The notes below the pieces were generated by a model. That model worked only from the letters and a program-made list of their open reading frames with translations. It did not search any database and was not told where the DNA came from. DNA of 64,000 nucleotides from Leucoraja ocellata (taxonomy: Eukaryota). Positions 1-64,000 of the stretch are shown in pieces. Position 1 is the first letter of the stretch, and each line of letters opens with the position of its first letter. The translations under genes and the position numbers were made by a program. The stretch covers positions 4,092,001-4,156,000 of the forward strand of contig JAWMAR010000203.1 of assembly GCA_036785375.1 (NCBI GenBank), read 5' to 3'.

Positions 1-1404
1 GACAGAGTTGACATGGATAAGCTTTTCCCACTGAGAGTAGGGAAGATTCAAACAAGGGGACATGACTTGAGAATTAACCATATAACCATATAACAATTAC
101 AGCACGGAAACAGGCCATCTCGGCCCTACAAGTCCGTGCCGAACAAATTTTTTTTCCCCTTAGTCCCACCTGCCTGCACTCATACCATAACCCTCCATTC
201 CCTTCTCATCCATTTGCCTATCCAATTTATTTTTTAATGATACCAACGAACCTGCCTCCACCACTTCCACTGGAAGCTCATTCCACACCGCTACCACTCT
301 CTGAGTAAAGAAGTTCCCCCTCATATTACCCCTAAACTTCTGTCCCTTAATTCTGAAGTCATGTCCTCTTGTTTGAATCTTCCCTGTTCTCAAAGGGAAA
401 AGCTTGTACACCATACTCCAGATTTGGTCTCACCAATGCCTTGTACAATTTTAACATTACATTCCAACTTCTATACTCAATGCTCTGATTTATAAAGGCT
501 AGCATACCAAAAGCTTTCTTTACCACCCTATCTATATGAGATTCCACCTTCAAGGAACTATGCACGGTTATACCCAGATCCCTCTGTTCAACTGTATTCT
601 TCAATTCCCTACCATTTACCATGTACGTCCTATTTTGATTTGTCCTGCCAAGGTGTAGCACCTCACATTTATCAGCATTAAACTCCATCTGCCATCTTTC
701 AGCCCATTTTTCCAAATGGCCTAAATCACTCTGTAGACTTTGGAAATCCTCTTCATTATCCACAACCCCCCCTATCTTGGTATCATCTGCATACTTACTA
801 ATCCAATTTACCACACCTTCATCCAGATCATTGATGTACATGACAAACAACAAAGGACCCAACACAGATCCCTGAGGCACCCCACTAGTCACCTGCCTCC
901 AACCCGTTAAACAGCCATCCACCATTACCCTCTGGCTTCTCCCATTCAGCCATTGTTGAATCCATCTTGCTATTCCTGCATTTATACCCAACAGTTGAAC
1001 CTTCTTAACCAACCTTCCATGAGGAACCTTGTCAAAGGCCTTACTAAAGTCCATATAGACAACATCCATTGCTTTACCCTCGTCAATTTCCCTAGTAACC
1101 TCTTCAAAAAATTCAAGAAGATTAGTCAAACATGACCTAATTATGGGACAGAAGTTTAGGGGTAACATTAGGGGGAACTTCTTCACTCAGAGAGTGGTGG
1201 CTGTGTGGAATGAGCTTCCAGTGAAGGTGGTGGAGGCAAGTTTGTTTTTATCATTTAAAAATAAATTGGATAGTTATATGGACGGGAAAGGTATGGAGGG
1301 TTATGGTCTGAATGCAGGTGTATGGGACTAGGGGAGAATACGTGTTCAGCACGGACTAGAAGGGTCGAGATGGCCTGTTTCCGTGCTGTAATTGTTATAT
1401 GGTT
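1..1404 (+). mobile_element. CR1 3' fragment (host copy) split into 1-77 and 1138-1404
   Basis: ...CATGACTTGAGAATTAA at 61-77 resumes as AATTATGGGACAGAAGTTTAGG at about 1139. Encodes FFTQRVVAVWNELP and ends in TTGTTATATGGTTA. Confidence 0.85.
78..1137 (-). mobile_element. CR1 LINE, 5'-truncated, with internal deletion; nested antisense in a same-family CR1
   Basis: RT motifs DFSKAFDKVPH, GVPQGSVLGP, YADD in ORF 359-1186. The (TATGGT)-type 3' tail is at 78-100. The frame jumps from LEYGVQ directly to KLFPL near 408. Confidence 0.92.
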
Positions 1405-3559
1405 AGATGGTTATTCAGCCTTTTATTCTTTATCGGTCTTTTATTCAACCAATCTGCTGATCAAACCCCCCCATCCCCTGTATCCACCTATCACTTTGTC
1501 CTACTACCACCTCTCTTTTCTAGCTTCCTCCCCCTCTCCTACAACAATTAGTCTGAAGAAGGGTCCTGACCCGAAACATCACATGTCCGTTCCTTCTACA
1601 GTCGCTTCCTGACCCGCTGTTACTCGAGCATTTTATGACTTACTCTTTAAACAAAACAATACTCCAAATACACAACAAGATTGCTTGACATCGAGTAAGG
1701 ATCCATGAAAATTGCATTTAAAGTGGATTCAACCCTCCTCCGTCAGGCAAGAGGTACAGCAGCTTGTAAATGCAAGCCTCCAGATTCAGTGACACTTTCT
1801 TCCCAGCTGTTATCAGGCAACTGAACCATCCTATCACCAACTAGGGAGCAGTCCTGATCTACCTCATTGCACACCGTCAGACTTTACTGGACTTTAGTTT
1901 AGTTTAGTTTGGAGATACAGCGTGGAAACAGGCCCTTCGGCCACCGAGTCTGCACTGACCAACAAAAGTATATGAGTTCTATCCAATTCATTACGGACAA
2001 TTTACAGTAGCCAATTAACCTACGTCTATGGAATGTGGGAAGAAACCGGAGCACCCGTAGAAAACCCATGCCATCGCACGGAGAACGTAGAAACAGCATA
2101 CAGACAGCACCCATAGTCAGGATCAAATCCATGTCTCTGGCACTGCGGCAACTCTCCAGCTGTGCCACCGTGCCACCCAAATCTTGCACTACATGTCATT
2201 CCCTTTACCCTGTGGAAGGCTTGATTGGAATCATGTATTATCATTCCGCTGACTGGTTAGCACACAACAACAAATGCTTTTAACTGTACCTCGGTACACG
2301 GGACAATAAACTAAACTAAAGTGAACTAAACTGGGTGGAGATGTTCATGGGCAGGATGTGGTGGGAGCAGAGAGTGATTGCAAAATATGAGTAAATATCA
2401 CCATGTTTGCTTCTGCGTAATTTATTGTAATGGCTTGTGCATGTTTTGAAGCAGTGGTCTGGAATTGATCTGACCTCAGATGTGACCAACTAGAGATACA
2501 GTGGTAAACAGAACAAAGTATTGCCGTGTGAGATTCCGCGATCTATTGCTCCAGTTTTCTCCGGTGTCAGGTAAAAGGGAAAATTATCCCCACAATCTAA
2601 TTCCCTGCATCAACCACTCTGACAGGAAAACTCAATTAAAACAAGAAAGATGGATGTTAATTTGGATGACACAAGCAACTGTGGTCTGCAAGACAATGGC
2701 CCTTGTGGTGGTAAGAGTGGTGAATCTCTGGAATTCTCTGCCACAGAGGTAGTTGAGGCCATTTCATTGGCTATATTTAAGAGGGTTAGATGTGGCCCTT
2801 GTAGCTAAAGGGATCAGGGGGTATGGAGAGAAGGCAGGTACAGGATACTGAGTTGGATGATCAGCCATGATCATATTGAATGGCGGTGCAGGCTCTAAGG
2901 GCCGAATGGCCTACTCCTGCACCTATTTTCTATGTTTCGATGTTTCTATGATTGAACCTGGAACAAAACACAATGTGCTGGAGGAACTCAGCTGGACAGG
3001 CACCGTACGGATCGAGAACCTTCTTCAGATTAGATAACGGATCGAGACCCTTATTCAGACTTACCAAAATCAGTCGGACTAATCAACTTGGAGTAACTCA
3101 GCAAGTCAGGCAGCGTCTCTGGAGTATGAGGACAGGCAATGTTTCAGGTCATAGAGACATAGAAAATAGGTGCAGGAATAGGTCATTTGGTCCTTCGAGT
3201 CAGCAGCGCCATTCAATATTATCATGGCTGATCGTCCAAAATCAGTACCGTGTTCCTGCTCTCTACCAATATCCTTTGATTCCGTTAGCCCTTGTAGCTA
3301 AATCTAACCCTCGTGAAAACATCTGCCAGGACAGAACACTCCTTCAGACTGAGGAAGAGTCAATTGGCATCTCTGGAGGACATGTACGGGTCATGTTTTA
3401 GGGCACTGATGATCTTCAGTGTGACCTAGCTCTAGATAGAGACAAAGTGCTGGAGTAACTCAGCGGGTCAGGCAGCATCTCTAGAGAAAACATAGGTGAC
3501 GTTGTGGGTTGGAACCCTTCTTCTGAAAGTAGAGGTGTGGGGCTCATCGGATTGGCAGC

Positions 3560-3890
3560 CAACATAATCAAAGACTTGTCCCAACCTGATCATTCATTTT
3601 TCTCCCTGCTCTCATCAGGCAGAAGGTACAGAAGCTTGAAAGTGCTCACCAACAGATTCAGGAACAGCTTCTTCCCCTCTGTTATCAGGCTTCCGAATCA
3701 CTGTCCGATTCACCTCCACCCCATTGCGGACATTGGACTTTGTCTGTGGAACCGGTGTGCTACAGTGCTGAGAATTAAATTCTGCACTTTGTATCTTCCA
3801 CTTTGCTCCACCTATTGTACTTGAGTTTGGGTTAATTGTATTTATGTATAGTAGTATCTGATTTGATTGGATAGCATGCAAAACAAAGCT
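3560..3890 (+). mobile_element. Rex1/Babar-type LINE 3' remnant (similar remnants at about 1735-1840 and 5900-6320)
   Basis: Translates to IIKDLSQPDHSFFSLLSSGRRYRSLKVLTNRFRNSFFPSVIRL, the characteristic Rex1/Babar ORF C-terminus. Confidence 0.7.
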
Positions 3891-6800
3891 TTTCAAAATA
3901 GGTGCAGAGGAGGCTATTTGGCCCTTCGAGCCAGCACCGCCAACTATTGTGATCATGGCTGATCATCCTCAATCAATAACCTGTACCTGCCTCTCCCCAT
4001 CTCCCTTGACTCCACTAGCCCCTAGAGCTCTATCTAACTCTCTCTTAAATTCATCCAGTGACTTGGCCTCCACTGCCCTCTGTGGCAAGGAATTCCACAA
4101 ATTCACAACTCTCTGGGTGAAAACGTTTTTTCTCACCTCAATCTTAAATGCCGCCCCTTTATTCTAAGCACATTTGGAACTCTCAGAAGGCGATTAATGG
4201 CGAGTCACAAAGATCAATTGGTTTGGAGCTCAAGGAAAGTAATTGAATAGAGAAGTAAGTTTCGGAAGCCATGCCACATCCTCTAGATTCTGTTTTTTTA
4301 TATTTTGCATATGTTGTTTGAGAGATGAGTGTGTGGTTGTATGATAAGTATCAGTTTGCGGTTTTGTTGAAGAGGGACAATGTATTACTGTGGAGTAAGT
4401 TACCGGTTCTTCATAAATTATATTAATCTTTCTTTTAATATGTTTATTTTATTAGGAGCAATTGTACAAGAATAAAGCAATCGGCATGAGAGTTATACAA
4501 TTTCCGTACAGCTTCATTTTTAACATCTTATAAATTGATACATAAATCGAAAAGAATAAATTGATACATAAATCGAGGAAAAGAGAAAAACGAAAAGAAT
4601 GAAGAAAAAGAAGAAAGATGCAAAAAAGAGCGAATTGTTATCTTTGACCTTTAAGACGGCATATTCTGTTTCTTGGGATTGCTCGGTCCATCTCAATTCC
4701 TGTCTTTGCTGTCCCTCCTTGCAATAAACAGGTGCCTAATGCAGATTTTCATAGTTTATTGAAAGATTATCCTGCAACACAAAAATAACAAATAACAATA
4801 AGAACCACTTGCAAATATTAGTGTTATAGAGTTGATATCATAGTTATAGAGCACGGAAACAGACCCATCAGCCCAACTCGTCTACACCGACCAAGATGCC
4901 CCATCTAAGATATTCCCATTTGCCCGCGGTTGGCACTAGTCCCTCTAAACCTTGTGTCCATGTACCTGTCCAAATATCTTTTAAATGGTGTTGTAGTCCC
5001 TGCCCCAACTACGTCTTCCGGCGGCTCGTTCCATATACCCACATATACCCTGAATGATAAAGTTGCCCCTCAGGTTTTTCCCTCTCACATTAAACATATG
5101 CCTTCTATTTCTCAATTCCCTTTGGCTATAAAAACTCAGTGCATTCACCCACTTATTCCCATTATGATTTTATACACCTCCATAAGATCGCCCATTATCC
5201 TCCTGTGCTCCAGTGAGTCCAAGCCTGCTCAACCTCTCCCTCAAGTCCTGTCAACATCATCGTAAATCGTCTCTGTATACATTCCAACTTATGGTTAGAA
5301 AGATATTTTCTTCATTTTAGAATTGGAGAAGCGGAGGAATTTTAGAACTTTAGAACATTTTGGATAACAATAGAACGGAGATGAGAGGATTTATTTAGCC
5401 AGATGGTGGTGAATCTGTGGAATTCATTAGCACAGTCAGTGGTAGAGGCCAAGACATTGGATAATTTTAAAGCGGAGAATGATAGATTCTTGATTAGTAC
5501 GGATGTCAAAGATTACGGTGAGAAGGCAGGAGTATTGGTTGAGAGGGAAAATTAGATCAGCCATGAGTGTATGTCGGAGCAGACTCGATGGGCTGAATGA
5601 CCTAATTCTGCTACTATGTCTGATGATCTTATGGTCATTTTATTTTTAGCTGAATCTAATGAGGTATTCTGTTCCTGATTTATAATTTATAACTTATAAA
5701 TTATAATGAGGCACTGTTCCTGATTTATATTGAAAAGTCATGTGAAATCAGTAACGAATTTGATTAGCAAACACCAAATGGGCATAAGCTAAAGTGTGGG
5801 TGTGTGTGTGTCCATGGACTAGTCAGTGATCGATGGGCATGTGACACTTGTGGGCAATATCTGTTTCAATGATATCATTGTCAACATAACCCAGGAATGA
5901 AGCAGGTTACAAAGAGAGGTGGGCACTGCCTAGTCCATCACAGGAACAGACCGCCCCAACATCAAAGGGATCTGCAGGAGGCGCTGCCTCAAAAAGTCAA
6001 CCAATAACATCAGACCCACAGCACCCTGGCCATGCTTTCATTTCATTCCTGCCATCAGGAAGAAGGTACAGGAATGTGTGAACAGCAATGTCCAGGTTCA
6101 GGAACAGCTTCTTTCCACCAACCATCAGGCTCATGAACACTGCACAACATCAACTAAACTGTCTTTAGTTGCACTACACAATTTGTGGGTTTTTGCAATG
6201 GATTGCATTTTTGTTTGCTATATATTCTTTGTATGCCTTGTGTTTACAGGCTTGTTATGCTGCTGCAAATAAGAATGTTATTGTTCTGTTGTCAGTGTAT
6301 ATGACAACAAATGATAACACTCTTGTCCCTTAACAGGGTCAACCAACCTTCTCATCAGTTTCACCGTCGAGGAAACTTATCTATCCATATTCAGCAGAGA
6401 TACTGCCTGACCGTTGAGTCTTTGGGTCATTTTCTGATCTTAACAATGGCCAGTCCATTGCATTCAGTTTTCCCAACAACAAAGCTTGCTAGAATCAGAT
6501 AGACACAAACTCAACGAGACAGACAACGTCTATGTGGTGGACAGGTGACGTTTCAGATTGGGACTCTTCTTCAGACTGGGGGGGGGGGGGGCTGAAAGTA
6601 AGCAAAGACTGGGACAAATCAGGGCCGGCAACAAATGACCTCAGGCAGGTTGGTATTGATGGGATTGTTGTTGGCAGGGGACAGTGTGATATGACGGTGG
6701 AATATTGCTAGAATCAGAGAACTTTGCGCTGGCAATTCATATTTTACTGAAGTGACCTCCAACTGCAAAAACTCATCCGACCACTCACTGAGCTGTTTAA

Positions 6801-7149
6801 GGAGAAAACCCTCTCCCATCACTTTCAGCTGCTGCACATTCAGTACGGGGAGTCCAGGGAAAGATATCAGGCAGTTAATTAATTCATCCATGCTCTAATT
6901 TCCTCCCATGTCACAAAGACGTGCGGGTTTGTGGTCTTCTGTAAATTGCCCCCAGTGTGTAGGGAATATCTGTGCCTGCTATAATCTGCCATTGTGACCT
7001 GTATCTGACCAACTCTAAAAGGACAAGATTAACAGCTGTTTTGTTTGTCGCACGCTATCAGGCTTTGTGTGTATAAAATGATACGGAGGTGAAAGTCAGT
7101 CTGAGGAGTGCAACTAATGTCATGTGCAAAAAGGTGCATGATTAGGAGA

Positions 7150-7440
7150 CACATTGGCGCAGCGGTAGAGTTGCTGCCTCACAGCGGCAGAAACCTGGTT
7201 TTAATCCCGACTACAGGTGCTGTCTGTACAAAGTTTATATGTTCTCCCCTTGATCGCGTGGGATCTCCAGATGCTCCAGTTTCCTCCCACACTCCAAAGA
7301 CATACAGGATTGTAGGTTAATTGGCTTTGGTAAATTTCTAAAATGTCCCTAGTGTGTAGGATCGCGCTAGTGAAAGAGGTGATTGCTGGTCGGTGCGGAC
7401 TCGGTGGGCCAAATGTCCTGTTTCCACGCTGTATCTCTAA
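7150..7440 (+). mobile_element. tRNA-derived HE1-like V-SINE (representative copy)
   Basis: A-box TGGCGCAGCGG, GAGTTGCTGCCTCACAGCG..., CCTCCCACACTCCAAAGAC core and GCTGTATCTCTAAA tail. Other copies at about 1900-2180, 12540-12800, 13385-13625, 50270-50559, 53100-53365, 53650-53840 and 62860-63052 (-), and 26220-26390, 52795-53020 and 63613-63740 (+). Confidence 0.8.
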
Positions 7441-7988
7441 AGTCTAATCAGACTTGGTCAAGATATGTCATTTCATCAACGCTAGGATATACACTTGAAG
7501 AAGTGAGAGATAACATTGAGGACAATGAGACCCTGGAATTATACTCCAAGCTTAAAGTCTTCACAGAGTAGAAGAATAAAAAAGTAACAGAAGATAGACA
7601 CAAAATGCAGGAGTAACTCAGCCGGTGAGGCAGCATCTCTAGAGAGAAGGAAAGGGCGACGTTTTGGGGTCGAGATCCTTCTTCAGACTGATCAAAACCT
7701 TTGATTTTTACCAGCATCTGAAGTTCTTTCTTACTCAAAAAAGTAACAGAACCGCATTTCTTTAATAAATATGCAAGGAACTGCAGATGGTGGCTTGGAA
7801 AAAGCCCCAAATTGCTTGAATAACGCAGCCAGATTTCTCTATCCTGGGTAAAAGACCCTGCATTCACTATAATGAGTAAACCAGGCACTTGAGGTCATTT
7901 TACGCATAGTAGATTTAGTTGAAGAGAATGTAATCCAACGCATATTAGTAGCAACATCACTTCTTCAACTGGTTATAAACAATGAAAC

Positions 7989-8099
7989 TCATTGCACGAG
8001 CAATGTCCAATGACTGGTATGCAGTTGACCACAAGGCCTCCTTGAAGAGGGAGTGTGTTTTGGAATATGGATCTCACTTTGTTGGCAGTATAATTCCAG
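7989..8099 (-). CDS. Exon 6: probable terminal cytoplasmic exon
   Basis: Strong polypyrimidine acceptor ttgtttgccgtttccttccatcag|. Phase-0 frame LELYCQQSEIHIPKHTPSSRRPCGQLHTSHWTLLVQ-TGA in unique sequence. ATTAAA on the minus strand at 7761-7766 is a possible polyA signal. Confidence 0.55.
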   Translation of the reverse strand: MELYCQQSEIHIPKHTPSSRRPCGQLHTSHWTLLVQ

Positions 8100-10373
8100 C
8101 TGATGGAAGGAAACGGCAAACAAGTTAAATGCATTGACAAATTATTTCGATTGAAAAAGTACAGCGACAATTCGGGTTTGCTGACACAAGGAACTGCAGA
8201 TGCACTAGACTTTAGAGAAACAGTGCGGAAACAGGCCCTTCGGCCCACCGAGTCCGTGCCGAACAGCGATTAACCCCTGCACTAGCACTATCCTACACAC
8301 TAGTGATAGTTTTTACAGAAGCCAATTTGAAGAATGAGAGGAAACAGGAGCACCCGGAGAAAACCCACGAATTAAGGGACAGAGGTTTAGGGGTAACATG
8401 AGGGGGAACTTCTTTACTCAGAGAGTGGTAGCGGTGTGGAATGAGCTTCAGTGGAAGTGGTGGAGGCAGGTGTAGGAGAGGTGGAGACAAGTGTAGGAGA
8501 GGTGTACTGACTGTGTGGGCAGACACTTTAGACGTGATTGCCCACCAGTCTCAAAAGCTGCTGTGTCTCCCTGTCCCTGGGATAGCAGGGGGCGATCAAA
8601 CAGCACAATACCCTCTCCCCCTCCAAGCCAACACGAAGGGCAACGATCCCAAGGCTTTAGCTTCAGGAACAGCTTCCATAACGCGAGAGAGATCATGCAC
8701 TGTTGTAGGTCTCCTTTGCACGTCGGTGTTTCTGTCTTTCTCCACTCATTGTTGGCCCTATCTGTCACCACCCCCACCTACACCCCTCTGCTTCCCGGCC
8801 ATGTGGTGTGACCCCTTCCCTCCCCTCTCCAGCTCCCCGCCCATTGCACATGCGTGGGGGCTTTGCACTGTCTTCACGTCGGCGATGCCAGCGGGTCAGT
8901 GCCAGTCGCCCCGGGGCAGTCGCTCCCTTCAGTTTCCCAGGGGGTCGAGATGGGACTGGAGTTGGGAGGGAAAGGTGGGTGGGTGGGGGGGGGGGATAGG
9001 TGGCCAGGAGAGTGGGGTTGTTTGCAGTTGCAGAGGGAGGGGGCAAGGGCGGTACAGTTCCGTCTCAGCTTCTACCCAGGGTGGTGGCCTGAGACGTCAG
9101 GGCCAATGGGACACCGACCCCCAGGCCCACCAGGCCCACTGCAAGCACGGAGAACCCAGAGACCCATAGCCAACAGCAACTCCAGCCCAGCCTCGCTCCC
9201 GATGGGCTGCTACGGCGACAAGTGGCAGTTCGCCCATAGCCCGAGCTGCGCCCCCTCATCCGCCACCCCAAGAACAAGACGTACCTTGCACACCATCAGC
9301 TTCTGACCCTACGGGGAGCGGGTTCCTCTGGAGTTGGAGCGAGGCTGGGCTGGAGTTGCTGTTGGCTGTGGGTCTCTGGGTTCTCCGTGCTTGCAGTGGG
9401 CCTGGTGGGCCTGGGGGTCGGTGTCTCGTTGGTCCTGACGTCTCCGGCCACCCCCCTGGGCAGGAGCTGAGACTGGGAACTGTACCGCCCTTGCCCCCTC
9501 CCTCTGCAACTGCAAACAACCCCACTCTCCTGCTCACCTAACCCCCCCACCCCCCCCACCTTTCCCTCCCAACTCCAGTCCTATCTCGACCCCCTGGGAA
9601 ACTGAAGGGAGCGACTGCCCCGGGGCGACTGGCAATGACCCGCTGGCATCGCCGACGTGAAGACAGTGCAAAGCCCCCACGCTGGTGCAATGGGCGGGGA
9701 GCTGGAGAGGGGAGGGAAGGGGTCACACACATGGCCGGGAAGCAGAGGGGTGTAGGTGGGGGTGGTGACAGATAGGGTCAACAATGAGTGGAGAAAGACA
9801 GAAACACCGACGTGCAAAGGACACCTACAACAGTGCATGATCTCTCTCGCGTTATGGCAGGTGATTGTCGCTGGGAAACTGAAGGGAGCGACAATCTGCT
9901 GCTGCCTGCCCGCTGAGTTAAAGCGTTCCCACGGTAGACTCACGATACACTAAGGTAAACGCACGGGCCACTACGTTCTTACAAGTTAAAATGTTTCAAT
10001 TCTTTTTTTTTAAATTTATTTATTTTTTTAATTTTATTTTTATTAGAAGTACGGTAAATTACAATACTACACAACACATATATCTTAATACATTTTTTGT
10101 ACCGCTTCATTTTTTTTGAGCTTTAAGAAAAAGATAGAAGTAAGGAAAGTAAAGAAAGTGCGCAAGAGTCGTGAAGTGCAAGAGTGTTGGGAAAAGAAAG
10201 CCCTTAGAAAAGAAGTTAGAGAAGGAAGTAAAGTGAGAAAATAGACCCTAGAAAAGAAAGAAAAAGAAAATAGGAACAATCGCTCTATTATAACATTAAA
10301 CTCCGCAGAAAGGGGACTACCAACCAAGTCTGTTTTTGTTGTTTTACCTCCCGTTACCAGGTCCTGATACCAT

Positions 10374-10417
<44 letters not shown>

Positions 10418-13400
10418 ATTACTATTGCACCTCATACTTGTAATAGGTCCAGAAAAATAGACCACGCCTTTTGGAATTGGTCTGCTTTACCTGCTAAGAG
10501 GAATCTCATCTCTTCCAGATGTAATGTTTCAAACATATTTGATATCCACATTTTTATTGTTGGTGTGGGCGCATTTTTCCAGAATTTAAGTATAAGCTTT
10601 TTTCCCATTATTAGCCCGTAATTAAATACATTCTTCTGAAACACGTTTAGTTCAGGGTTACCTTCCGATATTCCAAAGATAATCCATTCTGGTTTTGGTA
10701 CCAGTTTTATTTTGACTAATTTTGAAAATATATCAAATATTTCATACCAGAATTTTTGGATTTTTGTACAAAAAACAAAAGAGTGCGCTATGGTAGCTTC
10801 TTGACACAGGCATTTATCACAGATTGGTGAAACATTGGGGAAGATTTTATTTAATTTAGTTTTTGAATAATATAATCTATGTAATGTTTTAAATTGGATG
10901 AGCGTATGTCGTACGTTGTTTCAATTCTTAACCACAAGGGTAAAATTGACTCGTGGAAAATTTTAAACATGTTTGACTTTTTGCAAGAGTTGACAAGTTT
11001 CTCGAGTACCTGCCGTTAGCGCCACGAGTCTCTAAGTTACGTCTACGAGTTTGGTACGTTAATCGTGCGTTATTACATAGAAACATAGAAACATAGAAAT
11101 TAGGTGCAGGAGTAGGCCATTCGGCCCTTCGAGCCTGCACCGCCATTCAATATGATCATGGCTGATCATCCAACTCAGTATCCCGTACCTGCCTTCTCTC
11201 CATACCCCCTGATCCCCTTAGCCACAAGGGCCACATCTAACTCCCTCTTAAATATAGCCAATGAACTGGCCTCAACTACCCTCTGTGGCAGAGAGTTCCA
11301 GAGATTCACCACTCTCTGCGTGAAATTACCACGAGTTTTAACTCGGGGTACCTCTTGTGTTAACTCGTAACGTGCGACTCAGCTATGAGGCAGCAACACT
11401 CCCACTGCGCCACCGTGCCGCAGAATGTCTTGTGTTATAGAGACATAGAGAGAGATACAGTGTGGAAACAGGCCCTTTGGCCCAACTCGCCCACACCGGC
11501 CAACAATGTCCCAGCTGCACTAGTCCCACTTGCCTGCGCTTGGTCCATAACCCTCCAAACCCGCCCTATCCATTTACCTGTCGAACTGTTTCTTAAAAGA
11601 TGGGATAGAATCAACTACCTAATCTGGCAGCTTGTTCCATACATCCACCATCCTTTGTGTGTAAAAGATACCCCTCGGATTCCTATTAAATCTTTTCCCC
11701 TTCACCTTGAACCTATGTCCTCTGGTCCTCGATTCCCCTACTTTGGGCAAGAGCCTCTGTGCATCTGCCCGATCTATTCCTCTCATGATTATTTATACCT
11801 CTATAAGATCTCCCATCATCCTCCTGTGCTCCATGGAATAGAGACCCAGCCTACTCAATCTCTACCTATAGCTCACACCCTCTAGTCCTGGCAACATCCT
11901 CGTAAATATTTTCTGAAACCTTTCCAGCTTGACAATATCTTTCCTCTAACATAGTGCCCAAAACTGAACACAATATTCTAAATGCCGTCTAACCAACGTC
12001 TTATACAACTACAACATGACCTCCTAACTTCGATACTCAATACTTTGACTGATGAAGGCCAAAGTGCCAAAAGCCTTTTTGACCACCTTATTTACCTGCG
12101 ACTCGACCTTCAACGAACCATGGTCGAGTCCCAGGTAGATGCCTCTACTCTACAATATTACCCAGAGGCCTACCATTTACTGTGTAGGTAATGCCCTTGT
12201 TTGACATCCCAAAATACAACACACCTCACACTTCTCTGTATTAAATGCCATCAACCATTCCTCTGCCCACCTGGCCAATCCTGCTACAATATTTCACAAT
12301 CATCTTCACTATCTGCAAAACCACAAAGTCCATTACATCCAATAGTGCTGATGAATTTGTTCATATAAGCTGACAATACCACAGTGTACATTAGAACATC
12401 GTGCATGCAACATAAGGGTAAATATCAAACTAAATTACTCACCTCATTTACTGAGGTATTTCGGTTTCTCATGCTTTGAATATCAACAGTTGCGTCATGG
12501 ACAGATGATTCTATAAAAAATATCATGAATATTTAGTGTATTTCAGAGATACAGGACAGAAACAGGCCATTCAGCCCACCGCGTCTACGCCGACCATCGA
12601 TCACCTGTTCGGACTAGTTCTACATTATCCCATTTTCACATCCACTCCCTGCACACTAGGGGCAATTTACACAGGGTCAATTAACCTACAAACCCACACA
12701 TCTTTGGGATGTGGGAGAAAAACAAAGCACTCTGAGGAAATCCAAGTGGTCACAGGGAGAACATGCAAACTCTACACAAAGTCAGCACCCGTAGTCAGGA
12801 TTCAAGAGAGAGTTAGATTTATTTCTTAGGGCTAAAGGAATCAAGGGATATGGTGAAAAAGCAAGAACGGTGTACTGATTTTAGATGATCAGTCATGATC
12901 ACATTTAATGGTAGTGCTGGCTCGAAGGGCTGAATGGCCCATTCCTGCACCTATTGTCTATGTTTCTATGTTTCTAACCCGGATCTCTAGTGCTGTGAGG
13001 CAGCAGCTCTACAAGCTGTCACACTCATTTTGTTTAAATTATTTTAATCTCTCTGGGAACTAAAGACAATATTCACTTTTATATATTCAGTTTTTAGTTA
13101 AATTACAAAATAAAATGTACAATGTATACATTACCTTTTCCTTTCTTCAATTTATTGTGATAATGATACACAATCAAGACCCATATTGGTACTATTAGGA
13201 TCAGACTCAGTCGAATGAAATAATACTTGGAGGATCCTTGAAAATCACAATTGAAATATGAATCAAAATAATGCTACAATGAATAGCAAATATAATCATG
13301 ACTATTGCATGTTACATTACATTAAATAATTTAAATGCACTGTTACATGAAACATTAATCATGTATGTCGTTTAGTTTAATTTTGTTTAGAAACACAGAA

Positions 13401-16400
13401 TAGAACCTGGTGCTTCAACCCGCAGAGTCCACGCTGACTATCGATCATCCGTTTACACCAGTTCTATGTTATCACCCTTTCACATCCACTCTCTACACAC
13501 TAGAGGCAATGTACAGGGACCAATTGAACTACAAACCCTTATGTCTTTTGGACGTGCGAGGAAACCGGAGCACCCGGAGGAAACCCACGCGGTCACGGCT
13601 AAAACATGCAATCTCCGCACAGACAATTGAAACAGAAATATATTAAAATCTAATATTTCCGATATATTGCTCTTGTGAAATATGTCAATGGGATTTTTTT
13701 CTGCAGGAATTCCATGGTAAATATTACCAATATGTCTGCTAATATAGATATGTGTATGAAAGAACTGCAGATGTTGGTTTAAATCGAAGGCAAACACAAA
13801 CTGCTGGAGTAACTCAGCGGAACAGACAGCATCTCTGGAGAGAAGGAATGGGTGACGTTTCTGGTTGGGACTCTTCTTCAGACTGATGTCAGGGAAGTGG
13901 GCAGTACAGAGATAAAATGTAGTCAGAGACAGTAAGACTGGTAGGAGAACTGGGAAGAGGGAGGTGATGGAGAAAGAGGGAAAGCAAGGGCTACTTGAAG
14001 TTAGAGAAGACAATGTTACTATAGATACTCCTTGATTATCACTTAATATTCTATTCCTACAAATATCTATACTTAAAGAAATGAGACAGGCCTTTCAGAG
14101 GAGAAAACCAACATTATTCTATTCATAGATTAACATTCTTACTATTCACTAAATTTACTGTTACTGGGGTAAAGATTGGTTCCTTGTGTTGTAAATAACC
14201 GCAAGATAACGTGTAGTAAATGGGGTCAAGGAAAGAGTGTTCACGTCGCGGCCCTGTTTCCACCAATCTCCCACCATCACGCACAAGAAGCACAACAAGC
14301 ACAAGACAGACATCATTGTATGGCTGTGGCTGAACAATTTGTAATCTTGGGTGTGGACTCAATAGGTGTTGTAAATTACCGAGCTGTTTAGTGAGAAGTG
14401 AAACATTTCACAAACCACTAGGGTTTACATAGAAACATAGAAAATAGGTGCAGGAGTAGGCCATTTGGCCCTTCGAGCCTGCACCGCCATTCAATATGAT
14501 CATGGCTGATCATCCAACTAAGTATCCTGTACCTGCCTTCTCTCCATAGCCCCGATCCCTTTAGCCACAAGGGCCACATCTAACTCCCTCTTAAATATAG
14601 CCAATGAACTGGCCTCAACTACCTTCTGTGGCAGAGAATTCCAGAGATTCACCACTCTTTGTGTGAAAAATGTTTTTCTCATCTCGGTCCTAAAGGAGTT
14701 CCCCTTATCCTTAAACTGTGACCCCTTGTTCTGGACTTCCCCAACATCGGGAACAATCTTCCTGCATCTAGCCTGTCCAATCCCTTAAGAATTTTGTAAG
14801 CCAGCCAGGACTCACCAACGCTAGGCTGGCCGTCTTCGAGCTGTGGCGGCATTCGGGCGCTCCAGTGACTCGACGCTCCCGTGAGGGTGACCGGTGAGAT
14901 GCTCCGGTGGCAGTGGCACGACTAGACGCTCGGGGCTGAGATGGCGCTCCGGTGAGGGCGGCCCGGCGCACGGCTGGGACGGCGCTCCGATAGCTGAGGC
15001 GGCGTTCTGGCGGCGGTGACCTGAATCCGGGGCTCGGCCGCGGGCCAGTGGACGACATCATCGGGAACTCGCAGGTCACAGGCTGGTGCCTGTTTTCCGG
15101 AGCTCCCACGGCAACAGCTGCATCGCTGGGCTGGAGGGCGGCAGCTTCGACCACCCCGGGCCGCGGAGCGTGAACCGTCCCATTCACGGAGCTCGGTGAG
15201 CCGCGGGACTGACTTACCATCGCCCAGTGGGGTAACAACATATCGCCTCAGCGCAGAGGGAGAAGAGGAGGGAAGAGACAGTAACCCTAAGATTTTTGCC
15301 TCCATCACAGTGAGGAGGTGCCTGGTGAACTCACTGTGGTGGATGTTAATTTGTGTTTATTGTGTGTTTTGTTGTTTATTATTACATGTATGACTGCAGG
15401 TAACGACATTTCGTTCAGACCAAAAGGTCTGAATGACAAATAAAGGATCTAATCTAATCTAATCTAAAAATGTGTAAAGAGAAATAAAGTCAAAGAAACA
15501 GGTCAAGGACCGATCGTGAGAACAGGGAGCAAATTAGACGATAGAGATGAGCAGAATTTCATAGGAAGGAACTACAGATGCTGGTTCAAATCGAAGATAG
15601 ACAGAAAATGCTGAAGTAACTCAGTAGGACAGGCAGCATCTCTGGAGAGAAAGAATGGGTGACGTTTTGAGTCAAGACTTCTTCAGACAGAGGGTCAAGG
15701 GGAAGGGAAACAAGAGATATCGACAATGATGTCGAGAGATATAGAACAACTGAATGAAAGATATGCAAAAAAGTATTGATGATAAAGGAAACAGGTCATT
15801 GTTAGCTGTAGTTAGGTGAGAACAAAAAGCTGTTGTGACTTGGATGGGGAGGGATGGAGAGAGAGAGGGAATTCAAGGGTTACTTGAAGTTAGACAAATC
15901 AATATTCATACCCCTGGGTTGTAAGCTGCCCAAGTGTAATATGAGATGTTGTTCCTCCAATTTCCTTTTTTTTTAAATAGATTTTTTATTAGAGGCATCT
16001 GCATATCATAATCCAAACCAGTACAGACTTTGTTTAACGGTTACATATTAAATATCCAGGTTTCCAGGGAGCCAGTTACCAAAGTAGCTGGGATCCTCCT
16101 TTATCGGTTACATGTTAACATTGCCTCTAATTATTTATTTATATTTATATATAGGAAAAAGAAAGAAAGAAAGAAGGAATAGATAAAAATAGGATAAACT
16201 ATCAATAATACAACTTGGTGCCAGAGAACATAACTATTCATCTAGTCCTGGGTTCAGGCTTCAGTCCAGCCTCCGCACTAGTCCGATCTACCCCTTCATA
16301 AATCTATAAATGGAGACCATATTCTAGTAAATAATTCTGGTTTGTCAATTAAGACAAATCTAATTTTTTCCAAATGTAAGGTCTCCGACATCTCCATAAT

Positions 16401-19400
16401 CCACATCTTGATTGTGGGGGTTGTTGGGTTTTTCCAAAATTTTAATATCAAATTTTTCCTAATTATTATACTGTAATCAAGGAAATCTCTTTGGTTTATT
16501 GTGAGGTTTAGGGATTGTTCTGATATTCCCAATATTATTAATTTAGGATCGGGATCGATTTGGATATTGACAACTACAGAGATTATTTAAAAAATATCCA
16601 TCCAGTAATTTTTAATTTTACTACAGTTTACAAAAGTATGGGTTAAATCAGCCACGTGGGATTGACATTTATCACAGATAGGAGAGATATTAGGAAACAT
16701 TCTATTTAATTTTGTTTTAGAATAATGCAGTCTATGTAGTGCTTTAAATTGTATTAAAGAATGTATGGCATTTAACGAACATTGGTGTATATGTTGTAGG
16801 CTTTTGTCCCAAATATCTTTCATTATAGGTTGAGCTAATTCCGTTTCCCATGCTGGTCTGTATAATTCCATCGACGGATTCTCACTGTCTATAAAAGTAT
16901 TATAAATGTGAGATATTAATTTGACTGTGTTAGGGTGTTTATTCAAACATTCATCTCAAATCTCTGGCTCTCTGGTTCTGTATTCTCGTGTCTGCGATTT
17001 AACATAATCTTTAAGTTGTAAATATCTAAAAGATTTATTTGAATGTAATCCGCAATTCTGTTGTAACTCCTGAAACGAGAGAAAAATACAATTTCTATAA
17101 AGATGTCCCATCGTTTTATTTCCATGATTTTTCCATTGTACAAAACCTTTATCCAACACTGAGTGTTTAAATAAAGGATTATTTGCAATGGGGAGAGAAA
17201 GTGATAAATTATCCAATTTTAATGTCTTTTTTAGTTCTTTCCAAATTCGAATACCACTATATATTATAGGGTTTTCACTATAGATTTTTTAATTCAATTT
17301 TGTAGGAGCTAATAGAATCGGACCAATTTCAAAAGGCAAACAGTCTTCCTTTTCCATCTTTAACCAGTCTGGTTGTTGATCCATATCTTCCAACCAAAAA
17401 TTCATATTTTTGACATTGACTGCCCAAAAGTAAAATAAAAAATTTGGTAAAACTAATCCTCCTTTGGTCTTCGATTTGCATAAGTGTTTTTTGCTTATTC
17501 TATGGTTCTTATAATTCCAAATAAAACTTGTCACTATAGAGTCAACTTTATAAAATAAATATTTTGGGAGATTTATAGGAATTGATTGTAAAAGGTATAG
17601 CAATTGCGGAAGGAAAATAATTTTTATAGCATTAAATCTACTGAGCATTGAAATGAGAAGTGTTTTCCAATATTGAATATTATTATGCAATTTATTAAGT
17701 AAAGGCATGAAATTTGATTTAAATAAAGAAGTATATTTCATGGTCACATAAATTCCTAGGTATTTACATTTTTCCTTGACTATTCTGAAAGGTGATTGTT
17801 GCAATATGTATAACTTGGCATAATCTCACTTTTATTCCAATTAATTCTATATCCCGAAAATAAACCAAATTGAGTTACAAGATTTAACAAGTTTGGAATG
17901 CTGATTTCTGGGTTTGCAATATATAGTAATACATCGTCTGCATATAGAGAGATTTTATTAACTGTATTTTTAGTATTATACCCATATATTTCTGGATGTG
18001 TTCGAACACTTTCTGCTAGTGGTTCAATAGCAAGGGCGAATAATAATGGAGATAACGGGCATCCTTGTCTGAAACCTTTAGATAAATATAATTTTGTTGA
18101 TAACATTTGATTTGTCATTATTCTAGCTGTTGGGTTAGTGTATAAAAGCTTAACCCATGTGCAAAACATCTCACCCAGTTGAAATGTTTCCATCACCGAG
18201 AATAAATAGGGCCATTCCTCCAATTTCCATTTAACCTCACTTTGATAATGGAGGAGGCCTAGAACAGAAAGGTTAGGGCGGGAATGAGAAGGAGAATTAA
18301 ATGTGTTTAGCAACTGGGAGATCAGGTAGGGCCAGGCGGACTGAGAGAAGGTGTTCAGCGAAATGATGGCCCAGTCTACATTTGGTCTCGCCGATATATA
18401 AGAGTCCACACCTTGAACAATGGATACAGTAGGTGAGGTTGGAGGAGATGCAAGTGAACCTCTGCCTAACCTGAAAGGACTACCGGGATCCCGGGACGGA
18501 GTCGAGGGAGATGGTATAGGGACAGGTGTTGCATCTCTTGTGGTTGCAGGGGAATTTTTTCCAGGGTGATATTCCTGCGGGGAAAGTGGCAATAATTTCA
18601 AAAGTAAATAAAAATCAGAAGATAGACACAAAGTGCTGTAGTAACTCAGCGGTTCAGTCAGCATCTCTAAAGAAAATAAATACTGTAGGTGACGTTTCGG
18701 GTCGCAACCCTTTTTCAGACAGATAGACAGATAGAGAATGTAGGAACGAAATGCAGATGCTGGTTTATACCAAAGATAGACCAATGAAAACAAGTAAACT
18801 ACTCTAAAGTAGAACTTATAACAATACAGGAACAGATCCTTCAGCCCTGAATGTCCATGAAGAACATGATGCCAAGTTAAACTAATCTCTGTTTGCATAT
18901 CATCCATATCCCTCCATTCCCTGCAAATCCATGTGCCTATCAAAACCTCTAACCTCTAACACCACAAATCGCATCTGCCTCCCCCACCACCCCTGGCAGC
19001 ATGATCCAGCTCACACCACCCTCAATAAAAATTTTAAATGCTCATAAGATCATGCGGCATTTGTGAAGAGAAAATCAGATTCAACGATTCAGGTCAAAAC
19101 CTGTGTCAGTATTTTTAACTTTTTTGTTTTAATTTAGTTTAGATTATTGTTACATGGACTGAGATACAGCAAAAAGCTTTCGTTTTCTCATCAAAATATA
19201 CAATTTTGCTTTTTTCCCCCCACATTATGCTAGACTTCACATCTATTTTCTTGTTCATATATTCTATTCACAATCAACGTTCCTATCTGTCTTTGTATCA
19301 TTCAAAAATTCAGCAACATCACAACGCTGCCTTCATAGGAGTCGTATACATTACAATATTTCATAATATAATATTCAGTCTGAAGAAGGGTCCTGACCCG

Positions 19401-22400
19401 AAACATCACCTATCCATGTTCTCCAGAGATGCTGCCTGACCCGCTGAGTTACTCCAGCAATTTTCCCACCGTTCCACCATATTCCACTGTCCTTGTAAGG
19501 AAACCAAGTTGATTTAACAGCAACACTATAACCGGTGGGGCACCGGGAGTGACATTGAAGTGTAAATAATTAAGTATTGTGTATAGTTTATGGAGATACA
19601 AGGAAGGACAGATGCTGGAATCGTGAGCAAAACACAACGTTGTGGAGGTACTCAGTGGGTCAGGCAGCATCTGTGGAAGGAAAGGACAGACGATGTTTGG
19701 ATCGGGAACCTTCGTCAGTCTGAAACATCGTCTGGTTATTCCCTCCACAGATGCTGCTTGACCAGCTGCGTTTGTTTATAGTTTATATATTCAGCCTCAC
19801 CAGCTGAGTTCCTCCAGCATTTATTTTGCCTACCCAGTGTATGAGGTGATCGCTGATCGGCCGAAATGCCTTTTTTCCGCGTATGTCTAAAGTCTAAATA
19901 CATATTTGCAATAGATATTGCACACATTGAGCGATCTTATACACTTTTGATCAGGTTTATGAATTACGTTCAACGTTCTCCAGAGATGCTACTAGACGCT
20001 ACTGAGTCACTTCAGCACTTTGTGTCTTTTTTCAAATCTAGAATCTGCAGTTCATTGTGGCTACGTTTAACAAATGTGTACACATGTACTATTAAACCTT
20101 GCAACCTTGGACATGTGTAGGAAGGAACTGCAGATGCTAGTTTACAGCGCAGATAGACACAAAATGTTGGAGTAACTCGGCAGTAACTGAGCCGCTGAGT
20201 TACTCCAGCACTCTGTGTATATTCAGTAATTGGAGGACGTTTGCTGCCACGTTCATTCAAGCCACTTACTTGGGATGGGAAGGAAACGTTTGCTCACCGT
20301 CCCCGTGAGGTGCTGAACCAGGCATGTGACGACCATGCCCGCCTCTAGCCGAGGGCCGGTGAGCCGCAGCCGGGAGCTCACATTGAAGCTTCCATCCTCA
20401 TTCTCCCTCAGCGGCCCCGCTTCTGTTTCATAGGACAACTGGCCCACGACAGCCCAGGACATGTTCAGCTCCCTCGGGAAGAATCCGGCGGCCACACAAG
20501 TCAGGCTTCGCGTCTCTGCGCCTTTTACCCCGGGATCCAGGGTCAGGGAGATGTCAGGCTTCGCTGCGTAAAGTAGAAAAATAACACGCTGTGAATCTTC
20601 CTGTCGCTCTCAGTCATGCATGGAGCAACTATGATAACACGGCACGCCGTGCACCTGCTTAAGGAGCAACCAAGTTATTCAATGGATTATTAGCGGAATA
20701 AAGAGGAGCTGCAAACGCTGGTTTATACCAAAGAAAGGCACAAGTACTGGAGTAACTCAAATGGTCAGTCGGCATCTCTGGAGAACATGGATAGCTGACG
20801 AGACACAAAGTGCTGGAGTAACTCTTCATGGATGATATGTGATGTTTCGGGTCGGGTTACATCTACAGATTACATCTCTTCAGTCTGTGTCTCAAAATGC
20901 ACAATAAGAGAGAAAAATACAGGAAGCGAATGAAATGGAAGTGGAGACAAGGAATTGGAGATGCTGGAATATTTAAGAATAAGGAGTAAGCCATTTAGAA
21001 CGGAGATGAGGAAACACATTTCTCCCAGAGAGTTGTGAATCTGTGGAATTCTCTGCCTCAGAAGGCGGTGGAGGCCAATTCTCTGGATGCTTTCAAGAGA
21101 GAGTTATAGAGCTCTTAAAGATAGCGGAGTCCCTGGATATGGGGAGAAGGCAGGAACGGGATACTGACTGTGGATGATCAGCCATAATCACAGTGAATCA
21201 GCGGGCGAAATGGACAGGCGGTGTTTCGGGTCGGGACCATCCTTCGGTCTGAATCGCCGCCTGTCCATTCAGATGCTGCCGGACCCGCCGAGTTCCTCCA
21301 GCACTTTGTGTGTTTTAATGCATGAAATGGAAGTGAATATGTAGACGGTAAACTAAATCCAAGCAGATGATGGACATCTAAAACAGAACAGATAAATATT
21401 CAGCCGGACAGGCCTGATTCGTGGGAAGAGAATGACGGCCCAGGTTCTCCAGAGATGCTGCCTGACTCGATGAGTTACTCCAGCACTTTGCGTCTTTGTT
21501 TCAACCAACCCCTTCAGTTCCTTGTGTCTCAGGGTCAGGGTTTCGGCTGGAAGCCTTCAGTGTGAATCGGTAAATTATCCCCCCCACCCCACACACACAC
21601 GCACACAGATACGGGCCGACCCGATGAGTAGCTCCAGCATGTTGTGTTACATCTGGTACTGTCCGGCCCAGATTGGTCAGAAGATGGATTCACGTTGCCA
21701 GAATTATTTAACATAGTCTGGTCGGGTCGGGCTCCCTCTCGCCAGCCCGTGGGCGACGGGAGAGCGGCCGCACGTTTGCATTGTAGCTGCCTCCCTTCAA
21801 TGAAGCGTTAGGGATGTGTGCGACCATCCCCACTGTCCGCTGATACAGTGGGGCTGGGGACCTCACACACGTCCCAAGTTCCCCAACACCAAACCTCCAC
21901 GAATGCTGCCTTAACCGCCGAGTTCCCCGTTACTTTGTGTTTTGCTTCAGACTCCAGCGCCTGCAGTTCCCCGTCTCCACTTCTATTTATTTCCCTTCCT
22001 GCATTTTATCTCTCTCTATTAATGTGCACGTTGAGGCACAAACCAACCCAGGCTGACGAAGGGTCCTGACCCTAAACGTCACCTCTCCCTGATGTCCAGA
22101 GATGCTGCCTGACCCGCTGTTACTCCATCACTTGGAGTATGCCCTCTCTCACTGCTGCCCTCCTTGATTCTATCGCTTATATTTAGTTGTGTTCATTTCC
22201 ACACATATACATGATGCATCTGCAGTTATCGCAGCCGGGAATTATTTCAGGGGCATTATTATACTTCCCTGGAGCCCGGAAGCAAATATTAAACCGAACT
22301 TGACAAAGACAAGAATCAATAGACAATAGACAATAGGTGCAGGAGTAGGCCATTTGGCCCTTCGAGCCAGCACTGCCATTCAATGTGATCATGGCTGATC

Positions 22401-24950
22401 ATCCCCAATCAGTACCCCGTTCCTGCCTTCTCCCCATATCCCCTGACTCCGTTATTTTTAAGAGCCCTACATAGCTCTCTCTTGAAAGCTTCCAGAGAAC
22501 CGGCCTCCACAGCCGTCTGAGGCAAATAATTCCACACACTCACCACTCTCTGTGAGAAAAAGTGTTTCCGCGTCTCCGTTCTCAATGGCTTACTCCTTAT
22601 TCTTAAACTGTGGCCCCTGGTTCTGGACTACCCCAACATCGGGAACATGTTTCCTGCCTTTAGCGTGTCCAAGCCCTTAACAATCTTATATGTTTCAATA
22701 AGATATCCTCTCATTCTTCTAAATTCCAGAGTGTACAAGCCCAGCTGCTCCATTCTCTCAGCATATGACAGTCGCGCCATCCCGGGAATTAACCTTGTAA
22801 ACCTACGCTGCACTCCCTCAATAGCAATCCTTCCTCAAATTAGGGGACCAAAACTGCATACAATACTCCAGATGTGGTCTCACTAGGACTCTGTACAACT
22901 GCAGAAATACCCTTTTGCTCCTATATTCGATTCCTCTTGTTACAAAGGCCAACAATCGCTTTCTTCACTGCCTGCTGTACCCGCATGCTTACTTTCATAG
23001 ACTGATGAACAAGGACCCCCAGATCCCGTTGTACTTCCCCTTTTCCCAACTTGACGACTTCAGGTCAAGAGGGAATCTAGAGAAAACTGAGAGAAACAAA
23101 GATGCTTTTGTTTCCACACTCCCTCCTTGTAAGGAAATCAAGAGAATTAAATGCCAGCACTAGACATGTTGGGAATATAAACACTGCGACCGAGGTTGAT
23201 GTTGTTTTCCTTATCTATTTTGTATCATTAGGGAGACGGGAGGAACTGTAGATGCGAGTTTTTTTTAGACTCAAAGCGCTGGAGTAACTCAGCGGGTCAG
23301 GCAGCATCTCTGGAAATCATGGATATATGACGTTTAAGTTCGGGACCTTTTGTCAGACTGGGCTGGTTTGTGCCGGAAAATGAGCATTAATAGAGAGAGA
23401 TGAAATGCAGGAATGAAATGGAAGTAGAGACATGGAACTGCAGGCGCTGCAGTCTTAAGCAAAACACAAACTGCTGGAGGAACTCAGCGGTTAAGGCCGC
23501 ATCTGTGGAGAGAATGGACAGGCGGTGTTTCGGTTTGGGGAACTTGGGATTCGTGCGATTCACCAACTCCATCGCATCAGATCTCGGGGTGGCTGTGGAG
23601 GCAGATTCGATCGTAGAGTTTAAGAGACTTTTGGATAGACACATGTTTGTTTAACTTGGCCTCATGGGCCGCACGAACATTGTGGGCTGAAGGGCCCGTT
23701 CCTGTTGTATGTTCTATATTAATTACCTTGGATATGTAATGTGGTTCCGTTTCCTGTAAACCTTTTCCAGGGGGATGTATCACGAATCAGTACCACACAA
23801 TGGTAAATGTCTGCATCGTGCACAGTCACCTCCCGAATGACCAGCGAGCCCACAGACACGGACAGTCGGTCGCCTGTCTTCAGAAAACTCTCGGTCTTGG
23901 TGTCCCTGAGCTCCGGGTTGTCTTTCGTCCGAAACCAGTATTGCCTCATTGAAACTACCTCCCCCTCTTCAGGTAGCAGGGAGCAGGTGAACGTAGCTGT
24001 CTGCCCTCGGAGACGTGTCAGAGCAGCAGGAGACTGGTTCACCCTCACACCGACAGCAGACCCTGGCACGGAAAGTGAACATAGTTAACGACGTCTTCCG
24101 AGTAACTCGAGTTTACTATCATGGGCACAAGGACAGTGAGGTCCAGGCCCAATTACCCCCCCCCCCCCCCCTCTCTCTCACCTGTAACCACTTGTGTTGG
24201 AAGGAACTGCAGATGCTGATCTATATCGAAGACAGACACAAAGTGCTGGAGAAACTCAGCGGCGCTGGCAGAATCTCTGGCGAACATATCTGAAGAAAGG
24301 TCGCGACGCGAAACGTCATCTGTCCATGTTCTCCAGAGATGCTGCCTGACCCGCTGAGTTACTCCAGTACTGTGTTTTGTTCAAGATTCCAGCATCTGCA
24401 CTTCTTGTGTCTCTTACATTTATTTGCGTTAATGTCCTCATGTAAACTTACATTAACTGCATTTCCAGCATCTACAGTTCCATGTGTCGCTTATGTTTAA
24501 GATAGACACAAGGTACAGGAGTAACTCAGCGGGTCAGGCAGCATCTCTGGAGAAAAATGACGGGTGACGTTTCGGTTCGGAACCATTCCACAAATTCACA
24601 ACTCTCTGGGTGAAAAAGTTTTTTTCTCACCTCAGTCTTAAATGGTCTCCCCTTTATTCTTATTGTAACTACATGTTCAATTTCTGCTTTTGTGTCTAAA
24701 TTAAAAACTTGCTTGCAACAGCAACACATGCACCTACACTGAAACAAACACATATTCAAAAACAAATTGAACATAAATTACACAAGAAGTTTCTAAAAGA
24801 CCGCAAAAAAACAACAAACATTAATGCAAAAGCCATAGAAAGAAACATGTTATAGGAAGACAACGTGAACAGGTTGGCAAGGGTGAACATGAATGACTTA
24901 CCTGGGAGAAAGAGGCAGAGTGTGGAGATGAATTGTGTAAACGATGACAT
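7989..24950 (-). CDS. Six-exon IgSF receptor gene: leader - VJ-type V - C1 - TM(Arg) - cytoplasmic tail, 319 aa; NKp30/NCR3-like V domain, non-rearranging antigen-receptor-like architecture
   Basis: Exons 24950-24902, 24062-23727, 20563-20270, 13236-13135, 12510-12443 and 8099-7989 sum to 960 nt. All introns are GT-AG with phases 1,1,1,1,0, giving an open frame: MSSFTQFISTLCLFLPGSAVGVRVNQSP...TATFTC...YWFR...HDADIYHC...FTGNGTTLHIQAKPDISL...LTCVAAGFFPRELNMSW...ENEDGSFNVSSRL...VTCLVQH...RSSKYYFIRLSLILIVPIWVLIVYHYHNKLKKGKESSVHDATVDIQSMRNRNTSVNELELYCQQ...WTLLVQ*. Confidence 0.85.
8490..9955. mobile_element. Rearranged internal portion of the TIR element family seen at 59728-61372, containing an inverted duplication of about 500 bp
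   Basis: 8490-8620 is the reverse complement of about 60780-60905. Segments 8678-9190 and 9340-9855 are inverted copies of one another. Confidence 0.75.
10005..10916 (-). mobile_element. L1-clade LINE 3' fragment with A-rich tail and 13-bp TSD
   Basis: TSD TGTTTCAATTCTT at 9992-10004 and 10917-10929. T-rich run at the left end. ORF2 C-terminus KKLILKFWK...MWI...LHLE and a CxxC zinc knuckle. Confidence 0.85.
11076..11325 (-). mobile_element. CR1 3' end fragment (same family also at about 14428-14800 and 45161-47629)
   Basis: (CATAGAAA)n tail plus conserved 3'UTR and end of ORF2. Confidence 0.85.
11440..12330 (-). mobile_element. Degenerate CR1 3' portion (second family)
   Basis: Decayed CR1 ORF2 C-terminal sequence with a GGAAACAGGCCC-type 3'UTR. 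Confidence 0.7.
12443..12510 (-). CDS. Exon 5: cytoplasmic
   Basis: Acceptor gatattttttatag|, donor GAG|gtgagt, 68 nt, phase 1-0, open frame ESSVHDATVDIQSMRNRNTSVNE. Confidence 0.75.
13135..13236 (-). CDS. Exon 4: transmembrane exon with Arg near the outer membrane face
   Basis: Acceptor tgtgattttcaag|, donor AAAG|gtaatg, 102 nt, phase 1-1, in unique non-repeat sequence. Encodes RSSKYYFIRLSLILIVPIWVLIVYHYHNKLKKGK: hydrophobic span then basic stop-transfer. Confidence 0.85.
14800..15466 (+). mobile_element. Non-autonomous retroelement with GC-rich body, 3' stem-loop and short-repeat tail (relative at about 56245-56650)
   Basis: Shared 3' region ending TTCAGACC(A/G)AAAGGTCTGAATGACAAATAAA, followed by (TCTAA)n or (TTCAA)n. 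Confidence 0.65.
15560..18560 (-). mobile_element. Penelope-like element remnant (GIY-YIG endonuclease end plus terminal repeat), split by the L1
   Basis: About 18460-18300 translates TCISSNLTYCIHCSRCGLLYIGETKCRLGHHFAEH. The frame resumes past the L1 as LEEQHLILHLGSLQPRGMNIDLSNFK*, followed by the repeat carrying a CTGAAGA...AAAACGTC core. Confidence 0.85.
15966..18214 (-). mobile_element. L1-clade LINE, 5'-truncated, with polyA and 14-bp TSD, inserted in a Penelope element
   Basis: RT motifs GFRQGCPLSPLLFALAIEPLA and SLYADDVLLY, GGLVLPNF, and zinc knuckle CDKC...HTFVNC. TSD TTCCTCCAATTTCC at 15952-15965 and 18215-18228. Confidence 0.92.
19380..19458 (+). repeat. Penelope-derived dispersed repeat with hammerhead-ribozyme-like core (representative copy of many)
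   Basis: CTGAAGA-A-GGGTC-CT-GACCC-GAAAC followed by CTCCAGAGATGCTGCCTGACCCGCTGAGTTACTCCAGC. Other copies at 1553, 22053, 24290 (+) and about 6550, 7660, 13855, 15661, 18691, 54818, 63866 (-). Confidence 0.75.
20270..20563 (-). CDS. Exon 3: C1-set Ig domain
   Basis: Acceptor ttttctactttacgcag|, donor CCAA|gtaagt, 294 nt, phase 1-1. Motifs LTCxAxGFFP-x-L-x-x-SW, NEDGSFNVSSRL and TCxVxH are C1-set hallmarks. Confidence 0.93.
22316..23055 (-). mobile_element. CR1 3' fragment in the V-C1 intron
   Basis: (CAATAGA)n tail and QRRFTRLIPGM...LGLYTLEFRRMRG. Confidence 0.85.
23727..24062 (-). CDS. Exon 2: V-set Ig domain with germline-encoded J-like G strand
   Basis: Acceptor cactttccgtgccag|, donor CAAG|gtaatt, 336 nt, phase 1-1. 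Has B-strand Cys (TFTC), C-strand Trp (YWFR), DxxxYxC (DADIYHC) and the GxGT diglycine bulge (FTGNGTTLHI). Confidence 0.95.
24902..24950 (-). CDS. Exon 1 (signal peptide) of the VJ-C1 receptor
   Basis: ATG in context caaaATGt encodes MSSFTQFISTLCLFLP, then CCAG|gtaagt, a consensus phase-1 donor. Typical Ig-type leader exon 839 bp upstream of the V exon. Confidence 0.85.
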
Positions 24951-25346
24951 TTTGGTGAAGAAGTTCCGAGACACGGATCACACGGAGCCGCTGGTCATTC
25001 TGCAGAATTCACAGCCGCTGCGTGTTTTTCTGCGCTGCTGTGCGTCAGATCGACCGCAGATTGGCCGGTAGTTCAGTGAAACAACTTCGTACATTTGTGG
25101 AAACGAGGAACTGAAGATGCTGGTTTACAAGAAAAGAGGCACAAAGTGCTGGAGTAACTCAGCGGATCAGGCAGCATCTGCAGAGAACATGAATAGGAAC
25201 CAACCCGAAACATCACCTCTCCACGTTCTCCAGACTTGCTGCCCGAGCGCTGAGTTACTCCAGCGCTTTGTGCCTTCATTCATTCGGCCCGACACGCATC
25301 TCTTCTACGGCACTTACACGGACATGCAGTAAGTCTCGTTTCTTTA

Positions 25347-26098
25347 AGGGCCTGTCCCACTTGGCCGTCATTTACGCGACAGACCGGTAGTGACTGACGC
25401 GTTATGGTCGCGTGCGTCATCACCCGTCATTATGCATCTTCAAATATTTTATCTGCTCTGCAAGTAGAATTAGTCAGCGTATTGACATCATTTGTTAAGT
25501 GAAACATTGATAAAATTATTATTTGCTGGAAAAATTCATTTACTTTTAAACTTTCTGAAATACTCCCAACAAACCATTATTTGTTTTCCATTATTGCAGT
25601 TTGAGGGTTTGAACTCAGCTTCAGAATTAGTTTGCAATTTGTTTTAATGGTGTTAGTGAAATTGTTGGTGGTTATTTAAAAAAACGAATTTGGTTACTAG
25701 TGTCCTTTTAGGGTATAAAATCTGCAATCCTTACCTGGATATTAACTTTTGAAACATCCTCAACTAAGGATGGTTCAAAAATGCTTATTAAGGTGTTACT
25801 CTGAAAGTATTATTCTGAAAGCATTGATGCTTATGGCGTAATTATTTTCTCATTGTGGCCGACTGACGTAAACATGCGTCACCACGCAATACACGTGAGA
25901 CATCGGGACGCAGCGTGCGTACGCGATACGTCATGCAGGTGGCACGCGAGATACCTCTCACAACTCCACATTCCTTCATGCCTCTCCATGCGCCCGTCCC
26001 GCGCTACCCACACGCCACCCGTGCATCACAACGCGTCAACCTATTTTACATATGATGCGTAAATGAGGCGCAAATGACGGTCAAGTGGGACATGGCCT
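25347..26098. mobile_element. PIF/Harbinger-type MITE about 400 bp upstream of the receptor ATG
   Basis: TIR AGGGCCTGTCCCACTTGGCCGTCATTT / AAATGACGGTCAAGTGGGACATGGCCT, flanked by TTA at 25344-25346 and 26099-26101. Confidence 0.75.
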
Positions 26099-26630
26099 TT
26101 ACTGTTCAATCTACACTGCGACCGGGTCCTGCAGGCTGCAACCCATGGAATTCACTTAGAACATGAGCTTAGTTTGGAAATACAGCATGCAAACAGGCCA
26201 TTCGGCCCATCGAGTTCAGCACAATGGCTCAGCTGGTATAGCTGCTCCCTCACAGCCACAGAGACCCGAGTTTAATCCTGACCTCGGGAGCTGACTGTGT
26301 GGAGTTGGTACATTCTCCCTGTGACCACATGGGTTTTCTCACGTGTGCTCCTGTTTCCTTCCACATCCCAATGACATGTGGGTTTGATTGGACTTTACTG
26401 GCCCTCAGACTATGTTTGATCGGACTTTACTGGCTTTATCTTGTACTAAACGTTATTCCCTTCATCATGTAACTGTACAATGTGAATATCTCGATTGTAA
26501 TCATGTGTAGTCTTTCCGTTGACTGGTTAGCACACAACAAAAGCTTTTCACTATAACTCGGGACACGTGACAATAAACTAAACTCTGTAAATTGACCCGT
26601 GTGTAGCGAGTCGATGAGGCAGAAGCGTCA

Positions 26631-27002
26631 AGCGCCTGTCCCACTTAGGAGACCTAAACAGCAACCTCTAGTGACCTTGCCCGCCACCCAAGGTTTCCAT
26701 GAGGTTTTGGTCGCTCTCCCTAATGGTCAAAAGTGGTTTCCATGTGGTTGAGGCTTCATCTAGGTTGCTGCTATTTTTTCATCATGTTTAAAACCGGCCT
26801 CGACTAAAAATAGTTTGCCGTTATATAAATCGATAATTTTTTTGTCGCAGGTCTAGTTGAAGCTTCATAGTCGAGGGAGGTTTTCAACATATGCGTGGGA
26901 GGTGGTAGGAGGTTGCAGGTCACCTCGACCTTGATTTTTTTTTGGGTGGCGGGCAAGGTCACCCGTGGTTGCTGTTTAGGTCTCCTAAGTGGGACAGGGG
27001 GT
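26631..27002. mobile_element. Harbinger-type MITE with TIRs of about 60 bp
   Basis: CCTGTCCCACTTAGGAGACCTAAACAGCAACC...TGACCTTGCCCGCCACCCAA and its reverse complement at 26942-26998. Same terminal motif as the element at 25347. Confidence 0.8.
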
Positions 27003-28059
27003 TAGTTTCTACGCTGTATCTCGAAACTCCACTACTGTGGATCTACTCAGTTATGTAAACTATTACTGTCTACTCAGTTTTGATCACCTTGCAGAAGGAA
27101 GGGATACGTTAAGCAGGAAAGAATGCAAAGATTTATGAGGATGTTGCCAGGACTCATGGGCCTGAACTTTAGGGAGAGAGTAGACTGGGTGTAACCCGTT
27201 GGGTCCCTGCCACACGGGAGGCCTGATCCGCCAACTCAACCCATTCCCCAACGCAATATTCCACCACTCACCCACAGCCCCCAACTGTGCAGACGCGGCT
27301 CATTTCCCCTCACCCCCAGCACTCCTCCTCAAAGATTATAGAGGAGCAAGATTGACCACTCCTCTGAAATCCAATGGGCTGACGTGTAGTACGTAACGGA
27401 ACGTGATGGCCGCCATTTGTTTATGCCAAACCACGACATCCGGTATGCCTCCCGCTGTGCACTCCGCTCTATCATCCTTGGTGTAATCAGTGTTGTAGGG
27501 AACAGTGTTTGATACAGCGCATCTATCACTTCCCATATTTTAGTTAATTTTATTGTAAATGTTTTCCACATTCCCCCATTTCCCTCCCATCTTTCCTCCC
27601 CAGCCGCCACCTTTGTGTAGTTTCCCTTGCATTGTGTTGTGCAGCTTCCCTTGTATTGCTTTAACAGACACTGTGCACAACATTAAATTAAACTCATATA
27701 TATATTTACCTGTATATGAATGTGTGTTTGTGTGTGCCTGTGTGTGAGAGGCAAGTTCAGGGTCTGTCCCACCAGCATGCGATTGCATGCGTCAAACGTG
27801 GTCGCTTGAAAAATATTTCACTGTCCTTACACCCCGCGCGACAACGGCCTGTCGTCCCGCAGGCGCATTGAGGGCATACGCAGCATCTCGACGGGCGTAC
27901 GCAGCGTCTTGATGTCTAACGCAGCGTCCTGACGGTGTACGCCTAACACGTGGCGTTGTGAGAGAGTAGTTTTTTAAATGTGCTATATAAATAATAGTGA
28001 CAAAATATTTCTCTAGTTTCTTTCTTCAGATTTCATCTAATTTGTTTAGCAACCTTTTT

Positions 28060-28238
28060 NNNNNNNNNNNNNNNNNNNNNNNNNNNNNNNNNNNNNNNNN
28101 NNNNNNNNNNNNNNNNNNNNNNNNNNNNNNNNNNNNNNNNNNNNNNNNNNNNNNNNNNNNNNNNNNNNNNNNNNNNNNNNNNNNNNNNNNNNNNNNNNNN
28201 NNNNNNNNNNNNNNNNNNNNNNNNNNNNNNNNNNNNNN
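28060..28238. other. Assembly gap
   Basis: Run of N. Confidence 1.
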
Positions 28239-28728
28239 ATAAAACATCCATGAACACAATGTCGAAATATTTTTCCATTCTTTCATTCTATATTAGCGTG
28301 ACACAATGTAGTGCATACATACCTACATATTTAAATTCAGTCGATGTTGGTCTTATAATATGGGGATCTTGCTTTTTTTTGAGACATGGATTTTTTAAAC
28401 GTGAATGTCTCATAACGACACATTTGTGGGTCAGCCATATATTGCACCAACCCCCACAATTTCAAATAACTCTAAACGGAACTTTATAAACAAGGAAAAC
28501 ACTTTTTATTTCCGTCATTTATGGTAATATTTACATAATTCACATTATTTTTTGCATGACATATACAGGGGGTTGCTGTGTTTTTAAAGTGATGTAAAAT
28601 TTAACATATTTCAGACAATGATAGCCCCACCCTTTGCATACCCCAAAGAACAAAATTTCCAACTTATATACAACAATAAATAAAACGTCATTTGCACAAT
28701 TTTGTGCGGGTAACAGGAGGTTCTTATA

Positions 28729-29939
28729 CAGGTGCACAACCTTTTATCCGAAAGCCTTGGGACCAGACACTTGTCGGATTTCGGACATTTTCGGATTTCA
28801 GAATGGAAGATTTTTAGCGTAGATTAGGTAGGTAGCGCGGGCGGCTTGAAAAGTCTGGAGCAGCTGCCTCCTCCCCGGAGACTCATTGCATAAATGTTAG
28901 TCAGTTAGTTTGGAGGGATTTTATGTGGTGGTAGGGGTGAAGGGGGAAACTTTAATTCTTAGTCCCCTACCTACCTGGTCGGCGACTCCCAACCTCGCGG
29001 AGCTGGGGGCTCCGTCCGGCCGCGGGCGGCGCCGGTTGTAGCTCCGACCCCGGCAACTCTACCCCTGGCTGCGAGGCTCCAAATCCAGCGCGGCCCGCGG
29101 CCGGACGTCCCAGCTCCGCGAATGTCGGGAGTCGGCGGCGTCGCAGGGATACCAGCGGGGAGCGAGCAATGCCTTACCGGGTCGACGTGCGGCAAGCTCC
29201 GGAGCGCTGTGGCCGCCTTCTTCCAACATTCGCGGAGCGTCGCTGGATTTGGAGCCGCGGAGCTGGGGGCTCCGTCCGGCCGCGGGCGGCGCCGGTTGTA
29301 GCTCCGACCCCGGCAACTCTACCCCTGACTGCGCGGCTCCAAATCCAGCGACGCTCCGCGAACGTTGGGTCGGCGGCCACAGCGCCCGGAGCTTGCCGCA
29401 CGGCGACCCGGTAAGGCATTGCCCGCACCCCGCTGGTGTCCCAGCGCTGCGATGCCGCCGACTCCCGACATTCGCGGAGCTGGGGCGTTCGGCCGTGGGC
29501 CGCGCTGGATTTGGAGCCTCGCAGCCAGGGGTAGAGTTGCCGGGGTCGCAGCTACAACCGGCGCCGCCCGCGGCCCCACCGGCCACAGCGCTGCGGAGCT
29601 TACTGCACGGCAACCCGGTAAGGCATTGACCGCTCCCCGCCTCTCCGACCAGGTAGGGGACTAAGAATTAAAGTTTACCCCTTCACCCCCCCTTCACATA
29701 AAAGCCCTCCAAACTAACTGACTAACATTTAAGCAATGATTTACAGATGTTTAAGCGTCTCCCGGTCTCCAGGGAGGAGGCAGCCGCTACAGTAGTACAG
29801 ACCTGGGTTGACCGTGGGTCGTTTTGGGTCAGGTTTGGCGCCAAACGCGAGCTTTGGTGCGCAGACGACATCTGGAAAAAATGGCCGGTTTTCGGAGCTT
29901 TTCGGTTTCTGGAACACCGGATAAAAGGTTGTGCACCTG
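28729..29939. mobile_element. Non-autonomous TA-flanked TIR transposon (Tc1/mariner-pogo-like) with palindromic GC-rich interior
   Basis: TIR CAGGTGCACAACCTTTTATCCG at both ends with TA at 28727-28728 and 29940-29941. Internal inverted arms at about 28885-28985 and 29645-29740. Confidence 0.85.
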
Positions 29940-31748
29940 TACTTCCTCTTGAGTAAACTGCATTGGGAAGAAAGATGTTTTGGTGTGTTCGGGATGTCAA
30001 ATAGCGTTGGAACTGCATTGCAATTTAGCCTGTTATTGGTCTGGCTGTTGGAAAACTAGTCAAGTTCAGTGTTCAGAACAAAGACGGCAGGTGGTTGACA
30101 AGTACACCATAGTTTGGTGGAGGAGATCTTGTCGACGAGTATTCTGGACCCGCTGTCGACATCTGAAATTACAGAAAATCTCATATAGGATTAACTATGA
30201 AGGAAAAAATGTAGTTATATCTACATATCTGCAGAATGGATGATATATCATTTAAGTGCAATTGTTCAGTTGTGGGGAGAGACCTGTATATTGAAGATGC
30301 ATTTTACCACTAATATATCAATTTACCTTCAATGTAGAAGAGCTTATTTAAAACTTCTAATGTAGACCATTTAAAGTATTTTATTTCTATCCTCTTTTGG
30401 ACCTAAGACACTAGCAGGGCTGCCAACTCTCAGGCAGAGAGAGGGGAGGAAGAGAGAGAAAGGCCCTCTAGTATCTTTGCTCCTCCTCTTCTTCACCCTC
30501 CCTCTTAGGCTGTGGGCCGAGCATCAAAAATGTGTGTAGAAATCGGTTTTCGTGACCCAAGTCACCAAACTATATGAAATTTTCCACAGATTGAGATGAA
30601 ATATAATTGAGAAGGATGACATAACTCGTCATTGCCAAACGTTGCACATTAATTAATTAAACTAATTAGAAAATGAGATCGGGAAAATACGCGTCATCTA
30701 GTGGCCAATGCTCATATTACACCATGGGCAGCCTATTTCCGTGTAATATATATGTATGACGTAAATATGACTGTGATCATATATAATGATGTATAATTAT
30801 CTATCATCATATCTATCTATATATATATATATAAAAAACTCAAATCAGTCCGCCTGCCGCCGTACGGCGTCCGCCGCGCGTTTCTTCCTTTGACGCTCCG
30901 CAACTCCGAAACCGGACGCGGGATCGCCGACGTCTTTTCCATTTCGGTAGAGATTTCGCTTTTCTTTCTAAGTATCCGCTCCTCGTTACATTTCGTCGTG
31001 TTTAAGTACGCTTTTTTAATCAAATCCTACACCCCCCCCCCCCCCCCCCCCGCCACCTCAATATTTCAACAAAAAAAACTGGATTCTGACCCACACAAGC
31101 AGCCTCCTGTGAACGTTCCATCGTGTGATGTCACAATGCCCGATGCTCACAGATGGCCAATCGGAATGGATTCATTTACATATGCCTTTGCAGGAGCCAC
31201 AGCCCCGGTGAACGTTCTATTGTGTGATGTCACAATGCCCAATGCTCAAATACATTGTTGCCATATTGGGACTACAGAGAATAGGCTGTGGGCCGAGGAG
31301 CTTTATTCAGCAGTTTCGTGACCCAAGTCACCAAACTACATGAAATTGTCACATATTGTGTAAAAATATTTATATAAATCACCGCTGAAACTCGATATGA
31401 AGAAGACTTGCACATTTTTATTAAATTAGAGAAAACCGGAAAAATGTCGGGAATTTTATAGTCCAATGAAAGCACGTTTGACATTGAGTTGTCTGCCAGT
31501 TGGCCAATCACGCGCTTTGTTTCAGGCAAGCACACAAAATGGCTGAGGGGGTCACAGATGCCTGTTTTACTGGAGACTCCGATGTGTTGTTCTGTAGAAT
31601 AAATGTCATGGAAACTTGCAGCAGTTTCATTGTATTTAGTGGGAAAAGCATAAAAAAGGCTGAAGAAAGTGCTGCAAAGTGGATTAAAGTGCAAGAAAGC
31701 AAAGTCCCTACTTTTCACTCACTCACTCATTCATTCATGAAATTGAGG

Positions 31749-32134
31749 GCCTAAACTATAACACGGTCAATTAAACATTGTCACTAATGCCAGCCTGTTG
31801 TACAGTAATAAGTCTTTAACAAATAATCTCGAAGCTGCCTGCGAAAACTTGCCGGGAAATAGTGCTCCGATCGCGGAACTTAGGTACTCGCAGTAAATAG
31901 CGATCGATATCCCTCCGTTTTTCTCCCGTTAACAGGGTATGAAAACGAGCAAACGACCGCTACAGACGGCACTATGTAAAGCCCCCCCCCCCCCAACCCC
32001 TGCCCACCCACGGAAATGATCCTCGGCTCCACGATCGCGAATCGGCCGCTTATTAATTGAGACCGCGGCTTCACTTTACCGCTACAACACGCTGGCATTA
32101 GTGACAATGTTTAATTTACTGTAATAGCTTAGAC
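31749..32134. mobile_element. MITE-like insertion with imperfect TIRs of about 55 bp
   Basis: AATTAAACATTGTCACTAATGCCAGC near 31770 and GCTGGCATTAGTGACAATGTTTAATT near 32091. Confidence 0.65.
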
Positions 32135-34303
32135 CCCCCCTCCCCCCCACACTCTTCCCCCTCTCCCTCCTCATTCCCTTACCGTGCACAGTCTCTGTCT
32201 TTAAGAAGGAACTACAGATGCTGGAAAATCGAAGGTAGACATAAAAAAGCTGAATAAAACTCAGCGGCTACGGCAGCATCTATGGAGCGAATTGAATGGT
32301 CACCGTTGGCCAAAACCCGGAAGAAGGCACCCGCTGAGTTTATCCAGCTTTTTTGTTGTTGTACCAACCTCTCTCTCTCTCTCTCTCTGCCCTTCTTTCT
32401 TCTCTCGACTCATGCACGCCCGCTCCAACCCCCTCCCCCCTTCACCTCTCTCCCCCTCTTCTCCCCTTCTCCCTCTCCCTCTCCACCCTCCTCCTCCCCT
32501 TCCTCACATAATATTTTTTGTGGGGGCGGGTCCACATTGTGTGTGTCTGTGGAGGCGGCCCCACATTGTGTGTGTCTGTTTGTGGAGGCGGCCCCACATT
32601 GTGTGTGTCTGTTTGTGGAGGCGGCCACGCGCTCTCCATTCTAGAAGACGCTCATCTGTTTGTGACGACACACGCTCTCCCCCCCCCCCCTTGGTGCAGG
32701 AGGCGCACGCAGCATCTTGAACGCTCAGCGATTGTTTGAATTCTTCAGTAACCGTCGTTCTGTCTTTGCTTGCTTGTGAAGAGAGAAGTCCTGAATTGCA
32801 TTTGTCTGACGATAATAATCAGCTTTATTTTTATTGGATTGAATTTATTTGTTTCTCATTTACCTGATCATTATAAATCTAAAAAAGTGTATTTAATTTA
32901 ATAGATTATTTTTTTTAAATTAACATTTTATTGCATTTCATTGTTATTTTCTTTATTTTTATTACATTGAATTTTCTCATTTAACTGTCCATTATAGATC
33001 TTCAAGAGTGCATTTTATTTTTAACATTAACATTTTATTGTTAAATTCTTTATTTGTTTTTCATTGAATTGAATTATTTCTCACTTAACATTACTTTTTA
33101 ACACTAATAATTTCAACTCCCCTCCCTCCCTCTCTCCTCCCCTTCCCCACCCCCTCTTCCTCCCCCACCTCTCAAAAAACTTTTTTCTAACGTTATATAT
33201 TTCCCGTTTGTAACATCATTACCATCTTGACATTTCTAAATTCTATAGGATTGTCTTTGAAAACTAAAATCATTGTTATTTCACTTTGTCATCGTTGACT
33301 TTTTTTATACAAGATAAGTTGTGGTGTCGGGTGCTTAGTGTCTGTCACGGTTTGTGAAGACGCTCTGATCTGATTGTGGGGGCGCGTGCTTAGTGAAGAG
33401 TGCATTTCATTTAAACGATTAATTTTATAACATTAACATTTGATTGCATTTCATTGTTAAATTCTTTGTTTGTTTTTCATTGAATTGATTTATTTCTCAC
33501 TTAATATTACTACATTTTAACACAAACGTTTAATTTCAAATACTGTTTTAAAAAAAATAAATTTGCTGTCTTTTCATTGACAACTTAGATTCAAAATCAT
33601 TGTTTTTCACTGTCATCGTTGACTTTTTTAATTAAAAAAAATTGTTTAAAATAAACTTTTTTAACGTTAAATTTACCCCATTTGATAAATCTTTAAAATT
33701 CTGAAAATACACAATTCATAACTATTTCAAAAACAGCATTTTCTTGATTTTTGATTGACATTTAAATGCCGTTTTTAAAATAAATTTTTTGTCCTTTCAT
33801 TGACAGCTTAGATTCTAAATCATTGCTTTTTCACTTTGTCAACGTTTAATTTATTTGATTTTTTAAAAATATAGTTTAAAAAAAAACTTTTCTAACATTA
33901 AATTTTCCCCATTTGTTAAATCTTTACAATTTTGAAATTTCTAAATTCTTATCGATTGTCTTTAATTCTTAAAGACAACATTTCATTTCATAGACAGCAT
34001 TTTTTTGGTTTTTAATTGACGTTTAAATTGACAACATATTTAAAAAACATTTCATTGTGATTGATTTCATTCTAGAGGAAAGGCTCATTTTCAAGAAATT
34101 GATCTGTTTTCGTTGACAACTGAGATTTCAAAAACAATTTCTTTGTGATTTATTTCATTTGATCTGAAAGCTACATTTTGAATAAATTCATCTGTCATCA
34201 TTGATAACTGAGAGTGTGTTTGGGCTTTTTTTAATTCGGAAAAATTCCATCTTGAACAACTTAATCCAGTCTTCATTGCCAACTGAGATTCTGTTTTCAA
34301 ATC

Positions 34304-37300
34304 ATGCCAAGAGGAAGGAATAAACATACAGGGCGGTCGTGTGATGAGAAAATGAGACATCGAGAAGTAATGAGGAGGAGAAAAGAACAACAGACTCAGC
34401 AAGAAAGAACACAACTCCGAGGTAATCCAAAAATAAACAAGGAGAGAAGGGTACAACAGACACAGCCAGAAACATCTCACTGTTTCCAAGATAGTCAGGA
34501 TACACAGCGGAGAGAAGTGCACATGAGACGAACCAGGAGAGAAGGGCACAAGAGACACAGCCTGAAACACCTCACTGTCTCCAAGATAGTCAAGATATAC
34601 AGCGGGAGAGAAGTGCACATGAAACGAACCAGGAGAGAAGGGCACAAGAGACACAGCCTGAAACATCTCAGTGTCTACAAGATAGACAGGGGAGACAGCG
34701 GAGAGAAGTGCACATGAGATGCAGCAAAAACAACTCAACGTCTCAGAGAAAAATGTAAGAGGAAGGAGGAGAGAAGGAATAAAGGAGACACAGCCAGAAA
34801 GAACTCAACGTCTCAGAAATAAACGAGAGAGGGAGCAAGAGAGAAGAACTCAAGAGACAGAGCCAGAAAGAAGACAGCGTCTCAGAAATAGACGAGAGAG
34901 GAGCAGGAGAGAAGGACTCGAGAGACAGAGCAAGAAATAAGTCAACGTCTCAGAAATAAACGAGAGAGGGAGCAAGAGAGAAGAACTCAAGAGACAGAGC
35001 CAGAAAGAAGACAACGTCTCAGAAATAGACGAGAGAGGGAGCAGGAGAGAAGGACTCGAGAGACAGAGCAAGAAATAAGTCAACGTCTCAGAAATAAAGG
35101 AGAGAGGGAGCAAGAGAGAAGAACTCAAGAGACAGAGCCAGAAAGAAGACAACGTCTCAGAAATAGACGAGAGAGGGAGCAGGAGAGAAGGACTCGAGAG
35201 ACAGAGCCAGAAATAAGTCAACGTGTCAGAAATAAACGAGAGAGGGAGCAAGAGAGAAGAACTCAAGAGACAGAGCCAGAAAAAAGTCAACGTGTTAGAA
35301 ATAAACGAGAGAGGGAGCAGGAGAGAAGAACTCAAGAGACAGAGCCAGAAAAAGGTCAACGTCTCAGAAATAAACGAGAGAGGGAGCAAGAGAGAAGAAC
35401 TCAAGAGCCAGAGCCAGAAAGAAGACAACGTCTCAGAAATAGACGAGAGAGGAGCAGGAGAGAAGGACTCGAGAGACAGAGCAAGAAATAAGTCAACGTG
35501 TCAGAAATAAATGAGAGAGGGAGCAAGTGAGAAGAACTCAAGAGACAGAGCCAGAAATAAGACAACGTCTCAGAATACACGAGAGAGGGAGCAAGAGAGA
35601 AGGACTCGAGAGACAGAGCAAGAAATAAGTCAACGTGTCAGAAATAAACGAGAGAGGGACCTGGAGAGAAGAACTCAAGAAATGCATCAAGAAACAACTC
35701 CTGTACAGGAGAAGATCTCCCGCAATGGGAGGATTTCAGGGACATCAAGAAGGTCGTTCGTTACAGACTATTACTTCTAATTGGGTTGTGCCCTATAATG
35801 CAGAACTATTGAAGGCTTTCAAATGTCACCTCAACGTCGAAATATGCTGCTCTGTACAGTCAATCAAATACGTCATCAAGTATACCTTGAAGGGATGTGA
35901 TCAGGCAGCTTTTGGAATTACGTAAATGACGAGATTAAACAGTACCAGACTGGCAGATACATTGGTCCTTCAGAGGCAGGGGCATCAGTCCTTGGATTTC
36001 TTACTCATGAGAGACACCCCCCTGTCATTCGACTTGATGTACATCTACCAGACCAACAACAAGTATTTTTTGATGCTGCTCAGCAAGGAATGAATGATGG
36101 AATGCGAGAACCACTTTGACTGAATTTGTTCGATTGAGTTCTGAAGATCCGTTTGCAAGAACACTATTGTACGTTGATGTACCTCGATTTTATACATGGA
36201 GCAGCAATAGATGGCAAAGAAGGAAGGTTGGGAAGAGTGTGGAATACTTCCCAGGTATTTTGAAGTCAACGTTCTGGAAGAATACATGTCATTTCTCCAA
36301 AACAAGGTGACCTCTTCTACATGAGACTGCTTCTGCATCACGTGAAAGGACCAGTGTCTTTCGAGTCCTTGAAGACACATAATGGAGTAATTCTTCCTTC
36401 CTTCAAAGACGTCTGCAGAGAAAGAGGTTTGTTGGAAGCTGACGACATTGGCAACAAACAATGGAAGATGCTGAAATGACAAGACTCCCCAGGGCAATCA
36501 GGGATTTGTTTGTTGTTCTGCTGACAAATACTGACATCAACGATCCTCTACAATTATGGGATCGCTTCAAGAATTGCATGTCTGAGGATTACCTTGAAAG
36601 CGAGCGAAGAAGAAAAAGTGATCAGAATATCACAATAGATGACAGACATCATGATCAGCATCATGATCAGGCTCCTTTTATATTCAGGACAAGCTTGAGA
36701 ATTGCAACACCACAATGGAAAATTTTTCCTTGCCCCGACCAAGAAATGAAAGGATGGACATTGATGGTGAAAATGTTGATTTACTTAATGAATTGAATTA
36801 CAATAGATCAGAACAACAGCGATTTGTTGATGAGAATGAGCCTCTGCTGAATGCTGAGCAGAGAGAAGTTTATGACCATGTGTGCGACTACTTGCAAAGG
36901 GATCTATCTTCAATGATTTTCATTGACTCACCAGGAGGAACAGGAAAAACATTTATCATAAATTTGATCCCCTCCACGGTTAGAGCTCAAGGTCAAATTG
37001 CCATTGCTGTAGCATCGTCTGGTATCGCAGCAACATTAATGCCTGGTGGGAGAACTGCACATTCACGATTCAAGATACCTATCCATGTGACGGAGGATTC
37101 AACGTGCAACATCAACAGCAACTCTAAAACAGGAGATTTCTTCAGGAGAGTGAAGCTCATTGTTTGGGATGAGTGTCCAATGATTAGGAGGGAGTGCTTT
37201 GAAGCGGTGGACAGAACTCTTCAAGATGTATGCCGCAAAAAGGATCATTTTGGCGGAATTCTTACCATTTGTTGTGGTGATTTTAGACAACTCCTTCCTG

Positions 37301-38192
37301 TAGTGAAGATGGGAAGTGATATTGATGTTCAAAACGCCTGCATCAAGACATCGTACTTGTGGCGGACTTTCACAAAGTTTGAATTGAAGAGAAATATGCG
37401 ATTGAGCGAAGGAAAGGGTGAGTATTCTAAATTTTTGTTAGATGTAGGAGAGGACAAGATTGCAAAGAATGAAGACAATGAAATTAACATTCCAGAAGAC
37501 ATGGTTCTCTCAGCAAGAACACTGGATGACTGCATTGATTATATCTATCCAGCATTTGACCACCCTGCAACATTATTCTCTAACAATTGTATCTTGGTTC
37601 CTCACAATGATACGATGAGAAGAATCAATTCTGCGTGTGTCAGACGCTTCCCCTGGAACCATGAGGGAGTACTATTCTTTCAATTCTGTCACTGACGGAA
37701 CAAAATTCAACTCACTTCCCAACGGAATTCCTCGATTCAGTCGAGATCTGTGGATTACCACCACACAAATTGGAGTTGAAGAAAGGATCTCCAATTGTTT
37801 TAATCAGAAACTTGCAACCCCCAAAGCTATGCAATGGAACGAGGTTGATTGTAGAACAGCTACACAATAATCTCATAGTTGCTAGAATCAACATGGGGGC
37901 CTACAAAGAAGAGATTGTTCTAATTCCTAGGATGAAGATCAATTTGTCAGAAGATGAAAACATTCCCATTAGGAGGAGCCAATTCCCTATTCTGTCGAGT
38001 TTGCGATGACAATTCATAAGGCACAAGGAACAAACCATGGAGAAGGTCTTGATATACCTTGAGAAACCAGTATTTCAACATGGCCAACTATATGTAGCTC
38101 TTAGCAGAGGAAAGGTGAAGGAACAAGTAAAAGTGTTCCTGAAGGATGGGACATCAACCAGGAATGTTGTAATTAAACAAATGCTTTGTTGA
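34304..38192 (+). pseudogene. Helitron RepHel (Rep plus Pif1 helicase) pseudogene
   Basis: Rep C-terminal motif WVVPYNAELLKAFKCHLNVEIC...IKYVIKY. Pif1 motifs IDSPGGTGKT, AVASSGIAA, GGRTAHSRFKIP, WDECPM, CGDFRQLLPV and LIRNLQPPKLCNGTRL, then HGQLYVALSR. Multiple frameshifts and stops. The HUH/Y2 catalytic portion appears deleted near 35720-35780. Confidence 0.92.
34737..35690 (+). repeat. Coding tandem repeat, 69-bp unit (23 aa QRLRNKREREQERRTQETEPERR), about 14 copies
   Basis: Unit CAACGTCTCAGAAATAAACGAGAGAGGGAGCAAGAGAGAAGAACTCAAGAGACAGAGCCAGAAAGAAGA with two alternating variants. Confidence 0.9.
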
Positions 38193-40137
38193 GAAATGAC
38201 TGCTGCATTAAATTTTCCTCAAGTCAATGAAAGAACGCAAAACTGAAGGTAAAAAGCGATGCAGGAAGGAACCGAATGTCCAGAGTTTCGACACTTTTGA
38301 TTATTGCTCCTCAGTTCAACAAGGGATGTTTAACACAGGAATCACATTTCTGCACACAAAAGTTTAAAATGCTGCCTCAGAAAAAGCTTCAAGGCCACAT
38401 TAAGTGACATGTAAAATCGTACCAGTTGTATTGATTTTTGGATAGAAAGTTGCTGGAGCTGTTCTCATGCTTCACGATAAAGCTTGCAGATGGATTATTT
38501 GCTGCAAGATATAAAACTACAGGCTTGCACATCTAGGGTATATGTATCAGGTACAGTTCAATTGTTGAGTCAATTATTGAGTAAATGATGATTGCCGAGA
38601 TATTGATGTTTGAGGATTTGTTGTTGGTAATGGCATTGCGTATCAAGGTTATGTGGTTAATTTCTGCCTTGTAGGAAATTATTGTTACCTTTTCTGTTGT
38701 TTGACATGAGTGTTGCTTTCCACTTTGGTCTATTATCGAGTTATTTTGTTTGTAAGGATTGACTGCATTTTCTCAGGAGTTGCAGTGGAATTGAAAATTC
38801 TGTAACCATCAGTGAAAATCAACCAGATCTTAAGATGGATGAAAGGTCAATATTTGAAATTATTTCAGACCCGTGCATTGTTTTTTCTTATCCTTGATAC
38901 AAATTTACTTTAGTTTTATCAGAATGCCCTAATACCATTCAAATGCTGCCTTTTTGTCTAGAGCTGTCACTGTCGCCTCATTCTGGATCCGAGATATTTA
39001 GACTGAACGTCTTTGGGATCTGCGAGAAATAAATGAAGGACAGTAGGGAACAAGCAACACAACAAGAAATTGATAGAAAACACCGAAATTGGTATATGAT
39101 ACAAAATCTCTTTTTTTATTTGTATGTTGATGGATTGACAGATAGAATTTTATAAATATCTACATTGTAATAAATATCTCCTTTTTTTTAAATTCATGCC
39201 CAGAAGCAGGAGCAAAGAAGTTGCATGATGGTGAATGGACACTGTAAAGAGATGTTGAGAAGCAGTATGGATCAGGAGTGACCAAGAGACAGAAGAAGAA
39301 AGGACTGAACCTCTTGAGGAGCTTCAAAAATTAATGGAAGTTTGCATGGAACAAGAGCCACAACAATAAGCTTCCAAATTACATACAAAATGGTACATAA
39401 TTGTGTAATGTTTTTTTTTTTTAATTATAGGTAAATGCATTTATATATATAATTGTCTTAAGAAGTTTATAAATGTCTACAATAGATGAAATTACCTTTA
39501 CAAGTTTATGAATATCTACATCGTGATAAATATCTTTCACTTTTTTTTACATCATGCAAAGAGATGGGAGCAATCGAGTTGCTGGATGTTCAAGGAACAA
39601 CACAAAGCAACGTTGAGAAGCAGTAATGAGCAGAACGGCACAAGAGACGAGAGGAAGTAGCCAAGATACAGCCAGATCGGTATGTGGTAGTACAATGTTT
39701 ATAGAAGTTTATAAATATCTACAAAAGATAAAATTGTCCTTTTTATTCATATGTTATTGGCTTCATAGAAGGAATGAAGACTCAACAAGAAATAACGTTA
39801 GAAATTCTCCAAAAAAAGGAATTCAAGACAAAAGTAATGAACAGCCGTGACAAGAGAAACGATGTCTCCGCCCCCCCACCCCCCCCCCCCCCCAATATTT
39901 CAAAAAACACTGGCATCTCGCTCATAGAATCAGCCCCAGCCCCAGCCCCTGGTGAACGTTCCATTGTGTGATGTCACAATGTCCAATGCTCAAAGACATT
40001 GTTGCCATAGAGGGAGTACAGAGAAGATTCACCAGACTAATTCCTGGGATGTCAGGACTTTCATATGAATAAAGACTAGATAGACTAGGCTTGTACTTGC
40101 TAGAATTTAGAAGATTGAGGGCAGATCTTATAGAAAC

Positions 40138-40383
40138 TGTTAAACTGAGTTCTGGCAATCTAAAGTCAACTTTAAGTTCTGGCAATCTAAAGTGGCCTTG
40201 GCAATAAACCTAAGCTAGGCAGGTTCAGGTTCAGGCCTCCATGTTTTGATTCATCTTTGCCTGTGTGTATCTGTCTGTTTGCACTTTATTTCAGTTCAGG
40301 AAAACCTTGTTTTTCTTTTGCAAATTACCTAGCTTACATAAAAGTCACTATCCACAGGGTTCTATTTATATAATATTTCCTCA
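40138..40383. mobile_element. Solo LTR (TG...CA, 4-bp TSD AAAC) inserted in a CR1 fragment
   Basis: AAAC|TG...CA|AAAC. The empty site GAAACGTACAA is seen in the duplicate CR1 copy at 42471. Confidence 0.75.
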
Positions 40384-41419
40384 AAACGTACAACATTCTT
40401 AAGGGGTTGGACAGGCTAGATGCAGGAAGGTTGTTCCGGATGTTGAGGAAGACCAGAACAAGGGGTCACAGTTTAAGGATAAGGGGAAATCCTTTAGGAC
40501 AGAGATGAGAAAAACATTTTTCACACAGAGAGTGGTGAATTATCTGCCACAGAAGGTAGTTGAGGTCAGTTCATTGGCTATATTTAAGAGGGAGTTAGAT
40601 GTGGCCCTTGTGGCTAAAGGGATCAGGGGTATGGAGAGAAGGTGTCACACCCCTTCCCCTACCCCTCTGTCCCTCTTCCACCACTCCCCCGTCCTTCCTT
40701 CCACCACTTCTGCTACCCCTCCCTCCCTCCCCACTCTTCCACTTCTCTACTGCCCCTCTTCCTTGCGGCAGCATCTATGGAGCGAATTGAATGGTCAACG
40801 TTTTTGGCCGAAACCCGGAAGAAGGGTTTCGGCCAAAACGTTGCCCTTTTCCTTCAGTCCATAAATGCTGCTGCACCCGCTGAGATTATCCAGCATTTTT
40901 TGTTGTTGTACCAGCCTCTCTCTCTCTCTGCCCTTCTCTCTTCTCTCGACTCATGCACGCCCGCTCCAACCCCTCCCCCCCCATTCACCTCTCTCCCCCA
41001 TCAGCTCTCTACCCCATCCTCTCCTCCCCCTCTTCTCCCCTCCCCCTCTCCCTCTCCACCCACAATATTTTTTGTGGGGGCGGATCCAAAGTGTGTGTGA
41101 CTGTTTGTGGAGGCGGCCACGCGCTCTCCATTCAAGAAGACGCTCATCTGTTTGTGGAGGCGCGTGCTTAGTATGTGACCAAAGATCTTATAGCAGAGCT
41201 CTCCGCTACAAGATCTTTGTGTGTGACGACCACAAGCTCCCCCCCTCCCCCTTTGTTGCAGGAGGCGCGCGCAGCATCTGAACCTCAGCGATTATTCGAA
41301 TTCTTCACTAACCGTCATTCTGACTTTGCTTGTGAAGAGAAAGTCCTGAATTGCATTTGTCTGATGCAGGAAGATTGTTCCCGATGTTGGGGGAAGTCCA
41401 GAACAAGCGGGTCACAGCT

Positions 41420-43235
41420 CCCACCCATCCCTCTCTCCCCTACCCCCTTCCCTCACTACCATCACCCTTCCCCTACCCCTCTGTCCCTCTTTCACCACTC
41501 CCCTACCCCTCCCTCCCCACTCTTCCACTTCTATCCCCTTACCCGACGCCTCTCCTACCCACCCTCTCCTTCCGCTCCCTTCCCTCTCTCCCCCACCCCT
41601 TCCCCTACCCCTCTGTCCTCTTCCACCACTCCCCGTCCCTCTTCTACCACTCCCGCTACCCCTCTACACCTCCCCCCCCACTCTTCCATTCTCTCCCCTC
41701 TCTTCTCCCCTCTCCTCACCTCTCTCCATTCCCTCCCTCCCCCACCCTCTTCCCTCTCTACCACACCCCCTTCCCTCTCTCCCCCCCACCCCATTCCCGC
41801 TATCCCTCTGTCCCTCTTCCATCACTCCCGCTACCCCTCTCCTCCTCCCTCCCCACTCTTCCACTTCGCTCCCCCTTCCCCTCCACTCTCCCTCCCCACT
41901 CTTTCCCCCCCACCCCTCTCCCCAACCCCCTCCCCCACATCTCTCTCCCCATCTCTCACCCCCTACCCCGCTCTCCTTTCCCTCCTAAATCTATCCCGTT
42001 TCATCCTCCTCCCTCCTCTCTTCTCACCCCCCCCCCCCACAAACGCCGTTGGGAGTACAGACCCAACGGGTCTGCCATTTTGTCGTGTTTATGTACACAT
42101 TTTTAATCAAATCCTTCTCCCACCCCCCTCCCAATATTTGAAAATAAACTGGCATCTCACCCATAGAATCAGCCCAGCCCCAGCCCCTGGTGAATGTTCC
42201 ATCGTGTGATGTCACAATGGCCAATGTTCACATATGTCCAATCGGAATGGATGCATTTACATATGCCTTTGCAGGAGCCCCAGCACCTGGTGAACGTTCC
42301 ATCGTGTGATGTCACAATGTCCAATGCTCAAAGACATTCTTGCCATAGAGGGATTACAGAGAAGGTTCACCAGACTAATTCCTGGGATGTCAGGACTTTC
42401 ATATGAAGAAAGACTAGATAGACTCGGCTTGTACTCGCTAGAATTTAGAAGATTGAGGGCAGATCTTATAGAAACGTACAAAATTCTTAAGGGGTTGGAC
42501 AGGCTAGATGCAGGAAGATTGTTCCAGATGTTGGGGGAATTCCATAACAAGGGGTCACAGTTAAAGATAAGGGGAAATCCTTTAGGACAGAGATGAGATA
42601 AACATTTTTCACACAGAGAGTGGTGAATCTCTGGAATTCTCTGCCACAGAAGGTAGTTGAGGCCAGTTCATTGGCTATATTTAAGAGGGAGTTAGATGTG
42701 GCCCTTGTGGCTAAAGGGATCAGGGGTATGGAGAGAAGGCAGGTACAGGATACTGAGTTGGATGATCAGCCATGATCATATTGAATGGTGGTGCAGGCTC
42801 GAAGGTCCGAATGGCCTACTCCTGCACTTAATTTCTATGTTTCCCTCTCCCCACCCCTCTCCCTCTCCACCCATCTCTCTCTCCCCCACCCCCTTCCCTC
42901 TCTACCCCCACCCCCTTCCCCTACCCCTCTGTCCCTCTTTCACCACTCCCCCTACCCCTCTCTCCCCACTCTTCCACTTCTATCCCCTTACCCCACGCCT
43001 CTCCCACCCCCACCCCTCTCTCTTCCCTCCCTTCCCCCTCTCTCCCCCACCCCATCCCCTACCCCTCTGTCCCTCTTCCACCACTCCCCCGTCCCTCTTC
43101 TACCACTCCCGCTACCCCTCCCTCCCTCCCCCACTCTTTCACTTCTCTCCCACTCTTTCACTTCTCTCCCACTCTCTCCTCCCCTCTCTCCTCACCCCTC
43201 TCCCATCCCTCTCTCCCCACCCCCCTTCCCTGCCT
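41420..43235 (+). repeat. Polypyrimidine low-complexity tracts (41420-42040 and 42840-43235)
   Basis: Reiterated CCCCTTCCCCTACCCCTCTGTCCCTCTTCCACCACTCCCC-like units, almost G-free. Confidence 0.9.
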
Positions 43236-43289
43236 TAAATTAACTTAAATAACTCGACACTTGCCGGGCCGCGCCTGCGCAGTTGGGTG

Positions 43290-43705
43290 AGGCCCATCAG
43301 CCGTGTCTTCCTCAAGCCGCGTTGTTGGAATGCATCCAATTTCTTTTTCGTCTTCACGTTGATTTTCCATGTCTCGCTGGCACAGAGGGCTGTAGGGAGG
43401 ACTAAGGACTGGAAGAGCTTGACTTTTAGCATCTTGGATATCCCGCCACTAGACCATATTGGCTGCATACTTCTGATGCAGCTTTCCCAATTCGGGAGTT
43501 GATGTCGACCTCTACATCTCCATCTGCTGTGAACATGCTGCCAAGGTGTGTATATCTTGTGGTGTTTTCCACAGGTTCCCCATTGATTATCAGTTGGTCT
43601 ATTGACAGCTGGTCTCCAGTCTGCATGGTCTTATTCTTCTGGCAGCTGATCTTTAATCCAACCTTTGATGCATAGATACTAATACCATCAGCCACCTTCT
43701 GCCCC
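43290..43705 (-). mobile_element. RTE-clade LINE fragment
   Basis: GLKIS..K...HLGS...DINSRIGKAAS and SLVLPTALCASETW...LDAFQQRGLRK. Confidence 0.8.
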
Positions 43706-43838
43706 AGTCTGAAGAACGGTCGAAACATCACCGATCCATGTTCTCCAGTAATACTGCCTGACCCGCTGTATTTTTCCAACACTTTGTGTCATTCCTTGGT
43801 AAACCAGCTTCTGCATTTTTTTATTTCTACAAATATAA

Positions 43839-46800
43839 AGGAGCATCTATTGATGTATTTGTATCAATCACTGTGCTGGTGAAACCAGTAGCGACCAAGA
43901 ATAGACTGGTTGACAACCAAGAATAGGGTGGTGACGACTGGAGAGACAGTGGACAGCTCGGAAAGACGGCAACCGGGGCGGGGTGGTTGGCAGCCCAAAC
44001 CGTATCCTCTGAGAGGAGGAGACCCAAATCACGCTACAGAAAAAACACATGGAAAAAATACCCCCAGGGGTGCCCAAGAGGGGGTGAGGATGAGCACCTC
44101 AATTGGACGGATCAAAGGTTAACTACAATGGACAACCGACTATGATTATCAAATGCAGATGTGGTAAGGTTTGCAAGAACAGCCGAGGCCTGAAGATTCA
44201 CCAGACCCGGTTGAAGTGTTTGGATGGACAGGGAGTGTCACAACGCACAGGTATTTTACCTGGTGAGACGCAGGAGGAGCCAGGCCCGGAATCACCCCAT
44301 AGAGCCCGAAGCCTCCAAGTGGCGCAACTAGTCCCTCGGAACAGTTCTCCGGAGAAGGTTCGAGTCAGATGGCCTCAGGCCTGCAAGACGGCAGTCTGGC
44401 ATCAGTTCGACGAGTACGTCGACAAGGTGCTAGAAGCAACTGCGAAGGGATACCGAAGGCTGAGGACGATGACAACAATCATCATCAGCCTAGCAGTGGA
44501 AAGGTTTGGAGAAGTGGAGAAGAAGCCGGCCAGAACACCTTTCACCATGAACCAACGGGCAACGAAGATCCACAAGATCTGGCAGGAGCTGAAGTCCCTC
44601 AAGAAGCAGTATGAAGAGGCCAGGGAAGAGCAACGTCCCCCCTTTGGCTGAGTTGAGAACCATCCTGAGGAAGAAGCTGATAACCCTCCGTAGAGCTGAG
44701 TGGCACTGAAGACGCCGGAAGGAAAGAGGCCAGGAAGCGAGGAGCATCATTCATAGCCAACCCCTTCGGCTTCACTAAACAACTACTCGGGCAGAAGCTC
44801 AGTGGGAGTTTGGCTTGCTCTAAGGAGGAGATCGACCGGCACATCCAGACGACCTACAGGGACCCCATCAGGCAGCAGGAGCTGGGCCAGTGCAACATCC
44901 TGATAAAACCACCTCCACCCATCAAGGAGTTTGATAGTAGAGAGCCACTCCTCAAAGAGGTCCAGGACATTGTGAAGAAAGCAAGAGCTGGCCCGAGCGG
45001 AGTCCCCTACAGTGTATACAAGAACTGCCCTTGTTACTGAAACGGCTGTGGAAGATCCTGAAAGTCATCTGGAGGAGAGGGAAAGTGGCGCAGCAGTGGC
45101 GATTCGCTGAAGGAGTCTGGATCCCAAAGGAGGAAGATTACAAGAAGATCGATCAGTTCATAGAAACATAGAAACATAGAAATTAGGTGCAGGAGTAGGA
45201 TATTCGGCCCTTCGAGCCTGCACCGCCATTCAATATGATCATGGCTGATCATCCAACTCAGTATCCCGTACCTGCCTTCTCTCCATACCCTCTGATCCCC
45301 TTGGCCACAAGGGCCACATCTAACTCCCTCTTAAATATAGCCAATGAACTGGCCTCAACTACCCTCTGTGGCAGAGAGTTCCAGAGATTCACCACTCTCT
45401 GTGTGAAAAAGTTCTCCTCATCTCGGTTTCTAAAGGATTTCCCCTTATCCTTAAGCTGTGACCCCTTGTCCTGGACTTCCCCAACATCGGGAACAATCTT
45501 CCTGCATCTAGCCTGTCCAACCCCTTAAGAATTTTGTAAGTTTCTATAAGATCCCCTCTCAATCTCCTAAATTCTAGAGAGTATAAACCAAGTCTATCCA
45601 GTCTTTCTTCATAAGACAGTCCTGACATCCCAGGAATCAGTCTGGTGAACCTTCTCTGGCACTCCCTCTATGCAATAATGTCCTTCCTCAGATTTGGAGA
45701 CCAAAACTGGCACGCAATACTCCAGGTGTGGTCTCACCAAGACCCTGTACAACTGCAGTAGAACCTCCCTGCTCCTATACTCAAATCCTCTTGCTATGAA
45801 AGCCAACATACCATTCGCTTTCTTTACTGCCTGCTGCACCTGCATGCCTACCTTCAATGACTGGTGTACCATCACACCCAGGTCTCGCTGCATCTCCCCC
45901 TTTCCCAATCGGCCACCATTTAGATAATAATCTGCTTTCCCGTTTTTGCCACCATCCACATTATCCACATTATACTGCATCTGCCAAACATTTGCCCACT
46001 CACCCAGCCTATCCAAGTCACCTTGCAGTCTCCTAGCATCCTCCTCACACCTAACACTGCCCCCCAGCTTAGTGTCATCCGCAAACTTGGAGATATTGTC
46101 TTCAATTCCCTCATCCAGATCATTAATATATATTGTAAATAGCTGGGGTCCCAGTACTGCGCCTTGCGGTACCCCACTAGTCACTGCCTGCCATTGTGAA
46201 AAGGACCCGTTTACTCCTACTCTTTGCTTCCTGTCTGCCAGCCAGTTCTCTATCCACATCAATACTGAAACCCCAATGCCATGTGCTTTAAGTTTGTATA
46301 CTAATCTCTTATGTGGGACCTTGTCGAAAGCCTTCTGGAAGTCCAGATACACCACATCCACTGGTTCTCCCCTATCCACACTACTAGTTACATCCTCGAA
46401 AAATTCTATAAGATTCGTCAGACATGATTTACCTTTCGTAAATCCATGCTGACTTTGTCCAATGATTTCACCACTTTCCAAATGTGCTGCTATCCCATCT
46501 TTAATAACTGACTCTAGCAGTTTCCCCACTACCGATGTTAGACTAACTGGTCTGTAATTCCCCGTTTTCTCTCTCCCTCCCTTCTTAAAAAGTGGGGTTA
46601 CGTTTGCTACCCGCCAATCCTCTGGAACTACTCCAGAATCTAAAGAGTTTTGAAAGATTATTACTAATGCATCCACTATTTCTGGAGCTACTTCCTTGAG
46701 TACTCTGGGATGCAGCCTATCTGGCCCTGGGGATTTATCGGCCTTTAATCCATTCAATTTACCCAACACCACTTCCCGACTAACCTGGATTTCACTCAAT

Positions 46801-49800
46801 TCCTCCACCTCCTTTGACCCGCGGGCCCCTGCTATTTCCGGCAGATCATTTATGTCTTCCTTAGTGAAGACGGAACCAAAGTAGTTATTCAATTGGTCCG
46901 CCATATCCTGGTTCCCCATGATCAACTCACCTGTTTCTGACTGCAAGGGACCTACATTTGTTTTAACTAATCTCTTTCTTTTCACATATCTATAAAAACT
47001 TTTGCAGTCAGTTTTTATGTTCCCTGCCAGTTTTCTTTCATAATCCATTTTTCCTTTCCTAATTAAGCCCTTCCTCCTCCTCTGCTGGTCTCTGAATTTC
47101 TCCCAGTCCTCCGGTATGCTGCTTTTTCTGGCTAGTTTGTACGCATCATCCTTTGCTTTGATACTATCCCTGATTTCCCTTGTTATCCATGGATGCACTA
47201 CCTTCCCCGATTTATTCTTTTGCCAAACTGGGATGAACAATTTTTGTAGTTCATCCATGCAGTCTTTAAATGCCTTCCATTGCATATCCACCGTCAACCC
47301 TTTTAGAATTAATTGCCAGTCAATCTTGGCCAATTCACGTCTCATACCCTCAAAGTTACCTTTCTTTAAGTTCAAAACCATTGTTTCTGAATTAACAATG
47401 TCACTCTCCATCCTAATGAAGAACTCAACCATATTATGGTCACTCTTGCCCAAGGGGCCACGCACAACAAGACTACTAACTAACCCTTCCTCATTACTTA
47501 ATACCCAGTCTAAAATAGCCAGCTCTCTCGTTGGTTCCTCTACATGTTGATTTAAATAACTATCCCGCATACATTCCAAGAAATCCTCTTCCTCAGCACC
47601 CCTGCCAATTTGATTCACCCAATCTATATGTTCAGAATCATCTCCTTGCTAAGCGTTGAAGGCAAGATTTTCTTCAGCATAGTGGCGAGGTGGCTGACCA
47701 ACTTACTCGCCAGCAATGGCTACATCGACAGCTCAGTGCAAAAGGGAGGCTTGTCTGGAGTGTCAGGGTGTCTGGAGCACACGGGAGTGGTGTCCCAGCT
47801 CATCAGAGAAGCTAGGGAGAACAAGGGACAGTGCTCTGGCTTGACCTGGCCAACGCCTATGGCTCCATCCCGCACAAGCTGATCCAGACAGTCATGGCCA
47901 AGCATCATGTGCCGGGCCAAGTGGCAGATCTCATCCTGGACTATTACAACCAGTTCAGCATGAGTCTAATCAGGGTCAGTAACATCAGAATGGCACAGAC
48001 TGGAGGATGGGATCATCACAGGCTGTACCATCTCTGTGATCCTTGTTGCCTTGGTGATTAACATGATGGTCAAGTCTGCTGAGCCAGAGTGCCGGGGCCC
48101 TCGTCAGGAATGAGCCAACCACCAATCAGAGCCTTCATGGACGACCTGACTGTCACCACTGAGTCAGTGCCAGGAGGCAGGTGGATCCTGCAGGGGGTTG
48201 GAGAAGCTGATTGGATGGGCAAGGATGAGGTTTAAGCCAGGACAATCAAGGTGACTGGTGCTGAAGAAGGGCAAAGTCATGGACAGGTTCCGCTTCAACA
48301 TCGAAGGGACACCAATCCCAACTGTCTCCGAAAGGCCAGTGAAGAGTCTTGGCAAGGTGTTTAACAGCAGCCTGAAGGATACAGCATCTGTCCAGGCAAC
48401 CTGTCAGGAGCTGGAGAGCTGGTTGAGAGCAGTGGACCAGTTGGGGCTTCCCGGCAAGTTCAAGGCATGGATTTACCAGGATGGTTTCCTGCCAAGGATA
48501 CTCTGGCCACTGCTTGTCTACAAAGTCCCAATATCCATCGTAGAGAGATTGGAGAGGAAAGTCAGCATCTTTCTCAGAAGGTGGCTGGGACTGCCCAGGA
48601 GTCTTAGCAGCATCGCCCTTTACGGAAATAACACCAAGCTCCAGCTGCCCCTGAAGACCCTGGAGGAGGAGTTCAAGGTGACTCAGGCCAGAGAGGTGAT
48701 TCTGTACAGGGACTCCAGCGACCCCAAGGTGGCTCAAGCAGGGGTGGAGGTAAAAACTGGGAGGAAGTGGAGAGCCGGCGAAGCCGTGCTGCAAGCGGAG
48801 TCTCGGATACGCCACAGAGTCCTGGTGGGAGCAGTGACTCGGGGAAGAGCAGGCCTGGGAATCTTCCCATCTCCCCAGTTTGACAAGGCCAAGGGGAAGG
48901 AGAGACGCAGGCTGGTCCAGGAGGAAGTGAGGGCAGTGGTGGAGGAGGAGAGGTCTACCGGAGCAGTTGGATTGAGGCAGCAGGGAGCCTGGACAAGGTG
49001 GGAGCAGGCCATGGATCGAAAAATCACATGGACTGAGCTCTGGCAGGCTGAACCACAGCGCATCAAGTTCCTGGTCCAGGCAGTGTATGATGTCCTGCCC
49101 AGCCCATCGAACCTCTTCATCTGGGGTAAAGCGGAATCTCCAGATTGCCCGCAATGCTCAGGCAAGGGGACGTTGGAACACATCCTGAGCTGTTGCCCAA
49201 AGTCTCTTGGGCAGGGCCGGTACACATGGCGTCACGACCAGGTTCTCAAACCCATTGCAGAAGCCATCAGCATGGGAATCAGGAGCTGCAGACGAGAACG
49301 CCCCACCACCCAGATGATCACCTTCGCGAAGGCCGGAGTGCAGCTGCCAAAAACCACAGCAGCCAGGAATCAGTCAGGAATCCTGGCGACTGCGCAGGAC
49401 TGGCAGCTTTCCGTAGACCTGGTGAAACAGCTGAAGTTCCCACAGCACATTGCCACGACCACCCTGAGGCCAGATATCCTCCTGGTCTCAGAGGCGACTA
49501 AAAACATAGTCTTGTTGGAACTGACAGTGCTGTGGGAGGACCGTCTGGAGGAGTCCCACAAGAGGAAGATGACCAAATATGAAGAACTGGTCCTAGACTG
49601 CCGCAAGCAGGGCTGGAAGGCAAGGTGTATGCCCATCGAGGTTGGCTGCAGAGGTTTTGCAGGGCAATCGCTCTATAAAGCCATGAGTGCACTGGGCATC
49701 AACGGAGTGGCGAGGAGAAGGGCCATCAAGAACACCACAGAGGCAGCGGAGAAGGCATCAAGATGGCTCTGGATCAGGAGAGAAGGTCCATGGGGAGGAG

Positions 49801-49954
49801 CGAATGCCACCTGAACACAAGTCGTGGTCTGATCAACCACGGCTGGGTCGCCTGGGTGAGGGTGTCTGATGTTGAAAGACCCAAAACACCCAATGACCCC
49901 AGGTTACATCACTGATGATATGTTCAGGAGCATCTATCGATGTATTTGTATCAA
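43839..49954 (+). mobile_element. HERO/NeSL-type (R2 group) non-LTR retrotransposon with restriction-like endonuclease; near full-length, frameshifted, interrupted by CR1
   Basis: N-terminal CRCGKVCKNSRGLKIHQ zinc finger. RT motifs FRIISLLSVEGKIF, QKGG, WLDLANAYGSIPH and AFMDD. C-terminal CPQC...EHILSCC, RHDQV and RPDI...LELTV...K..KY (PD-(D/E)xK) in ORF 48258-49814. 29-bp terminal direct repeat. Confidence 0.9.
45161..47629 (-). mobile_element. CR1 LINE, 5'-truncated ORF2 (669-aa open stretch), nested in the HERO-type element
   Basis: Endonuclease end SDH, KSPGPD, NYRPVSLTSV, DFQKAFDKVPH, GVPQG and FADD. (CATAGAAA)n tail. TSD GTTCA at 45156-45160 and 47630-47634. Confidence 0.95.
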
Positions 49955-50559
49955 AAACAACTTATTTTATGGTGCAGTTGCATTATCACAGGTTGTAGTA
50001 GATGGAAGCTGGATGCTGCTGAACGGGAAGAAGCTGCAGGACAGGCCATATCCCTCTAAACCCTCCCTATTCATGTACCTGTCCAATTGTCTTTGAATAG
50101 TTCCTGCCTCAACTACCTCCTCTGGCAGCTCATTCCATAGACCCACCACCCTGTGTGAAAAAAAATGTCCTTCAGATTACAATCAAATTGTGTCCCTCTC
50201 ACCTTAAACCTTTGGTTCTTTGTTCCTCTACCCTGGGTAAAAGAGCGTGCATCTATTCCTCTCATGATTTTAGTTTAGTTTAGAGATACAGCACGGAAAT
50301 AGGCACTTCAGCCGAAGCCAACCAGCAATCCCTGCACTTGAATACTACCCCACACACACTTAGGACAAATTACAATTTTACCAAGCCAATTAACCTACAA
50401 ACCTGCACGTCTTTGGAGTGTGGGAGGAAACCGCAGATCTCAGAGAAAACCCACGCAGGTCACGGGGAGAACGTGCAAACTCCGTACAGACAGTCCCTGT
50501 AGTCGGGATCGAACCCGGGTCTCCGGCGCTGCATTCGCTGTAAGGCAGCAGCTCTACCG

Positions 50560-50759
50560 NNNNNNNNNNNNNNNNNNNNNNNNNNNNNNNNNNNNNNNNN
50601 NNNNNNNNNNNNNNNNNNNNNNNNNNNNNNNNNNNNNNNNNNNNNNNNNNNNNNNNNNNNNNNNNNNNNNNNNNNNNNNNNNNNNNNNNNNNNNNNNNNN
50701 NNNNNNNNNNNNNNNNNNNNNNNNNNNNNNNNNNNNNNNNNNNNNNNNNNNNNNNNNNN
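50560..50759. other. Assembly gap
   Basis: 200 N. Confidence 1.
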
Positions 50760-51150
50760 CACGGAAACAGGCCATCTCGACCCTTCTAGTCCGTGCCGAA
50801 CACATAATCTCCCCTAGTCCCATATACCTGCGCTCAGACCATAACCCTCCATTCCCTTCCCATCCATATAACTATCCAATTTATTTTTAAATGATAAAAA
50901 CGAACCTGCCTCCACCACCTTCACTGGAAGCTCATTCCACACAGCTACCACTCTCTGAGTAAAGAAGTTCCCCCTCATGTTACCCCTAAACTTCAGTCCC
51001 TTAATTCTCATGTCATGTCCCCTTGTTTGAATCTTCCCTACTCTCAGTGGGAAAAGCTTTTCCACGTCAACTCTGTCTATCCCTCTCATCATTTTAAAAA
51101 CCTCTATCAAGTCCCCCCTTAACCTTCTGCGCTCCAAAGAATAAAGCCCC
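50760..51150 (-). mobile_element. CR1 3' fragment (same family as 1-1404)
   Basis: ERRRLRGDLIEVFK...FFTQRVVAVWNELP. Confidence 0.9.
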
Positions 51151-54100
51151 CAAGAACTAAAACAAATTCAAATTTCAAAACTGTAGCTGGATGTACGTTA
51201 CCTTAACCTTTGTCATGCTGCAGTTCCCACAAGGTCAAGGTTGAAAGCCCCAGATACCTCATTGCAATCTGGTCTTCACCTTGCACAAATCTGGTGATTT
51301 ACCTCCCTCTCCCTTCATCCTCATCTCAGCCATGATCCAGCTTTTCCAGGCTCCAACAAATTAACATCCTTATATTGACTGCACCATCTTCACCAACCAA
51401 CACTCAACTGTTGGATCTGTGCTGTCCTTGATCAAGTGTGCATTACGTGTAAGGTTTAATTTATAACATTTCAACATCCAAGACCATGCTTCTAAACCAG
51501 TTGCTTATATGGTTATAATAACAAGAAACTGCAGCTGCTGGTTTATACCAAAGATAAGACACACAATGCTCAAGTAACTCAGCAGGTCAAGCAAATTCTC
51601 TGTAGAAAATGGATAGGTGACATTTCGGGTAGGAAACCTTCTTTAGACGCTGTCTGATGAAGTGCCCCAACCTGAAATGCAGCTATCCATTTTCTAGAGA
51701 ATGTGCCTGACCTGCTAAGTTACTCCAGCATTGTGTTTAACTCGACTTATATGATTGCTAGCTTTTCATTAACATTCATTATACTGCAATTCGCAAAAAA
51801 ACATTAAATGCTGATGCTAATGATTAATATTTTTCAAAAGTCCACTATTTCACTGAGATCAACTTATTCAAAGGCCTCACTTCAAACAATATTCAAGAAC
51901 TTCCAACTCATCTCCCTTTCTAGTCTGATTTATGAGATTGGGTGAATTCTAAATCCTTTAATCCCAAGCATTGTCCTTGATTGCATATGCTTATGGATCG
52001 ATATACCTGTATAATACGAGTTAAGACTTTTCCCAAACTGTTGAATTCTGCAGCATCATATATCACTCATTCGTGGAGCTAATGTACAACCAACTTTCTC
52101 AACACAGCCTCTACTATCATGTACGAGTCAGAATCCTTGGAATCAGGCCATTCAGCCCAACTTGCCCATGCCAACCATTTCCTGCCTATGTTTAGCCCAA
52201 ATCCCTCGAAAACTTTCCTATCATAATTGTCGGAGCAGAATTAGGCCATTTGGTCCATTGAATCTACTCTGTCATTCAACATGGCTAATCTATCTTTCCC
52301 TCTCAACCCCATTTTCCTGCCTTCTCCTCATAACCTTACTAATTGAGAGCCTGTCAGAAATACCTAAAGACTTGGCCTGTGAAACATTGGTCTGTGAAAT
52401 GAATCCCAGATTCACCACACTTATCCATGTATTTGTCCAGATGTATTTTAAATATTGTTATTGAACCTGCCTTAAAGACCTCTACTGGCAGCTCGTTCCA
52501 TAGGCCTACCACCATCTGTGTGAAAAAGTTGCCCCTCAGGTACCCATTAAATCTTTCCCCTCTCGCCTTGAACCTAGGCTCTCTGATTAACCCTGGGAAA
52601 GGCTGTGCATTAAAATTATATACGATTAAACATTTCAATTAGCACAATTAATATACTGCAATGAATACTGCAGATACTGGAAATCCAAACCAAAAGCAGA
52701 AAATATTATTATTGGGAAGAGAAACAGAGTGGACACCTGTCAAGGTTTCAGAACAAGAAAAATAAGAAAATAAACATTTTTATAATAGTGGGTTTCCAGC
52801 GGGTGGAGCTGCTGCTTCACAGCGCCAGAGACCCGGGTTCGATCCTGACCTCAGGTGTTGTCTGTGTGTGGAGTTTGCAATTGGGTTTGCTCCGGGTGCT
52901 CCGGTTTCCTACCACATTCCAAAGATGTGTGGGTTTGTAGGTTAATTGGGTGTAAAGATATTCCAAGTGTGTAGGGAGTGGATAAGAAAGTAAACTAGTG
53001 TGAACGGGTGATCAATGATCGGCATCGAGAGAATGTCCGTGATAACCACGGGAAACCAAACTTGCCTACATAAAAACCGGGAGTTATATTTTTAAGTTTC
53101 AAAGAGACAGCATGGAACAGGCCCTTCGGCCCACCGAGTCCATGACGACCATCGATCACCTGTACATTAGTTCAACATTATCTCATTTTTGCATCCTATA
53201 TGGGCCGATTAACCTACAAACCTGCATGTCTTTGGGATGCGGGGGGAATTTGGATAACAAAGGAATAACACATGGTCACAGGGAGAATGTGCAAACTTCA
53301 CACAGTCAGGATAAAACTCGGGTCTCTTGCACTGTAGGCAGCCACCCTGCCACTGCATCACTGTGAGGAGGTTCAGGCAGAGGATGATGTGGATCTTATT
53401 TAAGGTCCATGTCTGAGTGAGGAACGGAGCTGCAGGTGAGGGCGAGTGAGAGACGACTGGTGCCAGCACATGGCATAGAGTGTAGAACTCGGAGCATGGA
53501 TGGGGTGTGTAGCAAGTAGTGGTGAGTAGGATCCAGGCACTTTGGACCCAGGATGGCCCAGAAACCTAGAGGCCTCGAATTGGAATTGGAAGCCATGTGG
53601 AACAACTGAGCAGTGAAGGCAGGTGCTGAGGAAACACACGTGGCTATGTTATACCAAAGCCAATTAGTCTACAAACCCGTACGTCTTTGGAGTGTGGGAG
53701 GAAATTGGAGCTTCCAGAGAAAACCCACACAGGGCACGGGGAGAACGAATAAACTCCATATAGCCAGCACCCATAATTTGGATCGGGCCCGGGTCTCTGG
53801 CGGTGTAAGGCAGCAACTCTACCATTGTGCCACCGTGCCACCCATTTCTTTATTAAATTTGGCGGTCAGGACCTTAAACATCTTACAGGATGATGATCCA
53901 CAATAGACACCAACAGCAGGAACCACATCTCGCAAAGCATCTTTTGGATTACAAATAATCAGTATCGTGTCTTAATCCCATCACAAAGCAGAGAACAGCT
54001 TCAAAGTAGACATACAGTACATGGCAGCTGAGAATCCAGAGTAGTCGCATGAATGCTCAGAGATATCTCCACAATTGTCCACATTTGATTATTCTTTCCC

Positions 54101-54510
54101 CTACAGCGTTTTCTTTTTGTGGGCAAAATGGTGTCATTAAGCTGCACGTTCTATAATGTTGGTGTCTAGAAGCTGACACAGACTACTGACAGCGAGTCTG
54201 TGTCATAAGCTGTTTATGACCTGATCCTAAAAGCTGTTTCTCAGCACACATGGTCAACCGATCAAGATCTTCAGACTGATCGTGGTGGTGGTGGGGGGGG
54301 GGGGGGGGGGGGGGGGGAGAAGGAACGAGAAAGCTGGCAGAGAGTACAGAGAGTAGTGGGCAAGATAAAGCCTGGCAAGTGATAGGTGGATACAGGGAAG
54401 AGGTGGGGCAGAGATATGGGTTTGATTGGCAGACAGGTGAGCAAAAGCCGGAGATGAAAATACAAAATATCACGAGTTTCCTTGTTATTTGCAGCAATGC
54501 ATCTTTTGAT

Positions 54511-54563
54511 TTATAAATCTGAAGATTTTTGTCCATCATCCACCTGGATTAAGCGATGTCCTT
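54511..54563 (-). CDS. Probable terminal coding exon of the B7-like gene
   Basis: Acceptor aatttctttattttcag| in unique sequence. The phase-1 frame gives EGHRLIQVDDGQKSSDL-TAA, compatible with the phase-1 donor at 63316. Confidence 0.45.
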
Positions 54564-56929
54564 CTGAAAATAAAGAAATTGGACAAAAAAATAAATCAAC
54601 ATTTTCCCTGCAAATGCTGTTCAGACACAGGTAAACAATAATAATAACATTACAGTAAACCCTCTTTATAAAGGACCATGGGGGGGGGGGGGGGGGGGGG
54701 GGACAATGGTCTCTGTTATTACCAATTGTTTGCTATAACTCAGTAAGGGATTATCATTGTATAAGTGCTGGAGTAACTCAGCGGGTCAGGCAGCATCTCT
54801 GGAGAACATGGACAGGTGATGTTTCGGGTCGTGTCCCTTCCTCAGTCTCTCAGTTGGGAACTGGGCCTGGAATCCAGGTGGGTGCTGGCAGCCGCCAGAG
54901 AGGCGATGATTGGCAAAGTAAATGGTCACGGCTGGCGGGAGCCGGAGTGCAGGTAAAGGCAGTCGGTGGTGAGGCTTTTTACTGTACTCGGTACACATGA
55001 TAATAATAAACCTAAGCACTGAATTTTGAACTGTGCACCTCCTCGATTATCTGTGATCCAACCAAATACATAATCGGGTGATTCTTCAGTAAGTTTTAAG
55101 TTTCTGGAAACCAGAATCTAAAAGTGAAATTTTTGCAACTTTGAATGTTGTTTCACATAGGTGAACATATCTACTATGGGAAAAATATGTTTGTCTCAAT
55201 CTTTTAGATAATTTAGTTTATGTTTTCATCTTTTTCCAGGTTGCCCATTGCATTGTCATATTTTTATGATGAACACTGCAAAACGTAACTGATTTAAGAA
55301 TATAAAATACATATTTTTGTTGCAGTCTTTCAAATTATAATCTTCCTCAAATAAACCATCAAAAAAAAAACTTTTTCAGTCCAACGCATTGATTTAAAAC
55401 CTTCGCAACAGTTTACTGCCAAAAAAAGTGGTGATTTTCAGCAAGAATGGTAACCTTCACATACGTTTTCACCAACTTCCTCTAAAATAATATTAACTTC
55501 AGATAAATAGGCAAAAGCATACTGTTCATTTAACAATTACATTGATAATTATGGTTATTGTTTTATTGTTTTACACATTATGAGCATAAAATACTCATGT
55601 GACGGATATGACTCAGCATGGTGGAGATAATCAAGTTTGGGGGGGGGTCACGTGATGGAGATGACTAAAACTATCTTTAGGGCTGGGGTTGGGGCTAGGA
55701 TTAAGGTTGGGGCTACTTACCCCCGATCCATCTCCAGCCGGACACAAAGCCGTCGCATCTTCCCTTGACCTGATGTCCTTCTCCAGCCCTTATTCACCCC
55801 CCCCCCCCCCCCCCCCCCAACCGAGGAACAAGAGCTGAAGGCTGAAGAGGGCCGGCCGGGCATGGTGAGGGACATAGGGTCACGGGAAGATGCGACGGTT
55901 TTGTCTCCGGCCGGGGCTGGATGGAGATCAGGGTTAAGTTGCGGATGTAGCCGTGACGGGAATGGTGGCCCAAGCCTTTAGCCCAGGATGACCTCGCCAG
56001 AAGGCCATGCCTGGCCATATCGTTTCCAGAATGGCACACCAGAACAAATCAAAAAAGAACGATTTTTTTGTCTCCAAGACTTCAGCAGCGTTCGGGAATG
56101 GCGCTGAATAAAGGTACGTACCCGCTATGCAGCAAGAAACGGAGTTTTCACGCTTTTCGTCCCGCGAATCAGGAAAAATTCACAAGGGGACTTTTGAATT
56201 CCGTGGTCTTTTGAGGTCTGAAGTTCGCGTCTATTCTATTTATAGCCATGTGGGACAGCTCAACAAAGGTGCGTGACGGTAAATGCGTCCGCTGGACCGG
56301 AGGGCTGCAGGTTCGGCAGCTTCGACCACCCCGGGCCGCGGAGTTTGAACCGGCCCGTTCGCGGCGCTTGGATTCAACCGCGGAACTGACATTACTTACC
56401 ATCGCCTGGCGAGGTCACAACATCGGAAGCCTGGATCGCCTCAGCGCAGAGGGAGAACAAGGAGGGAAGAGGCAAAGACTTAAGACTTTTGCCTTCCATC
56501 ACAGTGAGGAGGAGCCTGGTGAACTCACTGTGGTGGATGTTAAATTTGTGTTTATTGTGTGTTTTTGTTTTTTTTATTATATGTATGACTGCATGGCAAC
56601 GAAATTTCGTTCAGACCGAAAGGTCTGAATGACAAATAAATTCAATTCAATGATCAATCATCGGGACAAGGAATTTTTGAAAAATACAGTAAGATTTATA
56701 ATTTTATCAGGAATAGAGGATTTTTTTTTTTAAAAGGGTGATAAATATTTTAATTATTAATACCTACCGTTTATAAGTATTTTAATTTACGATAGATCCC
56801 CCATTATATAAATATGCAGACTTGAAATTTCACTAGTAACCATCGGGACGTGGTTTTCAGGGGGCAGGGGGCATCGAAAATCGGGTAAAATGTAACAAAA
56901 AAGAACACTTTATTCATTTAATGTATAAT

Positions 56930-58044
56930 TTTACTTCGGAGTCACGCGAGTGACTACGTGAAGAACCCGTCCAGCACGCATGCGCAACATTGCGTTCACG
57001 CAGTGCAACAGCGACGAGCAGGAGTACAGGCGCTCCCGCTACAAGCCTGAAGGCCGTTAGGTAAGTACTTACCTTCAGTTTAAAATCGCGACTTTGCTCT
57101 CGTTTGTTGCTCCAGGGGGAGCAAAGCAGCAGAGGGAAGCGGCCCCCATTCGACTCCAGGGAAGGAGCGTTCCGTCAGTGGAGGGGGGAGAGGTGGCACC
57201 TGGACCGCACATGCTGCGGACCACAGTCGTGGTACTGAGCCGATGCCCAGTCCGCTAACAGCTGTCTGACCAACAGCAGCGGACTGGAGGGAAATTCAAA
57301 ACCGGCCGGTATCCCTGCATACTCCATTATTCAAGGGGAATAGAATTAATATCTTGCCACCAGTTCAGCTTGCACCCCAAAGGGTCTACCCTCCCACCAA
57401 GAAGGTCTAGCTACTGGGAAAGATATACCAGGGGTCATAAGAAATCTCATATGAGCCTTTGGTACCAAAAAACCCCAAGATGGTGAATGTCGCACCATCA
57501 TTGATTAACCACTTGAGTATTTCGCCAGGTATACTCACTTATGGAATTTGTAACTACTACCATGGATTCCAAGGATACTTTATGGTAGCCATTGACTTTA
57601 AAGATGCATACTATTCAGTACCATTTTATATATGATTTTGGATATACCACAATTTACCTGGATGGAGCAACCGTGGCGAGCATTGCCATGTTTCATTCAC
57701 GTTTCATTCACTGCACATCTCGCATGTGTATGTGATAAATAAACTTGACTTGATTTGAGTTGACTTATTATTGAATTGGCTTATGAGCCGAAACTATTCC
57801 AGAATTTCAAACCAGCCCCGACACTTAAGGAACATTTCGTCATGGCAAGCCTATATATTAACGACAGACTATCCTTGGAATAGCTATATCAGCTGCATTA
57901 GCTACTAACTTATTTTAGCCTGGTCTCTGTCATATTATCCAGATAACTACGTTGACCCCAACCACAACATTGTCTACCTGGTATTCATTAATGCTATCAG
58001 TTATGGTAACATTTAACCACCTATCAACAACTATAAACCCCATC

Positions 58045-58081
<37 letters not shown>

Positions 58082-61000
58082 GACACTGGGCATTAAACCT
58101 AGTTAGAAATATTGATTATGTTCTAATGAGTATATTCATCGGACTGGCTGCAAGGCCACAAATGGGCCGACATCGGGGGTTTTCAGAGGAAGAGGACTTA
58201 ACATTCTGGTGCCTTTTCCCACAGTGGAAATTCTGCTGTGGGGAGGGGGGGGGGGGGAGACGGGGAGACGTTTGTGTAGAACTCTATATGTGTTGAGTCC
58301 ATTTTTCTTTATTTGTTAACCTTTTTCTATGGTATACAAACGTATTATCTATTTTTGTAAAGCACTTTGGTGTCAATGCGAGTTGACTTAAAGTGTGCTA
58401 TATAAATAAAACTTACTTACTATTGGGCAAGCATATTGCTCAGTAGTGCACCATTTTGCATGTTCGTTTATAATTTAACATCACTGTGGTGGCATATACC
58501 AAACCACTTGGGCGGAATAAAATCGATATGTGACAATTTATTTAACAATTGGTAACCGTATGTCGTCAAAAATACAGTGGACTAAACCCACAGTCATGGT
58601 TCCCAATGGTCCTCGACATGTTCATCAAAACCCTATGATTCCCAATAGCCTAGGCTTATCAACCCACCCAGTTCAGGCATATACCATCCATGCCACGATA
58701 AACTACTAGGTTGCAGGAAGAAAGGGCCTGGATTACAGAATTGGGAAGACCACTGCTGGGCCTGGATCAGACAGCACTATCAACATGATGACAGCATTCC
58801 GCCGCATATCCACTAGGGAACATACCTGGGAAGAAACTGCTCAAACTCAGGAACTACGCATTCAACTACAACAAAACCTGTACTGGAGTTCCTGGCAGGC
58901 CTTCACCACAATGAAGGACTCAGCTACTGCGCCATCAATATAGCCAGAAGTACACTCTCAGCCTACTCAACTCAGGCACCACGACAACAGGGCAAGGGTA
59001 CCACCCACTGGTAATCAAATTCAGGAGAGGTATATTCAATTTCCATTCCCCAGAACTAGGTACATCCAAATTGGGAAGTCAGTGAGATCCTGACGTACCT
59101 TAGGGGATGATCACCAGCCAGGTCCCTCACCCTGGAACAGCCTATCCTGAAGATGGACATGCTGACGGCCTTACCTCAGCACAAAGACCCAGTTCTTCCA
59201 TCTACTGCGATTGGACAACATGGTGATAACATCAGATAGTGTCACATTTTCCTTTCAGGGATTGGCCAAACAGAGCAGACCAGGAACATCAGGTCCAGTC
59301 ATGGAATTCCGGGCATACCCACCTGAACCACGGTTATGTGTCATGACCCACTTAATGAACTACATTGACACAATAAGAAATACCCGAGGGAGAGGAAAAA
59401 GCCTTATGGGTCAGCCACAAGAAACCTCAAGGTCGGGTGACGAGCTAAACTATCTCTAGTGGCTCAAGCAGGTACTGGGAGTTGCTGGAGTAAATACTAA
59501 CGTGTATAAATCTTATTCCACCAGGGCAGCTTCCACGTCAGTGACTAAGAGGATGGACGTGCCTATGGACCGCATCCTGGCTACAGCGGGGTGGTCTAGG
59601 GAGTATATGTTCCAAACTTTGTAACAGGCCGCTGGCAGAACCTGTATCAGTTGCAGAAATAACATTAGAATCTGCAAATATATAATTTAAGCCCGGGGGA
59701 GCATTTGTCTTGTTATTGTTGATAATACAGGTGCACAACCTTTTATCCGAAGATCCAAATAACGAAAACCTCCGAATAGCGGCCATTTTTTCGATCCTTG
59801 AAGAAAGGTCCTTGAAAACGTTCACCGAGAGCGGCCCGCAGAGGTGACAGCGGAACCTCCGGTCGGTCCTCGAAGAAAGGGGAACTAAATCCCCATTCAT
59901 AAAAGAGAAGGTGAGGGTATATTGCGCGGGAGGGTTAATAATTGACAATATGCTGCTACCTGCCCGCTGAGTTAAAAAGTTCCCACGGTAGACTCACGAT
60001 ACACAGTGTATCGTGAGTCTTGCGTGGGAACTTTTTAACTCAGCGTGCAGGCAGCAGCAGATTGTCACTCCCTTCAGTTTCACCCCACCTACACCCCTCT
60101 GCTTCCCGGCCATGTGTGTGACCCCTTCCTTCCCCTCTCCAGCTCCCCGCTCATTGCACCGGCGCGGGGGCTTTGCACTGTCTTCACGTCGGCGATGGCT
60201 GCAGGACAGTGCAGTCACCGGAGACGTCGGGACCAATTGGACGTCGACCACCAGGCCCACTGCAAGCACGGAGATCCCAGAGACCCACAGCCAACAGCAG
60301 CCCAGCCCCGTTCCAACTACAGAGGAACCTGGGTTGCGGATGACGGGGCGCAGCTCGGGGCGTCGTAGGGGCCCATCGGGGTGCGGGTTCCTGTTGGTCC
60401 TGACGTCTCCGGCCACCTGCTATCCTCCGGGAACTGTACCGCCCTTGCAGGAGAGTGGGGTTGTTTGCAGTTGCAGAGGGAGGGGGCAAGGGCGGTACAG
60501 TTCCCAGTCTCAGCTCCAGTCCAGGGGGGGTGGCCGGAGACGTCAGGACCAACGGGACACCGACGCCCAGGCCCACTGCAAGCACGGAGATCCCAGAGAA
60601 CCACAGCCAGCAGCAACTCCAGCCCAGCCCCGCTCCAACTCCAGAGGAACACGTAGGGGCAGAAGCTGTGCAAGGTACGTCTTGTTCTTGGGGTGGCGCA
60701 GCTCGGGCTGTGGGCAAACTGCCACTTGTCGCCGTAGCGGCCCATCGGGGAGATGATTCCTCTGGAGTTGGAGGGGGAGGGGGGTATTGTGCTGTTTGAC
60801 CGCCCCCTGCTATCCCAGGGACAGGGAGACACAGCGGCTTTTTAGACTGGTGGGCAATCACTTCCAAAGTTCTGCCCACACAGTCAGTACACCTCTCCTA
60901 CACTGCATTTCATACAAACATTTATTCTGCAAGAAGAAACTACACTGAAGACTCAAACTCGCGACCGAGTAACTGCCAGGATCGAGGCGCAAACTCGCGA

Positions 61001-61856
61001 CCTGGCTCGGGGATTCAAGAATCCCTGAGCTAGGCCGCCTAAGGGCATGTAGCCCCGCTAGGGTGACATGAGTGCAAGAGGTGATTCAATGCTGCGGGCA
61101 CATTTACAAATTCAGGAATTTATTCAACACACTGCATTTCATACAGGCATTTATTCTGCAAGAAAAAACGACATTGAAGACTCAAATTCGCGACCGAGTA
61201 ACTGCCGGGATCGAGGCGCAAACTCGCGACCTTGCGGATATGAGCCGAGCACTCTACCACTGAGCCAGCCATTAAAATCTACGCAAAAAAATTTCCATTC
61301 CGAAGACCGACAAATTCTGAATTACAAAAAGTGTCTGGTCCCAAGGCTTTCGGATAAAAGGTTGTGCACCTGTACCACTTTTGTTTTACAAACAGATTCA
61401 TGGTTGATTACGATAACATACTTCCTCCCTCGAATGACTTTGGCAGCGAGTGAAGTATGAACTGTTACACGGTTTGAAATCACAGAGCTTTAAAATCTTC
61501 ACGTAGTCACTCACGTGACTCCGAAATAAAATAGTAAGATTAAACGAGAATTTACCAGTTTGAAGTTTGATCTGTATTTTATGAGGAGTTACGATGAGGA
61601 GTTTTATGAGGAGTTACGAGGAGTTATGTGCCCTCCGCTCCCACCCTCAATAATAGAGATCAAACTGGTAACTAAGCTCTCCTTATCTTTACTATATTTA
61701 TTTCAATAACTGTGTCTAGCTGTGATTCCACACCGCTGCTTTGAAGAATGTCGCGCATGCGTGCTGGACGGGTTCTTCACGTAATCCCTCATCGTAACTC
61801 CTCACAAAATACAGATCAAACTTCAAACTGGTAAGTTCTCATTTAATCTTACTATT
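56930..61856 (+). mobile_element. DIRS1-like tyrosine-recombinase retrotransposon, decayed
   Basis: Left ITR about 56930-56990, ICR about 61497-61600, right ITR plus extension about 61747-61856. RT remnant MVAIDFKDAYYSVP near 57582. Recombinase remnants LAKQSRPG, RLCV, STRAASTS and ILATAGWS at 59260-59600. Confidence 0.88.
59728..61372. mobile_element. Non-autonomous TA-flanked TIR transposon nested in the DIRS element
   Basis: TIR CAGGTGCACAACCTTTTATCCGAA at both ends, TA at 59726-59727 and 61373-61374. Same TIR as 28729-29939. Confidence 0.88.
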
Positions 61857-62249
61857 ATAAGGATTATGTTTAACAACAATATAGAAAAAGAAGAAATTGG
61901 ATATAATTACAGATTTTCCTTATATTCAGCATCAAAGTAATGGGACACCAAAATAGACACTTTCTGCAAAATCGCCCAATCGTTTTATCTGAGAATTCTG
62001 AGCTATGGAGGCTATCCAGAAAGTGCAATCCAGAAAATAGTCATCAGTCATTCCACACTGCTAACAATTTCAAAGTTTCTCATGACCAACAATCAGAAAC
62101 ATTGTGCCAAACTTAGGTAATCCATTCGTACAGTATAAGTTTTATTTTACCATACTTGAGACACTGTGCTGAAACAGGTCCTTCGGCCCATCAGGACCAC
62201 ACTGACCAGCGATCACCCCGTACGCTAGGACTATCCTACACACTGCACA

Positions 62250-62580
62250 TGGCGGCGTATTCGGCTAGCCACGCGGCGGGAGGATCCCGGCAAGCCTTGG
62301 CAAAGCCCAACAGAAGGCCCAGCTGGCTTGCCGTGGACTGAGGACCTGCTCCGCAGACCGGAACCCGCCTGCAAGGTCCGGCTCACCCACCCAGAGTGAA
62401 GTGAGTTGGACAGAGGGCCAGTAAGCAGACCGGCTGCAGGAGGCAGTGTACAGCCTTGATGGGGGAGTGGGCAGCTGGAGGCCTTGCAACAGCCTGGGCC
62501 TCGGCTGGACTGGGCACCGCTCCAAGAGGCCGAGCACGTGGACCGTCTGGAGTGGTGGAGGACATCATGGTCACTCATGG
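62250..62580 (-). mobile_element. Possible Tx1/L1-type ORF2 C-terminal fragment inside a SINE
   Basis: One minus-strand frame reads SQLGLLLGFAKA, resembling the LLLGLAK motif of Tx1-type elements. Heavily decayed. Confidence 0.35.
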
Positions 62581-63315
62581 CCAGGCCGACCCTGCAATGT
62601 CACCAGGACAACAGGCCTTCGTGGTCAGGTCAAGAACCCTGCACTTGCAATTGTCACTGGAAAATGGCACCAAAACTGGTGACTGTATACCGACTCTGTG
62701 TACTACTGTAAGACACTTGTATCTGCGATGCTCAGCTAACACGTATTTAAGTATTTCTGTATAGTGACACTTGTACTGAACTGTATACAAAAATGAATTT
62801 CACTGTACCTCAGTACATGAGAGAAATAAAGTGCAATTGACCCACTGAACACAAGGAATAATTTACAATTTCTGGAAGCCAATTAACCTACAAACCCCGT
62901 CTTTGGAGAGTGGGAGTAAACCGGAGCACCCGGAAAAATCGTATGAGGTCTTAGGGAGAATGTACAAACTCCATACAGACACCCCCTAGTCAGGATGGAA
63001 CCCGGGTCTCTGGCGCTGTGAGGCAGCAACTCTACCGCTGCGCCACCGTGTCAACATTACACGTGACAATAATAAACCTAAATCTAAGTCTTGTGGGTCG
63101 GTGAGACTAAATCCTGGAATAATTCACCAACAAACTTGTCAATGACTGATGGATAGACAAAACATGTCTGCCTATCTTTGTCTACCTTCGAATTTTCCAG
63201 CTTCTGCAATTCTTTCTTAAACAATGAGTGATGGATCTCAGATGAATGAAAATATCTCTAATAAGCTTATTTAAATTAACTTTTACTTGATTAATAATCT
63301 CAGAGATAAACTTAC

Positions 63316-63576
63316 CCGAGAAAACCACTCGAATCTGTTTTGTCATCCACTCATGCCTCATTGAGCAGATGTACTGATTCTGTTCGTCAAATACTTTCAG
63401 ATCGTGGGTCACGTTGAAATGGCCATTGGGTTCTCTCATGGTTATTTCACTGTGTTTGTTTAAATCGTTCCCCGATTTGTCCTTCCACTCCACCGTTGGG
63501 GCAGGATACCACCCGGACGACTGGCAAGAGAGCATGCCCATTTCGGAATTCCAGATTAATTTGATAGGATCAGCAG
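63316..63576 (-). CDS. IgC exon of a B7/butyrophilin-family gene (upstream exons lie beyond the window)
   Basis: Acceptor tatgtttcttttcttggcag|, donor TCGG|gtaagt, 261 nt, phase 1-1. LSCQSSGWYPAPTVEWKD...NGHFNVTHDL...YICSMRH matches the CxSxGWYPxPxVxW motif of B7/butyrophilin IgC domains. Confidence 0.88.
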
Positions 63577-64000
63577 CTGCCAAGAAAAGAAACATAAATA
63601 GCAACCATTAATGGCAACATGGTGGCGCAGCGGTAGAGTTGCTGCCTTACAGCGCCACAGACCTGGCTTCCATCCTGACTATGGGTGCTGTCTGTACGGA
63701 GTTTCCCCATTTTCCCCGTGACAGAGTGGGTTTTCTCCAGGTGCCCCCTTGTCCTCCCGTGCCGGACAATTGAGATTGTTTTACCGATACCAATTAACCT
63801 ACCGACCTAGGATAGACATAAAATGCTGGAGTAACTCAGGCAGCATCTCTGTAGAAGGAATGGGTGACGTTTCGGGTTAAGACCTTTCTTCAGACCTGTA
63901 TGTCTTTTGTGTGGGAGGAAGCCGGTGCCCCCACGTGGTCACAGGGAGAACGTACATACTCCCTACAGGCTGTACCCATAGTAAGGATCGAACTCTGGTC

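What the first reader, a model, noticed from the sequence alone, without database searches (positions are those of the whole stretch)
7989..24950. Intact non-rearranging VJ-C1-TM(Arg) receptor gene hidden among repeats: an antigen-receptor-like chain that needs no V(D)J recombination
Seen in sequence: six GT-AG, phase-consistent exons give an uninterrupted 319-aa type I membrane protein. The V exon carries its own J-like GxGT strand (FTGNGTTLHI) and I see no heptamer/nonamer pair around it. It splices to one C1-set domain. Established: a V(J)+C1 pair is the layout of Ig light chains and TCR chains, and C1 domains are largely confined to jawed-vertebrate adaptive-immunity proteins plus a few relatives (tapasin, SIRP, B7-H6). 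Germline VJ-C1 genes are regarded as candidate relatives of the gene invaded by the RAG transposon. Inference: this is a cartilaginous-fish innate receptor retaining that pre-rearrangement architecture. Only parts of two of its exons are evident in the ORF track.
Basis: partly seen in the sequence, partly recalled or inferred. Interest (0 to 1): 0.9.

Follow-up and report, generated by a model that had tools for sequence, protein, structure and literature searches.

The report
Ray SIRP-like V-C1 receptor, ITIM lost
This is a real, non-rearranging immune-receptor gene (one antibody-like V domain with a built-in J strand, one C1 domain, one membrane anchor) of a family found across sharks and rays, and this copy appears to have lost its inhibitory tail and gained a charged membrane residue.

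Summary
On the minus strand they are leader, V(J), C1, TM and a 68-nt cytoplasmic exon. All have AG/GT borders and consistent phases. Pfam gives V-set 4.6e-9 and C1-set 5e-13. No RSS flanks the V exon.

The gene is not an orphan. It belongs to a V(J)-C1-TM family with predicted proteins in 13 named elasmobranch species. NCBI auto-names them SIRP-beta-1-like, SIRP-alpha-like, Ig kappa-like or TCR-beta-like. The best match is sawfish, with 65% identity in V.

Most relatives carry ITIM-type tails. A TAG sits exactly at the first ITIM tyrosine, and the sequence behind it has decayed. The TM Arg replaces a Leu kept in 10 of 10 relatives.

The alternative model gives 294 aa.

My reading is a SIRP-like paired-receptor member converted from inhibitory to non-inhibitory, possibly activating. 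No RNA evidence could be obtained. Unchecked scan notes report further VJ-C1 genes elsewhere in this genome.

The parts
24902..24950 (-). Exon 1: start codon and signal peptide (MSSFTQFISTLCLFLP + 1 nt), ends in phase 1
   Evidence: Aligns to the leaders of relatives (..LWLFLPGPAV..).
23727..24062 (-). Exon 2: V-set domain with built-in J-like G strand (FTGNGTTLHIQ), phase 1 to 1
   Evidence: Pfam V-set 4.6e-9. 65% identical to the Pristis protein. Keeps Cys, Trp, DxxxYxC and GxGT. No RSS next to it.
20270..20563 (-). Exon 3: C1-set domain (..LTCVAAGFFPRELNMSW..VVTCLVQH..), phase 1 to 1
   Evidence: Pfam C1-set 5e-13. 62% identical to Pristis. tblastn E 3e-34.
13135..13236 (-). Exon 4: short stalk, transmembrane helix with Arg (YYFIRLSLILIVPIWVLIVYHY) and basic stop-transfer stretch, phase 1 to 1
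   Evidence: Hydrophobicity scan. tblastn to relatives' TM exon at E 1e-4, 48%. The Arg column is Leu in 10 of 10 relatives with this TM type.
12443..12510 (-). Exon 5: 68-nt cytoplasmic exon (ESSVHDATVDIQSMRNRNTSVNE), phase 1 to 0
   Evidence: Weak but collinear match to EPSVHDKNVDNQITRKRIKDSVNK of relatives (54% of 24 aa, E 0.07-1.7). Its 3' border coincides with the point where Pristis isoforms X1 and X2 diverge.
4736..4771 (-). Homology-supported last coding exon: DNLSINYENLH then TAG (4738-4736) at the position of the first ITIM tyrosine
   Evidence: Strong phase-0 acceptor TTGTTATTTTTGTGTTGCAG|. tblastn of relatives' tails reaches E 1e-11 (P0060), 4e-10 and 3e-9. Relatives read L(Q/H)YA(S/P)V here.
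4622..4735 (-). Relic of the inhibitory tail behind the stop, same frame: ..TEYAVLKVKDNNSLFF (second tyrosine motif still readable)
4440..4621 (-). AT-rich insertion or duplication that splits the tail relic and shifts its frame. Holds AATAAA at 4453 and 4448.
   Evidence: Both flanks match the same KVKDKNNLFY segment of relatives.
4314..4439 (-). Second piece of the tail relic, in another frame: IIYEEPVTYSTV..TTHSSLKQ (third motif readable; fourth has His for Tyr)
   Evidence: tblastn E 1e-8 (P0057), 7e-8 (P0060), 1e-7 (P0058). Frame offset.
7989..8099 (-).
   Evidence: Good acceptor and an open frame to TGA. Unique in the window. No match to any relative. No RNA data.

Best explanation
The locus encodes a type I membrane receptor of an elasmobranch-wide family of non-rearranging V(J)-C1 receptors. 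The family resembles SIRPs in layout and signalling logic.

Shown:
- The ectodomain is one V domain with a germline-fused J strand plus one C1 domain.
- Most relatives carry a tail with up to four ITIM/ITSM-type tyrosine motifs.
- Some rays also have near-identical partner genes with a different Arg-bearing TM and a short tail, so the family is a paired inhibitory/activating system.
- The window's copy descends from the inhibitory type. It uses that type's TM exon, juxtamembrane exon and tail exon.
- Two changes remodel its signalling end. A Leu-to-Arg change sits in the outer third of the TM helix. A TAG sits exactly at the first ITIM tyrosine, behind which the old tail has picked up a frame-shifting insertion and a Tyr-to-His change.

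Inferred:
- The Arg lets it pair with an Asp-bearing ITAM adaptor (DAP12, FcR-gamma or CD3-zeta type), making it an activating counterpart.
For: - Exon anatomy and phases.
- Domains.
- Family: HMMER over 1.84 billion representatives found 52 proteins at E<=1e-3. The top five full-V matches are V-C1-TM proteins of rays and sharks (sequences; names). each listed 16 proteins, all elasmobranch except one caecilian.
- All five exons and the tail relic align collinearly to these proteins.
- ITIM-type motifs in relatives, and Arg-TM partners in Pristis, Mobula hypostoma and Hemitrygon.
- Arg column is Leu in 10 of 10 relatives.
- Stop at the ITIM tyrosine and decay behind it.
- 849 nt of exons 1-5 are free of stops or frameshifts, and 40 of 48 family-invariant columns are kept, including the Cys pairs, Trp and GxGT.
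- The C1 tree places the gene inside the ray clade with 99/99 support.
- Unchecked scan notes report an ITIM-bearing VJ-C1 gene 125 kb away on the same piece.
Against: - No expression or splicing evidence.
- The stop and the Arg each rest on one base of one assembly.
- The V domain changes 6 of 26 otherwise invariant columns, while no relative changes more than 2 of 22. The TM exon is only 42-52% identical to relatives, which are 58-76% identical to Pristis. Both facts fit relaxed constraint as well as functional change.
- The second motif TEYAVLKVKD behind the stop is still perfectly conserved. The stop may therefore be recent, or an isoform may still read that stretch.
- Adaptor pairing is pure inference.
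- Pristis also makes an ITIM-less isoform without any TM charge (P0001), so a short tail alone does not mean activation.
Confidence: 0.6

Rival explanations
1. It is an inhibitory receptor gene in early decay, an unprocessed pseudogene in the making. The stop in the tail came first, and the TM and V changes reflect relaxed constraint. The Arg has no function.
For: - Premature stop, and a decayed tail with a frame-shifting insertion.
- Excess of changes at otherwise invariant V columns: 6 of 26 against at most 2 of 22.
- The TM exon is the most diverged coding part.
- No RNA holder found.
Against: - Exons 1-5 (849 nt) have no stop, frameshift or broken splice site, whereas the roughly 450-nt relic behind the stop has an insertion, a frame shift and a lost tyrosine.
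- All fold-defining residues are kept.
- C1 changes only 2 of 20 invariant columns, no more than Narcine or Mobula.
- The TM stretch is still a clean 22-residue helix followed by basic residues.
Confidence: 0.22
2. It is a signalling-silent or decoy family member like SIRP-gamma. It binds ligand, has a short tail and no adaptor, and the Arg merely snorkels at the membrane edge.
For: - The Arg lies only five residues into the helix.
- Pristis produces an ITIM-less isoform without a TM charge.
- Rays that have dedicated activating partners use a different TM exon, and the window lacks that exon.
Against: A Leu conserved in 10 of 10 relatives was replaced by the one kind of residue that typifies adaptor-coupled receptors. 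Functionally nothing was tested.
Confidence: 0.13
3. One reading: it is a surviving representative of the pre-RAG antigen-receptor gene, retaining the primordial VJ-C1-TM(Arg) design.
For: - V(J)+C1 layout without RSS.
- V is most like IgNAR V, Ig light-chain V and TCR V in the PDB.
- A family profile scores UrIg2 highest in the PDB at 7.5e-37.
Against: - The Arg and short tail are derived in this copy.
- The same layout is already known for SIRPs and UrIg.
- The C1 domain is equally close to IgG CH3 (30.5 bits), SIRP-alpha d3 (28.0) and UrIg2 C3 (27.5), so no special nearness is shown.
- The PDB is dominated by antibodies, which biases top V hits.
Confidence: 0.05

Closest known systems
SIRP family (SIRP-alpha inhibitory, SIRP-beta activating through DAP12, SIRP-gamma silent)
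   Same: - N-terminal V domain with a J-like strand followed by C1-set domain(s).
- Type I membrane protein.
- Relatives carry four tyrosine motifs in the tail.
- Paired forms with a charged TM residue and a short tail.
- NCBI's pipeline names 9 of the listed relatives SIRP-beta-1-like or SIRP-alpha-like.
- A family profile hits SIRP-alpha at 3.2e-33 across V plus d2 in one stretch.
- The published idea that V-C1 links SIRP to antigen-receptor origins (PMC2785349, passages read).
   Different: - One C1 domain instead of two. The two in Hypanus and Mobula are near-identical recent duplicates.
- The V exon does not retrieve SIRP V among 40 PDB hits at E<=0.01.
- C1 is no closer to SIRP than to IgG CH3 or UrIg2.
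- Arg rather than Lys in the TM. That SIRP-beta has Lys is recalled, not from a call.
- Orthology, CD47 binding and synteny were not tested.
UrIg and UrIg2 (non-rearranging elasmobranch VJ-C1 genes; Flajnik et al. 2023, 2025)
   Same: - Elasmobranch, germline-joined VJ exon followed by C1-type domains.
- UrIg2 is the top PDB hit of the C1 exon by summed score (7.4e-19) and of the family profile.
   Different: - UrIg2 has nine C domains and forms antibody-like homodimers (PMC12227049, passages read). This gene has one C1 and an immunoreceptor-type TM and tail.
- The UrIg2 V is not among the V exon's PDB hits.
NKp30 / NCR3
   Same: VJ-type V domain, a TM arginine and a short tail. NKp30 V chains appear among the V exon's PDB hits (E 7e-4 to 1.6e-3). 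A B7/butyrophilin-type gene lies next door.
   Different: NKp30 has no C domain. Its similarity is weaker than that of IgNAR V (22-23 against 30 bits). That the NKp30 TM holds Arg is recalled, not from a call.
Activating receptors derived from inhibitory ones (KIR, Ly49, PIR and other paired families)
   Same: The same evolutionary route: a charged residue appears in the TM and a stop removes the ITIMs, leaving a recognisable ITIM relic in the 3' region. This general pattern is recalled from the literature, not from a call.
   Different: A different protein family. Here the conversion happened in place, within a family that in other rays already owns a separate Arg-TM exon type.
[quoted passage not shown] 2019)
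   Same: Non-rearranging VJ-type IgSF receptors, cited together with NKp30 and SIRP as joined-VJ genes (PMC11599192 and PMC10751288, passages read).
   Different: The paper is not held and no sequence was on hand, so nothing could be compared. The MBE text contrasts 'VJ genes (NKp30, PRARP)' with the 'VJ-C1' gene UrIg, which suggests PRARPs lack C1. That is my inference.

Membership tests
Elasmobranch V(J)-C1-TM receptor family (NCBI models named SIRP-beta-1-like, PTPNS1-like and others) | Leader plus V exon homologous along its whole length, with the GxGT J strand | tested here: met
   E 1.1e-30 and 65% identity to Pristis in a library of 1.84 billion. Alignment.
Elasmobranch V(J)-C1-TM receptor family (NCBI models named SIRP-beta-1-like, PTPNS1-like and others) | Single C1 exon of the family type, placed within the family tree | tested here: met
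   62% identity to Pristis. Inside the ray clade with 99/99 support in the C1 tree of 17 rows. The V tree of 16 rows is unresolved at the base; one short row was dropped.
Elasmobranch V(J)-C1-TM receptor family (NCBI models named SIRP-beta-1-like, PTPNS1-like and others) | YYF-type TM exon and juxtamembrane exon | tested here: met
   tblastn E 1e-4 (TM). Exon 5 is weak but collinear.
Elasmobranch V(J)-C1-TM receptor family (NCBI models named SIRP-beta-1-like, PTPNS1-like and others) | Translated ITIM/ITSM tail | tested here: not met
   TAG at the first ITIM tyrosine. The rest is present only as a decayed relic.
SIRP (mammalian sense) | V domain followed by two C1 domains | tested here: not met
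   One C1 exon. No second V or C1 anywhere in the window.
SIRP (mammalian sense) | Specific sequence kinship of V and C1 with SIRP domains | tested here: inconclusive
   Single-domain scores for C1 are SIRP-alpha d3 28.0, IgG4 CH3 30.5 and UrIg2 C3 27.5 bits. No SIRP V among the V hits. The profile hits SIRP-alpha at 3.2e-33.
SIRP (mammalian sense) | CD47 binding; SHP-1/2 or DAP12 coupling; conserved synteny | not testable with these tools
   No functional data. The window holds no informative flanking host gene except a butyrophilin-like one.
Rearranging antigen-receptor genes (IgL, TCR, IgNAR) | V and J split by RSS-flanked DNA | tested here: not met
   V and J lie in one open exon. No RSS at its 3' end.
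Rearranging antigen-receptor genes (IgL, TCR, IgNAR) | V-set plus C1-set chain layout | tested here: met
NKp30 / NCR3 | Single V domain directly followed by stalk and TM, with no C domain | tested here: not met
   A C1 exon lies between V and TM.
UrIg / UrIg2 | VJ followed by three or more C domains, antibody-like | tested here: not met
   One C1. UrIg2 architecture from PMC12227049 (passages read).
PRARP | Sequence kinship with the chicken PRARP genes | not testable with these tools
   Paper not held, no sequence available. Searches found only citations.

The most novel reading that the evidence does not exclude
This family would be a third lineage of non-rearranging VJ-C1 genes in cartilaginous fish, beside UrIg and UrIg2. 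Its V domain would be a nearer relative of rearranging V domains (IgNAR V, IgL, TCR-alpha) than of SIRP V, mounted on a paired inhibitory/activating immunoreceptor chassis. On this reading an antigen-receptor-like chain works as a germline-encoded innate receptor. It has expanded into many genes in this genome, and the window's copy was caught converting from inhibitory to activating in place.
Probability: 0.15. Interest if true: 0.8.

Novelty: new member of a known kind. Interest (0 to 1): 0.48.

Why it matters
Germline-joined V(J)-C1 genes are the architecture expected of the gene that the RAG transposon split. Each well-documented lineage in cartilaginous fish helps to polarise that history.

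This locus shows that rays and sharks carry a conserved family of this kind that signals like SIRPs. In the literature I could search it is not described. I found only automatic names that disagree with one another: SIRP, Ig kappa, TCR beta, Ig heavy chain.

The window's copy also gives a clean, datable example of how an activating receptor can arise from an inhibitory one. It took one TM substitution and one nonsense codon at the ITIM tyrosine, and the dead tail is still readable.

The matter is of moderate, not high, weight. The layout and its evolutionary meaning are already published for SIRP and UrIg, and nothing here shows expression or function.

Tried and rejected
- TM candidates at about 14337-14160 were rejected. 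In the phase required by exon 3 one acceptor runs into a stop, the other frame has no family match, and neither aligns to relatives.
- The search for homologous proteins with the V exon alone gave nothing. Its length filter, 0.55-1.75 times 111 aa, excludes the full-length relatives, so this blank means nothing.
- The profile search scored only the 8000 candidates sharing the most words and returned family members only. It says nothing about more distant kin.
- I searched the window for the rays' alternative Arg-bearing TM exon (DxYLIPxIxR.. type). There was no match better than E 0.2.
- I searched for a second V or C1 in the window and found none.
The DNA local score was 23 against shuffles of 20 +/- 2.7 (max 34). 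blastp gave E 0.05 in a 14-protein database, with three gaps.
- P0003, the third-best HMMER hit, is an unrelated I-set repeat protein.
- Pfam DUF4578 matches the tails of two relatives below its cut-off (25.6 and 22.4 against 27 bits). No paper mentions it, so I left it.
- Literature searches found no description of an elasmobranch SIRP-like V-C1 family. The library lacks most subscription papers. PMC3709836, PMC4594805 and PMC10530332 are not held. Fu et al. 2019 and Ohta et al. 2019 were seen only as citations.
- Supplements are closed and I did not open any. The gene lists in the supplements of PMC10751288 and PMC12227049 may well name this family or place it on the MHC or antigen-receptor chromosomes.
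- Structure prediction and genomic context of relatives could not be done.

Full report
WHAT IS THERE

The gene lies on the minus strand. Reading the sequence and checking borders and lengths by script gives five exons with canonical AG/GT borders and consistent phases.
- Leader, 24950-24902, 49 nt. ATG with A at -3.
- V(J), 24062-23727, 336 nt.
- C1, 20563-20270, 294 nt.
- TM, 13236-13135, 102 nt.
- Cytoplasmic exon, 12510-12443, 68 nt.

Together they hold 849 nt, or 283 codons, without a stop. The first four junctions are phase 1, as is usual for IgSF genes, and exon 5 ends in phase 0.

Pfam calls exon 2 V-set (4.6e-9, 36.9 bits, cut-off 26) and exon 3 C1-set (5e-13, 49.6 bits, cut-off 21). 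The V exon runs without interruption into FTGNGTTLHIQ, a GxGT J-type strand.

An RSS scan of the whole window found 13 weak heptamer-nonamer pairs against 6.05 expected. None sits at the 3' end of the V exon on its strand.

That exon has a good acceptor and is unique in the window. No relative matches it. It remains a possible alternative terminal exon, nothing more.

THE FAMILY

A HMMER search of the V exon against 1.84 billion representative proteins gave 52 hits at E<=1e-3 and 10 at E<=1e-10. The best full-length V matches are 290-436-aa proteins of rays and sharks built as V(J)-C1(-C1)-TM-tail.

Two further searches, seeded with the closest relative and with a family profile, each listed 16 proteins.

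Together the family is predicted in 13 named species:
- Pristis pectinata, Mobula birostris, Mobula hypostoma, Hypanus sabinus, Hemitrygon akajei, Narcine bancroftii
- Heptranchias perlo, Hemiscyllium ocellatum, Stegostoma tigrinum, Scyliorhinus canicula, Mustelus asterias, Heterodontus francisci, Cetorhinus maximus

There is also one unlabelled entry and a distant caecilian protein.

The names are automatic and inconsistent: SIRP-beta-1-like, SIRP-alpha-like (PTPNS1-like), Ig kappa light chain-like, TCR beta chain-like, Ig heavy chain Mem5-like, and uncharacterized. No protein of the window's own species appeared.

Identity of the window's exons to the sawfish protein is 65% for V, 62% for C1, 48% for TM and 55% for exon 5. 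A C1 tree puts the window inside the ray clade with 99/99 support. The V tree is unresolved. By inference the genome is a batoid not in the list, perhaps a skate.

THE SIGNALLING END

Most relatives end in a tail with L(Q/H)YASV, TEYAVLKV, V(H/D)YSTV and T(I/T)YASLK, which are ITIM/ITSM-type motifs.

Three rays also have genes with almost the same ectodomain but a different TM with an Arg (..LIPFILRAVIITVG..) and a short tail. In Pristis the two ectodomains are 99% identical. The family is therefore a paired inhibitory/activating system.

The window lacks that alternative TM exon. It uses the inhibitory-type TM exon, but a Leu present in 10 of 10 relatives is Arg (CGA) here.

- A strong phase-0 acceptor at 4772/4771 is followed by DNLSINYENLH and then TAG, exactly where relatives have the first ITIM tyrosine.
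- Behind the stop, ..TEYAVLKVKDNN continues in frame (E down to 1e-11).
- A stretch of about 180 nt, AT-rich and flanked by a duplicated segment, follows and shifts the frame.
- After it comes IIYEEPVTYSTV..TTHSSLKQ (E down to 1e-8), with His in place of the last tyrosine.

The exon 5/6 border coincides with the point where the two Pristis isoforms diverge. With this last exon the product is 294 aa. AATAAA signals lie at 4453 and 4448. Whichever last exon is used, the protein has no ITIM.

INTACT OR DECAYING?

For function:
- Exons 1-5 have no defect.
- 40 of 48 family-invariant columns are kept, including both Cys pairs, Trp, DxxxYxC and GxGT.
- C1 changes 2 of 20 otherwise invariant columns, like Narcine and Mobula.
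- The relic behind the stop has clearly decayed more than the coding part.

Against:
- V changes 6 of 26 otherwise invariant columns, where no relative exceeds 2 of 22.
- The TM exon is unusually diverged.
- The perfectly kept TEYAVLKVKD behind the stop suggests that the stop is young.
- No RNA run holds the V exon. The three holders come from one study, are of unrecorded kind and are probably the assembly's own DNA.

WHAT IT IS LIKE

The V exon's best PDB matches are shark IgNAR V domains (30.4 bits, E 3.3e-6), then NKp30 (about 22-23 bits), Ig light chains, CD276 and TCR chains. No SIRP V is among the 40 hits. The sawfish V gives the same order. The catshark V puts Ig light chains first. The PDB's excess of antibodies biases this ranking.

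The C1 exon scores about equally against IgG4 CH3 (30.5 bits), IgA-entry CH3 (28.7), SIRP-alpha d3 (28.0) and UrIg2 C3 (27.5). UrIg2 leads only by the sum over three domains.

A family profile scores UrIg2 at 7.5e-37 and SIRP-alpha at 3.2e-33, with V plus d2 in one stretch.

So the family works like SIRPs, but orthology with SIRP is not shown.

The evolutionary meaning of V-C1 receptors is in print:
- for SIRP-alpha (PMC2785349, passages read);
- for UrIg/UrIg2 (PMC12227049, abstract and passages);
- PMC10751288 (passages read) states that several VJ-C1-type genes are known in tetrapods.

Five literature searches found no paper on this elasmobranch family. Key papers and all supplements were out of reach.

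SURROUNDINGS

Upstream on the same strand lies a butyrophilin-type IgC exon, within ORF 63182-63604 (Pfam C2-set_3 1.1e-14; BTNL8 9.8e-12). The rest of the window is transposon-rich.

Unchecked notes of this scan report other VJ-C1 receptor genes on the same piece 125, 506 and 620 kb before the window. One is said to have an ITIM plus ITSM tail. The notes also report clusters on other pieces. These are leads, not evidence. If true, they make this gene one member of an expanded family and give it a candidate inhibitory partner.

VERDICT

This is a real gene, correctly recognised in its first five exons. It is a new member of a known kind: a SIRP-like, non-rearranging V(J)-C1 paired receptor.

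Its particular interest is the in-place loss of the ITIM tail and the gain of a TM Arg. Its claimed status as a hidden pre-RAG relic is not supported beyond what already holds for SIRP and UrIg.

Noticed in passing
window 63182-63604 (minus strand): A butyrophilin-type IgC exon (Pfam C2-set_3 1.1e-14; best PDB match BTNL8 at 9.8e-12) lies upstream of the receptor gene on the same strand. Scan notes place its V exon just beyond the window's end. It may be a ligand-type neighbour or a hint of an MHC-like region.
   Followed up: partly
proteins P0054 (Pristis), P0063 (Mobula hypostoma), P0065 (Hemitrygon): Rays have partner genes with the same V-C1 (99% identical to the inhibitory gene in Pristis) but a different TM exon holding an Arg and a short tail. 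The family therefore already owns a dedicated activating form that the window's gene does not use.
   Followed up: partly
proteins P0055/P0002 (Hypanus) and P0057 (Mobula birostris): These relatives have two near-identical C1 domains in tandem (V-C1-C1), a recent exon duplication that recreates the SIRP-like three-domain layout. Ray tails have also lost the third and fourth tyrosines (VHNFTV, TTSFSL).
   Followed up: no
window 8441-9943, and again 59994-60879: GC-rich element (57% GC in 8001-10000) whose two halves give nearly the same long ORF peptides on opposite strands (for example ..RHRPPGPPGPLQARRTQRP..). This is a long inverted repeat inside intron 5, with a related copy near 60 kb.
   Followed up: no
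window 16296-18943 (minus), 45609-47618 (minus), 359-1186 (minus), 36715-37695 (plus), 48258-49814 (plus): Transposon ORFs. Reverse-transcriptase-like ORFs sit in intron 3 and elsewhere (387, 669 and 275 aa). There is also a 326-aa ORF that looks like a PIF1/Helitron-type helicase and a 518-aa ORF of unknown type. None was checked against a family library.
   Followed up: no
window 41175-43243 (plus): Long proline/serine-rich low-complexity ORFs (up to 344 aa) in a strongly C-skewed stretch (GC skew -0.40 at 40001-42000).
   Followed up: no
window 28060-28238 and 50560-50759: Two runs of N (179 and 200 bases). I left them as they are.
   Followed up: no
proteins P0059 and P0058, cytoplasmic tails: Sub-threshold Pfam matches of the ITIM tails to DUF4578 (25.6 and 22.4 bits; cut-off 27). 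No paper in the library mentions that family.
   Followed up: partly
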